From assembly GCA_037447605.1 (NCBI GenBank), contig CM074819.1, positions 124,001-188,000 of the forward strand: a stretch of 64,000 nucleotides of DNA. Direction: 5' to 3'. The first letter of the stretch is position 1. Every line of letters begins with the position of its first letter. This stretch comes from Zygnema circumcarinatum SAG 698-1b (Eukaryota; Plantae; Zygnematophyceae). The translations under genes were made by a program, and so were the position numbers. The notes below the pieces were generated by a model, which was not told the DNA's origin, made no database searches, and worked only from the letters and a program-made list of their open reading frames with translations. Positions 1-64,000 of this stretch are shown one piece after another.

Positions 1-54
1 TTCAAATATTGCTTGGAGGTGGCAGGCAAAGACAACAATCCTAGTGTGGATATG

Positions 55-545
55 TGTAGCAAAACGCTACAGCCACCGGGGGGCGCTACGCGCACCACGG
101 AGATCTCCGTACGGTTCACCCGTACCGATTGTCAGTTCCGGTCGGAGTTCGGACTGTCGGAGGACCGACATACTAAGACCACAGATGACGCCAAGGCCAC
201 GCTGAGGGCGCCGCTGCTAGAGCAGTCGGTCGTGGTGTCGCGATAAGCGCTGTTGGGTATGCGCTGCTGCCAGAGGCGCGCATTTACGTTATCCTCGCAC
301 GCTTCCGCCTCGAAGGCCGACATGTACTCCATCGCATGCAATCGCCACGCTACTCCAGCCACGCGGCGTCTCGCCAGTGGTGGGCCCTGCTTCCGGTCCC
401 TCACGCTGGTAGAGGGTTTGACGGGGGAAGCGTATAGGGGCGGGGGGGCGAATGCAACGGCATTCAACCCGGAAACCAGCATTCTCTCTCTCTCTCCTTC
501 CCTCTCTCTCGTAGCCGTCAACCGGCTTCCGGGGCCCTCACTACA
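55..545 (+). repeat. 5' LTR of element A
   Basis: Starts TGTAGCAAAACGCTACA, ends CTACA just before the PBS. Its 3' half resembles LTR sequence at 12855-13041 and 18200-18369. Confidence 0.8.
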
Positions 546-546
546 T

Positions 547-556
547 TGGTATCAGA
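547..556 (+). other. Primer binding site (tRNA-iMet type) of A
   Basis: TGGTATCAGA one base after the LTR-terminal CA. Confidence 0.85.
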
Positions 557-1477
557 ACCACTTTTCGGTCTTGGGGGATTGCTTCATCGGGTTTACCATG
601 GTTACCACGCTGCATGCGAATCGGGAGCTCTACATCTTCCACGCCGCTACCCTCGGCATATCTCCTCCACCACTACCGGCCTAAGCATCTTCGGCCACTC
701 CCCATGGGCGGTGCTTCGGGGACTGTTCCCACCAACCGCGGTGGCACTATCAAGCCGCGCCCCGCGTTCGCCACTCCCCTCGGCCGGGTGACGTATTCCC
801 CTCGCCGGGCGTGGGCCCAACCCTTGGGAAGACAACACAGGGGACCCTCCCCAACACGCGGGACTCTGCGCTGACGCCCAGCGATCATGGACTCGCCCCC
901 ATCGCTGGGGAGCGGAACTATTCTCCTCAAGGCCACCGCTAGACGAAGTGGGGCCTGAGCAGCCGAGCGCTTATTGAGATCTCCTCGCTGAGCTCCTCAT
1001 CCCATCCAAACGCATTTATAACCGACGCCGCAGAGGAATACCCTGTGGACGACTATCGCTCGTGACCTTGCGAGTCCCAGCGGTACCCAGAGTACCTGGT
1101 GAGGTGAGCCCCACCCACCTCGTGAGTGAGCCCCGGGCCCTCCGGGGTGCCGCCGGGCCGCCGCTCGCCAACCGCTGCCAACGTCCTGCCTTCCTCCCTC
1201 CCCGCCGCATCGGGATCAGCCCTCCGGTGTCCCCGACGTGACCCGCTCATGCCACTCTGGACTCCTCGCTGACCTCCGGTGTGGGGTGGTTGGTGCGCCC
1301 CCACTGGCCGCTGGGGACACCCCACCCGCACACCCCTGCCGGGCGACCAGCGCGGCTCTTTGGCGCCGCAACTGCACCTCCCCCGACTGGCCGCAAGAAT
1401 CACGCCGCCAAGGTCCCCCCCATCTCCTTGCCTCGCCAACACCGCCCCTTCGAGCAGCGGTGCAAAGAAACCGAAAG

Positions 1478-4400
1478 TGTAACGAAAACTCGCCTCTTCA
1501 AATCGCTACGAATAACAACACACCCCGCCAAGACTGGAGTTTTCGCCAAGAGGGCGAAAGCGAGAGTTTCGCAGTGGCGGCGCAGCTCTCGTCGTAAAAC
1601 CGTGTATACCGGTATCGCTGGTTGGATGACGACAGCCACCCACTTTACGCTTCCCCCGCTGGAACCCTCCTACCAGCATTGGTGATCGGAAGCTGTGGCC
1701 GCCCAATGGCGCACTGCCACGCATCCTTCACTCGAACGGGTCGAGGTGTACAACGCATTTAACGCCACCGCGATTCTGCCGCCAGCGACGCCGCGCGCCA
1801 GACGTTGCTGCACCCGCTGATCCTACGCTACGGCCAGCGGGTCCGACGACAAATCAGTCCGCATCAACGCAACCTCGTAGTGTACCTGGACGACTACATG
1901 CCCAAAACGTAAGGCGCGAAGATGTGGTCGAGATTCCGATCCTCTCACACGGCCACGATACATATATGTCTCAAGATATCAGCGCCGCACGTAACCCTGC
2001 AACCTTCTCGCAAGCCCTCGATCCCGTGACCCCCTCGTCCTAGTGGTCCCCAACGCCTTGGCCACACTCGGCCCGCCAGTGGTGAGAGTACTAGGACGAG
2101 CGCGCTTCCTAAGTACACCTCCCGGCAGGATCAGGCAGCCAGCTACATTACTCTCAGAAAATGTGAACGCCCTCGCTCACGGTGGGGGTAAGAAGGCAGC
2201 CAGAAGTTTCAACGCACGCCAGCTCTAACTCTACGTGATAACCTGGAGGGCTCAACATAATCCCGGGCCAAGTCCCTTTCCGAAGTTGCGCCACGAACGC
2301 CAGAAACCCCTGCCGCCCTCGCTGCCTCCGCGCCCTCAAGGCCTCCCGCAAGACAGCTTGATGAGCTCCCGCAATTGGTTAAGTTGCTCCTGCCCATGTG
2401 CTATATGTTCAACCCCTGCTGAAGCCCAACCACTTCAATGGTGTATCGTGACGGGAAGAGTTTAATTTCACAATACGGCAAGGCTTGAATGGTTTCAACT
2501 TCATACCTGCTCACCGGCCAAGTTCCACCGGTGGGGAGGTGGTCGATTTCTCCCATCGCTACTTGTAATCTAAAGAAACCCAATATGAAAGACCGGATGC
2601 ACCTTCACGTGATGAAATCCAACCCGTAGTTTACATCATTCGCCCACCCCCGAAGCGTCCCATGAAGCGGGCCACGGCCACGGTTCCGCCAGTGCTTGAG
2701 TCTCAAGTTCGCCGTATTTCTAGCAACACCTCACGCCTCATCAAGGTGAGTTGGGTACCTGCGACGGCCAACATGCCTTTTGTCGCGGATCGTCAGCTAG
2801 CGTATGTCCGCTGCGTTCTCGCAAATACGGACATTAGCCTGACAAAAAGATCTGGATCAAGGGAGGTTGAGTCCCATCACCTCTCGCCTAAGGCGTCGGG
2901 GGTCTGCGGGACGATGTTCCACTTGGGATCGTGGGCTGGATCCCTTGGTTGGAAGGAATTTAGGGGATGCTGACCAAAGTTCAGGAAGAAAGGGGTGGTA
3001 CCAATGGACTCCTGGAAAGCATTATTGATGGCATACTCGCCCACCGGGAGCAGTCATTCCACCCATCCACGTAGTCCCATATACAATGCCTGGAGGTAAT
3101 CCTCCAGATCCTCGTTTCACCCGCTCCGGCCCGCCATCGGTTTAAGGGGGTGGAAAGTTGCATCAACGTACCGCCTCGTCCCTACGATTTTTGAGCACTT
3201 CCGGGCCCGCAAATGGCCGGGTGAATCGTGGATCACGGTCAGACACAATTTCTGACTGAAGACCATGCTGGATCCACACTTTGTCAACATATAACCGTGC
3301 AATCTCGTCGGCCCCAGCTCTCTTGGTAGTTGGTGCAAAATGCACCATCTTGTTGAGCCGATCGGCTGTGCTGACGCAGGACCTGAGTCATGCCCCCGGA
3401 GGTGTCACAGCTTGAAGATCCGTGATCAAGTCCATACCCACACCGGCCCCATTTCCCGGGAAAAGCGAGGTGCTAGGATGCAACCGCCGTGATCCCGCCT
3501 GCGGGGTTTGCTCTCGCCGGACAAGCTGGACAAGCCAGTACATACGCTATTGATCCCTCGAGAGTCCGTAGCCACCGTAATCCCTGAGCAGCGGCCTCAC
3601 GCGTTTTGGCAACTCCCATGTGACCCTGCACGGAGGATCATGTAGCTCACCCAGAATATCGCCATACGCTTCCTCGCCTTTGGGCACCACTCAATCATAG
3701 CCGCGGTACCAAAAATCCGTCCTCGGACAATCACTTTGTCCTTATAGCCATTACCTTGGCCATCCAGTAGTCAAAGGATCACCAAGATACCCTCCCGAAT
3801 CATCTCTGCCCTCGGTGATTAGAGAGTAGGGAGGGTTGGATCGCTGGCCACCGTGGAGGGATCTATGACAAAGCATACCGGAGACTAGAGACTGTAGCTG
3901 GCCGCCCTCACTGGCGCCATTGGTCTCGCTCCACCAACACTGAGTCGACGAAGCACTATCCGCAAGATGCCGAGGCCGCCACTCAGCTGGTTCAAGCATT
4001 CAAATTCTTCCCGCCCCATAAACCCCACCGCGCCAAACCTTGGGAGGAACTCGCATCAAGGCTCGCCGCCAGACAAGGTCCGGTAGAGAGAAACGTCAGC
4101 GGGCGGTGGTCAGTGACCAGCGTGACCGCTTCCGCCCCCTCTAAATAGCACCGCCATGTCCTCAGGGCGTGGACCACTGCAAGCAGTTCCTGTTCCGTTG
4201 CAGAATAGTTGAGCTCAGCGGGATTCATTTTGCGACTTTCATACGCCAAAGGTTGGCCACCTTGAAACAAGACGGCGCCCAAGGCGAATCCCGAAGCATC
4301 ACAAACCACTTCATAAGTGCTTGGACGGGTCCGGCTAAATCCGAGAGTGGGTGCGGTACTGTGTTGCATGGCGACACCTTCGAATGCATCCCGCATTCAG

Positions 4401-7400
4401 GGTTCATGTAAAGGGACACCGAACGCAGCGTCAAATTAGTCAAGTGGAGCAACCAATTTACTAAACCCTTGGATGAACTTACCTAAAATAATTCGCAGTT
4501 TCCTAAAAGACCTTTAACCGGGTGCAAGTCGTTTCCAAGGGCTCTTCAAGTTTCTACCAAATAAATTTTGGCGTGATCAGTCAAGGCCCTCGATCATCAG
4601 AGGATATGCCCAAGATAAAGCAACTCTCGTTGCATGAAATGACACTTCTTCCTCTTGGCATAAAACTGGTGTTTCCTCGTGGTCTCAAACACTTTTCTAA
4701 CGCGTTCAAGATGCTCCTCCTCCGGCCTATCAAGACAGATATCATCGGTGTAAACCAAAAACAAACTCGCTCCATGCCGTAATGTAACACTTCGCTCATG
4801 ACAGCCCGAAAGTTGCCGAGCATTAGTCAATCCAAAGGGCAACACCTTATATTGAAATGACCAATCTGGCTGGCCCCAACGCAGCGTTGCACACGCCTTC
4901 CGTGACGCTGATCCGGCGATACCCCCCAGCAAGATCAAGTGATGTGAACACTTTGGCGCCGCGGAAGATTTATCCAACAGATCATCGACATACGCGGGTA
5001 AAGCAAATCGCATTCTTTACGGGCGCATCTTGAGCCATTGGCCAATCAATGCATCCTCAACGGTCATCTTTCTGCCAACAAACAAGATGGGCCCAAAGTG
5101 GGCTTTGGCCGGGCTCTATCCAAACTTCTGTCCCGTAGTACTAACTGCTTTCACGATTTCCTCGGCTTCCTTTGACTTAACCGATAGGGGACGCACGCCA
5201 AGGCGCTTTTGCTCGTGCTCAAGAGGATTGTGTGCCCCACCCCTAGACGGGTGGCAACCCTCTCGGGAAGGTCGTCGTGAAAACATCCTCGAATCCTCAT
5301 CCTCAACAAAGGTTGATTTGGGTGTGAACGCCGAGCACATCCCAGACGTGATCCGCCATTCCCCATCTTCGCTACGCACATCCTCGCGGCTGCCATGACA
5401 TGCACCATGAACAAGGTGTGCACCTTCCTTAACCGCTGTGGCCAATTGTATAGCCGAGCACGAGTGGCGAGTAGCAAAGCTGCCGGATACAGGACGGGCT
5501 CGCCAGGTGCGTGGTAAGTCAGCCTCGCCACCACCGTGCGTAATGCAAACGGGACGTAGTGCTTCATTTGTGCTTTTGACCATGGTTAACCAAGCACTCC
5601 CCAAAATAATATCAGCACTGGGGTCAGCTTGTGTTGGCCACACTTGACCGCCTGAGTGATCGAGCTTGATCTTTGAGTGTGACGCCGCTGCAGATCTCGC
5701 CCTTTAAAGGCCCATCCCCTAAAGTAACACTTTCAATGGGACCGTGGTCAACCCAAATCTTCGGTGAACGCTAGTAACTAACAAAGTTAAGACCGCCTCC
5801 GCATTCAAGAAGAAGACGGGCTGGGGTGGCCATTGGTCGCATCTTCGGATGAAGGTCAGCGGCACGATGGGCAAGGTGGAACATAGATTGCACTATATGC
5901 TTAAGGTCGAGGATCTGTGCCGCCTCCACACCAATGTGTAGGTGAGCCAACCAAATAGCCGGTGGGATCCCCTTCCATCTTCGCACTCAACGCGGTGCCC
6001 TTCTCAATCGCTTTCACCAACCGCCAGCGGGTATTGGGAAAGGCGCGGAATCGCCATGTACCGAGGAACCAAAGACATGCAAATTTCATGAAGTGTTTCC
6101 CATGACACTTGTGCTAATTCATGGCACACATTGCATGAGAAAATCACGCTCATGACACAGGATAAAGACATGCCAAGCACCATTCATCACTACATCCATA
6201 AACCTGCATGAGTCACTACAAAGGGCGTGGGGAAAAGAGAATGGAAGAAGGAGCACATCAAACACAAAAGATCTTGCACCCCCAAAGTCCCGCCCACCAA
6301 GCTTAAGAAGAACGTCCGAGGTTCTAAGAAACAATAAATTTTTATCCTTGATGGCAGCCCATTCCCTTCCCCTACTTAAGATGTCCACCTCAAAGAATCC
6401 ACCCCTAAGCCGCCGTGGTTAGGTTTTCCTACTTTGCCCTTCTTGTCCAAGGCTGGTAGGCAATCCCGGCCTTATGCCTTCCTTACAGCCGAAACATTTG
6501 TTTTCCCACGCATTTTCTCCTTACTTCCTCCTGAGTCAACCCTCGCGTCAGCAGTAGTTGGGTGGGCTGCAGCTACTTCCCACGCTCGGGCTGTTTCTTC
6601 CCCGCCATCTTAAGTGTGCCGTAGGTCCCGCCTTCCACGCACTGTTACGCTGCCCGACCTCCGCTGGCCTGAAGGGCCTCGCGACGCCGCTAGGGCGGTG
6701 TCCAATCAATGGTCGTGATCAAAGTACAAATTTTAGTCACGGTCCCACCTGCGTGAGTCCCATGGGTTGCTCCTCACCGCCTCGTGTGTGTGGCTTCAAG
6801 CCATTCTCGGTGGAAAAGAACTCAGCCTGACTAGGCTCGCGGGAGTGGTGATTTGAGGTACCACTGACGCTAAAAGTCTCTAAACCCGCCGGGACAATCA
6901 CGCCGCTTGGGACCATAAGTGTCTGGAATTTATCCTGCCTCCTGCCTGATCCAAGACCCTTAAAGTGATCGCATAGTTCATCTCAACTTATCCCACCGCC
7001 CCCAATTCATCAGAGGGCCCCCTCATACACACGGCATGCTGGCTCCTCTCGGGAAGCAAGGTAAGCAGCTTACCCAATCGAGTGGGGACAGTTGGTCGCC
7101 GTAAGGTAGTTCTTCGCTTGATCTAACCACTGCCAATCGAACAGCCCGTGGTAGATGTTCGCCCCAAAGGAAAGAGGGGCCACTTGGCCTCCCGACCTGC
7201 CTGCATCTCGCAGGGTCATGAGGAGCAACTGAGACCGGGATCTCCTCCCGCCTCAAAGCACGCCGTGACGGGGGTCCCCACCGCCAAGGGTTCCGCCACC
7301 CCGCGGGGGTGACTGGAAAACTGGGGCCCCACTGGCCGGCCGCTTCCTACATGGGGCGCTCCGATTGACGACGCTTTACCTGGAAAGTGGTTTGCCTAAC

Positions 7401-8611
7401 CCTTCCCCTGTGACCTCCGCTGCATCCACTTCTACAACTGAGGTCGGGCATACCTTCGACCCTTCCTGGAGCTCGGCCCGAAAAGGCTCCTCGGACCTAT
7501 TGGGAGCGCGGTTCACCAGCGCGACCGCGAGCTCTTATGTCGCCCACCTGCCTCGCATAAAGCTATGGTGGCGACGCCGCTGCTTCTTACATTCGCCCAG
7601 CTTCGCCGCATCTTCTTTCATCTTTCGCGGATGCCCACCGCGGATGTGGGCCCCCATCATGGGGATCGGGCGGATACCAGCGCCGAGCCACGCCCTGACG
7701 CGTGGAAAGGGGTGGGCACCTGGGATGACCTTGGTCAATGGGTTTCCTGGATCGCCCTCCCATGGGGGTGCCGCAGCCTTCCGAAGCCTTCTCCATCACT
7801 CGCCCCGGGATGTAGGGGGTGGGCGCCCTGGTGGGGCCCTCGGGTCCTCCTACCGGGCCAGTGGTCACTATGACCTGCGTGTTCTCTTCAAAGAGAAGAC
7901 CGCTAACGCCGCCTGATACCAAATGTAACGACTGAAAACCGCCTCTTCAGCCTGCGCGGAATAACACACCAGTACCCGGAGTTCAGCGAGAGGGCGAGAG
8001 TGAGAGAGCTTCAGAGAGTGGCAACCTCGTCGTGGGTGCAACCGTGATGCCGGCATGTTGGTTGACGACGACGGGGCCACCCACGCCTTTACGCTTCCCC
8101 GCTGGAACCTCCTACCGCAGGGAGGATTGGAAGTGGCCGCCCAATGGCAGTACCGCCACGCGTCCCTCTCACTCGAATGGGCCGAGGTGTACACGCACGC
8201 ACGGCCACCGCGATTTCCCGCTGGCGCTGGCCAAGCGACGGGCGCGTAAGCCGCTGCACGCCGCACGGCCGATCCTATGCTGCCAGCGGGCGCTGGTTCT
8301 GACGATAAATTCATTCGCATAACGGTGAATCTGTAATTGTATTTCCCGACGACGGGCTGGCTGCTCAAAAACGTAAGGAGGCGATGTGGTCGGATTCCGT
8401 GATCCTCGACCACACGGCATGACGCATACATATGTCTCAAAGATATCAAGGCCAAGATGGAACCTTGCAACCTTCAAGAAGCACATCCCGTGACCCTGGT
8501 CCTAGGTGGTCCCCGACGCCTTGGCCACTCGGCCCGCGCCCGGGGTGAGAGTACTAGGACGGAGCGCGCCCTAAGTACACCTCCCGTGGGTGACTGTAGC
8601 GTTTCGCTACA
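1478..8611 (-). mobile_element. Full-length chromovirus (Ty3/gypsy) M inserted in gag of A, heavily frameshifted
   Basis: LTRs 1478-~2147 and 7924-8611, both beginning TGTAACG on the + strand. PBS revcomp CTGATACCA at 7913-7921. Remnants of gag (CCHC ~6460-6500), RT (QYKVLPFGLTNA), RH (CDASGFALGAVL) and INT (HPVFH). TSD CCGAG at 8612-8616; left copy degraded as CCGAAAG. Confidence 0.85.
2350..2510 (-). pseudogene. Chromodomain at the C-terminus of the M integrase
   Basis: With frameshifts the minus strand reads PPPPVELAGEQxYEVETI…LKWLGF…STW…NLTNC, a chromodomain pattern following the GPY/F region. Confidence 0.7.
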
Positions 8612-9342
8612 CCGAGGGATACCTCTACGCCACTCGTTGCCCGCTGGAGGAGTGGGTGAACTTTGCCTACCCATCCTTGCGGGGGCAGGCTTTTCGGGTG
8701 TTCACCAATCTCCGCGATACGATCGGGAGCAGTTGGACGCGCTTTGCTGCCGAGATGAACAAGCACTTCGGAGTGCTGGACCCTAGCATGGAGGGTCGGA
8801 GAAAGTACGCTACGTTGGTGCAGACGGGCAGTGTACTTCAATTTCTTCAAGACTGCCGAGACACGGTGTCCACGATTACACGTGACACCCCTTCGCAGAC
8901 GGAGCAGTTCTACAGGTTCTCCATGGGGTTGAAACCTCACATTGCTAACCAACTGTTGCTGAATCCCGCAACCTCTAAGCCCTGGGTGGCGGCGGACGCA
9001 GATCTCTTTTATGCGGCCGCTGTGAATGCGGATGCGCAGGCCGTCGCGGTCGACCCCTGGCGTGGGACTTGGTCCCCTGTAGCCTCTGGGTCGAACACAC
9101 CGCGACGGGAAGCCCCACCGTTCCGGGCCCCACGCGGGGGCGGACGGGGACCCAAGCGCCCCGCGGAGGCCCCAGCCCAGACTTCAGTGGCAAAGGTGCC
9201 AAAGTTGACGCCCCAGGAGGCGGACAGATTGAAGAAGGAGGGCCGATGCTACCGATGCCGCCAGGCGGGGCACTTGGCCCGTGATTGCCCCAAGGGTCAG
9301 CAGGGGTCTGGCCCGGAAAACGGGCCCCCATCTGCAGTCTAG
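8612..9342 (+). CDS. gag: Gag of element A (C-terminal half, capsid region plus CCHC knuckle)
   Basis: EGYLYATRCPLEEWVNFAYPSLRG… and CYRCRQAGHLARDC; homologous to the gags at 9998 and 18416. Confidence 0.85.
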
Positions 9343-9997
9343 AGGTCGCCGCAGATGGTAGTGGTAGAGGGGAGGAATTGAGTGTTGGTGTAGCGTAACG
9401 CTACAGCGTGACCCTGGAGGCGTACTCATAGTGATACTATGACTATCCCTTCATCTCAGCGCCTAGCGGATAGGTTAGGACGCTGCCAAGACCGCAGGAG
9501 GTCTTGGGCTCGATCCTTGTGGCGGGCAAAGGATCTCTTTTGGNNNNNNNNNNGGGGACCCTCCCCCTCCAGCCACTGGTAAGCCCACTGCCCCTCCTCC
9601 TGTGGTCTTAGCTGATACAGTAGGAGAGGCGGCAGCTCCTAGGGGGGGAAATAGAGGAGCTGCTCGGGCCAGATGAACAGTACCACCTGCCTGGCCCCGC
9701 CTCGCCTGCAGACGGGACCATGGCGCTCCCAGCCTGAGGTGGCGTTAGCTCCGCCTCCGGCGCCGCCGCTTTCCTTCGCAGGAGCAGCCGCGGCCGCCCC
9801 TTGAGGGAGAGGCGACCGCGCCAGCAGCAATCCACCTCGCTGGTGCTGCCGGGCGACGTGGCTTACTCACATTGGTGGGTTCGCGTTCCCCGGGCGTGCG
9901 GATCCTCCTCCGGTGAAATCGGGCGAAGGTTCCCCCGATCTCCTTATGGGGAGAACGGCCGAATTCCGACTGCCCAATTGATCATTGGCTGGGGCAG

Positions 9998-10732
9998 GTG
10001 CGTGGGTACCTGTGTGCTACCCAATGCCCTCCCGATCAATGGGTGAACTTTGCTTCACCCGCTTTGAGGGGCGCGGCATGGAGTGTCTATGCCAGCCGCA
10101 AGGCTTTAATCGGAAAAGACTTTGAGAAGTTCGAGTCGGAACTTCTCAAACACTTTGGCATCCTGGATCCCAGTGCTGTTGCACGGGACAGGTTCCAGTC
10201 GCTCATGCAGACTGGAAGCGTGGCTGAATTCCTACGGGAATTGCGTGCGGCTTGGGCTTCAATTACCAAGTTCCCACCTGGACCCGAAGAATTCTTCTTC
10301 CGGTTCAGCCATGGATTGAAGCCGTACGTTCGGAAACAGCTTCGGCTGAATCCTCGTACCTTGGAACCTTGGGGACCTATGGATGATGAGCTGATGTTTG
10401 CAGCTGCAGTCCAAACTGACGTTGCGCCTACAGATGGTGCAGGGCCTTCCCGTCCCCCGCGTGCGGACATAGTGGACCAACCGCGGAAGCCTGGCGGGCC
10501 GAGCGGTCGTCCAAAGGGGAACGGCAAGAGGAAGGCAACTTCCTCTCATCCTCAGCAGTTTCAACGGCCTCCTACGCCGAAACTGGCTCCACAGGAGATG
10601 GAGGCTTTGAAAGCGGAGAACAAGTGTTTCCGCTGCAGGAAGGTGGGGCATCGGTCTTACGATTGCCCATCTTTCAAGAAGGATCGCAAGGGGAAGGGGC
10701 CGGCGGAAAACGGCTCCCCACCAGCAGCTTAG
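9998..10732 (+). CDS. gag: Gag of element B (true start lies upstream in a frameshifted region)
   Basis: GYLCATQCPPDQWVNFASPALRG…CFRCRKVGHRSYDC. Confidence 0.85.
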   Translation: MRGYLCATQCPPDQWVNFASPALRGAAWSVYASRKALIGKDFEKFESELLKHFGILDPSAVARDRFQSLMQTGSVAEFLRELRAAWASITKFPPGPEEFFFRFSHGLKPYVRKQLRLNPRTLEPWGPMDDELMFAAAVQTDVAPTDGAGPSRPPRADIVDQPRKPGGPSGRPKGNGKRKATSSHPQQFQRPPTPKLAPQEMEALKAENKCFRCRKVGHRSYDCPSFKKDRKGKGPAENGSPPAA

Positions 10733-11409
10733 GAGTCTCTGCTGGTGGGCTTGACAGTAGAGGGGGCAGCTTGTTAGCTGCTATCACTAGTGTAGAATGT
10801 TGTATCCCAAGGACAAATGACATTCTAAAAGTGATTGGGGGAGTTTTCAGCGGGAATCTGTTGTTTGTGTGCGATGCATTCCCTGCTGATTATTCATTCC
10901 TACCTTCTTTGTCGGTGACTCCAACAGTATTTCCGAATGCTGTCTTGCTGAATGAATGGCATGTGGTTATCTTGAATGCCATGGGCAGTGCTGCCTTAGT
11001 GCAATGTGCATTTGATGCCTTGCGCTTGCTGCGGTCGAAGGACCATGTGCTCAGTCTGCGAGTCTTACTTCCACAACATGTGGCAATAAGGGCTTATCCA
11101 CAGACTGAGTGGAGAATGGTAAAGCTATGGAAAAAGGGCTTCTCCCTTCTTAGGTGGATGCAGGGATCCCCCACCAGTGCGCTGGTGAAGTCCCCTCATT
11201 CCCTTGTGTGGAGGACTGCGCGTCCTCACGCACCAAATGTGCTACGGTCCATTTTCCACGTGGCCCATCGTGCAATGACCTTCCAAGGTTCAGCCGACGT
11301 ACCCTCGCCAGCCATTCTCATTGACACTGGCGCTGACGCTAACTTGTTAGCGCTAGCCTTTGTCGTGGTCGCTAGGTTTGGCAAATTCAGCCTCATTCCG
11401 CTAGTGTAA
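10705..11409 (+). CDS. Pol N-terminus of B: extra domain plus aspartic protease (-1 frame relative to gag)
   Basis: Open -1 frame from GGAAAAC, leading to the protease motif ILIDTGADAN. Confidence 0.7.
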   Translation, partial: GKRLPTSSLGVSAGGLDSRGGSLLAAITSVECCIPRTNDILKVIGGVFSGNLLFVCDAFPADYSFLPSLSVTPTVFPNAVLLNEWHVVILNAMGSAALVQCAFDALRLLRSKDHVLSLRVLLPQHVAIRAYPQTEWRMVKLWKKGFSLLRWMQGSPTSALVKSPHSLVWRTARPHAPNVLRSIFHVAHRAMTFQGSADVPSPAILIDTGADANLLALAFVVVARFGKFSLIPLV

Positions 11410-11992
11410 CTTTCGGGATGGACGTTAATCGGCCAGATTTCGGCAGCGCCGGGCCGTTGAATTGAAGATTCCAGTCTTACTCCTCGCGGTCAACTGCTTG
11501 CTGACGCGATAGCCCGTGAACGCATCTTTATCTTGGGGAGCAAATGGCTGACGCTTATGGGCGCTCAGTTAGATTTTGTTGTCCTTAATTGCGTCCTCCG
11601 CAGTAAAGGAAGACGCATGACGCTGCAACCAGGCACTCCTTCGGGACCAGCCTCGTCGCGTTCATCTTTGTCGTTTCTGTGCTCCGCCATGCAATTGGGC
11701 AGAGCACTAAAAACGAGTAGCATCTTGTTTATGGTGCAAGCCGCGACGGCAACCGGTGACGCCTTCGCACGGGACCAGGAGTGGCAACCCACCAAGGGTG
11801 AAACAATGCCAATCGCCCCAACTGTGTTTCCAACCTTTGTTGAAAAGGCTCGGAGATGTGCCCCCTGTACGACATCTCGCCAAGGGCTCCTGCCTCCAGC
11901 CGTAGGGGTGGGGCATTCATACCCCTTGAGCTGCAATCGTAAAACCTCCTTGGAGGCCAATCTATAGGCTTAGTCCGAAGGAGACTGAGGAG

Positions 11993-12844
11993 ATGCGAAA
12001 GCAACTCGCTAACCTGCGTGATAAGGGCTGGATTGAGCCCAGCCAGAGTCCCTTTGGGGCTCCCATCCTCTTCGTTGGTAAGAAGGATGGGTCTTTGCGT
12101 ATGTGCATCGATTATCGAGCACTCAATAAGATCACGGTAAAGAACAGGTTTGCTTTACCGCGCATAGATGATCTTCTGGACCGTCTGCAAGGGGCGAAGG
12201 TGTTCACCTCGCTCGACCTTGCGCAGGGGTACCATCAGATCCGTGTCACGGATGCTGATGTTCCTAAGACGGCATTTCGGACGCCAATCGGTCATTTCCA
12301 ATATAAGGTGCTACCTTTTGGACTGACCAACGCTCCGGCGACATTCCAAGCTGTGATGAACGAGATGTTCGTCGGCATGGATGAGTTTGTCTTGGTCTAC
12401 CTGGATGATATCCTGGTATTCAGCAAGACGAACGCTGAGCACCTCGTGCATGTGCGCAAGGTGTTCGAGGTGCTGCGAAGACACACGTTTTATGCCAAGC
12501 GGAAGAAATGTAACTTCATGCAACGGGAGTTGTTGTATCTTGGGCATATCTTGAATGATCAGGGCTTGAAGCCCGATCCAGCCAAGGTGTCTGCTGTTAA
12601 GACATGGGCAGTACCGACTGATCTTCATCAGTTGCGATCTTTTCTTGGATTTGCAAATTATTTTCGTAAATTTATCCAAGGCTTTAGTAAGTTGGTAACT
12701 CCGCTTACCAATTTGACACGTTCCGGTGTCGCTTATGCATGGACACCAGAGTGCCAGACGGCCTTTGATGGTGTTAGACATGCGCTTGTGACAGCACCTA
12801 CGTTGAGGTTGGCTGATCCGCGGTTACCATATGAAGTGGTATGT
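11993..12844 (+). CDS. pol: Reverse transcriptase of B (cut by gap)
   Basis: LRMCIDYRALN, YKVLPFGLTNAPATFQ, YLDDILVFS. Confidence 0.92.
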
Positions 12845-13046
12845 NNNNNNNNNNCCGCTCCCGATCCTCCATGCTGGTAGGGGGTTCAACGGGGGGAGCT
12901 TAAGGGGGCTGCGCCCGGATGGGAGACCATCCGAGCTCTTTGTACCAGCATTGAGCTCACGCTCCTCTGACTCTCTCTCTCCTTCTCTCTCTTTGACGCT
13001 TAGACTTTCAGAGCAGCCTGCCGGGGGGGCAGGTTGTTACAGTTGG

Positions 13047-13719
13047 TGCTGCCAGGCGTCGGGACTTTGTTGTACCTTTTTCAAGTGATTTATTGAATAT
13101 TATGGGCCGGCAGCCCCTTGAGTCAGATATCTTTGTGTTGCACTGCCCGGATTATCTGAATGACTCTTTATTCTCCCTCTCCACCCGAATGACCTCCCTT
13201 GAATTTGCTGATGCCCAATGGCATGAACCAGCTGCAATCTGGATCTTGAATCCTACAGGCGCTGCTGATTTGCTGGATAGTGTGCATGCGGCCTTGCGGC
13301 GGGGGCGCATAACGGTGTTGGTGTCGGCTGTGCATATATTACTGCCCCAGCATGTCCCCATTACATGTTTCAGTCATGCTAATTGGAAACTGGTCCGACT
13401 GTGGCGAAAGGGACACCCGATGGTGTGTTGGGGCGAATCCAGACACGGTACCTCGTGCGTACTACCGTACCCTGTCCTTTGGCGCACAACACACACTGAT
13501 GCAACCCCTGTCCTCAGATCCATGTTTCAGCGATCCCACTGTGCCATGACCTTTTCTGGGGTTGTAGCCGGCAAAGGTGTTATCATCTTGTTCGATTCAG
13601 GTGCTGACGATAATTTTCTGAATTCCTCGTTTGTAAAGATGACGTCACTCGTCCTTGCAGACCACTCCGACACGGTCACATTTGGAGATGGTCGAAAGGG
13701 GCAAATTCTCGGCTGTGTG
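13047..13719 (+). CDS. Pol N-terminus of A: extra domain plus protease start
   Basis: Open frame continuous across the B TSD from 9315; protease motif IILFDSGADDNF. Confidence 0.8.
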
Positions 13720-14333
13720 TGTTGGTGCAGGGACTCCTCCACTGCTGCCGGCTTCTCCACTCGCATCACCTTCCATCGGAGTTCGCGTTCCAATCGATGA
13801 TGACATTTCCCAAACTCTCACATTCACTCATAGCCCATTTTACTCACAGAGTGAACCTCTCAGAATATGCACAGCGGAATAACAGAGAGAAAAGGATAGG
13901 AGAAAGCTCTCGGCTCTAAAACTCCTTAATAATAATCTTATCAACACAAATGAGAGACCCCCTCTCAAATAGCCCAATAAACTCAAAAGCCCACTACCTC
14001 GCAGCACAAGCAAGTGTAATGTTCAGCAACACGAGCATCAGCTTCTCAGAGTCTACAATAGCTACGTTGATAATCAGAAGTTAAAGATTTTCAACAAAAC
14101 AAAACAACACACTATGTACTATGTCACAACATCCGTGACACTACCATACAACTAAGCNNNNNNNNNNGTCGCGCCTCGTCACTTCTGACTCCGCCGCGCC
14201 GCGCCTCTTCCACCGACCAAATGTCCGTACCGCCGCCTACTAACTTAGGCGCGCACCGCCGCCAAGGAAACACACAACACAAACACACAAAACTAATGTT
14301 CCAACAAAACATGCTAACTATCATACACTAACA
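13720..14333 (-). mobile_element. Ty1/copia family G LTR (solo LTR or gap-collapsed element, G1) inside the A protease
   Basis: TGTTGGTG…CACTAACA, near-identical to the LTR at 60282-61295; TSD GTGTG at 13715-13719 and 14334-14338. Confidence 0.9.
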
Positions 14334-16707
14334 GTGTGACAACCCGGTTACGGATACAATCCTTTTCCGGGCAGATCCGTTGTCTGGTTACCAGTCTGAC
14401 CCTTGGCATCGACTTGATCCTGGGTAGTAATTGGCTGCACACAGTAAGAGCCATGATGGATTTTTCGGTGCCAAACTGCGTTGTCCGCAGTGGCGCCCAA
14501 CGCGTTACCTTACTCCCAGGTATGCCCACGGTTGCACCCCACCTCCATCCAGATGCGGCGCACTTGTGCTCCGCCATGCAGGTGGCGAACGCCGTAAAAT
14601 CAGGTAGTATGCTGTTCTATGTGCAACTCGTGGATGAAATAGAGTCTGTTTACGACGGCGACCAGGAGTGGTTACCCACTGCCTCGGAGTCGTTACCACC
14701 GGTACCACCGGCGATGAAATCTTTACTCGATGAATTTCAAGATATTTTTCCAGAGGACCTCCCCTCATGACTACCACTTGCGCGTGGCGTGGGGCATACT
14801 ATTCCCCTCGAGCCTGAGCAGAAGCCACCTTGGCGTCCGATCTATCGATTGAGCCCCAAGGAGACAGAGGAAATGCGGAAACAATTGACTAACCTGCGCT
14901 CCAAGGGCTGGATTGAACCCAGTCAGAGCCCATTCGGCGCCCCCATCCTCTTCGTAGGAAAGAAAGATGGCTCTTTGCGAATGTGCATTGACTATCGGGC
15001 ACTAAATAAAATTACAATAAAGAACCGTTATGCATTACCTCGTATTGATGATTTATTGGATCGGTTGCATGGGGCAAAGGTGTTCACATCGCTTGATTTG
15101 GCCCAGGGCTACCATCAGATCCGTGTCACGGATGTTGATGTACCAAAGTCTGCATTTCGTACGCCTATTGGACATTTCCAATACAAGGTACTGCCCTTTG
15201 GGTTGACGAATGCACCGGCCACCTTCCAGGCTGTGATGAACGAGATGTTCAACAGCATGGATGATTATGTCTTGGTATACCTCGACGACATTCTGGTTTT
15301 CAGCAAAACAGAAAAGGAACACTTGGCCCACGTTCGCAATGTGTTGGCAGTATTACGCCAGCACACGTTTTACGCGAAACGGAAGAAATGTCAGTTCATG
15401 CAAAGGGAACTTCTCTACCTTGGACATATCCTCGGAGAGGACGGCCTCAAGCCCGACCCGGGCAAAATTGCAGCGGTCGGCACCTGGGCTGTCCTTAAGG
15501 ATCTGCATCAGTTACGTTCCTTCCTTGGCTTCGCGAATTATTTTCGGAAATTTATTCAGGGATTTAGTAAGCTGGTTACACCACTTACCGAACTAACCCG
15601 ATCCGGGGTTAGCTACACCTGGACAGATGATTGTCAGGTGGCGTTTGAGGGTGTCAAACACGCCCTCATTACCGCACCTACTTTGGTGCTGGCAGACCCT
15701 ACCAAACCCTATGAGGTGGTTTGCGATGCGTCGGGGTTCGCACTTGGCGCTGTCCTTTTTCAGGAGGGCCAACCACTGGCTTATGAGAGTCGGAAGATGA
15801 ACCCGGCCGAACGAAACTACTCGGCAACCGAGCAGGAACTGCTCGCAGTTGTTCACGCCTTGAGGACATGGCGTTGCTATTTGGAGGGAGCGGGGGCAGT
15901 CACGCTGGTCACGGACCACCGTCCCTTGACCTTCCTCTCCTCCCAACAGACATTGTCAAGGCGGCAGGCCCGTTGGTCCGAGTTCCTTCAGAGATTTGAC
16001 TGCCAATGGGTGTATCGGCCAGGAAGGTTGAATGTTGCCGACCCATTGAGTAGACAGTCTAGTCATCTTGCCTGGATGGTGCACTCGTCGACCCGAGTGT
16101 TGAAGGAACAAAGCGGTCGAGAGGGTGGGCCGGCCAACCCCCCTTCTCCCTTCCCAACGTGTCTAGCCATGGATACCCAAACCAGCGCGATGGTCAACCC
16201 TCCCGCTCTCTCTGAACTTAGACAGATGATTCGGGAGGGCTATGCTGGTGATCCTCTGTTCTTGGACGGCCAGGGTAATGGCTATAAGGACAAAGTGCTG
16301 CGCTCCAATGACGGGTTTTGGTACCACGACAAGCAGTTGGTCGTGCCCAAGGCAGGGACTGTACGGCATCTCATTCTAAGTGAGATGCACGATCCTCCTT
16401 ACAGAGGCCACATGGGAGTTGCCAAAACCTCCGAGGCAGTGCTCCGTGAGTTTTGGTGGCCGGGACTCACGAAGGATGTGTCGGCGTATGTGCTCGCCTG
16501 TCCAACCTGTCAACGTGACAAGCCTCGCACTGGCCGGATTCCTGGTCAGCTTCAACCACTCACTCCACCTTTTAGGAAGTGGGAGAGCATCGGTATGGAT
16601 CTGATCACAGATTTACCAAAAACCCCACGGGGTCACGATGCGGTTATGGTGTTTGTCGACAGTCTCAGCAAGATGGTGCATTTCGCACCGACTCGAAAGG
16701 CCGCTGG
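14334..16707 (+). CDS. pol: Pol of A: protease end, RT, RNase H, integrase Zn-finger and core start (one stop near 14770)
   Basis: 643-aa ORF with YLDD, CDASGFALGAVL, TDHRPL, H-H-C-C and WESIGMDLITDLP. Confidence 0.93.
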
Positions 16708-18415
16708 TGTTAGTGTATGATAGTTAGCATGTTTTGTTGGAACATTAGTTTTGTGTGTTTGTGTTGTGTGTTTCCTTGGCGGCGGTGCGCGCCTAAGTTA
16801 GTAGGCGGCGGTACGGACATTTGGTCGGTGAAAGAGGCGCGGCGCGGCGGNNNNNNNNNNAGAGAAGGGTGGTGCTGTGCAGGGTGCCAGCACGTCGGCA
16901 AATGAAGGAGCCGAGCCAGCGGCAGCGATGAGTGAGCCAGCTGATGATGGAGAGACGCCCGTGGAGGCGCATGCGGAGGAGCCGCAAAGTTCAGCGGAGA
17001 CGATTCCCCTTCACACTCACTCCAGTGGTGAAGAGGAGAACTCAGTGGAGACGGTCCCGCTTCACGCGCAAGATTCAGAGGATCTTGAAGCGGCCGAGAG
17101 GGAGGCAATGTTAGCGAACATGCCCCCAGGTTTTGTTCCCGGACTCTACTTCTACCCGAGAGGACGAAGTGCGAAGACTGTAGCGAACTGAACGCTACAG
17201 ACACCACGGTGCCGCCGGCATCCTGAGGATCTCCGTACGGTTCGGCCGTACAAGCCGTCCGTACAGTCGTACGGTCTAGCCGTACGGATCCGTACTACCC
17301 GTACGGGCGGTACGGACTGACGGCGATTCTGCGGCGTCGCGCGTCGCGTTCGAGATCGGAACGCGACCACGACCGCCGGTCGCTATACGGAGTGACGTGT
17401 CACGGTCACACATTGGGAATGCTGGTGACCGTGACCGGCCTCTCATACAACTGGCATTGGACCAGCCGATTGGCCACGTGGCATCGCGCCATTGGCTAGC
17501 CCTGCTCCCGGTCCCTTACGCTGGTAAAGGGTTCGACGGGGGGNNNNNNNNNNAGAGAAGGGTGGTGCTGTGCAGGGTGCCAGCACGTCGGCAAATGAAG
17601 GAGCCGAGCCAGCGGCAGCGATGAGTGAGCCAGCTGATGATGGAGAGACGCCCGTGGAGGCGCATGCGGAGGAGCCGCAAAGTTCAGCGGAGACGATTCC
17701 CCTTCACACTCACTCCAGTGGTGAAGAGGAGAACTCAGTGGAGACGGTCCCGCTTCACGCGCAAGATTCAGAGGATCTTGAAGCGGCCGAGAGGGAGGCA
17801 ATGTTAGCGAACATGCCCCCAGGTTTTGTTCCCGGACTCTACTTCTACCCGAGAGGACGAAGTGCGAAGACTGTAGCGAACTGAACGCTACAGACACCAC
17901 GGTGCCGCCGGCATCCTGAGGATCTCCGTACGGTTCGGCCGTACAAGCCGTCCGTACAGTCGTACGGTCTAGCCGTACGGATCCGTACTACCCGTACGGG
18001 CGGTACGGACTGACGGCGATTCTGCGGCGTCGCGCGTCGCGTTCGAGATCGGAACGCGACCACGACCGCCGGTCGCTATACGGAGTGACGTGTCACGGTC
18101 ACACATTGGGAATGCTGGTGACCGTGACCGGCCTCTCATACAACTGGCATTGGACCAGCCGATTGGCCACGTGGCATCGCGCCATTGGCTAGCCCTGCTC
18201 CCGGTCCCTTACGCTGGTAAAGGGTTCGGGACTGGTTTTACAAGGGCGGGATGAATGCAAGAGGGGGTCTTTGGAAGGGGGGTACTTGCAATCATTCCAG
18301 AAACCAGCATTACGTTTAAGTGACTTAGTCTCTAGCAGGCTTTGGGTGTTGTGCTCAAGGCTTGTTACATTTTGGTATCAGAGCTTGTGTTTCTCCTGCT
18401 AAGATTGTTTGTTTA

Positions 18416-19966
18416 ATGGAGGCATTTCCAGAATTTCCGCCTTTTCCGCCTTCCAGCCCTGAGGACCAAGAGGATCACCCGATGGAGGAGAATCCAGAGG
18501 AGGATGAGACGGCAGATCCGCGGGGTCCTTCTCTCATCGACTACAGCCCGTCTCCTTGCAGCAGCCCGGAGCAAGCGCCTCCTGCACCCATTCAGAATGA
18601 TCCTCCACCGCTACCTGCGGCTGAGACGAACATCACTGCCGGAGCAGCCTTGAACCTTCAGAAAGACGTGCGAGGGGTTCAGGCCAAGATTGGTCAGTAC
18701 GAGACTCTCCTTGTGACCCAAAGACAGGAGATGGCGCAGATGGAGCGCAACGTTCAGAAGAAGATGGACAAGCTCCGTGCGGACCTACGAGGGGATTTGG
18801 CCCTCGCCATGAAGAACTTGACGGCAGCAAAAGGTACGTCCAACATTCCCCAGGCCGAAGCCGTTGAGGCAGAGAAAGATCTTCCTGGGGTAGCTGATGG
18901 GGTAGCACCATCAATTGCCACGAGAACTGCGACCCAACCTGTTGCCTCAAGCAGCAGACGGTCGTCTGGACCCCCTGCCTCTTCTACAGGGGGGAGTCAT
19001 CCTAACGGGGGTGGCGCACCTTCCAGTGGTGGTGGATCCCCTTCGGGATCACCTTCTGGTGATGGGGGACTTCCTGGAACAGGATCCGGCCCCTTGGTCC
19101 CTCCTCAAGATTGGTCTTCGAGGAACAGGGCCAAGGTAACCCCCATTTCTCCTTGGGGAGAACACCCTGCAACCGACTGTTCTATTGAACAGTGGTTGGG
19201 CCAAGTGAAGGGTTACCTTCACGCCACGAATTGCCCACAGAAGGAGTGGGTGAATTTCTCATATCCATCACTCCGCGGCGATGCCTATCGTGTATACGAG
19301 AGCTTAGCCACTAAGATCGGGAGTGATTGGGAGAAATTCCGCAAGGAACTTGAGCGTCATTTTGGGGTTTTGGATCCTGGAATGGAAGCGCGTCAAAGGT
19401 ACCACAGTATGGTACAGACTGGTAGTGCCAAGAAGTTCTTGCGAGATCTGTGTATGACGGTGTCACTCATAAAGACACATCGTCCTACTGATGAAGCAGT
19501 GTTTTATCACTTCTGGATGGGCCTGAAGCCGCATTTGAAGAAGGAATTGCGATTAAATCCACGTACATCTCAACCGTGGGAGCCCGTGGATGCAGAATTC
19601 TTCTATGCGGCGGCTTTGCAAGCTGATTCCTTTCCTGGCAGCAGCGCCGGACCTTCACGTCCACCACCTCCAGAGGCAGACCGGAAGCTCTTCCCTTCAT
19701 TTCCGAAGCTTAAGGGGGCAAATCCGCAGAAGAGGAAGCCGAGTGCCACCTCTGCCCCACAGCCTTCTGCGAAGGTGCAGAAGCTTACTCCACAGGAAAT
19801 GGAGAAGATGAAGAAGGAAGGACGATGTTTCCGATGCCGGCAGTCTGGCCATATGGCGAAGGACTGTCCGCAAAGCATCAAGGACAAGAAGGGAAAAGGG
19901 CCGGGAAAAAAGTGCAACACCATGGAGGCAGGTGTAGGAGTCGCTGCGGCTGAGAAGATGGACTGA
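18416..19966 (+). CDS. gag: Gag of element C (about 516 aa)
   Basis: Open frame from MEAFPEF; coiled-coil-like and G/S/P-rich N-terminus, capsid region, CFRCRQSGHMAKDC. Confidence 0.88.
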   Translation: MEAFPEFPPFPPSSPEDQEDHPMEENPEEDETADPRGPSLIDYSPSPCSSPEQAPPAPIQNDPPPLPAAETNITAGAALNLQKDVRGVQAKIGQYETLLVTQRQEMAQMERNVQKKMDKLRADLRGDLALAMKNLTAAKGTSNIPQAEAVEAEKDLPGVADGVAPSIATRTATQPVASSSRRSSGPPASSTGGSHPNGGGAPSSGGGSPSGSPSGDGGLPGTGSGPLVPPQDWSSRNRAKVTPISPWGEHPATDCSIEQWLGQVKGYLHATNCPQKEWVNFSYPSLRGDAYRVYESLATKIGSDWEKFRKELERHFGVLDPGMEARQRYHSMVQTGSAKKFLRDLCMTVSLIKTHRPTDEAVFYHFWMGLKPHLKKELRLNPRTSQPWEPVDAEFFYAAALQADSFPGSSAGPSRPPPPEADRKLFPSFPKLKGANPQKRKPSATSAPQPSAKVQKLTPQEMEKMKKEGRCFRCRQSGHMAKDCPQSIKDKKGKGPGKKCNTMEAGVGVAAAEKMD

Positions 19967-20124
19967 AGGATTGCAGCTGCCGCCATCAGCTCTAGAGGCT
20001 TGTTAACCATAACCTCTTGACACCTCGAGTGACTGGACAGAGCCGATGACCATGATGCACCCAGTTTCACTGCATTTAAATGTGATTCCATTCTTGATTC
20101 CCTAATTGTGACTCTGACTCTTTC

Positions 20125-23100
20125 ATGAATGTTGTGATGAATGGAGAACAATTGACTGTTTGGATTTTGAATCCTTCAGGTAATGTGTCTCTTATTGATT
20201 GTACATTTGTTGCTTTACGGTTACAGCGCACCACTAATCATGTTTCAAGTTTGCATGTATTGATGCCTTTGCATGCTTCGATTGGGACTTTTAGCCATAC
20301 TAACTGGAAGTTGGTCAAGATCTGGCGAAAAGGACATCCCATGCTACATTGGGTGGATACTTCTACCAGTTTGCTGGTTGGATCGCCGTACCCTTTGATC
20401 TGGCGGACTTCATGTTCTCCATCATCGTATGTATTGCGGTCACTCTTCCACCTTGCACACCGTGCAATGACCTTTCAAGGATTCATTGGCGGCAGATCTG
20501 TAGTAGTTTTACTTGATTCAGGTGCTGATTCTAATTTCATTAGTGCTGTACTTGTTAAGCTTGTTGACTTGTCTGTCTCCCCTCTCACCGAAGTCGTGAC
20601 TTTTGGTGATGGAAGACAGGGTCAAATCCTTGGCACCATAACCACACGTCTGAAGATTCAGACTTACTCAGGGCAGATTCGGTGTTTTGTCACTAATCTG
20701 GCGCCTGGCCTAGATGTTATTCTGGGAAGTCAGTGGTTAACCATGGTCAAGGCTCAGATGGATTTTTCCATACCCACTTGTGTTTTGCGTTGTGGCGCAC
20801 GACGAATAACTCTGCGCCCAGGCATTACGACTTCAGATGCTGCTGAGCAGTCTGATACACCTTTTCAGTGTTCAGCCATGCAGTTGGCTAAAGCTGTTAA
20901 GGCAGGATGTACCTTGTTTTTGGTACAAGTCATGGATACCACGGAAGATGTTCATGACGAGGAACAAGAGTGGCATGTCACACCTACGGATGTGTTGTCA
21001 CCTGTTCCATCTCGGATCCAACCGTTGTTGGATGAATTCAGGGATATTTTTCCTGATGACTTACCTCGGGGATTGCCTCCGTCACGAGGTGTCGGGCATA
21101 CTATTCCCTTGGAACCTGGGCATAAGCCGCCGTGGCGGCCGATTTATCGGTTAAGTCCCAAGGAGACCGAAGAGATGCGTAAGCAACTCTCAAACTTGAG
21201 AGACAAAGGTTGGATTGAACCCAGCCAGAGTCCTTTCGGTGCTCCAATCCTCTTTGTGGGGAAGAAAGATGGTTCTTTGCCATGTAAATAATCCCACTAT
21301 CGGCACTAACAAGATAACCGTCAAGATCGGTAACGCTACCGCCATTGATGACTTGCTGGAGATATTGCAAGGTGTTGAATATTCACACCTATTGGTTGCA
21401 CAAGGCTATCATCAGTATTTGTGTGACGGATGCTGATGCACCTAAAGACGGCGCTTCGGACGTGGATCGTTATTTCCAGTATAAGGTTTTACCTTTTGGA
21501 TTGACTAATGCTCCAGCAACTTTCCAAGCCGTCATGAACGAAATGTTCATTGGCATGGATGACTTTGTTTTGGTGTACCTCGATGATATCCTCGTCTTTA
21601 GTAAGACAGTTGAGGACCATCTTCAACACGTGAGAAGGGTGTTTGAAGTTCTGAGGAAGCATCATTTTTATGCCAAGTGGAAGAAGTGTCACTTCATGCA
21701 GCGTGAGCTGCTTTACCTTGGGCATATCCTGAATGATCAGGGCATTCGACCGGACCCGGCTAAGGTGGTTGCGGTTGAGATATGGGAAGTACTGGCTGAT
21801 TTACATCAGTTGCGGTCTTTCCTCGGATTTGCGAATTATTTTCGTAAATTTATTCAAGGGTTTAGCAAACTTGTTACTCCCTTGACAGATTTGACACGTG
21901 CCGGTGTCACTTACACTTGGACGCCTGAATGCCAGCGGGCCTTTGAGGGTGTTAAACATGCCTTAGTCACCGCACCTACATTGGTGTTGGCAGACCCTAC
22001 CAAACCATATGAGGTGGTTTGTGATGCGTCCGGATTCGCTCTGGGAGCCGTCCTATTTCAGGATGGGCGACCTCTTGCGTACGAAAGTCGTAAGATGAAC
22101 CCAGCCGAACGCAATTATTCTGCAACTGAGCAAGAGCTCCTTGCAGTAATCCACGCCTTGAGGACATGGCGGTGTTATTTAGAGGGGGCGAAAGCGGTTA
22201 CGCTTGTCACGGATCATCGGCCGTTGACATTTCTTTCCTCTCAACAGACATTGACTAGGCGGCAGGCACGCTGGTCCGAGTTCCTTCAACGATTTGACTG
22301 TCAGTGGGTCTATCGACCAGGGAGGTTGAATGTGGCGGACCCATTGAGCAGACAGTTGTGACACCCAGCTGATGGATCGCGATTGGTGATGGAGGATGTG
22401 TTGAGATGAAGGGCCGCGCAACCCTGATTTTCCCTTTCCGGTATGCCTAGCCATAAACCACCGCACCAGTAGGACAGTCGACCCTCCTGCTCTCTCTGAT
22501 CTCAGACGGATGATTCAAGAGGGCTATACTGGTGATCCCTTGTTCTTGGATGGCCAGGGTAGTGGCTATAAGGACAAAGTGGTGCTCTCAACAGATGGGT
22601 TTTGGTATCACGGGACGCAATTGGTCGTGCCCAAGACCGGGGTTGTACGTCAACTCATTCTGAGTGAGTTGCATGATCCGCCGTACAGAGGTCATATGGG
22701 AATTGCCAAGACTCGTGAGGCACTGCTCCGTGAGTTCTGGTGGCCGGGGCTCACGAGGGATGTGAAGGCGTATGTACTCGCCTGTCCCATTTGTCAACGT
22801 GATAAGGCACGCACTGGCAGGATTCCTGGCCAGCTGCAACCCTTGACACCTCCTTTTCGGAAATGGGAGAGTGTTGGCATGGATTTGATCACTGATCTAC
22901 CTGTCACACCACGGGGTTTTGACTCCATCTTAGTGTTCGTCGATAGGCTCAGCAAGATGGTGCATTTTGCACCAACTACTAAGACAGCTGGGGCCGATGA
23001 GATGGCACGGATATATGTTGACAAAGTGTGGAGTCTGCATGGGCTTCAATCAGAGATTGTTTCTGATCGAGATCCCAGATTCACTGGACATTTCTGGAAA

Positions 23101-23699
23101 GAAGTGCTACGAATCGTGGGTACCAAGCAGGCTATGAGTACAGCCTTCCACCCGCAAACTGACGGCCAGACGGAGCGGGTGAACCGAATCCTGGAAGATT
23201 ATCTTCGGCATTATGTGGGACCTACACCGGATGTGTGGGATCAGTTGCTCCCGGTGGCTGAATATGCCATTAATAATGCGTACCAGGAATCTATCGGTAC
23301 TACTCCATTCTTTTTGAATTTTGGTCAGCATCCTCTAAATCCCCTGCAGCCGAAGGATCAATCCCCTTCTGAGTGGCACATGGGTGTCCACCGAAATCCC
23401 GATCCTTGGTGTACGAGAGGAGCTGGTGGGACTCAACCTCCTGCCGTTACTTCTTTTGTCCGATTGATGTCTGAGTCCCTTGCAGCGGGCGCGGCAGACC
23501 CTGCAAGCGGCCAACTCCCGACAGAAGTCGTATGCTGATCGCAAGCGGACTCCACTTACCTTTACTGAGGGAGATGAAGTTTTGTTGAGTACCGCTCATC
23601 TTAAACTCAAAGCTTATGGCGGCACCCGTAAGCTGTGGCCACGTTATGTGGGGCCTTTTAAAGTCGTGAAGCGCATTGGAGAAGTGGCTTACAGGTTGG
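20125..23699 (+). pseudogene. pol: Pol of C: extra domain, protease, RT, RH, INT (several frameshifts)
   Basis: LLDSGADSNF, YLDD, integrase DRDPRFT…HPQTDGQTERVN. Confidence 0.9.
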
Positions 23700-24511
23700 N
23701 NNNNNNNNNCTTGAAAGAGTTGCTTCAAGCAAATTTCAAGATGTCAGATTTGGGGGAGGCGCAGTATCTGCTAGGAATGCAGCTGAAGAGGGGGCAGGAT
23801 GGAAGCTTGTTTCTATGTCAAAAGAAGTATGCTTCAGATGTGCTTGCCCGTTTTCGAATGGAGGATTCTAGGCCATGCTCCAGCCCCATGGAGGTAGGCA
23901 CTAGGCTATCGAAGGAGATTTCACCTTCGACAGATGCGAAGGCACAGAAGATGTTCGGAGTGCCGTATAGATCCGCGATTGAGAGTCTAATGTACTTGAT
24001 GATTGGAACGCGTCCGGACTTGGCGAAAGCGGTGAGCTCGGCCAGCCGATTCATGGAGAATCCCGGCCTCGAACATTGGGAGGCGGTGAAGAGGATTTTC
24101 AGATACGTGAAGGGGACGCTCGATTATGGAATCAGGTATGAGAGGGGGCCAACCAAAGTGATTGGCTATACAAACTCAGATTGGGGAGGAGATGTCGATA
24201 CGTCACGCTCGACCTCGGGTTTCGTTTACCTGAATGGAGGAGGAGCGATTTCATGGAGTTCCAAGTTGCAGGACTCGGTGGCGTTATCGAGCACGGAAGG
24301 CGAGTACATGGGTGCTTGTCATGCTTCGAAGGAAGGAGTTTGGCTCTTGCAGTTCTTTGGGGAATGCAAAAGGGACCAACATCCGATCACTTTATTTACC
24401 GACAATCAATCATCGATTGCCCTGGTGGGGAACCCGGTGTTCCACAAGAGGACCAAGCACATTCGAGTGCAGTACCATTACGTACCGGAGTTGGTCGAGG
24501 ANNNNNNNNNN

Positions 24512-24542
<31 letters not shown>

Positions 24543-24935
24543 TCTCTCTTAGGGTGAGGAGTGGGAGGCAGACAAGAGATAAGAGGGGTAATACAAGTGA
24601 GAAGAGGCATAAGGAGAGTTGAGAGGTGAGAACTAAAAGCTAAAAACTGTGTTGTGCTGGATCCTCAGTTTTGAGTGTTGTGTTGAGTACTGTCCGTACT
24701 TTTCATATTTTCCGTACATTTGTACCTTGATCCGTACGTTTAGTACATTCATCTGTACTTTCCGTACCTTCATCCGTATCGTTTTTAAAATATTATATTC
24801 TTTTTGGGGCCGATTTGAATTGCTCAATGCAGTCACGTCACGGGGCACGAAAAAGGGGCATGCCCCCCCCCCCAAGGGGGGGGGGGCACGTGCCCCTGGG
24901 CACGGGTCGGAGGGGGACCGTGCCCCCAACCCTAG

Positions 24936-27900
24936 TGCGAGTGCGCGCGTCCCTCGACCCTAGATTTGCACGTCAGCTGCTAGCCAATCAATATATGCCA
25001 CGTGTTTTCTTCTTAACGTGGCAAATTTTGATTGGTTGAAGTTCTCAATGTACAAAAAATTTGCGTTTCCTCGAAGTTGCGACCGTATGACTTTTGTACG
25101 GACCCACTTTTGAGACGGCTTTGGCGGGATACGTGGGCACTTGCCATTAGCTGGGACCGAGCCCAGCTGCAGATCAAAATGGGGATCTGCCGTTCTGCGA
25201 TCTGCGAGGAAATCGACGGCTGCGATTAACCGCACCTGTGAAGGACGGACACCCGCGAACGATCTCGTGGCTGACGGATCTTCCGGTCCGAGCGGATTCG
25301 TAGGCCGATATTTTTTTCCCTCAAAAAAAAATTCAGGGAGGCGGGATATTCAAAATGGGGTGACGGGTTATCATTTTCCTAGTTTCGCAAAAATAAAATA
25401 TGCCGACGGAAGAAGGTGGGTATCGATTCCAAAAAGGTGTGAAAAAAGCATTTTCCGTTTTTAATCCTTTTTGAAATCTGCCCGGCCGGGAAGGGCTGTT
25501 TTGATCCAAAAAAGGGGTGGAAATAACACTACCCTTAATAGGAACTCAAATATCTTGACGATGGACGGAGAAAGATGTTTGATTGAACTCATGGTGGCAA
25601 GGCCATCAATTGTACATGGATAAAATCGACATAGGGAACCAGAGGAAGCGGTCGCAATGGACATAAGGACAAAGAGAAAGCCTCAAAACGGAAATCTACT
25701 TCTAGGCTCAACAACACGGCACTAGAAGCAGCCGCGAAGGTCGCCGATGTGCGGCGATGCCGACGTAGCTTGATTGGCTGAAGCTATTATAAATAAAATT
25801 TTAATCACTAGAATGTACAAGAAAAAAGAACCAAAGAAATTTTGCAAAAAAAAAGAATGGTAGTGTTATTTCCACCGATGTTTTGGAAAAAGGCTTGAAA
25901 AAAAAGGAAAATGCTTTTTCACACCTTTTTAGAATCGATACAACATCTTTTTCCGTCGGGCAGATTTTATTTTACAAAAACAAGGTCGAAACCCTAAAGA
26001 GTGCGTCCGCCCTGCTCCCCTGTCGGCCTGACTGGAAGTTTCCATAGAACAGGCAACCCACGAGCCAGTGTCTCAACCTTGACTGTTCTTTGCCAGTTTT
26101 TGGTCTTGTTCCGTGGTGCAGTTAGACTAGCAAACGGGACCATGGAGCGGCCGTTAAACGGCTACACACTTGACGTATGGCCCTCTAACCAATGGTAATC
26201 CTGTGAGAGGGGCAGAGGGATGAGAAGCAAATTCACCTTCCACCCTTTCTCCCTCTTCACTGTCCATGGAAACTTCCCTCCTGGTGCCCGCAGCACTCTC
26301 ACTCATTTTTCACTCACGTGCATACACAACACACGAGAGGCGGAATAGAAAAACGTAGGAGAAAGCTCCCAGCCTAAAACTCCTTTATGATGACAAGCTT
26401 TCCAACTCAAGCCCCCATAAGCCTAGTCAAGCTTTCACCACATGATCACTTCACCTTCACGTGAGGCAGCTCTCCACACACGGAGACTCCTCACAAAGGT
26501 CCACCTCCTGTTGCCAAAGCCATGCCCTCAAACTGCCGTAGCTTCGCAATGCATATCAAGAAAGTTACTAACTTACACACCTACTCTCACTATATAGTAT
26601 GGGGCTGTGACGTGACCATGTCCGTCACACATAGCAGGACCATCACATGCAACAACCTTATTCAAACAACCTAAATAAACTACTTCGTGTCTTGCTATGC
26701 ATAGTACACCCAGCCTGGCAACGTACCAACACCACCGCTCTAACCCAGATGGCCATGTACTCTACCGCCGTGCTGAACTTCCCGCCGTCACCCACAAGGA
26801 CTATCTTCCGTACGCAAAGTAGGCTCCGCCGACTCCACCGACTTTGCCGCCTTTTGCCGCCGCATCAGTCCACGATTCCGTACGCCAGGACCGATTCCTC
26901 GGCGCGGTACCAAATGTCGGACTCCCGGCCGTACTGTCCGTACCGACCGTACGGTCCGTACGGTCCATACTATCCGTACGGTTGCGCGGTCGGTCTCGCC
27001 GCCGCGCGCACGCTGAAGTAAGTCCGTCCCCATACATGTCACACCTAGAAGCACACCCCTAGGAACTAAGCGCCAACACAAACATGCTAATCTGAACTAA
27101 CTATGTACACTAACATTCCCCCTCTTTGGCACTTTAGTTCCTGAGAGGCCCCAGCCCAATGAGATCCGAATTAATCCTCAAGGTCTCACCACTGACCTCC
27201 TTCGTCAGCATGTCGGCTGCTTGCTCCCTGGTTCCAATGAACTTGTCTCCGACAAGTCCCTCTCTCACCTGCTCTCTCATAGTGGTATTGGATCCGGAAA
27301 TGCTTGCCCTCGCTTCTGGACCAGAGTTCCCCATTGAGCAATGGGGGCTGATTGTCAGGGTGAAGGTGGTAGGGGAGTTGGGGGCCGCTCGCGCTCCCGA
27401 AGAATTCGCAGGCCACACGCGCTCTCCTCGATGCGTGGCAAGCTCCCATGTACTGCTGCTTCAACTGCTGGAGAAAGCAGCAGAAGGCTGCAAGGTGGAA
27501 TTCCATGTGATGGCCCCACCTGCATTCAAGAAAACGTATCCAGATGTGGAGCGGGATGAATCCAAATCCCCTCCCCAGTCAGCGTCTGTATAGCCATAGA
27601 CTCGGCTGCGAGTCCCCCTCTCAAACCTGAGGCCATAATCCACAGTTCCCTTCAGAAACCGAAATATACGCTTGACTCCTTCCCAATGCTCCTCGCCGGG
27701 GTTCTCCATGAATCTGCTTGCCGTGCTCACGGCTTTCGCAAGGTCAGGCCTCGTGCCTGTCATCAAATACATGAGGCTCCCAATCGCAGATCGATATGGC
27801 ACTCCTGCCATTGCCTTTGCCTCCTCCTGCGTGAAGCGGGACATCTCAGCCGATGAAGCCGAACTCCGGCCTCCATGGGACTTGTGCATGAGTGCGCACT

Positions 27901-30900
27901 CCCACATGTTGAGCTTCCATAATAGTCATACGCATACTTCCTTTGACAAAGGAATAGCGAACCATCTGGCCCCCTCTTCAGCTGGATCCCAAGAGATATT
28001 GGGCCTCTCCAAGGTCAGTCATCTGGAAATTCTCCTGCAAGTGCTCCTTCAACTCTGCAATGCTGCGAAGAGACTTGCTGATCATGATCAGGTCATCCAC
28101 ATAGACCCCAACAAACAACTTATCATCATCTTGTGGCCGGAGTACACACAGAATGTCGGTCTCAAAGCGATCAAACCCTTGTAGCCTGTAAGAGTTCATC
28201 CCGATCTTCTCACTTTTAGGCGGTGGCACAGCGGCCATACAAACTCTTCAGTGCGCACACAGGTTCTCCTTTTCCTTCACCAAGCACTTCCCCTCAGGCT
28301 GCTCCATGTATATCTCTTCATCAAGATCTCCATACAAGAAAGCAGTCTTGATGTCCAACTGGTGGACATGCATCCCCTCTGCGGCTGCAATAAAAATGAG
28401 GGAGCGGAGGGAGTTGAACTTCACCACAGGAGCAAAGGTCTCTGTGTAGTCAATCCCCTCCTTCTGACTGTAGCCCTTGCGCCACAAGTCGCGCCTTGTA
28501 CCTATCGATGCTGCCGTCCGCCTTCCTCTTAACCTTGAAGACCCATTTGCAGCCGATGGCACGCCTCCCAGGTGGGAGCTTCTCCAAGCGCCAAGTCTGA
28601 TTCTCAATCAGACTGTTCCACTCACTATCAATGGCCTCACGCCCGCTTGTCGTCAGCCCCTCAACGGCTTCCACAGTAAGTGGGGAGGCTCAGCAAGCTG
28701 TAAGGCAATAACAACAATGAGCAAATCATGTCCATGTCACGAGAATGATCGCGAGAATGATCCTGGGCATTCTTTCGTGCTTTCTTTCGCATGCGCTTCG
28801 TAGGCACAGCCGGACTGAAACGATTTGGAGGCCGCCTGGTCCTCCCACTTGTCTTCTCCATCACGGAGGGATGCTCTTGGTACTCCACACGGTAGCATTG
28901 GGTACGACGCTTCCCTCTCCTACGGCTCATCAGCCATCTCCTCGACGACTCTTCGTTCGCGGCGCGCGTGGTTCTAAAGAAGCCGCGACTTATGCTGACA
29001 TCTTTACGGCTACCTCCTCTGCCATTGAGCTGGGTCTCCTCACACGAGACTTAAATGAAGTGATGCCTCCTTGATGGTCCATAGGACTCTGCATGTCTCC
29101 CCAATGTGGAGAACCCAAGGGAGTAAAGGTCACCGGTTTCGTCTCATCATCACTCTCTGACTCTACAGGCCGTCGTGAATGAATGGGCGTGGCACTCTCC
29201 TCCGTCTGAGCTTGGGTGGCCACTGGCACCTTCTCCTGCTCAGGGTGACTCACGATCACTTCACCTTCATAGGTGAATCCGAGTGGACACGACTCATCAG
29301 CACGCCTCCATGAGTGGGTAAAGGGAACGTGTGGAGCCTCCTCGTCCACCCTAACGTCCCTGCTGATCTCCACCTTCTTGGTATCAAGACTATACACCCT
29401 GTAAGCCCTGCAATCGCTGGCGTATCCAAGAAAGAAGCCCTCCTTGCCCCTTGGGAAAAACCCTCCGCGCGACGCCGATTGTCGCATACCAACACTTTGA
29501 TCCAAATGCTTTCAAGTGTCCCCACAGTGGGCTTGCGTCCCACTCCACACCTCATCGGGCACTCGATCCTCCAGGACCGATGACGGACACCGGTTCCTCA
29601 CATAAGCGACAGGCATCACTGCTTCTCCCCAAAATGTCACAGGAAATGGTGAGTCATGCAACATCGTCCTTGCCATGTCTCCAAGAGTCCTGTTCCTCTC
29701 TCTCGCGGCTCAGTACTCTGCGGTGTAGTATGGAGCGAAGAACTCTGGCGGTGCCTCTCAAATACTCCTTTGAACACCTTGTTCTTGAATTCTCCTCCAT
29801 TATGCGAGCGAGGAGGTTCTTGGTAGATGGCGGCTCTCATTTCTGCCCGCGCATCTTCCAAGCTACGGAAGGTTTGGATAAGCGTCGGACCGTGTCAGAG
29901 CACCACCCAAATCTTCCGTGAGTAGTCATCAAGGAAAGTGATGAAATATCGACTTCCTCCCAAGCTCGCTGGGGTGATGGGGCCACACAGAATGCGGTAT
30001 TGCTGAAATAGCGGCTCCTTGGTGACGCCCTCTCCATCTCCTCTTATACGAATGGCCCGCGATGGATCTTCTCTTTAATCACGGTCTTATAAAATCCTCG
30101 TGGATCCAGCAGCACCCTCAAGTCCAAACCTGAGACCAACCCCTTCACGAGCCTTCTCCATATGGCTCGAAAACTCACATGCCCAAGCCTCCTATGCCAC
30201 ATCTGCACCACATCTTGTGTCATAAGCAAAACTGACTCTCCATCAACTTCAGGCTTACTCAACTGTAAGACGTACAGGCCCTCTCTCCGGTGCCCTGATA
30301 AGACTTGTCGGTTTTCTTATGTCTAGCCGCGCGGTCGCTTTATCAAAGAAAGTGGCGGAAGTAACCACATTAAGCGCAATCCCCACCGGACACAAAGTTG
30401 TCTTTGCAACCCGGTATAAAGCACGTTACCAATCATGATAGCTGCCCCTTCACTCTCTCCTCCTGAGACGATCCTCACGTCGCCTCCGTCTGGTCACCTT
30501 CATTTCCTCACCAATCGCTGACTGAACTGAACGAGGGGCCTGGAGCGATCTCATCTCGTAGAACAACCCCCAGTCTGCACACATGTGCGTCGACGCCCCT
30601 GAATCAATGAGCCACGGCTTCTCGGGTCCTTCACACATTCTCCCCACAAACTCCACATGCTCCTTCTCAGCAAACATCAAGTTTGTATCAGTAGCAGCAC
30701 TTCTGCAATCAATGCTCTTGTGACCCTTCTTCTTGCACTTGAAGCAAGCGCCTGTGAACTCCTTCTTGCTCGACTTAGTCTTGGCGTCCCCTCCCTTCAC
30801 ATGGGCCGCCTTGCCGGAACGGCACTCGTTGTAGTAGTGACCAGGCATCCCACAAGTGAAGCATGTCCCCTTGGGACGATCTCCGCCACCTCCTCCTTTC

Positions 30901-33180
30901 GCCTTGCCTTTCCCAAAAGGCTTCCCCTTCATCGCCAACACGCTCTCACTCGCATCGGATGCGTCATGAAGAGCGTCCTCTTCACGAATCCGCTTCTTCA
31001 CCTGCTCAAAGGTCAAAGAAGAAGTGGTAAGAACTGTTCGAAGGGCGCTGCATGTGCCGTCAAAGCGACTGGGCAAACCAACCAAGAACTGGCTGATCTT
31101 ATGATGCGACTCAAGACCTGCCCATCACCACGAAGTATTTGCATGCCAGAGGCTGTCAAAGCCCGTAGTCGGTCGGCTCTCATCAAGCTCATCTTCACAT
31201 CTTCGAGCTTCGGTGTCTGGAGTGCACCTTTGTAGCCCAATCCTTCGCATCATTACATGTCCTCCAAACACTTCCACATCTCGTGTGGCGTCTTTGGTCG
31301 TAGAGCATGTGTGAAAGCGTCCCCTTCACACTCATTGCAATCCCGGGTGATGGCCTTGTTGTCACGGGCCTTCCACTTTGCAAGCTCCTCCACGGATGTA
31401 GCCGGCGGCGCCTTCACCTTCCCAATCACATGACCAAGAAGTCCCTTCCCTTCAAGTATGGGAGTCAGCCGCCACTTCCATCCCTTGTAGTCTGTCCCAT
31501 CAAATGCAGGGACATTAAACTTCACACTAGCCCCGGTTTCCTCTTCACCATGAGCTCTGATACCACTTGTGAGAGGGGCAGAGGGATGAGAAGCAAATTC
31601 ACCTTCCACCCTTTCTCCCTCTTCACTGTCCATGGAAACTTCCCTCCTGGTGCCCGCAGCACTCTCACTCATTTTTCACTCACGTGCATACACAACACAC
31701 GAGAGGCGGAATAGAAAAACGTAGGAGAAAGCTCCCAGCCTAAAACTCCTTTATGATGACAAGCTTTCCAACTCAAGCCCCCATAAGCCTAGTCAAGCTT
31801 TCACCACATGATCACTTCACCTTCACGTGAGGCAGCTCTCCACACACGGAGACTCCTCACAAAGGTCCACCTCCTGTTGCCAAAGCCATGCCTTCAAAAT
31901 GCCATAGCCTTGCAATGCATATCAAGAAGGTTTCTAACTTACACACCAACTCTCACTATATAGTATGGGGCTGTGACGTGACCATGTCACGTCACACGCG
32001 CCGGGACCCATGCATGCAACAACCTTATTCAAACAACCTAAATAAACTACTTCGTGTCTTGCTATGCATAGTACACCCAGCCTGGCAACGTACCAACACC
32101 ACCGCCCTAACCCAGATGGCCATGTACTCTACCGCCGAGCTGAACTTNCCGNNNTCNCCNNCAANGACTATCNTGCCTTAAGAAGTAGGCTCCGCCCGAC
32201 TCCACCGACTTTGCCGCCTTTTGCCGCCGCATCAGTCCACGATTCCGTACGCCAGGACCGATTCCTCGGCGCGGTACCAAATGTCGGACTCCCGGCCGTA
32301 CTGTCCGTACCGACCGTACGGTCCGTACGGTCCATAGTATCCGTACGGTTGCGCGGTCGGTCTCGCCGCCGCGCGCACGCTGAAGTAAGTCCGTCCCCAT
32401 ACATGTCACACCTAGAAGCACACCCCTAGGAACTAAGCGCCAACACAAACATGCTAATCTGAACTAACTATGTACACTAACAAATCCGCCACGTCTGCAC
32501 TTTGTACACGTGGCGTATCTCAATTGGATTGGTATTGGTGAGTACAGGTTCGGACCGGGCTTTAAACTCAACGGGACAGAAAGGATGCCGTATTCCGTAC
32601 ATGATGTACGAAAATGCAAGTACAACTTGAACCTTTTTTTTGTAAAATAAAATCTGCCTGACGGAAAGGGTAGTGATATTTCCACCCCTTTTTTGGATCC
32701 AAACACCCCTTCCCGGCCGGGCAGATTTCAAAAAGGATTAAAAACGGAAAATGCTTTTTTCACACCTTTTTGGAATCGATACCCACCCTGCATCGGCAGA
32801 TTTTATTTTTGCGAAACAAGGAAATAACCCGTCACCCCATTTTGAATATCTCGCCTACCTGAATTTTTTTTCACGCGTGCGGTCAATCGCAGCCGTCGAT
32901 TCCCTCGCAGATCGCAACACGGCAGATCACTATTTGCCCTGCAGCCGGGCTCGGTCACAGCAAATGGCACGTGCCCACGTATCCCGCCAAACTCGTCTCA
33001 ACATTTTGTCCGTACAAATGTCGTACGGTCGCAACTTTGAGGAACCCAATATTTCGTACATTGAGAGCTTGGACCAATCAAAGTTTTCCACGTCAAAATA
33101 TTAACACGTGGCAGATGTTGATTGGCTGAGAGATGACAATGGCACGAGATCTCGGGCCGAGGGCACGCGCGCACTCGCAC
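24936..33180. mobile_element. Foldback-type element with ~550-bp inverted arms (24936-25532 and 32625-33180), interrupted by copia D
   Basis: The arms are reverse complements. A ~130-bp subunit (…GATTCCAAAAAGGTGTGAAAAAAGCATTTTCC…) also recurs inverted at 25858-25985. No transposase ORF seen. Confidence 0.6.
26202..32482 (-). mobile_element. Complete Ty1/copia element D
   Basis: Near-identical LTRs 26202-27115 and 31568-32482, TSD AATCC on both sides, PBS revcomp GCTCTGATACCA at 31554-31565, PPT revcomp at 27116. Frameshifted gag (two CCHC), protease WLIDSGASTHM, INT, RT and RH. Confidence 0.95.
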
Positions 33181-33648
33181 GTGCGATCCGGCTTTGGCGG
33201 GACTCGTGGGCGCTTTCCATTCGCTAAGATCGAGCCCGGCTGCAGATCGAACGGTGATCTGCAGTGGTGCGATCTGCGAGGGAAATCGACAGATGCGATT
33301 GACACGCACGTGTGAAGGACGGACACCCGCGAACGAACTCGTGGCGGACGGATCTTCCGCTCCGAGCGGATTCGGGCAGGCAGATATTTTCATTCCCTCA
33401 AAAATGAAATTCAGGGAGGCGGGATACAGTATTCAAAATGCGGTGACGGGGTGTCATTTTCCTTGGTTAGCAAAAATAAAATCAGCCGACGGAAGAAGGT
33501 GGGTATCGATTCCAAAAAGGTGTGGAAAAAGCATTTTCCGTTTTTAATCCCTTTTGAAATCTGCCCGGCCGGGAAGGGGTGTTTGGATCCAAAAAAGGGG
33601 TGGAAATATCACTACCCGACGGAAAAAGCTGTTGTATGGATTCCAATA

Positions 33649-33805
33649 GGGGGTGTCAGACTTAAGAAAATCTTACGAAAAGCGTTACCAAAAAAAAGGT
33701 TACGAAAGTACTCCGCCGCAGTAGGATCGCGATTATACTGGAGTACTCGTTCTGATGTCAAACTTACGAACACGCGTACTGAAATTTTTTAAGTCTGACA
33801 CCCCC
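33649..33805. mobile_element. 157-bp MITE with TA TSD
   Basis: TIR GGGGGTGTCAGACTTAA…TTAAGTCTGACACCCCC flanked by TA on both sides. Confidence 0.8.
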
Positions 33806-34029
33806 TAATGAGTGAAAAAAGCATTTTCCGTTTTAAGGCCTTTTTAAAATTCGCCTGGCCGGGAAGGCCTGTTTTGATCCAAAAAAAGGGCTGGAAAGAA
33901 CACTACCCAAAAAGAAATCTGAAAAGTTGCGGGTCTAAAAAGCCCGCCTCGATTCCGCTCACTGCACCAGCGGCCGCCAGCAATCCGTACGGACCACATT
34001 TTTACCAAATTGTACATTTCCAAAAGGAA

Positions 34030-34760
34030 AATTCTATTCTCACACCTTTTTTGTCTACACAAAGACCTTTTTTTGCCGGGCAGGTTCTATTTTAGAAAAA
34101 AAGGATTAAAAACGAAAAATGATTTTTTCACACCTTTGTCTATACACACTCAAAGGTCCGTCGGGCAGATTTTATTTTAGGAAAAAAGGTTTTGAAACCC
34201 TAAAAACGCATTATAATTCCACAAGCATTGCCAAAGACATCCGGACAATCGTCAGTCATTGTGGCATTGAGGGATGTTGTTTAACTTTGCGACCTCTTTG
34301 AGCCTCTTCATCTCTTTGACCCAATACAAGATCGGCCCTGAAGAACATAGACACTGCTCGGTCATCGATTTTTGGTGAAAAAAAAAAGGAGAGCACAAAC
34401 TTTAGCATGTTTTCATTGTTTGAATGGCAAGTAAACGTTACATGCCTGCAAACTCTTCTCGTATTGGGTCAAAGAGACAAAGTGGCTCAAAGAGGTCGCA
34501 ACGTTAAACAACATCCCTCAATGCCACAATGTCTGATAATTGTCCGGATGTCTCTAGCAATGCTTGTGGATTTATAATGCGTTTTTAGGGTTTCAAAACC
34601 TTTTTTTTCTAAAATAAAATCTTCCTGACGGAAAGAGGACTGTATAGACAAAAAAGGTGTGAAAAATCATTTTTCGCTTTTTTTTTTTTCTAAAATAGAA
34701 CCTGCCCGGCGAGAAAAGGTCTGTGTGTAGACAAAAAAGGTGTGAGAATAGAATTTGGAA
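34030..34760. repeat. Long inverted repeat (arms ~34030-34335 and ~34455-34760)
   Basis: e.g. ACAAGCATTGCC…GAGGGATGTTGTTTAAC mirrored by GTTAAACAACATCCCTC…GCAATGCTTGT. Confidence 0.85.
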
Positions 34761-34769
34761 ACTGCTATT

Positions 34770-35760
34770 TACAGTGTCCTTGTACTGAATGGTGTCCTTT
34801 TTCGCCGGGCAACTTGTACAAAGGATTTTTTTTGCGAAAAATACTATTTCATACTTTTCAGAATAGATACAGACCTTTTTCCGTCGGATGTAAGGATGGT
34901 GATTTGAATGTACGAAGCGCTCGCGTCTACAAGGTATAAGGGCGCAACACGATGATTGGTCGCGGCAACATACGACGTGACAAGTATGTTTGGGACCGTG
35001 ACGTGACGAAACGAGACGCGACAAAAGTGGAGTCCGCGGACGGCAGTCGGAAATGGCGGGAATTAAAACTGACAGACTTTAAAAACTCATTTTAGGGTTT
35101 TTGAGTGCGTCTGCCGCACCCCCTTTGTACAGTTCGCGCAAGGCAGCAGGAGATGGAGTTCGTTACGCGGGAGGAGTCCATTGAAGATGTCAGGAAGAGG
35201 TATATACAGGAAGGAGTTGTCCTCGCAAGCCTCTTGGATAGGCTTTAGTAACCATTCAGGCATTGGACTAGGCAAGATGTTGATAGGCATGATAGAAGCA
35301 TTCAGTCAGCAGAAAGGGTAGCGGGATGAAGTGAACAGGATGTTGGACATATGAAATGACAGAATTTTCTTGAAGCGTACCCTTTTCTGTATATTAAAAA
35401 GTCTCCTTATAAACGTTGAAAAGCCCTAAAATGGATTATTAGTCTGTCAATTTTAATTCCCGCCATTTCCGACTGCCGTCCGCGGACTCCACTTTTGTCG
35501 CGTCTCGTTTCGTCACGTCACGGTCCCAAACATACTTGTCACGTCATATGTTGCCGCGACCAATCATGTCGCTCCACGTGTTGCTCCCTTATACGTTGTA
35601 AACGCGCGCGCTTCGTACATTCAAATCACTATCCGTACATCCAACGAAAAAAGGTCTGTATCTATTCTGAAAAGTATGAAACAGCATTTTTCGCAAAAAA
35701 AATCCTTTGTACAAGCTGCCCGGTGAAAAAGGACACTACATTCAGAAGGACACTGTAAAT
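34770..35760. repeat. Long inverted repeat (arms ~34770-35100 and ~35420-35760) around a ~320-bp unique core
   Basis: GACAAAAGTGGAGTCCGCGGACGGCAGTCGGAAATGGCGGGAATTAAAA and its exact reverse complement. Confidence 0.85.
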
Positions 35761-35943
35761 GGCACTTTCCTAGAATTTTCCTTCAAAAACCGTACGTTCT
35801 GTACAAAACGGTACTGTACGGCACATATGGCAAATGTGTACGAAACCGGCAACCCTAAAATCCATGGAGCCATATATACGGTAGCCCTCCAAGCCTCAAC
35901 TCGGAATCCTGGCAGTGGAGACTATTTTCCTCTCCCTCTCTCT

Positions 35944-35947
<4 letters not shown>

Positions 35948-36002
<55 letters not shown>
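35948..36002. repeat. (CT)n microsatellite upstream of the DUF21/CBS gene
   Basis: Direct reading. Confidence 0.95.
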
Positions 36003-36007
<5 letters not shown>

Positions 36008-36212
36008 TTCCCTCTGTCTCGCTCTCTCGCACACCAAGCCCTAAGACTGGAGCAGGCTTCTGCTATTCCTGCGGCGGCATCCTCTCTCTCTTGCCTCCTA
36101 TTTTCATATAGAGAGTGGGAGGGAGAGAGAGACATAGAGAGACTCCTCCCCCTGCAGATCGCTTCCCTCTCTCTGCAGGGGGAGGGCCTAGTCTGAGTCC
36201 TTTTCGGCAGCC

Positions 36213-39200
36213 ATGGCGCTTTATAAAGCGGCTTTCCTTCCCTCCACGCCCTCCTCCCTCTCTCCTCCCTCCTGCTCGCTCTGCTGTCGGATTTCCCGAC
36301 CCGCACTCTCTCTCCCCCTACCACCTGCCTCGCTTCGCTCATCTCTCTCCCTCCATGCCTCCATGTTCGTGCATCCTCCCTCTCTATCCTTGCGTCTCTT
36401 GCCCAGAACATTTCGAAAGTCCCTTTCTATGAATACTAGAAAAATGCCCTTCTGTTCTTCCTCCGCATCCAACATTCCCTCCTCCTCCTCCTCCTCCTCC
36501 CTCTCCTCTCCCAACCTCTCCCCGCCTCCGAAACAGAGAGCTCTCTTCGTGACAGCTGTCAGTGCTGCAGGAGCCCTCTTCCTAGGCTCCCTCTTGTCTG
36601 CAAGTGCCGCCATGGCTGCGCAGCCTGTTGTGCTTCAGCAGCTGTCGGCGGGGATGGCGGATGTACTACCTACGCTGAGTAAGCTGGCTTTGGTACTGAG
36701 GACTCAAGGGCCCCTACTGGTTGCCCTGCTCGCTCTTTCCGCCTTCTTCTCTCTCGCGGAGACTTCCATCACCACTCTCTGGCCATGGAAGGTACAAGGA
36801 TGCACCGAGGGTGTGGTTATAGATAGTGTGATGCATGGCAGTGGTGTGAGGAAGGGTGGGGGGGGAGGAGAGGGTGGGGGGAGGAGCAGGAGGAGGGAGG
36901 GGGAGAAGTGGAGAAGAGAGAGCGAGGAGAGTGGGCGACGGAGGAGAGAGATGGCTGAGAGTAGGAAGAAGGCTGAGATGCGGGAGAATCAAGAGGGAGG
37001 GTGTGAAAGAGTTGTCAGGGTGGAGACAAAAGATGCAAAGGAGTAAGGCAGAGGAGGGGAGGTAGAAGGTAGAGAAAGGCAAAGAAAAAGAAAGGTAAAG
37101 ATCGAGAGAGAGAGGGAGAGAGTTGACATGTCTGAGAAACATGCGAATGCAGGTCCGTGAGCTTGCCGAGAAGGAGGTGGATGGAGGCTTGTTTCAATTG
37201 TTACGTCAGGATGTCACTCGCTTTCTTACCACCATTCTGATCGGTACCACGTAAGGAAACAAACCTCAGCTGTTCCTTTTTTCGTGAACTAATGCGTGTG
37301 TTTCTATAGGTGGAATTGTTTTTCTTCACGATGTCTCTCTCTTTTCCTCCTCTCTCTTTATCCTGCTCCCTTCTCTCTCTCCCCCCCTCCCCCCCTCCCC
37401 CCCCTTCTCTCTCTCTCTCTCTCTTTTCCACCTTGCTTTGTTGGCTTCTGATGATGCAAACAACTTCCTGTACTTTGGTACAGAGTTGTGAACATTGGCG
37501 CCACCGCTTTGGTGACCGAAGCTGCGACCACAATTTTTGGGGAAGCGGGAGTCACCGCTGCCACAGGCTTTATGACTGTGAGCTCTCCTTTTCTCCCTCT
37601 TGCTCCCTCTCCCTCTCCCTTCTACAACCCCCCTCGCTCGCTTTCTTTCTTTCTCGCTGCTCTCTCTCTCTGTCTTTCTCCCCCTCCCTCTGATGTTTGT
37701 GTACGTGAAAGCTGGCATATATGAATACTTCGCTGCAAGTCTCAGTAAACCTCAATACAGCCTTAGGCTGTGTTCCTTGCAGGTGCTGCTTCTCCTTTTT
37801 ACAGAAATTGCTCCGAAGAGCATTGCTGTTCATAATGCCACTTCTGTAGCACGTGTTGTGGTAAGGTTTCTCTCTCCAGCTTTCTCTCCTCACTCCCAAA
37901 CCATTATGGCAAGAATAACGCACTTCAATGCAGTTTTTTCTATTGCTTTTGATCTGCAAATAAAGTTAGTAATCTCCTTTTGCTTGTGATTAAACTTGTC
38001 ACGTATTTTTTAAGTTCCACTTTCTTTTACTTTTGCAGGTCCGACCTGTAGCTTGGCTCTCCATCATCCTTTACCCGCTTGGACGTTTTTGCACTGCTAT
38101 TTCCATGTGGCTGTTGAAGCTTCTCGGCCTGAAAAGCAGCGGGTATGCTCTTAAATTCTAAACCAAACGAAATCATCTTCAGTTGCCTGTGGGGGGCAGT
38201 ACTAACTTAGAGCATAAAACCCGGACGGAAGCTCTAGATAGCAACTGACTTACACTCAGAGATGTCGGAGAAAGTGAGGGAGGGTTGAAGAGAGGGAGGC
38301 AGTGACCTTCTTTTGAAATAACTCTCTGTAAAGGTTGTGCGTAGGTTCTCGAACTCTTTATGCAAAACCAATAAAAGCACAGGTGTTTAGAATCGAAGAG
38401 AGAGGGAGAGACTCTTTTTATGTCCCATATGCCTCAGCCTGCAGGCGACTGCTTATGGTAGAGGGAGGAAGGAAGCAGGAGCTCTGTCAGTCGAAGAAGG
38501 TATAAGAGTAGAACTATCTATTAATTTTTTGAAATTGGGAGTTTCGACTCATTAATTCAGTTGTCTCGACTTCGAATTTCGAATATTTTTTTCTTAAGAC
38601 GTATCGATCCTCAGCACTCCTCAGTATGGGCAATATAGGTGGGTAAAGAAGGTGTTTTACAAGCCTGATTTTTCAAAAAATGCAAATTCCGGAATCAGGT
38701 AGTTTTGTGTTTCTTTGTAAAGGCATTGTATAAAGGCATGGTTGATTTATGGAGGTGAAGTGGATTTCTTTATAAGCTGTAAAAGCACCCTTTCACCTTT
38801 CACAAGGAGTTTTTGCTGACTCCAGCTTTTTGGGGGTGAAAATTTCTTCCAATCGAAGTTTTCTTAAGGAATTAAAGACGACGGCTCTTTTAAAGTTTCC
38901 GATTCCAAATCTGATTCTAAAGAGAGATGAGGGAGAGAGGGATACACATAAAGATCACAATTGACTTTGGGAGGAAACAAGAGCTTCAAGCAAAGACTAG
39001 TGAAGAAATGTGGCCCTTTTTTATGTTTTTTATTTTGGCCGACATCCGACAGCAAGCGCTTTTTTATATTTTGCACTCACACTTAATTGGTTTAAAAGGG
39101 AGGGTTAAAACTGAATAAAGGTTAGAAGTCAGGCTGGGAGTGAGTGGGAGAGAGTGAAAGATAGTGAGGGAGAGGGAGGGCGGGAGGAGTGGGGTGGGGA

Positions 39201-41015
39201 GGGGGAACGGGGGGCGAGGGAGGGAGTGAAAAGGGGAGGGGTCAGGGAAAGGAGAAGAGGGGGTGGGGGAGGGGGACGTAGGGACGGGCGGCAAGGGAGG
39301 TAAGGGAGGGGAGGGAGGGAGCGAGGAAGGGATGGGGGGGGGGTTGGTTGATTGGTTGTGTCTGTGCTTGACCTTTCCATGCTGGAACCGGAATTGTGCA
39401 TGAAAAGGTATGAGGGTTGGGGGAGGTCTCTTGAAATGCAGGGAACCTTTCGTGAGTGAGGAGGAGCTGAAGCTGATGCTTCGCGGGGCGGAGATGAGCG
39501 GAGCGATTGAGGAAGAGGAGCAGGTAAGGGATCTCTCCCTCTCTTGTGCATGTGTCTCGGGATTCTCCGTTCACCTGTACACAAGCAGGTAGCTCCGATA
39601 TCAATTTTCTGCATTCAAATGTCCTTGTTGTTCCTCATTGTGTCAGGACATGATTGAAAACGTGTTGGAGATCAAGGACACATATGTGCGCGAAGTGATG
39701 ACTCCTCTGGTCAATGTGGTGGCCATCGACGCGGCCGCGTCGCTCATGGACTTCAAAGACCTCTGGGTGAAGCATCAGTATTCAAGGTAGTCTCTCTATC
39801 TCTCTCTCTCTCTTTCTCTCTCACTGCACCAATTCTCTCCTGCGCCCTTCGGCCTCGGTTCGCTTCCTCGTCCACTGCTGTCCCTTCGTCGGACAACTAA
39901 TCTACCCCTTCCCCTCTCCGTCTCCCAACCTGTCTCCGATTTTCTGTCCTTCCCTCCTTTCTTTTTGCTCAATCCCTCCCATACCTCCTCATTCTCTCTT
40001 ATGAATTGCCTTTCAGGGGGCTACCAATTCAATTGAAAGTGAATATCAAAATCATGGGTCAATCATAGAATTGAAGAAATTCCATAATTTTTTTTGTGAG
40101 TCGAGCTTCTAACATGTTGGTTGAGTTGCAACTGTGTTCTAAATGCTTTCATTATTCGTGGAAATCCCATTTCACCTCAATGTGCGACATTTTTGGAGTT
40201 TGGTGGAAGTTTGACTTATTGACTTCTTCTCGTCTTTGCAGAGTTCCTGTCTATGAAAGACGAGTTGACAATATTGTGGGCATTGGATATGCTATGGACA
40301 TGCTTGACTATGTGGACCAGGCAAGTTGTCTCCATACTATAGCTCCCACAAGAACAAAAAGAGAAGCCAATTTTTTATTCTCCTCAGCTTGAGACTTGCT
40401 ATTAGACATGTGGTCCTAGCAATTGTCTAGTCTAGTCTATTGACAGCTTGCCACGTGTTGATGAAGCTGAACATGTCCATCGTATGCTGATGTCACACAA
40501 CGTTCTTAGAATTGTAATTGTCCGGTGAATTGGAGGTTCAGGAGGAAACATTGCAGCGCTTGAATATCGGAAAAATCGCTCATCGACCTGCCTACTTTGT
40601 GCCAGGTGCTATTTTCTGTGATAATATGAACTGAAAATATGAGTTGAAACTATATGTCAAGTATTAAGAAAGGCTTTGAGTCAAATAGGATACACAAGAT
40701 TAAAAATGAATCAGAGGGTTATGTTCTCCCAGTCTGCTTCTCTCCGTCGTTCCCAGACTCCATGCCATTGCGGCTGCGTAAATTTCAGTCGTACTCTAAA
40801 TATTATTGAACTGTAATCTGACTAAAACCGGAAGAATTATGGTGTGTTGGGTTCTGACAGACTCTATGTCCGTATGGAATCTGTTACGCGAATTTCGAAT
40901 TCGAAAAGTGCACATGGCGATTGTATTGAACGAGTATGGTGGCACGGTTGGGGTGAGAAAATTTTATAAATACTATAGGCTATGGTGATGTGGGGATGAT
41001 GAGAGAGAGAGAGCG

Positions 41016-41053
<38 letters not shown>

Positions 41054-42972
41054 TTGACATTATTTTGTGATCTGACATGACCCACAAAAGCTTAAAAACT
41101 TGGTTTGAGGATCCATGTGCAGCTAGTAACATTGGAGGATGTGGTGGAGGAGATTGTGGGAGAGATCTTCGATGAGAGCGATTCCAAGGTGAATAACTAT
41201 TTTGGGCTGCTGAAATTATTGGTCGGGCTTTGGGGATTGGAAGTGCAATCCGCATCAACAACAGGATCAAGATCGTGATTGGATAGGGGATGTGATATTG
41301 CAGGAGGAGATTCGTAAGAAGACGGGATACGTAGTTCAACGCTCGGAAGGAGTATTTGATGTTGATGCGAACACCTCCATTGAAGATCTTGCTGAAGCAC
41401 TCGACATTGCTATTCCAGAGGTGAGTTCTAATTATTCCTACTTTAGAAACATACACAAGTAATTGGCATACTTGATGACGTAGTGGAAAAATAGACTGAC
41501 AACATGATTTTTTTTTCTTTCGCAAAATTAGAAGTCTGTTCCTTGCAACTTAAAAAATAACGGGTCTTATGGAACTTGATGGAACAGCCAATTTATCGCT
41601 GCTTTTGTACTGTTTTCCATGCAGGGTCCTTACCGGTATGAGACAGTATCAGGTTTTGTCTGTGAAGCTTTTGGGTATATCCCAAGAACTGGAGACTCCA
41701 AAGAAATGCGATTAAAGCGAGCAGATGAGGATGAGGAAGATCGCCGCGATTCTGACGAGCAAGAGCCATATCCAAGGCGGAATCTCTTGCGATTTAACCT
41801 TACAGTGAGAGGCTCTAACACTTGAACTTTTTAAAGAAAAAAGGGGTTGAGGGGCATGAGGCGGCGGCTGATGCTTGGCTCTCGGAAACCTGGGCATCTG
41901 GGTCTGGATTGGAAGTGAGATTTCAGCTTCTTTTGAGAGAAAAAAAAATGACACTCTGAATACACTCTGGTCTTGTTTTGCAGATTTTGGCAGGGAATGC
42001 TCGGAAGGTTGGAGCGGTGCGATTTCAACGGATTGATGGAGTCGATGAGTCCATGGATGGCTTGCGAAATGGCCCTGAAGAACGAGAGAGAGAGAGGGAT
42101 TGGGAGGCTGGACGGGAGAGGGAAGAGCGGGAGCGGGAGAAGGAGAAAGAGCGTGCCAGAGTCCGAGCAGAGGCTTGGGAACGCGAACGGGAGGAGGCTG
42201 AGAGAAGACGGAAGGAGCGTATGCTTTCTGGAAAGGACCAAGAAGTAGAGAGTGATGAGGAGAGAGGGAGGGAGCAGGATGCTGAGGGAGCAGAAATTGA
42301 CTATGGAGGCTGGAGTATGCAGGGATCTGAAGATGATGACGATCGACCTGACTCTAGAAAGCGCCTTCTTGTCGCAGAAAGCCTTGATGTGGACTCTATG
42401 CAGGACTATGACTCAGAGTTGGTGATAGTAAAGGTAGAAAATGACCACAAAACTCCGATGTCGGGAGAGAGCGTGGTGAGTGAGAGTGAGCCTCGGAATG
42501 AGCTAGAAGCTGAGGGAACGGGAGAGGCCGGTGCTATGGCTACTGTGGGAACTGCTAACGATCGATGGGAAGAGCAAGACAAGCAAGTAAGGCATCTCAT
42601 CTCTCATCCCATCTCTCCTCCCTGCACCTCAAACCCTTCCTTTTAAACTTCCGTAGGAAGTATCAAATCAAGCAGTCATTCAAACGTAGTCGAATTTGAT
42701 TTAATTGAACGGTTTTAAGTTCTTTGAAGTGAATGATGAATTAACGAAGCAAGCAGCCGAGTAATGAATGCCCATGGAGGGGCCTTTGACAGGTAGAGAG
42801 AAGGAGGCAAAGGAGAATGAGAGAGCGGGCGGAGGCTCTCTTTGAATCTACACAGCAGAGGAAGCTTCGAGACTCTGATTCAAGTGATGAGTCGAGAAGA
42901 GCTGCTCAAGACAGCAGTCATAGAGCCGCCCGAACGGACCTATGGGGGAGCAATATGAAGGAGCCTCCGTAA
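36213..42972 (+). CDS. CBSDUFCH: Plastid-targeted DUF21 (CNNM/CorB-type)-CBS-CorC domain protein, probable Mg2+ transporter, 15 exons, ~851 aa
   Basis: Exons 36213-36791, 37153-37250, 37484-37577, 37783-37860, 38039-38142, 39442-39523, 39647-39786, 40242-40320, 40542-40605, 40861-40952, 41123-41188, 41304-41420, 41625-41804, 41984-42586, 42793-42972 join in frame. Motifs AETSITTLWPWKV, EIAPKS, NEYGGTVG, LEDVVEEIVGEIFDE and YETVSGF match the Arabidopsis chloroplast DUF21 proteins as I recall them; Ser-rich transit-peptide-like N-terminus. Confidence 0.92.
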
Positions 42973-43677
42973 AGTTAACAATTCTTTATAAAGTAGCTGT
43001 GTGACTTTAGGATTGTCAGTAAGTTTGGCCCACCCCCCTTGCTCGCATGTAGACATGCATTACGATTTCTATATTGTTGGGGAGCCTCTGATGAGGAATA
43101 GGACTCTCTCTTTCTCTCTTTCCCTTTCTCTTTCTCCGTCTTTCATCCCCTCCGAGGCTTCTACTTTGAGAAGGGACTCCCCCCCACCTTCAATTTGAAG
43201 TAGATAAGGTGCCGAGAGGTTCGGAAAACTAGGGATTGAAGTTAATTTCTGCTACTGGAAGCTTATGGAAAGGAGGCGGAAGTGGCAGGATGGTAGTCAA
43301 CAGCGGTAGAAAGGACAAGGGGAAACAGTGGGAAGTCAGCGGTAGAGACAATGGGAGGATAGCGGTAGAGTTTATTGGATAACTGAGCTTTGCTTATGTA
43401 AATTGCGTTTCCTGTCCTCTTTCTCCACCACTCGCTTCTGTCTGCTTTGCTTACCGTATACTTTCCATCTCCTTTGTCTCCCGTCTACTTTCCCTCTCCT
43501 CTTCTCCTCTAATCAACCTCCCTAGCATGTCTAACTTTTTACCAAATCAAAACTGAAACACCAGACTTTTGGGTCAAGGTTGCTTCAAAAACCTTTTGAT
43601 CTCAAGCCTTTCTAACACTACGGATAGAAACATACAAACATCCATTTGAATTCACGGGAAACCCTTAAGCGACCACA

Positions 43678-44263
43678 CTAAGTTTGTTTTTTTTCTATGT
43701 CTTTGTGAAATTTAGAACTGCAATGTGCAAGCAGAGCATCCGAGGCGAGAATGGCGCCGAGGTGGCGGGAGAGAGTCCAGAGTTCTACCGCTAGGCAGTA
43801 GGCTCTCCCCGCTGTGAGGAGAGCTCCCAGCCACCAGCCGGCGAATAGGGAGTGAGGAGCGTGCCTTTGGAGCCATATCCAAAGAGGGAGGAAGTGCAAG
43901 CCCGCCATAATTAAAGCGCCGATGGGGCTGCGCATTGAACGCACACAGAAGTCGTCAGCTCAACAAAAAAAAAAAAAAAAAAAAGAGAACTAAAAGACAA
44001 AAACATTTCTCACAAACAGCACCACTTTGACAGAAGATTAGGTGCTTGGGATTGAAAAAAGGCGATGTCGATGGAGGTGCAAGATCAGTAGAAGTGAGTA
44101 ATGAGTCTGACAGAGAGATGCGCGGGGTGAGGGTGGGATGAAGAGAGAAAAATATGGGGAGAGAGAACGAAGGTGTGGCGGGAGAGAGGGGGGGAGGAGG
44201 TGGGGGAGAGGGAGATGAAGAGTGAGTGGGAGGGGGGAGAGGGAGGAGGAGAGAGAGAGAGAG

Positions 44264-44344
<81 letters not shown>

Positions 44345-45599
44345 AGAGAGAGAGAGAGAAAGAAGAAAAGTGAGACCTGCGGAAGCCGTTTGCTACAGCG
44401 GCTACAACCCATGAAGGGGCAGCAGTAAAGCAGCCCTCTTTCCATGCAGCTCCGCCTCGCGCGTGCGTGCTAACAAATACGGCCCATTCGATACATGGAA
44501 CGAGGGAGCCCAGAGGGCCTGGAAGGGCCGCAGCCCACATGACGGATCTCACGGTGTTGTCGAGAGCCACGTCTAGAAACGCTCCAAAAGCAGAGACCTG
44601 GCCCCATAATAATAGCAATACTACCCAAAACAACATTATTGCAACTCAACAACTCCCGTCCCGTAAGACAGGTAGAAACGGATCATTGATCATTTTGAAG
44701 TTAAGTTAAAAAAACAGAAAAAAAAAGGGGGGGTTTATTTCTTTAATGTTGGATTACAACTCTCTGTGATGGATGCTGCAGCAGTTCAAAACTTACCTGT
44801 CCTAGGCGCCTTGCGACATAGCCATCCACAGCGTCGAGTAGAAACCCAAAGCAATAAAGAGCTGTGAAGGCGAGGGGTCGTTTGCGACCCACAAAGGCAA
44901 CCGCAATCAACATTACAAGGGCCCGAAAATAATCGATAATGTTGGGGACGTAAAGCAGCACCTCACCTATCTCACGCCGTCCAATTGACTTTGCAGAATT
45001 AACTACATCGCCATTCTCACTCCCTGCATAACTTTATAAAGGTATGAGCGTTGATGGGAGAGTGGGAGAGGGGGAGGGAAGGGGGGAGGGGAGAAAGAGG
45101 GATGGGACGAACGTGGACACTATACGACTCAATAGCAAAATGCAAGTTTGTTGATATTTCTCAACAAAAAATAAGATATTTTACTTTTCCAGGTAAGTTT
45201 TTCCTTTTTAATGGTATCGCATGTTGAGGGTGCATAAATTCTACTTAACGATTAAAAAATTAATACAGAATACAGGAACTAAGAATTCGCTCGAGGACGC
45301 TAATTGACCATGAAAGAATGGGCAAGAAATTCAGTCAAGGAAGAAAATCGCTCATGTTCGTTGTTGCTGACTGACTCGGTCAAAAGAAATGCAAACTCAT
45401 AAGAGATTTATCTGAAAACCGAAACGTCAAATTTGAAGTCAAAATACTATAAAATAACTTTTTCTAGTTTTCAAAACGTCAAATTTGAGGTAAAAGTACA
45501 AAAAAATGTCGTTTTTTTCCTATTAAATTAAACAGCCAAGAAAGAAAGAAAGAGCCAGGAAAGAATTCTTATTTCTTAACACGCATTACCTTCTGCCAT
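43678..45599 (-). CDS. CDP-alcohol phosphatidyltransferase family protein (PI-synthase-like N-terminus), 4 exons, ~235 aa
   Basis: Exons 45590-45599, 44797-45023, 44377-44597, 43678-43927 join in frame with GT-AG sites. Signature DAVDGYVARRLGQVSAFGAFLDVALD fits D-x2-DG-x2-AR-x8-G-x3-D-x3-D. Confidence 0.88.
44267..44340. repeat. Intronic (GA)n microsatellite
   Basis: Direct reading. Confidence 0.95.
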
Positions 45600-46585
45600 A
45601 ACTGCTGTCACGTCACGGTAGTCACACTTTTCTCGGAGAATTCCACCCCCCCTCCTTCCACTTCCCCTCTTTTTCTCAGCCCAATTGGAACCCAATGCAC
45701 CCCATTTGCACTCTTTCAAAAAATAGAATTTTAAAGAGACACGTATCGCTCCTACGGAATTATCAGCTTTCCTCCGATTCCATAGAGAGAGTGAACGTGA
45801 GCTCCGTGAGAGGGAGAGGGAATGAGAGAGAGAGGCCTCCCTGGAAGGAAGATGAATGTAGGACGAGTCTGGAAGAACCCACATGTCAATTTATGGGAGA
45901 GAGGCAGAGAGGGTGATCAGAGATTCTTCTCTCTATCCGAGACAGAGGGAGGGAGAGCGAGACAGGGAGCGAGAGTGAGAGATAGCCACGTGGCGCCCCG
46001 TGGGAGTGCGTACGGAGGGGGACGAAGGTGCCTCTGAAGGTGCGGGGAGGAGCACATCCTCCGTACGCATATCGTAACGAGATAAAAATCGCATCGTTGT
46101 GTGGATTGCGATATTTGATCAGAACAATTGCCGTACGATGATGGCGATGTACAGTACTGTGACGTGATCATATTCAAATACCTCGAAACGATATACAAAA
46201 CGATACGCGATACGAAACACGATACAATACACATTACGTGGTAATGCTTGCCTCTTGTTCCATGCACTGTAAAACTGGGCGCTCGTACAACAAAACTGAA
46301 GGACGGGATACAGCGGCACGGAACAGTCAATGACTGAGGTCAAGGGTTCGTGACCCGTCACAACAACGACTTTTCGTGTTACTGCATTCGCGTAGGCTCA
46401 AAAAGACAACTCAACACGAGGGCTTTCCCGCCCTTAGATGGCTCACGAGCAAGCCCTACCATGTGAATCAATTGTGCAACCACCAAAGCCTTGCTTTTGA
46501 ATCACCAACAAATTTAACATGGAAACCCTAAAATTCAAAATTGGGTGGTCCTTGCGCGCCCCCCAAGATGTTCAATTCATGTGTT

Positions 46586-49425
46586 TCATGTGTAGTCGTA
46601 CAAGCAGATGCTCTTATCGTCCGCCACACTCGCCAGACGGCCCGCCCGACTTCCCTCCCGCACAGGTCTGAAGGCCACCGCCCACACCTGGTCTTGGTGC
46701 TCTTTGACTGTCTGCAGAACTGTTCGCATGTTCAGATCCCACAGTCGAACGGATCGATCGCTCGATCCTGCACATGGAACAGCAGCGAATCAGTTGGGTC
46801 TGCCTTAAGCACCATTAGGGACCTCGAACAGCCAAAGGATGGAGGGAATGGAGTGGCGCATGGGAAGAGAGATAGGAATTGGGGGGTGAGGGAGGGAGGG
46901 GAGGTGGAGGAGAGTGGCGGGAGAGTATAGATTAACCTGCCTAGAGACATACATATTGGCCCCGAACAGCACTTGATCCCTATCCCACTTACCGCTTGCA
47001 ATGGTAGAGCCATCGGGGCTGCAGTCAACACTGAGCACCCAGCTGGAATGGCCGGAAAGGCCGGCAACGAGAGTTTTCCCCTCTGAGTCGTACATGTGAA
47101 TGTGCATGTCATCGCTTCCCTGTTCATCGGTTCCGTACTCGATAACGGAGCGTCAGCATGTAGACAGTTCAGCTAAGGGTAAATGGATAGACCAGACGAG
47201 CGGGTCAAAGAGCATATCAAATAGCATTCTTTCAAGTGAAAGATTTATCAACAATAGAAAGAATAGGCTTTTCTAACACAAGCAGTCGAAGGTTATTTAC
47301 TAACAAGCTTTTCATGCGGTGCATGCAGTCCACAGCCCTTTCATAGTCAAAAACAAAGCGAAAAAAACCAAAAAGGGAGGGGGAAGGAGGGGGAGACGAG
47401 AGAAAGTAAAGAAGGCTTGCAGGATAAGATATCTATTCCGTTACCGTAAAAAGCACTCGTGGATCGGCTGGAGAAAATGCGAGAGTCCGCACAGGCATGA
47501 AATGACCCTCCAAAGTGTGCAGCAGTTTCTGACTCGCTGTGTCGAAAACGGCTACAGTTCCGTCCATTGTGCTACAAGCCATGCGTTTCCCGTCCGGGCT
47601 CCACGCTACAGCCAGCACGAACTTGCCCCCCCCCGCCTTCTTCGCTGCGCCGCCCTCTCCCTCCCCCTTGGCCAAATCAAGGGAGGCCTCCAACTGCCAC
47701 GTGTCAGTCCGCCATAGCTTCACTGCTCCACTGGCGCCTCCTGCAATAGCCAGCAGGGAACCCTGCGAGGAGAAACGGCCGACAGCTGAATGACATTACT
47801 GTTGATGAATTTAAGCGAGTGAGAGAAAGAGGGAGAGCAAAGCGGAGAGCGAGAGAGAAGGGGGGGGAGAGGACATTAGCACAGGCAAAGTAAGGTCTAA
47901 GCTGTAGTTGGACGATTTGAATCGCCAACTCAATGAATCTGGGGGAGACAGAAACAGAGACAGGGGCACAGAGAGAGAGATCATTGTGGGGAGGGAACCC
48001 TGCAGAGAGAAATCGGCGACAGCGTTTGATGACATTAGTGTTGCTGAACTTAAGTGAGAGAGAGAGAGAGAGAGAGAGGGGGAGTGAGGGGACATTAACA
48101 TAGCAAAGTAGGGTCTAAGAAAGTGCTGTAGTTGGAAGCTCTGAATTCCAAGCTAATAAATTTGAGGGAGACAGTCAGACAAACAACCACAGAGAGAGAA
48201 AGGTGGAGAGAGACCAGCGTAGGCATTACAACGTCTCAGCAAGTACCGTATTCAAGAGCTCTGCAAAGAAAGAACTCGACTGCTTCGATGAAACCCTCGA
48301 ACAACTCTTGCTGCCAAAATAAGAAGAAAGCAAACAACAGAGAACCCTAATCACCTGAGGATGGAACGACAGCGACCACGCTTCCGCAGGCTGGCAGTCG
48401 AGAGCCGCTTTTGTGGCGTTGGTGGAAATGTCGAAGATGCGCACCATGCTGTCGAGAGAGCTTGAGGCGGCCATGGCTGCCGAGGGGTCGACAGCGAGTC
48501 CCACCACTCCTGGGACCTCCACAAACGCCCGAATTGCAGAGTTGGAGGGACCATCTTACACCTGCGGAAACTTCATCGAAGGGCGATTCATTTCTTAGAT
48601 TCTACGAGGAAAACTCTGAGAATGTACTGTAAGGAGGGCTGGGAGACCTTTAGAATCTAAGACCTGCAAGGAGCTTCAGATTCATTCCTACGGAGACGAT
48701 TCTAGAAATGCGCCTTAAGAAGCTTTAGATTCATTCCTCAGGTAATCGGAGATATGAATCCACAACAAGAAGCTTGAAATCCATTCCTTAAAACCCTAAA
48801 AAGTTCGAAACAGCAACGGTTTTACGGCTCTACAATGTTACAAACTGTCGCAATAAAGGCGAGTAAATACTTCGAAACAAAGTCTAATGAGTTCAAGAAA
48901 ACCGAAGACTACGCTTATCTACAGATCTGGCCTTGCTTATGGCATAAGAACCTTAAGTAGGCCGAAACGGTAGAAACAGTCGTGTCTTCTGTATCCCGTG
49001 TTATACTAGCCCCTTCGATTAGAGTCCAAAAGCAAAATTAGATAGTTTCTATTCGATTCAATTCAACCGCTTCTAAAACTATCAAAAAGTCCAACTCAGC
49101 TACGGACGAAACCGACTACTCATTTGCCTCTATTTCAGGCCCTCGGGGATCCCAAAGCAAGGAACAACCTTAAAAAACTCCCCCTGCGTGGAAACTTTTG
49201 TATGATTATGAGGAACGAGAGAAGAGAGGGAAACAAACCGAGAGTGTGGCCGCTGCTGGTGCGAAGGGGCGCGAGGTCGTCTCCCTGCCACAGTTTAACC
49301 GTCTCGTCGTTCGAGCCTGTGAGAAGGAGCGGCTCCGCGCGGTCGGCTGTGGGGGGGGCCCAAGCCGCCGACCAGACGCCCTCTTCGTGGGCGTCTGCGA
49401 GATGCTTTAAGGGGACGATCTTCAT
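46586..49425 (-). CDS. VIP3: WD40 protein VIP3/SKI8/WDR61 (PAF1 and SKI complexes), 5 exons, 322 aa
   Basis: Exons 49239-49425, 48355-48509, 47445-47762, 46993-47119, 46586-46767 join in frame. AHEEGVWSAAW…LLLTGSNDETVKLW, KFVLAVAWSPDG and GRLASVADDKSICLYDY match plant VIP3 end to end. Confidence 0.95.
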
Positions 49426-49618
49426 CAGGGTGACAGCTGTCCAGGAGGGGGGGAGACAGAGAGAGAGAGAGTGAGAGAGAGGGGAGGGGGGGGGGGGGAG
49501 ACGGGAGAGAGTAGCGAGGGTCCCGGGAAGCGAGAGGGAGAGTGGGATCGGAGGACGGAAAAGGCATCAAAGTATGAAACTCTCCCACCAAGCATTCAAC
49601 CCCATTTTGTCCATGTAA

Positions 49619-50023
49619 GGGTGCGTTTTCATGGTTCAACTTCGTCCATTTAGTTGAATGAAAAAGTTGGAAACCGAGGTGGAGAGTTCGTAAATCTCCG
49701 AAACGAAGTTTTATCATCAACCTGTTGAACGATGTTGAATGAAAACCGTTTGCACGTGTGAGCCGGCTGAATGAAGTAGGGCGCCGCCTTCGCCAAAGAG
49801 AAAGCGTCACGTGGCTTCCACGTGGCACATTTGAACCGCGAATGCCCTCGTGTCGGCGCGCATTTTCCCATCTCCTCTCTGAACCCTCATCGCGCATGAC
49901 CCGAATTATTTAGCGTCGAACTCGCCCAACTGTTCGCACTTGCGAAATCACGTCAGCAACGTTGAACCACATCAGCATTCGGTCAACTGAAAATGAACGA
50001 AGTTAAACCATGAAAACGCACCC
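49619..50023. mobile_element. MITE-like element upstream of VIP3 (~40-bp imperfect TIRs starting GGGTGCGTTTTCATGG)
   Basis: Inverted termini at 49619-49658 and 49983-50023; no clean TSD. Confidence 0.6.
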
Positions 50024-50194
50024 TCCCTAGACCTACCGTACCGTGCCCTAACATTGCGGGCATCCCCCATGTTTGGTCCTATACCAAACATGACCATTCA
50101 TGCATGACATTGTCCCTACACCAACACATGATCTCCTGGACAACTTCATGCGAGGAACTAAGTACCAACACCTTGATGTACCTATACAGTCAAC

Positions 50195-50969
50195 AGTCCT
50201 CATATTTTCGCCATGGTTTTGGCAAATATGAGGCGAAAATCTTGATTTTTGCAAATAGAAGGTTCGTGTTACCAATAGACAGGCGGTATTATGTTAGAGT
50301 TCATGTTGGACCGTATGTATCGTACCGAACCATATCGTACTGTAGCGTACTGTATCGTATAGTATCGTATCGTATCTTGTCATATCGTACCGTATCGAGT
50401 TCAATAAGAAGGGGAGAAGAGCGAGCGCCTCTTACGGCGGCACGGGCGGGGAGATTAGGTGACGTTTTGCGTAAGCCCGTACAGTAGGACCCCGTCATAT
50501 TTTCCACCATCAAAAGTGCGTCCCTAAGAAATTCGCCCCGATTTTGCCGAAACCACCTTTTTGTACAGTAGCATTGTGTTATCCGTACTATTCGTATTAT
50601 CCGTATCATCCGTACTGGCCGTACTGGCCGTACTAGCCGTCACGGGCTTACGCAAAACTCACCTATTCTCCCCGCACGTGGCGCCGTAAGAGGCGCTCGC
50701 TCTTCTCCCCTTCTTATTGACTTCGATACGATGCGATACGATACGATATGTTCCGATACGATACTATCCGTACGAGCCGTACGAGCTGTAGTAGCCGTTA
50801 CGGGCTCGAATTTTACGATATGACATCAAACGATACGATATGATACGTACGAAGATACATGAACTCTAACATAATTCCGCTCGCCTATTGGTAACACGGA
50901 CCTTATATTTGTCAAATACAATATTTTTGCCCGATATTTGCCAAATCTAGGTGGAAAATATGACGGGGT
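50195..50969. mobile_element. Foldback element with ~280-bp inverted arms and CGTAC/CGATAC micro-repeats; related sequence resumes at 56420-56571 after insertion E
   Basis: AATAAGAAGGGGAGAAGAGCGAGCGCCTCTTACGGCG mirrored at ~50684-50720; the core at 50483-50640 matches 56420-56571 reversed. Confidence 0.75.
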
Positions 50970-53900
50970 TGTAGCACAAGATAAGTGGGGTTAAAAGGAG
51001 ATTGCTGAGCTAGTCGCAGATGCTGTACGGCCACCCGAGCGTCCGTGCTGAAACTGACGTAGGGTTGGGGTGGTGCTGTGGGTCTGCCTGCAGCATAGAG
51101 CCAGGATCCGGGGGATTCAGAGGTACGNNNNNNNNNNTATTGGACTCCGTGCTTCTCCAAGGCATGTAGGGGACGTGCGATAAGGGCATAGCCCTTGATG
51201 AACCGGCGATAGAATGAGGTGAGCCCCAAGAAGGACTTGAGCTAAGTGAGGGTCTGTGGAATCGGCATAAGGGCAATCGCTTCAATCTTGTCGAGTGATG
51301 GTTTCAGTCCATTGATGCCGAGGCGGTGCCCAAGATGAGTGATCTCTTGATGGCCCCATTTGCACTTCTTGGGTGCAATCTTCAAACGCGCACTAATGAG
51401 CTGTTGAAGCACTTGGTCAATGTGTTGCAGGTGGGAAGACCAGTCCTTGCTGTGGATCGAAGCATCATCCACGTAAGGTTCGCAGAAGGCACGACAGGGG
51501 CCGAACACCTGGTTGGCCAGGCGCTGGTGAGTCTGACTGGAATTCTTGAGCCCGAATGGAAGCACTGTCCACTGCACAAAGCGCGTGGCTGTGCGAGCCC
51601 TGTCTTGGCGCGAGTGCGGAGCTGCGCAAGGGGATTCCCAGGAGGATTTCTGCATGTCAAGTCAGGGAACCACCGTCATAGAGAAACACCGTGGAGAATC
51701 GGGTCACATCCGTAATGTATCAGGATACCAGCTTCGTTGTGCATTCAGGGTTCGGTGGTGCCGCGGCGATGTGCCATCCGGCTTGGACGGGCCGGACGGC
51801 CGCTGGCCCACGGCCCTTCTCCCAGGTTCCATGAGATCCGGCAAGCCGCGTTCTGGTCGATGTGCAACGTCAACTCATCCGGCCTGTGGTCGGAAAGGCG
51901 GTAGGGAGTTAGGTGGTCACGCGAAGGCGTCCCGTGTATCGATGTGGTGCTCTATCAGGTGGGTCTTGCCAATGTCGAGTGAATGTCGTGCGAAAACTAG
52001 ATGATTTCGGCGCAGCACTTGGCGTAATTGTGAATGCTTGATCGGGTCTGAGAGGACTGCTGGCCCCAATCGCATCTGACCCTCTATTTCCAGCCACTCC
52101 TCATCCACTGATAGTCTCATGGGAAGCCAGGTGCAGGTCACTAACTCGCAGCAACATCTCCGTGGCGCACCGAGAGCTGAACTCAAAAAAGAAGAAGAAT
52201 GTCGTCATCAATATCAAATGACGGTCCATGAGAAGAATGGCGGCTGGAACAGGGTGGTGCATGGTGATCTCCGGGTAGAGAGACTTGCGCCGTGGCGTGA
52301 TTTTGGGGACGCGGAGGTGACGGGCTCGAGTGATGGGAGGGGGCAGCTGTCTCGGCCGGCCGGGTGGCCCGCCTAATCCTCCAGCAAAGTCGATTTGTGC
52401 TCCCATCGCGGTGGCCCGGTCTGAGTCCAGCGGGATCAAATAGCACCCAGCGGCCGTGATGGCCGCGTTCACCGTGGCTCCCATGCTCGCCAAGGCTGGT
52501 GACCACTTGACGTCCCCATCCTTTCATGTAACTTATTTCAAGTCCCCACATGTCGGGGGAATGGGCTCAAGTGTCTTGTCCAGTTGACCCCTCAGCCCTT
52601 CATCACAAGCTGGGCAGACTGTGCAGCATCAACTCCTGCTGCTCAACATGGCTTTGCTGGGATGAGCATCGTGCATGATGATCAGCAGTTCTAATGTGGG
52701 TTCAGGAAGAAGGAGTCTGAATCCAGCGAGGACAGAGGGAGGCCGGCTGGGTGCGGAGAGGCGTCACATGGCTCAACCTCTGAAGCAGCGGACGTCGAGG
52801 ACACGTGAGCCGCAGAAGGCCAAGGGGTGGCCTCTACACTGTCGCAGCTTGGAGCTACGCAGCACCTGGAACCAGTTGCATCAGGCTGTGACAAGGTGAT
52901 GCCGATCTTAGCCTTGTCTCCCAGTGGGTGATAAACCATCCCATTCGTCAGATCAGCGCCTGTGCCGAGGGAGGTGGGCGACGATCCGGCTCTCAAGGTG
53001 GACAGATGCCCAAAGGCGATGGGAGGGATGCGTGCCATCTTCTAGTCAGTGTGTCGGCTCAGCTGCGCTCTCGGCCCCTCCTCATTGAGATCGTCTCTCC
53101 TCTCAAGCATGGATCCCAAATGAGATGGTCAGTGAACAAGAAGAGCTGAAGATCTCCGGGCAGAGATGGTACCGGTCAACAACAGAGCAGTGGCATGGCA
53201 GGGAGGAGAATGGCAAGGGATGTGAATGAGATCACTTTGGTTGGCAGGAGCCTTCACGGGCATTTGCAATGTTGGCGATGCGGGCTTGAGCACCCTCTTC
53301 AGAAGTGATGGGTGGGACAACAGTTTACAATGCCTCCGGCAACCTGGGCGGTGCGTGAGCGGCGAGCGGGTGGGGTGGGGCCCGCTGGTTTGTCAGGAAG
53401 GGGAGCCCATGGGTGCACGTGGATGAACGGTCGGTAGATGGTGTAAGCGGGGTGGAGGTGAAGCGGGCGGAGGGGTCAGAGTCTCGGTGGTGTGGGAGTG
53501 GCCAGGAGCATGTCCATGAAGGTGATCTCTCAGGTCACAGCTCACCCAGCTCCCCTCTTTCTTTCCAAGGCCTTCTCACTTGAGAACCTCCGCATCACAC
53601 ACGGGCATCATGTCCGTGATCTGGCAGAGGTGCAGGTCCATCAAGGGTGGCAGACGCAGCCACAAATCCTGGTGGGGCCACAGGCAAGGGGCGAGCACCC
53701 TTTGGAACCCCTACCTCTGTCATCCAACGCGCGGATCGGCCTGGCGCTTCTCTCTCTTCGGTGTGCCGATCAAATGCAGAGCCCGATCTCCTGGACGGAA
53801 ACATCTGGTATGTGAGGAGTCACGCTGGCTCGATGGGATCGCCGGATCATGAGGGTGCGGGAGGGGAAGGGGCTTGGGCGCTGGCCATAGCCAAAGGTGC

Positions 53901-56419
53901 AGCAGTAGGCTGCCGGACGTGCAGCGGGCAGGGATGCAAGCAGCACTGTGCCCTGAGGGTCTCACGTGCAGATCATAGTTCCTGGTGCTGTCTCTTCAAG
54001 ACTCCATGCAAGTCGATCTTGTACAATGAATCGTGGCAATTCATGTAATGAGTCAGTACATGTCAACTCCTCTCTTGATCCTTCTGAATTCGCTCTGCCC
54101 TTTCTAACAATGCCTGGGCATCTGCTGGTGGGTTGTCGCGCAGCTCACGATCCAGGTGGAGTGCCTCGCTAGGTGGCCTTGGGACCACTGGAAAACTTCG
54201 GGGAAAACCAGGCAAGTTCTCGATCGCCGTGCTTTGCACATCGCACGAACGCCAGAGTGAATGGACGCCGTCATCAGCTGTAGCACTCTGCTGTAGCGAG
54301 AGTTCGTCTCAGCACGGTGATTGGATCTGAAATCCAGCGTTGTCTGAAAGCTTGCTTGAATGTGTCTCTTGTCAGGTTGCCGACGACATCCGCCTTGTGC
54401 CAGTTTCGGGACAGCTTCCAGTTGACGGCCTCTCCTTCCAGCGCTCCAAGGGCCAGCTTGATCCATTGGTCCTCCTTCAGGTCTGCTTGCGCTGCCTTCT
54501 CCTCAAGGTGTCTCAGCCATGCTTCTGCATCTTCCTGCTTGCCGGTGAAGCCTCTTGTGATGATGCCCGTGGTATCCCTCACCTCACTCTTTTCAGGAAT
54601 CATTGCTATCAGTTTGGTCATCATCTCTTCCATCTTGCTGGGAAACTCAGATCTGACTCGTGTGCTTCTCTGCAGGTTGGTGCGAAAGCTGGAGGGTCCT
54701 TGCGATTGTCCTGCCCTTGCCCCTGAAGCCGCTCGCCTGGGGCTGCCGGATGGGTAAGTTGTGAACGCCGGAGGTGAGGGGGTCTTCTGAGGAATCCCTT
54801 GCTCTGCTGTAGGACTGCGTGCCGTTGCGGTGCTTGAAGGGACTCACAGTGCGGTGGATTATCGAGATCGTGGGTTACGTCTCTGTGGGGGACGCGGTGG
54901 GGACCTCACCGAGGTTGAAAACGGAACTCCTCTCTTCCGCGGCATGGCAGCATTGGCAGCTGGCCAGAGGCACAACTTGATCATCAGCGTCTCGTATTGC
55001 AGCTGACCGTTTGGCCATCTTCTTGAGCCGGAATAGATTCTCCGGCTCTTCAATCGACTCGATCACGCTCCAAGGTAAGCCAGGCGGGATAAAGGGTTCT
55101 CGCCGGTGATGCCCATCTTGATCTCTCTCATTTGCTTCTTCCTCCGGTCTGAATCCCGGGTCCTTGGATTTCCGATCGCTGTTCTTCTTCTTCTTGAGTG
55201 CCAAGTCTTCATCTGAATACTCATGAAGATCTGCTTGTCCTCTTCTTTGGCGACTCTTCATCCATGGCAGCATTTGTGACGGGTCCACGGGGTCGGCAGC
55301 CTCACGTATCAAAGATGCGTGGATACACTTAAAACCTTCAGCTCGATACCAAGATAAGTGGGGTTAAGGAGATTCTTGTGAGCTAGTCGCGAATCTTTGT
55401 CACCGACCACCAGCGTCCCGTGCTGAAGCGGCGTAGGGTTGGGGTGTTAGTCTTTATTAAGATGCTGCTGACATAGAGCGGGATCGGGGATTGAGAGGAA
55501 TGCAGCGCCCAGCGTATCATGAAGGCGTAAGGGATTACGAAGGCGTTCCCGCCGTAATTTTGGACTTGATGCTTAAAGAGCCCTTCCTTGAGAATCCTCC
55601 CACATCCTCTCCTCGGCTAGTCTCTTAGCTAGGCTTCTAGTGATCATTGGTCATTGAGGTAATGCAAGGCAGGATAGAGCAAGATAGGGGCTTGGCATAG
55701 TGGCAGTGAGGAGGAAAAGCGGGACACAGCAGATAAAGGTGGTATTTTGGAAACTCACTGACCGGCCCGGTTGGGCTGGGGAATGTCATTACAATGAAAT
55801 TGTCTTCTCACTGAAATCTTTGTCTGGCGGGCTGAATGGGACGTCTATATGCGATAGCAAGAAGACTCTCTCTCTCTCTCTCTCTCTCTATCTATGGCAT
55901 GGAACTCTCTCTCTCTCTCTCTCTCTATCTATGGCATGGAACTCTCTCTCTCTCTCTCTCTCTTACTTAGCATCTGTTGCTGTAACGGAAGAGGAAGGAA
56001 AAGAAGAAAGAAGAACAAGACAACAAACCCCACAGCAAATGCTACAAACCACTAAGCCTGGCACTTACTAAAAGACAAAAGCATCAGCGACATCCCATCT
56101 ACTTAACACCGACAATAGATCTTGAGCCTTAGCAGTGACAGTCTGATTGGCCAACTGCCCACTGAGAGCCTGACTGACTTCACGTGGAGCCGCCGGATAG
56201 GTCAACTGATGACAATCGGCGGCATTTTCTTTGGCTTCCGAGGGGAATTGCGCCTAGCTGGATGGTGTGCTGTCCCGTGGGCCGCCAACAAATGGCGCCG
56301 CCGTCTCGCATTTTCCGTCGGCAATTCCTGGATCAGGCCGGTCCGTGACACTGAATATGAACATGTTAAGTACAACTGAACGGGCGCGGATCCGTTGAAC
56401 GCAGCTCCGTTACGCTACA
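50970..56419 (-). mobile_element. Ty3/gypsy element E (different lineage; RH/INT lost in the gap at 51128)
   Basis: LTR copies at 50970-51127 and 55352-56419, PBS-like GCTCGATACCA at 55341-55351. Gag-like AEAWLRHLE…ALEGEAVNW, RT VLPFGLKNS…YVDD. TSD GGGT. Confidence 0.8.
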
Positions 56420-56571
56420 GGGTCCTACTGTAACGGCTAGTACAGCTAGTACGGCTAGTACGGTTAGTAAAGCTAGTACGAATAGTACGGCTAACACAAA
56501 GTTACAAAAAGGTGGTTTCGGCAAAATTGGGGCGAATTTCTTGGGGACGCACTGTACAGGGTGGAAAATAT

Positions 56572-59500
56572 TGTTGGTGTAGAGGTGTTCCTCACAGACT
56601 CCTCTACACTCTTTCTTTCACCTGAACTGTCTCCCTCACCCTCAGTGGTCGCAGACATTTTCTCTCAACTCTCCTTGCCAAGATAATACAACAACAAATC
56701 CCCAAAGCAGAACAGAATGCGGAACGAGAGAAAAGTAAGGAGAAAGCTCAAGGCCCTAAAACTCCTTAATATAAACAGAGAAGATTACAACTCAGGCTCC
56801 CATAAGCCTGACTGCCCACTTCCTCTATTTCCTCTACCAAGCTCATACTCGGCTGCTACTTCCCACACTACCTCCTTCTTCAAAGCAGCCTCTTCAACGC
56901 ATGAAGAGTTTGGAAGCAGCTCCCTCCTTGGCAGTCACTCAGCAACGCCAGCAGTGCCTTGCCGTCCAAAGAGAAGGGGTTCCAATATCCTTCTATCCTA
57001 CACACTATGTAGTACAGGATGTGACGCGACAATGTCACGTCACGGCCGCACTTGCGGGGCCTTGCAACAAGCACTCACAAAACATGAGTCACAGTGACAA
57101 TGCTCCACCTCCCTTATTTTGTGGTCCTTACTTAGAAGTGGTCCTACTTGTGGTCCTACTTGTGGTCCCACTTGTGGTCCTATATTATGCAGCCAGTTAC
57201 ACAAAGGCTAGATCCGAAGTCGCGTCCTTAGAGGCGCAGCCGCAATGCCTAGCCCCAAAAACCTACGTGGGACGGGCCCGTTCGACGCCGCGCGCCGTCA
57301 TTCCTATCCGGTCCTTATTGTCCGTACGGTCCTGATTTTGGAGACGTACCACTGTGGTCCTGTCCGTACACCGTGCCGCTCCGCGCGCTTGAGTCGTACG
57401 ACGACCGACAAACAGCCCCCCTCCTAAAATACACAGAGGCCAGCCCTTAGGAACTCTAGCGCTAACACGAACGTGGAACATGCTAACTATGTTACACCAA
57501 CAATCCCCCTCTTAGTGCTTTAGTTCCTAAAAGGCCCAAGCCCAATGAGACAACTATTATCCCATGTGGTCCAACCACTGACTGCCTTCGTCAACATGTC
57601 AGCAGCCTGCTCTGAGGTGCTTACAAACTCCACAACAATTCGCCCCTCCTCAACTAGCTCTCTGACAAAATGGAATTGAATCCTAATGTGTTTTGTCCTT
57701 TTATGAAAGACAGGATTCTGTATGAGAGCAATGGACGATTTGTTATCAGTTAACAGTGGCAAGGGATCACATGGGCGCTCACACTCTTCGAAAAAGATTT
57801 GAAGCCACACCGCTTCCTTCGCAGCATGGCATGTCGACATGTACTCAGCCTCCGTGCTTGAAAGCGCCACTGAGTCCTGCAGCTTGGAGCTCCATGCAAT
57901 AGCTCCTCCACTGTTCGAGAACACATAACCGGATGTCGATCTCGATGTGTCAACATCACCACCCCAATCGGAATCCGTGTAGCCAACAAGGCCGCTGCTA
58001 CTCCCCCTCTCAAACTGAAGACCGTAGTGAAGGGTTGACTTCACAAAGCGGAAGATCCGCTTCACCGCCTCCCAATGCTGAGGTCCAGGATTCTGCATGA
58101 AGCGACTAGCCAAGCTCACGGCCTTCGCAATGTCTGGCCTTGTACCCACCATTAGGTACATTAAGCTACCGATGGCTGACCTGTAAGGTACGTCCTTCAT
58201 GGCTCTCTCCTCCTCCTCTGACTGCGGCTCCATCTCCTTCGAAAGGTGAACTCCAGCCTCCATCGGGCTAGAGATGGGCCGGCAATTGAACATCCCAAAC
58301 CTGTCCAAAACATCCGTGGCATATTTCCTCTGGGAGAGGAAAAGACTGCCATCTCTTGCCTTCTTGAGCTGAATCCCAAGAAGGTACTCGGCCTCTCCAA
58401 GGTCCGTCATCTGGAAGTTCCTCTGCATTAGATCTTTCAAGCTCTGAATGCTGTGAGCCGAGGAACTGACTATGATGAGATCATCTACATATATCCCCAC
58501 ATAGACTAGCTCCTTCCCTTCCCCTTTGCTATAAACTGAATGATCGGTTTCGAACCTTTTGAAGCCATTCTCCCTCAACAAATCATCGACCTTCTCGTAC
58601 CAAACACGTGGTGCCTGCTTCAGGCCATACAAGCTCTTCACGAGCTTGCAAACGAGCTCCTCCTTCCCGGCTTCCACCTTCCCCTCTGGCTGCTCCATGT
58701 AGATTTCCTCTGCAAGGTCTCCATACAAGAACGCCGTTTTGATGTCCAGCTGATGGACCATCATCTCCTCTGAAGCAGCAATAGAAATTAGTGCCCTCAA
58801 AGAATTAAATTTTACAACAGGGGCGAAAGTTTCAGAGTAGTCAATGCCCTCCTTTTGACTGTAGCCCTTTGCTACCAGCCGTGCTTTGTAGCGGTCCACG
58901 CTCCCATCGGACTTCCTCTTGATCTTGAAGATCCACTTACATCCTATCGCCTTCCTCCCCTTGGGCAGCTCCTCCAACCGCCAAGTGCGGTTCTCAAGAA
59001 GACTGTCCCACTCACTATCTATGGCAGCCTTCCAAAGGTCTGAATCCGCCCCTTCCAGCGCTTCTGGATAGGACTGTGATTCAGAGACACGTGCCATGTA
59101 GCAGTAGGCAATGCTGGCAAGGTCCGCAGAGTCCGAGGGTACACGATCCTGGGCATGCTTCCGCTGGGCCAAGCTGCGGGCAGGTCTACCAAAACCTGCA
59201 TCGGGATCAAAACGAGTAGGTGCCTTCACGGGACGTCCACTCCTCGTTGTTGGCTGGGGTTGAGGCTTAGGAGAGGTGCGGTACACTCTTGGTCGCCTTG
59301 GTGGAGTCACATCTGCATATGGGTCAAATCCCACCGGCACGGTTGATGCTGAAGACATCGGCTGAGGTGACTCGCTGGTCACGAGCCAATCCTTTGGCTC
59401 CTCCTGCACGTCGGCAGGTCCTCCCGCATTCTGAGTCGAGCCTTCCGACTCCTCGGGCTCACCGGGCGCATCTCTTGCAAAAGGATGTCTCAGGGAGCCA

Positions 59501-60281
59501 TCTGCCCCCTCTGGCTGAGGAATCCCTCCAACACATGCATCCTCCCAAATGAACTCAACCATGTTCCCATCCGAAGGAAACTCCGGGACGTCGGGCAGCT
59601 TGTCGAACTCCCAACTTGTCAGTTCGTCAACCTCTAGGTCTCGGCTGCTCTGAATCTTCATCATTACAGGGTTCCAAACCCGATAAGTGTGACTATCAGA
59701 GTTGTAGCCAAGTAAGAAGCCATCTTCGGAGCGGGAGTCAAACTTCCCCTTCTGCTTTTGCTTAGGAACAGCCATCCAACACCGTGAGCCAAAAGCTCGC
59801 AAGTGCTCCACGGTTGGCTTCTTCCCACTCCAAACCTCTTCAGGAACTTTATCCTTCAAGGCTCTAGATGGACATCTATTCCTGATGTAAGCGGCTGTGT
59901 TCACAGCCTGTGCCCAAAATGTGGTAGGAAATGGAGAGTCACTCAGCATGGACCGAGCCATTTCTCCTAAAGTCCTATTGACTCTCTCAGCAGCGCCATT
60001 ACTCTGAGGAGAGTACGGAGCAGAGAATTCGTGTCTAACACCAAGAGACTTCAAGTACTCACTGAATTTTGTCGATTTGAACTCACCTCCGTTGTCCGAA
60101 CGGAGGGCCTTCAGCTTCTTGCCGGTCTCTCTCTCAACTTGCAGCTGCCAATCTCTGAAGGCTTTGAAAGCCTCTGACTTCTGCTTGAGAAACTTCACCC
60201 AGATCTTCCTTGAGCAATCATCAAGGAAGGTGATGAAGTAATGTCCTCCACCTATGCTGGTCGGAGTCACAGGGCCACACA
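56572..60281 (-). mobile_element. Ty1/copia element F (3' LTR 56572-57502, 5' part displaced by G3)
   Basis: TGTTGGTG…CACCAACA, PPT revcomp ATCCCCCTCTT at 57503, then pol. Confidence 0.92.
57520..60281 (-). CDS. pol: Uninterrupted copia pol (integrase core, RT, RNase H), ~920 aa
   Basis: RSDNGGEF, PQSNGAAER, QLDIKTAFLYG, YVDDLII, TDNKSS, KHIRIQFHF. Confidence 0.95.
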
Positions 60282-63200
60282 TGTTGGTGGAGGGACTCCT
60301 CCACTGCTGCCGGCTTCTCCACTCGCATCACCTTCCATCGGAGTTCGCGTTCCAATCGATGATGACATTTCCCAAACTCTCACATTCACTCATAGCCCAT
60401 TTTACTCACAGAGTGAACCTCACAGAATATGCACAGCGGAATATGAGAGAGAGAAAAGGATAGGAGAAAATACCGACAAACTCATAATAATGATCTTAAC
60501 ACCACAATTGAGACCCCCTCTCCAACTAGCCCAATAAACTCAAAGCCCACTACACCGCAGCACAAGCAGGGTGTAGTGTTACTTAACTGAGCAGCGGCTT
60601 CTCCAGAGTCTACAATAGCTACGCTGGTGATCCAGAAGTTAAGATAAACAACCAAACAAAAACAACACACTATATACTATGTCACAACATCCGTGACACT
60701 ACACAATACAACGAGCTCACAACATGCGGCTAGCGGCCGCCAAAGTCTATCGATCCTCATCCTCTTCGTCGGATCCTCGTGCGACTCCACGGATCCCACG
60801 TCACGTTTCCTCCGTCCGTCGACTTCGGCCTCTAAAGCTAATCCCGTCTTAGCGCCCGTCAGGATCTGACCCGACCAAGACTGATGGCCAGCGTCAAACT
60901 CGGCGTCGTGCGCCGCCACCGACATCTGGCGCCGCTCCGTGCTGGCCAGCCAATGATGAATCAGCTGGCGCCCGACATTTTGGCCGCGTAGCGTCAAGTC
61001 TGAATGGATTCAATCCAAAAGGCGGCGCTTGGCGCCCGGCGTTAGTTCGATTACGTAGCCTTGAGATTACGGCGTAAGCGCCAATTCTTCAATTACGCTC
61101 AGCGGCGGCGTCCGCATCGCCCGTCACTTTCGATTCGTACGGCGTGGCGCCTCGTCGCCGACTCCGTCGCGCCTCTTCACCGACCAAATGTCCATTACGC
61201 GCCTACTAACCTTAGCGCACATATAAGGAAACACACAACACAAACACACAAAACTAATGTTCCAACAAAAGCATGCTAACTATCATACACTAACAATCCC
61301 CCTCTTTGGAACTTCTAGTTTTGCGCGGGCCCCAGCCCGATCAACCTCCCGTTGACTAACAGTGTTTCCCCACTAACTCCCTTTGTTAGCATCTGCGGCA
61401 CGCTCCTTGGTGCCCTCACGAACTTCACCTCAATCAAGCCCTCCTCGACCAACTCTCGTACGTAATGGTACTGCACCCGAATGTGCTTGGTCCTCTTGTG
61501 GAACACAGGGTTTCCCACCAGGGCAATCGACGATTGATTGTCGGTAAACAAGGTAATCGGTCGTTGGTCCCTCTTGCATTCTTCAAAGAACTGCATGAAC
61601 CACACTCCTTCCTTCGAAGCATGACAAGCACCCATGTACTCGCCCTCCGTGCTCGATAACGCCACCGAGTCCTAAACGAAACCTGAAGTTGAGCGTGACG
61701 TATCGACATCTCCTCCCCAATCTGAGTCTGTATAGCCAATCACTCTGGTTGGCCCCCTCTCATACCTGATTCCATAATCGAGCGTCCCCTTCACATATCT
61801 GAAAATCCTCTTCACTGCCTCCCAATGCTCGAGGCCCGGATTCTCCATGAATCGGCTGGCCGAGCTCACCGCTTTCGCCAGTCCGGACGCGTTCCGATCA
61901 TCAAGTACATTAGACTCCCAATCGCGGATCTGTATGGCACTCCGAACATCTTTTGTGCCTCCGCATCCGACGAAGGTGACATCTCCTTCAAAAGCCTAGT
62001 GCCGATCTCCATGGGGCTGGAACACGGCCTAGCATCCTCCATTCGAAAACGGGCAAGCACATCTGAAGCATACTTCCTTTGACATAGAAACAAGCTTCCA
62101 TCCTGCCCCCTCTTCAGCTGCATTCCCAGCAGATACTGCGCCTCTCCCAGATCTGACATTTTGAAATTTGCCTGAAGCAATTCCTTCAAAGATCTGATTC
62201 TTTCAAGGGAGAGGCTCACCATGATGAGATCGTCGACATAGATCCCAACGAACATGATGTCTGCCCCCTCTCCTTGACGGTACACTGAATGACCTGTCTC
62301 AAACCGAGCAAAATCATTCCTCTCAAAAGATAGTCAATCTTTTCGTACCACACTCTCGGCGCCTGATTCAAGCCGTACAGGCTCTTCACCAGTCGACAGA
62401 CTAGGTGCTCCTTCCCGGGGACGACCTTCCCCTCCGGCTGCTCCATGTAAATCTCTTCCGTGAGATCACCATACAGAAATGCCGTCTTGATGTCCAATTG
62501 ATGGACGTGCATTCCTTCAGCCGCTGCAATGGAAATCAAGGCTCTCAGGGAATTGAACTTTACCACTGGAGCGAACGTCTCCATGTAGTCAATCCCATAC
62601 TGCTGGCCGTATCCTTTCGCCACTAACCGCGCCTTGTACCTATCCGCTTCCGGCTGCCTTCCTCTTGACTTTAGGAGCCACTTGCAGCCGATGGCTGCGC
62701 CTCTCCCTTGAGGAAAAACTCCTCCAATCTCCACGTGCGTTCTCGTCCGGGCTGTCCCATTTGGCTTCCCTCAATGTAACCGCCACTTATCGCCATCGAC
62801 NCCGTCGTGCGCCTCCTCAAAGGTCTGTGGCTCGGTACTCATGAAACAGTGGGCAACTCCCACAAGGTCAGCTGAATCTGATGGCACTCTCTTGGATCAG
62901 ATTGGTACGGTAGAAACGATCTGAGTAGCTCGTGTCTCGGCGCTCCTCGGACTGTCTTAGCACTTCGTCCTCCTGGGTAGAAGTAGAGGTCCGAGAACAA
63001 AACGCCTGGGGGCATGTTATCAAACATTGCCTCCCTCTCGGCCGCTTCAAGATCCTCTGAATCTTGCGCGTGAAGCGGGACCGTCTCCACTGAGTTCTCC
63101 TCTTCACCACTGGAGTGAGTGTGAAGGGGAATCGTCTCCGCTGAACTGTGCGGCTCCTCCGCATGCGCCTCCACGGGCGTCTCTCCATCATCAGCCGGCT

Positions 63201-64000
63201 CACTTGTCGCTGCCGCTGGCTCGGCTCCTTCATTTGCCGACGTGCTGGCACCCTGCACAGCACCACCCTTCTCTCCAACTGTTTCTCCCTCCTCGTACAC
63301 GATCTCGAGGTCGGTCTTCGACGGAGGTAAGATCTGAGAGTCTGCAACACGCTCAACCACACTATCTTCATCAACTGTAATGTCTCTCGTCTGGAGAACT
63401 TCCTTCAGTCGAGGGTTCCAAACCCTGTAGGTGCGGCTGCTGGTGTTGTAGCCGAGCACGTAGCCCTCCACGGCTCGGGGGTCGAATTTCTTCTTCTGTC
63501 GCGCCTTGGGCAGTGCAGCCCAGCATCGCGCGCCAAAGGTCCTCAGGTGGGAAACTGTGGGCTTCCTCCACTCCAGATCTGCTCAGGGACCTGGTCTTTC
63601 AGAACAGAAGGCGGACATCTGTTATTCCTAATGTAGCGGCCGTGACGCTACTCCCCAAAAAGGAAGCGAGGAAAGGGGAATCAAACCAACATGGTCACGG
63701 CCATGTCCCCCAATGTCCTATTCACACGTTCAGCTGCTCCATTACTCTGTGGGGAATAGGGGGCTGAGAATTCATGCCTTATACCACGGTTCTTCAGAAA
63801 CGCTGCGAATTCCTTCGATTTGAACTCGCCACCATTGTCCGAACGAAAAGCCTTCAGCTTCAGTCCCGTCTCTGTCTCCGCCTGGTTCAGCCAGTCTCGA
63901 AAGGCTCCGAAAGCCTCTGACTTGTTCTTCAGGAGTGTAATCCAAATCTTCCTCGAATAGTCGTCAAGGAAGGTGACGAAGTACCTCGCTCCGCCACTGG
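60282..64000 (-). mobile_element. Ty1/copia family G element G3 inserted in the F integrase, runs off the window
   Basis: 3' LTR 60282-61295, PPT revcomp at 61296, frameshifted RH/RT/INT through 64000; left target ACACA at 60277-60281. Confidence 0.92.

Follow-up and report, generated by a model that had tools for sequence, protein, structure and literature searches.

Adenine-methyltransferase (DAM) domains in LTR elements other than DIRS, including a chromovirus-like clade of chlorophytes, were first reported in May 2026 (bioRxiv 10.64898/2026.05.21.726589). As set out in that preprint, the screen was performed by hmmsearch at E<=1e-5, the DAM motif of transposable elements (TEs) is Asn-Pro-Pro followed by an aromatic residue, emphasis is placed on a conserved catalytic pocket, DIRS elements are proposed as the donor of the LTR-element DAM, and canonical TE DAM domains gave no activity in E. 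coli. These DAM-LTR elements resemble those analysed here in that a chromovirus backbone carries, within its polyprotein, a domain derived from prokaryotic adenine methyltransferases; they are reported to keep Asn-Pro-Pro-aromatic, whereas our copies are devoid of Pro-Pro-aromatic and show no match to the Pfam family PF05869 at E<=10. The DIRS1-like retrotransposons are likewise retroelements with a PF05869-type domain, but they encode a tyrosine recombinase and have the domain located elsewhere, while the elements reported here display an H2C2/DDE integrase and the gypsy gene order. As for the PF05869 Dam proteins of phages (Salmonella phage Chi gp52), they are the presumed ultimate ancestor, linked to our domain through DAM-type intermediates; there is, however, no direct sequence similarity between the two, and our domain lacks the motif and is embedded in a polyprotein.

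Two other systems offer analogies. METTL14 and DNMT3L are catalytically dead partners with a methyltransferase fold, which have lost motif IV and are conserved for binding or scaffolding; their likeness to the domain described here would be functional only, and no homology is claimed. In betaretroviruses, the pro frame encodes a dUTPase, located upstream of the protease and downstream of the nucleocapsid, which is expressed by recoding. This analogy would be one of position only, the fold and family being different, and no dUTPase Pfam match occurs in the DNA that we analysed. A dUTPase or a second protease lobe was considered as a candidate identity for the domain and rejected, both being without Pfam support and the predicted fold being alpha/beta.

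The window, that is, the whole 64-kb stretch of Zygnema circumcarinatum DNA under analysis, consists of short contigs scaffolded across 10-N gaps. Nearly all of it is made up of LTR-retrotransposon remains, with Copia-type pieces occupying much of the window outside the gypsy elements, and an Rfam scan of the window returned no family. Since the contigs are joined by such gaps, the copies of the domain termed A, B and C lie on separate contigs. No element is complete on its contig, and a repeat search gave inter-element similarity only. The contigs and gypsy genes concerned are the following:

9554-12844, + strand: contig with element B: gag, including a CCHC knuckle, and pol up to the first part of the reverse transcriptase (RT)
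12855-14157, + strand: contig with the copy A pol fragment only
14168-16850, + strand: contig with the C-terminal part of a protease, RT, RNase H and integrase zinc domain
17554-23699, + strand: contig with element C, gag through integrase
9917..10732, + strand: gag of element B, Retrotrans_gag and CCHC knuckle
10420..12844, + strand: pol of element B, with the domain, protease and first part of RT, truncated by the contig-end gap
12997..14157, + strand: pol fragment of copy A, comprising the domain and the beginning of a broken protease; the contig ends at a gap
14318..16850, + strand: pol fragment on the next contig, with the C-terminal part of the protease, RT, RNase H and integrase zinc domain
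18329..19966, + strand: gag of element C, Retrotrans_gag and CCHC knuckle
20098..23699, + strand: pol of element C, with the domain, protease, RT, RNase H and integrase; a gap truncates it before any chromodomain
2394..6358, - strand: pol of element M, heavily degraded
8575..9342, + strand: gag of a further gypsy element, whose pol is removed by the gap at 9544

The 14318..16850 fragment lies on the contig next to that of copy A, to which it may belong. Pfam searches revealed the Ty3/gypsy order gag-protease-RT-RNase H-integrase in B, C, the 14318-16850 fragment and M; the integrase of the window elements is of the H2C2 + rve (DDE core) type, and no Pfam match to a tyrosine recombinase was found in them. 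A chromodomain is present in the relatives P0122 and P0001 and in the P0134 element (see below). In the window it is out of sight, because the gap truncates element C before that point. When counted against two intact relatives, none of the four gypsy pol copies proved to be intact:

Element B pol: at least 1 frame change, 2 in-frame stops
14318-16850 fragment: 0 frame changes, 1 in-frame stop
Element C pol: at least 3 frame changes, 1 in-frame stop
Element M pol: at least 6 frame changes, about 32 in-frame stops

An earlier note on this DNA had claimed that four of its elements carry a conserved segment upstream of the protease, and this was borne out. A tblastn search of the window with each copy's segment returned exactly four places, namely A, B and C on the + strand and M, in two frames, on the - strand:

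13072..13542, + strand: copy A of the domain, a single open frame (tblastn core 13225-13551; loop N-P-T-G)
10804..11271, + strand: copy B of the domain, a single open frame in the pol phase, 3' of the gag stop (tblastn core 10963-11280; loop N-A-M-G)
20098..20463, + strand: copy C of the domain, the open frame covering the C-terminal ~120 residues only (tblastn core 20146-20472; loop N-P-S-G)
5861..6358, - strand: copy M of the domain, degraded, with tblastn matches divided between two frames

Copy M entered the comparisons solely as separate pieces. The remaining three share 48-51% amino acid identity across about 105-110 residues (tblastn, E about 1e-32), and their alignment contains 37 invariant columns, including all the motifs quoted in the earlier note, namely W-x-L-N-[PA], L-[LM]-P-x-H, W-[KR]-[LM]-V-[KR]-x-W-[RK]-K-G, P-x-P-x2-W-R-T and LRSxF...AMTF. 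The domain is 110-160 residues long. About 45 extra N-terminal residues, weakly conserved, are common to A and B and occur also in the relatives P0001 and P0151, while the open frame of C is devoid of this part. At its other end, the segment stops at the first strand of the retropepsin, with the protease matches (Pfam and PDB) starting directly after it, at residue ~119-126 of C's frame.

With regard to its position, a gag gene with a CCHC knuckle lies 5' of the domain in B and C (Pfam), such that the order is gag, domain, protease; the same order was found in loci L003, L004, L009 and L012. In B, C and L003, pol is read in the -1 phase with respect to gag, whereas in L004 the two genes share one phase and are separated by a single TAG. 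No canonical -1 slippery heptamer was found where gag and pol overlap in B and L003. As the domain lies 3' of the gag stop, it would be made solely as part of Gag-Pol. The placement given in the earlier note, between the gag-pol frameshift and the protease, is shown only for B and C and for the outside relatives L003 and L004, the contig of A containing no gag.

Comparison of the three pairs among A, B and C showed pN values (0.30-0.41) well below those of pS, which was saturated (0.71-0.77), so that the dN/dS-type check put forward in the earlier note spoke against neutral evolution. Among the window families, the domain is 37-51% identical, as compared with 41-51% for Gag and 80-87% for RT. 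Since their RT nucleotide sequences differ by 20-30% and the segment has diverged to an extent like that of Gag, the copies represent separate families, each retaining the segment, and in these three families the frame of the domain is open across 105-160 codons. All the window copies being dead, the selection recorded in the domain is past selection. The existence of the domain, its conservation and its non-neutral evolution are thus confirmed.

Using a 643-residue RT-RNase H-integrase open reading frame as query, we then collected relatives of the window elements. Chromoviruses carrying a domain in the same slot show about 46-67% RT identity to the window family, and in several of them the domain can be named. 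In P0169, a PF05869 match spans residues 50-115 (E 2.4e-6, 27.8 bits), with the protease downstream at 213-320; P0211 and P0237 also display a PF05869 match 5' of the protease (E 7e-5 and 1.8e-4). The scores of these three relatives, 21.7-27.8 bits, are slightly below the gathering score of 28.1. On their contigs, gag precedes a pol gene whose N-terminal part is the domain, and in P0169, P0211, P0237, P0134 and loci L009-L013 the domain lies, as in the window, between Gag and protease. These DAM-type relatives resemble, and may belong to, the DAM-LTR elements of the preprint (10.64898/2026.05.21.726589).

Other relatives carry the form of the domain found in the window. P0151 (67% RT identity), whose pol is directly 3' of a gag gene, has an N-terminus that matches the window-type HMM (E 3e-7 in a small set). 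P0001 comes from a metagenome contig that encodes a gag with CCHC and then a gene composed of the segment, protease and chromodomain; it is an internally deleted derivative in which the domain has been retained. A third situation is seen in P0125, P0131 and P0192, where the slot is filled by ~160-190 residues that resemble neither the window-type nor the DAM-type sequences to any detectable degree. In a neighbour-joining RT tree, which has no support values, the window family, P0122 and P0151 were nested with the DAM-type relatives P0150, P0136 and P0134. The Gag-Pol of Ty3 aligns with DAM-type Pol from the protease onward only, so the slot is empty in canonical Ty3, and the remark in the earlier note that canonical gypsy pol has no domain here holds for this element.

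In order to compare the two forms, a DAM-type HMM was seeded with P0169, P0211 and P0237 and iterated within 120 relatives, the test group being kept out. It gathered 11 members, and ranked P0151 (1.6e-4), P0001 (1.6e-3), C (0.03) and A (0.09) next after its own family, all in collinear alignment. Scanning metagenomes with a DAM-type alignment of four sequences brought in loci L009-L013, which resulted in a 16-sequence profile. For the phage comparator, Salmonella phage Chi gp52 (accession via PMC9409062, confirmed as PF05869), 120 homologues were collected and 22 aligned. The alignments submitted to hhalign were ended before the protease, and the results were as follows:

A, B, C and P0001 against DAM-type: 94.7%, P 5.8e-8, score 51.1, 128 columns; permuted null 11.2 +/- 2.0, maximum 17.3
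A, B, C, P0001 and P0151 against DAM-type: 96.5%, P 8.9e-10, score 61.8, 113 columns
Window copies alone against DAM-type: 41.5%, P 2.7e-4, score 30.1, 93 columns; permuted null 11.2 +/- 2.1, maximum 20.9
DAM-type against phage Dam: 50%, P 1.6e-4, score 33.7, 53 columns; permuted null 13.5 +/- 2.9, maximum 23.8

The scores of window-type against DAM-type are 9-20 standard deviations above the column-permuted nulls, in which composition is kept. When the five window-type sequences were compared with seven full-length DAM-type Pol sequences (1081 columns), the best match was to the N-terminal domain (63.5%, P 6.8e-5), and comparison of window-type with the four-sequence DAM-type domain alignment gave 49.5% (P 1.7e-4). 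Phage Dam aligns to the same N-terminal region of DAM-type Pol, including N-P-P-Y (hhalign P 8.9e-4). Only six columns are conserved in both window-type and DAM-type; they include the K-G turn, a Pro following the second core strand and another Pro further on. At the level of sequence profiles, these comparisons show the window-type domain to be homologous, via intermediates, to the N-terminal domain of DAM-type Pol. The link between DAM-type and the phage Dam profile stands at only 50% probability, an observation that counts against the main reading given below.

All direct searches for a methyltransferase signature in the segment were negative. With the segments of A, B, C, P0001 and P0151, no Pfam family, PF05869 included, was matched at E<=0.1 or at E<=10, and the window open reading frames matched only the protease in the domain region. 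In PDB sequence searches, neither single copies nor a three-copy profile gave any match for the segment, such that the PF05869 and PDB checks suggested in the earlier note failed to support its proposal. There was also no match for the segment in PHROGs, for residues 1-130 of C's frame in a word-based protein search, or for the window-type alignment in a scan of JGI metagenomes. A profile search of 1.84 billion representative proteins retrieved a single match, P0001 (E 9e-14). Finally, hhalign of the window-type alignment against the 22-sequence phage Dam profile gave 0.1-0.2%.

The N-P-P-aromatic motif IV is not found in the window-type copies, where only the hydrophobic strand and the Asn are retained. 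The loops after the strand read N-P-T-G in A, N-P-S-G in C, N-A-M-G in B and N-A-Q-G in P0001, while P0151 has a His in place of the motif Asn. In the hhalign register, W-I-L-N-P of the window type is set against W-I-N-P-P, with the Asn residues one column apart; a one-residue loop shift would superpose them, and Pro-Pro-aromatic is missing in both registers. The earlier note had read in copy A the order D...W...W-x-N-P-P of adenine methyltransferases. What survives of this is that I-W-I-L-N-P and V-H-I-L-L-P align with the W-I-N-P-P-Y and V-x-V-P strands; the motif itself does not, N-P-T-G replacing N-P-P-aromatic. Erosion of the motif is by no means restricted to the window. Among the DAM-type relatives, the aromatic is kept only by P0169 (N-P-P-Y) and P0237 (N-A-P-F), the others having N-P-P-A, N-V-P-T, N-S-P-E and similar, so that the adenine-stacking residue has been lost in 12 of the 14 DAM-type relatives examined and in all window-type copies. 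Loci L009-L013 have no Pfam Dam match, yet they are clear homologues of P0169. Furthermore, no conserved Gly-rich or acidic cofactor-binding position was found among the 18 invariant columns.

In class I methyltransferases, motif IV follows beta-4, in an arrangement of strand, Asn, loop, helix and strand. Two AlphaFold2 runs were performed on one four-sequence alignment, with copy A and P0001 as targets. The copy A model had a pLDDT of 67 and a pTM of 0.65, with residues 11-90 at about 80-87, and the P0001 model a pLDDT of 60; both show an identical alpha/beta order of elements. In these models, the invariant I-L-N closes a predicted strand, followed by a short loop, a 15-residue helix, a strand ending in L-L-P and a beta-hairpin with the invariant K-G. 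Foldseek comparison with the PDB placed class I methyltransferases at the head of both lists. For copy A these were KsgA (best, E 2.9e-4), RsmD-like, PrmC, TrmK and MnmM, and for P0001 they were TrmK, DNMT3A, PrmC, FtsJ and fibrillarin; T4 Dam and EcoDam came further down the second list, in places 42 and 47. The matches are weak, all with TM <0.5, and dihydrofolate reductases are interleaved among them. A BFVD fold search gave no match below E 2.6e-3. Taken as predictions, the models are no more than suggestive of a class I methyltransferase-like fold. That they were built from four sequences, with pLDDT of 60-67, is a point against the main reading that follows.

Overall, we consider it probable that the window copies represent a DAM-derived domain at the N-terminus of chromovirus Pol, kept under selection and probably no longer catalytic. 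A chromovirus lineage would have gained, at the N-terminus of Pol, a DAM domain of PF05869 type and then transmitted it by vertical descent. Across much of the clade the catalytic loop would have decayed, entirely so in the window families, while purifying selection would have held the fold and a few structural positions as the families diverged; in the window lineage, the strand and loop of motif IV are still recognisable, with the Pro-Pro-aromatic part lost. The retained role may be non-catalytic, either that of a pseudo-methyltransferase binding nucleic acid or contacting chromatin, or that of a structural partner, within Gag-Pol, for the protease next to it. Judging from the motif only, methyl transfer would have been lost. 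That P0001 retained the domain along with gag, protease and chromodomain hints, although the argument is a weak one, at a role in particle or chromatin-related steps rather than in reverse transcription. Because neither the PF05869 profile nor the motif is matched, we do not file the domain as a PF05869 member; because it is homologous to recognisable DAM members, we file it as DAM-derived. The captured methyltransferase in a DDE-integrase LTR element that the earlier note had envisaged is thus supported as to ancestry and position, through the intermediates (hhalign 95-96%), but not as to activity, as the motif is absent. As far as its sequence indicates, the window domain would be methyltransferase-derived without being demonstrably a methyltransferase. 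A broader proposition, which we advance tentatively and with more doubt than belief, is that a whole clade of green-algal-type chromoviruses carries a pseudo-methyltransferase that has taken on a new, non-catalytic function, for instance recognising or tethering to adenine-methylated or nascent DNA, or organising Gag-Pol near the protease.

Other explanations have to be set against these. The domain could still be catalytically active, methylating adenine (or another target) by means of a non-canonical motif IV and acting on element cDNA, on an RNA:DNA hybrid or on flanking chromatin. Purifying selection on the domain, the preserved strand-Asn-loop-helix-strand core, the Asn invariant in A, B, C and P0001 and the methyltransferase-like Foldseek matches are all in line with such an enzyme, and the preprint (10.64898/2026.05.21.726589) argues that TE DAM domains retain catalytic potential. 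We nevertheless regard this as unlikely, given the missing Pro-Pro-aromatic and the His for Asn in P0151, the 18 invariant columns that include no Gly-rich or acidic cofactor-binding positions, the mere six columns conserved in common with DAM-type, and the invisibility of the domain to Pfam at E<=10. A different kind of explanation holds that we are dealing with a lineage-specific N-terminal extension of the protease, or a transframe spacer, unrelated to methyltransferases, whose DAM likeness comes from shared position and composition. Such a region would fit with the negative outcome of every direct methyltransferase search, with Foldseek TM values <0.5, and with the slot sequences of P0125, P0131 and P0192, which are unlike either group. 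It is very improbable in view of the hhalign probabilities of 95-96% across 113-128 collinear columns, 9-20 standard deviations over nulls that keep composition, which were obtained with alignments stopping short of the protease; the models, too, predict an autonomous alpha/beta fold and no linker.

Lastly, the domain might be a functionless, decaying DAM relic under neutral drift, an idea to which we attach hardly any likelihood. The catalytic motif is gone, divergence has been much faster than that of RT, C is without the N-terminal third and M is in pieces, all of which a relic would explain. Drift is, however, difficult to reconcile with pN well below saturated pS in all three A/B/C pairs, with the 105-160 codons over which the frame stays open in three families whose RT nucleotide sequences are 20-30% apart, with 37 columns invariant among A, B and C, and with P0001, which is internally deleted and still has the domain.

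The DAM-derived, probably non-catalytic domain that we favour is not of a new kind, since DAM in chromovirus-like LTR elements is reported in the preprint (10.64898/2026.05.21.726589). What is new here is its cryptic, motif-less form, which HMM screens miss. The window stands at the opposite extreme to the pocket-preserving DAM: its domain cannot be named by Pfam, by PDB or by a search of 1.84 billion proteins, yet it is conserved among families. If this situation is general, surveys that apply a PF05869 threshold undercount DAM-carrying elements, and methylation alone cannot be the selective value of the domain. Should the clade-wide reading be true, DAM-derived LTR domains would be far commoner than HMM screens report, possibly including hosts scored as DAM-LTR-absent. 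Retrotransposons with chromatin-modifying domains of their own are a new topic, and one lesson from this locus is that an 'unknown ORF region' upstream of a protease is best set beside the corresponding slot of related elements before it is called new.

As to the backbone of these elements, the nearest named RT relatives belong to Closterium spp., Haematococcus lacustris and Astrephomene, and P0122, with an RT-IN that is 87% identical, ends in a chromodomain.

We examined the state of motif IV, canonically Asn-Pro-Pro followed by an aromatic residue, in the outside relatives whose domain is related to PF05869 (DAM-type relatives). The aromatic residue has already gone in most of them (proteins P0134, P0136, P0150, P0171, P0181, P0201 and P0211, and loci L009-L013), the motif reading N-P-P-A, N-S-P-E, N-V-P-T or similar, and for several of these same relatives Pfam Dam gave no match. 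With both losses found outside the window, decay of motif IV is, as judged from the sequences compared, widespread across the clade and not peculiar to the window copies. Three other close relatives by reverse transcriptase (P0125, P0131 and P0192) carry, upstream of the protease, an N-terminal region of 160-190 residues, similar in length to that of the DAM slot, which matched neither the DAM-type profile nor the profile built on the window-type domain. This region may be an even more diverged form of the domain, or a different insert.

An internally deleted chromovirus derivative was found on an outside contig (L001, ENA ERZ26165376):

3412-4488, second gene of the derivative, DAM-derived domain and protease fused directly to an integrase C-terminal SH3 remnant and a chromodomain

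This gene is devoid of reverse transcriptase, RNase H and integrase core. As regards the gag-pol arrangement, in the locus of the relative that keeps the canonical N-P-P-Y (L004, protein P0169) gag and pol share one phase and are separated by a single TAG (site 1514-1522), and in window copies B and C and in outside locus L003 pol lies in the -1 phase. A search of the gag/pol overlaps of B and L003 gave no canonical slippery heptamer.

Aside from these copies, the window holds a third gypsy gag, identified by its Pfam domains, and Copia-type remains:

8575-9342, plus strand, gypsy gag (Retrotrans_gag and CCHC)
23710-24501, plus strand, Copia-type remains
30450-31085, minus strand, Copia-type remains
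57520-60282, minus strand, Copia-type remains
62216-63471, minus strand, Copia-type remains

The third gag is 41-47% identical to the gags of B and C, and the pol that belonged to it is lost at a gap (position 9544). Among the Copia-type remains is a 919-residue open reading frame that encodes an integrase core, an SH3-like domain and RVT_2. The others are additional pieces of pol, a piece of gag with CCHC and Pol_BBD, and one isolated RNase H piece with a gap on either side.

Within the scaffold, positions 16846-17145 and 17539-17838, spaced 693 nt apart, are 100% identical over at least 300 nt each, and both stretches start at a 10-N gap; this looks like one short contig entered twice. Strong compositional blocks are seen at 30-32 kb (GC skew about -0.25) and at 38-46 kb (GC skew +0.16 to +0.20), with an AT skew of +0.24 at 44-46 kb. 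Single Ns are clustered at 32148-32173.
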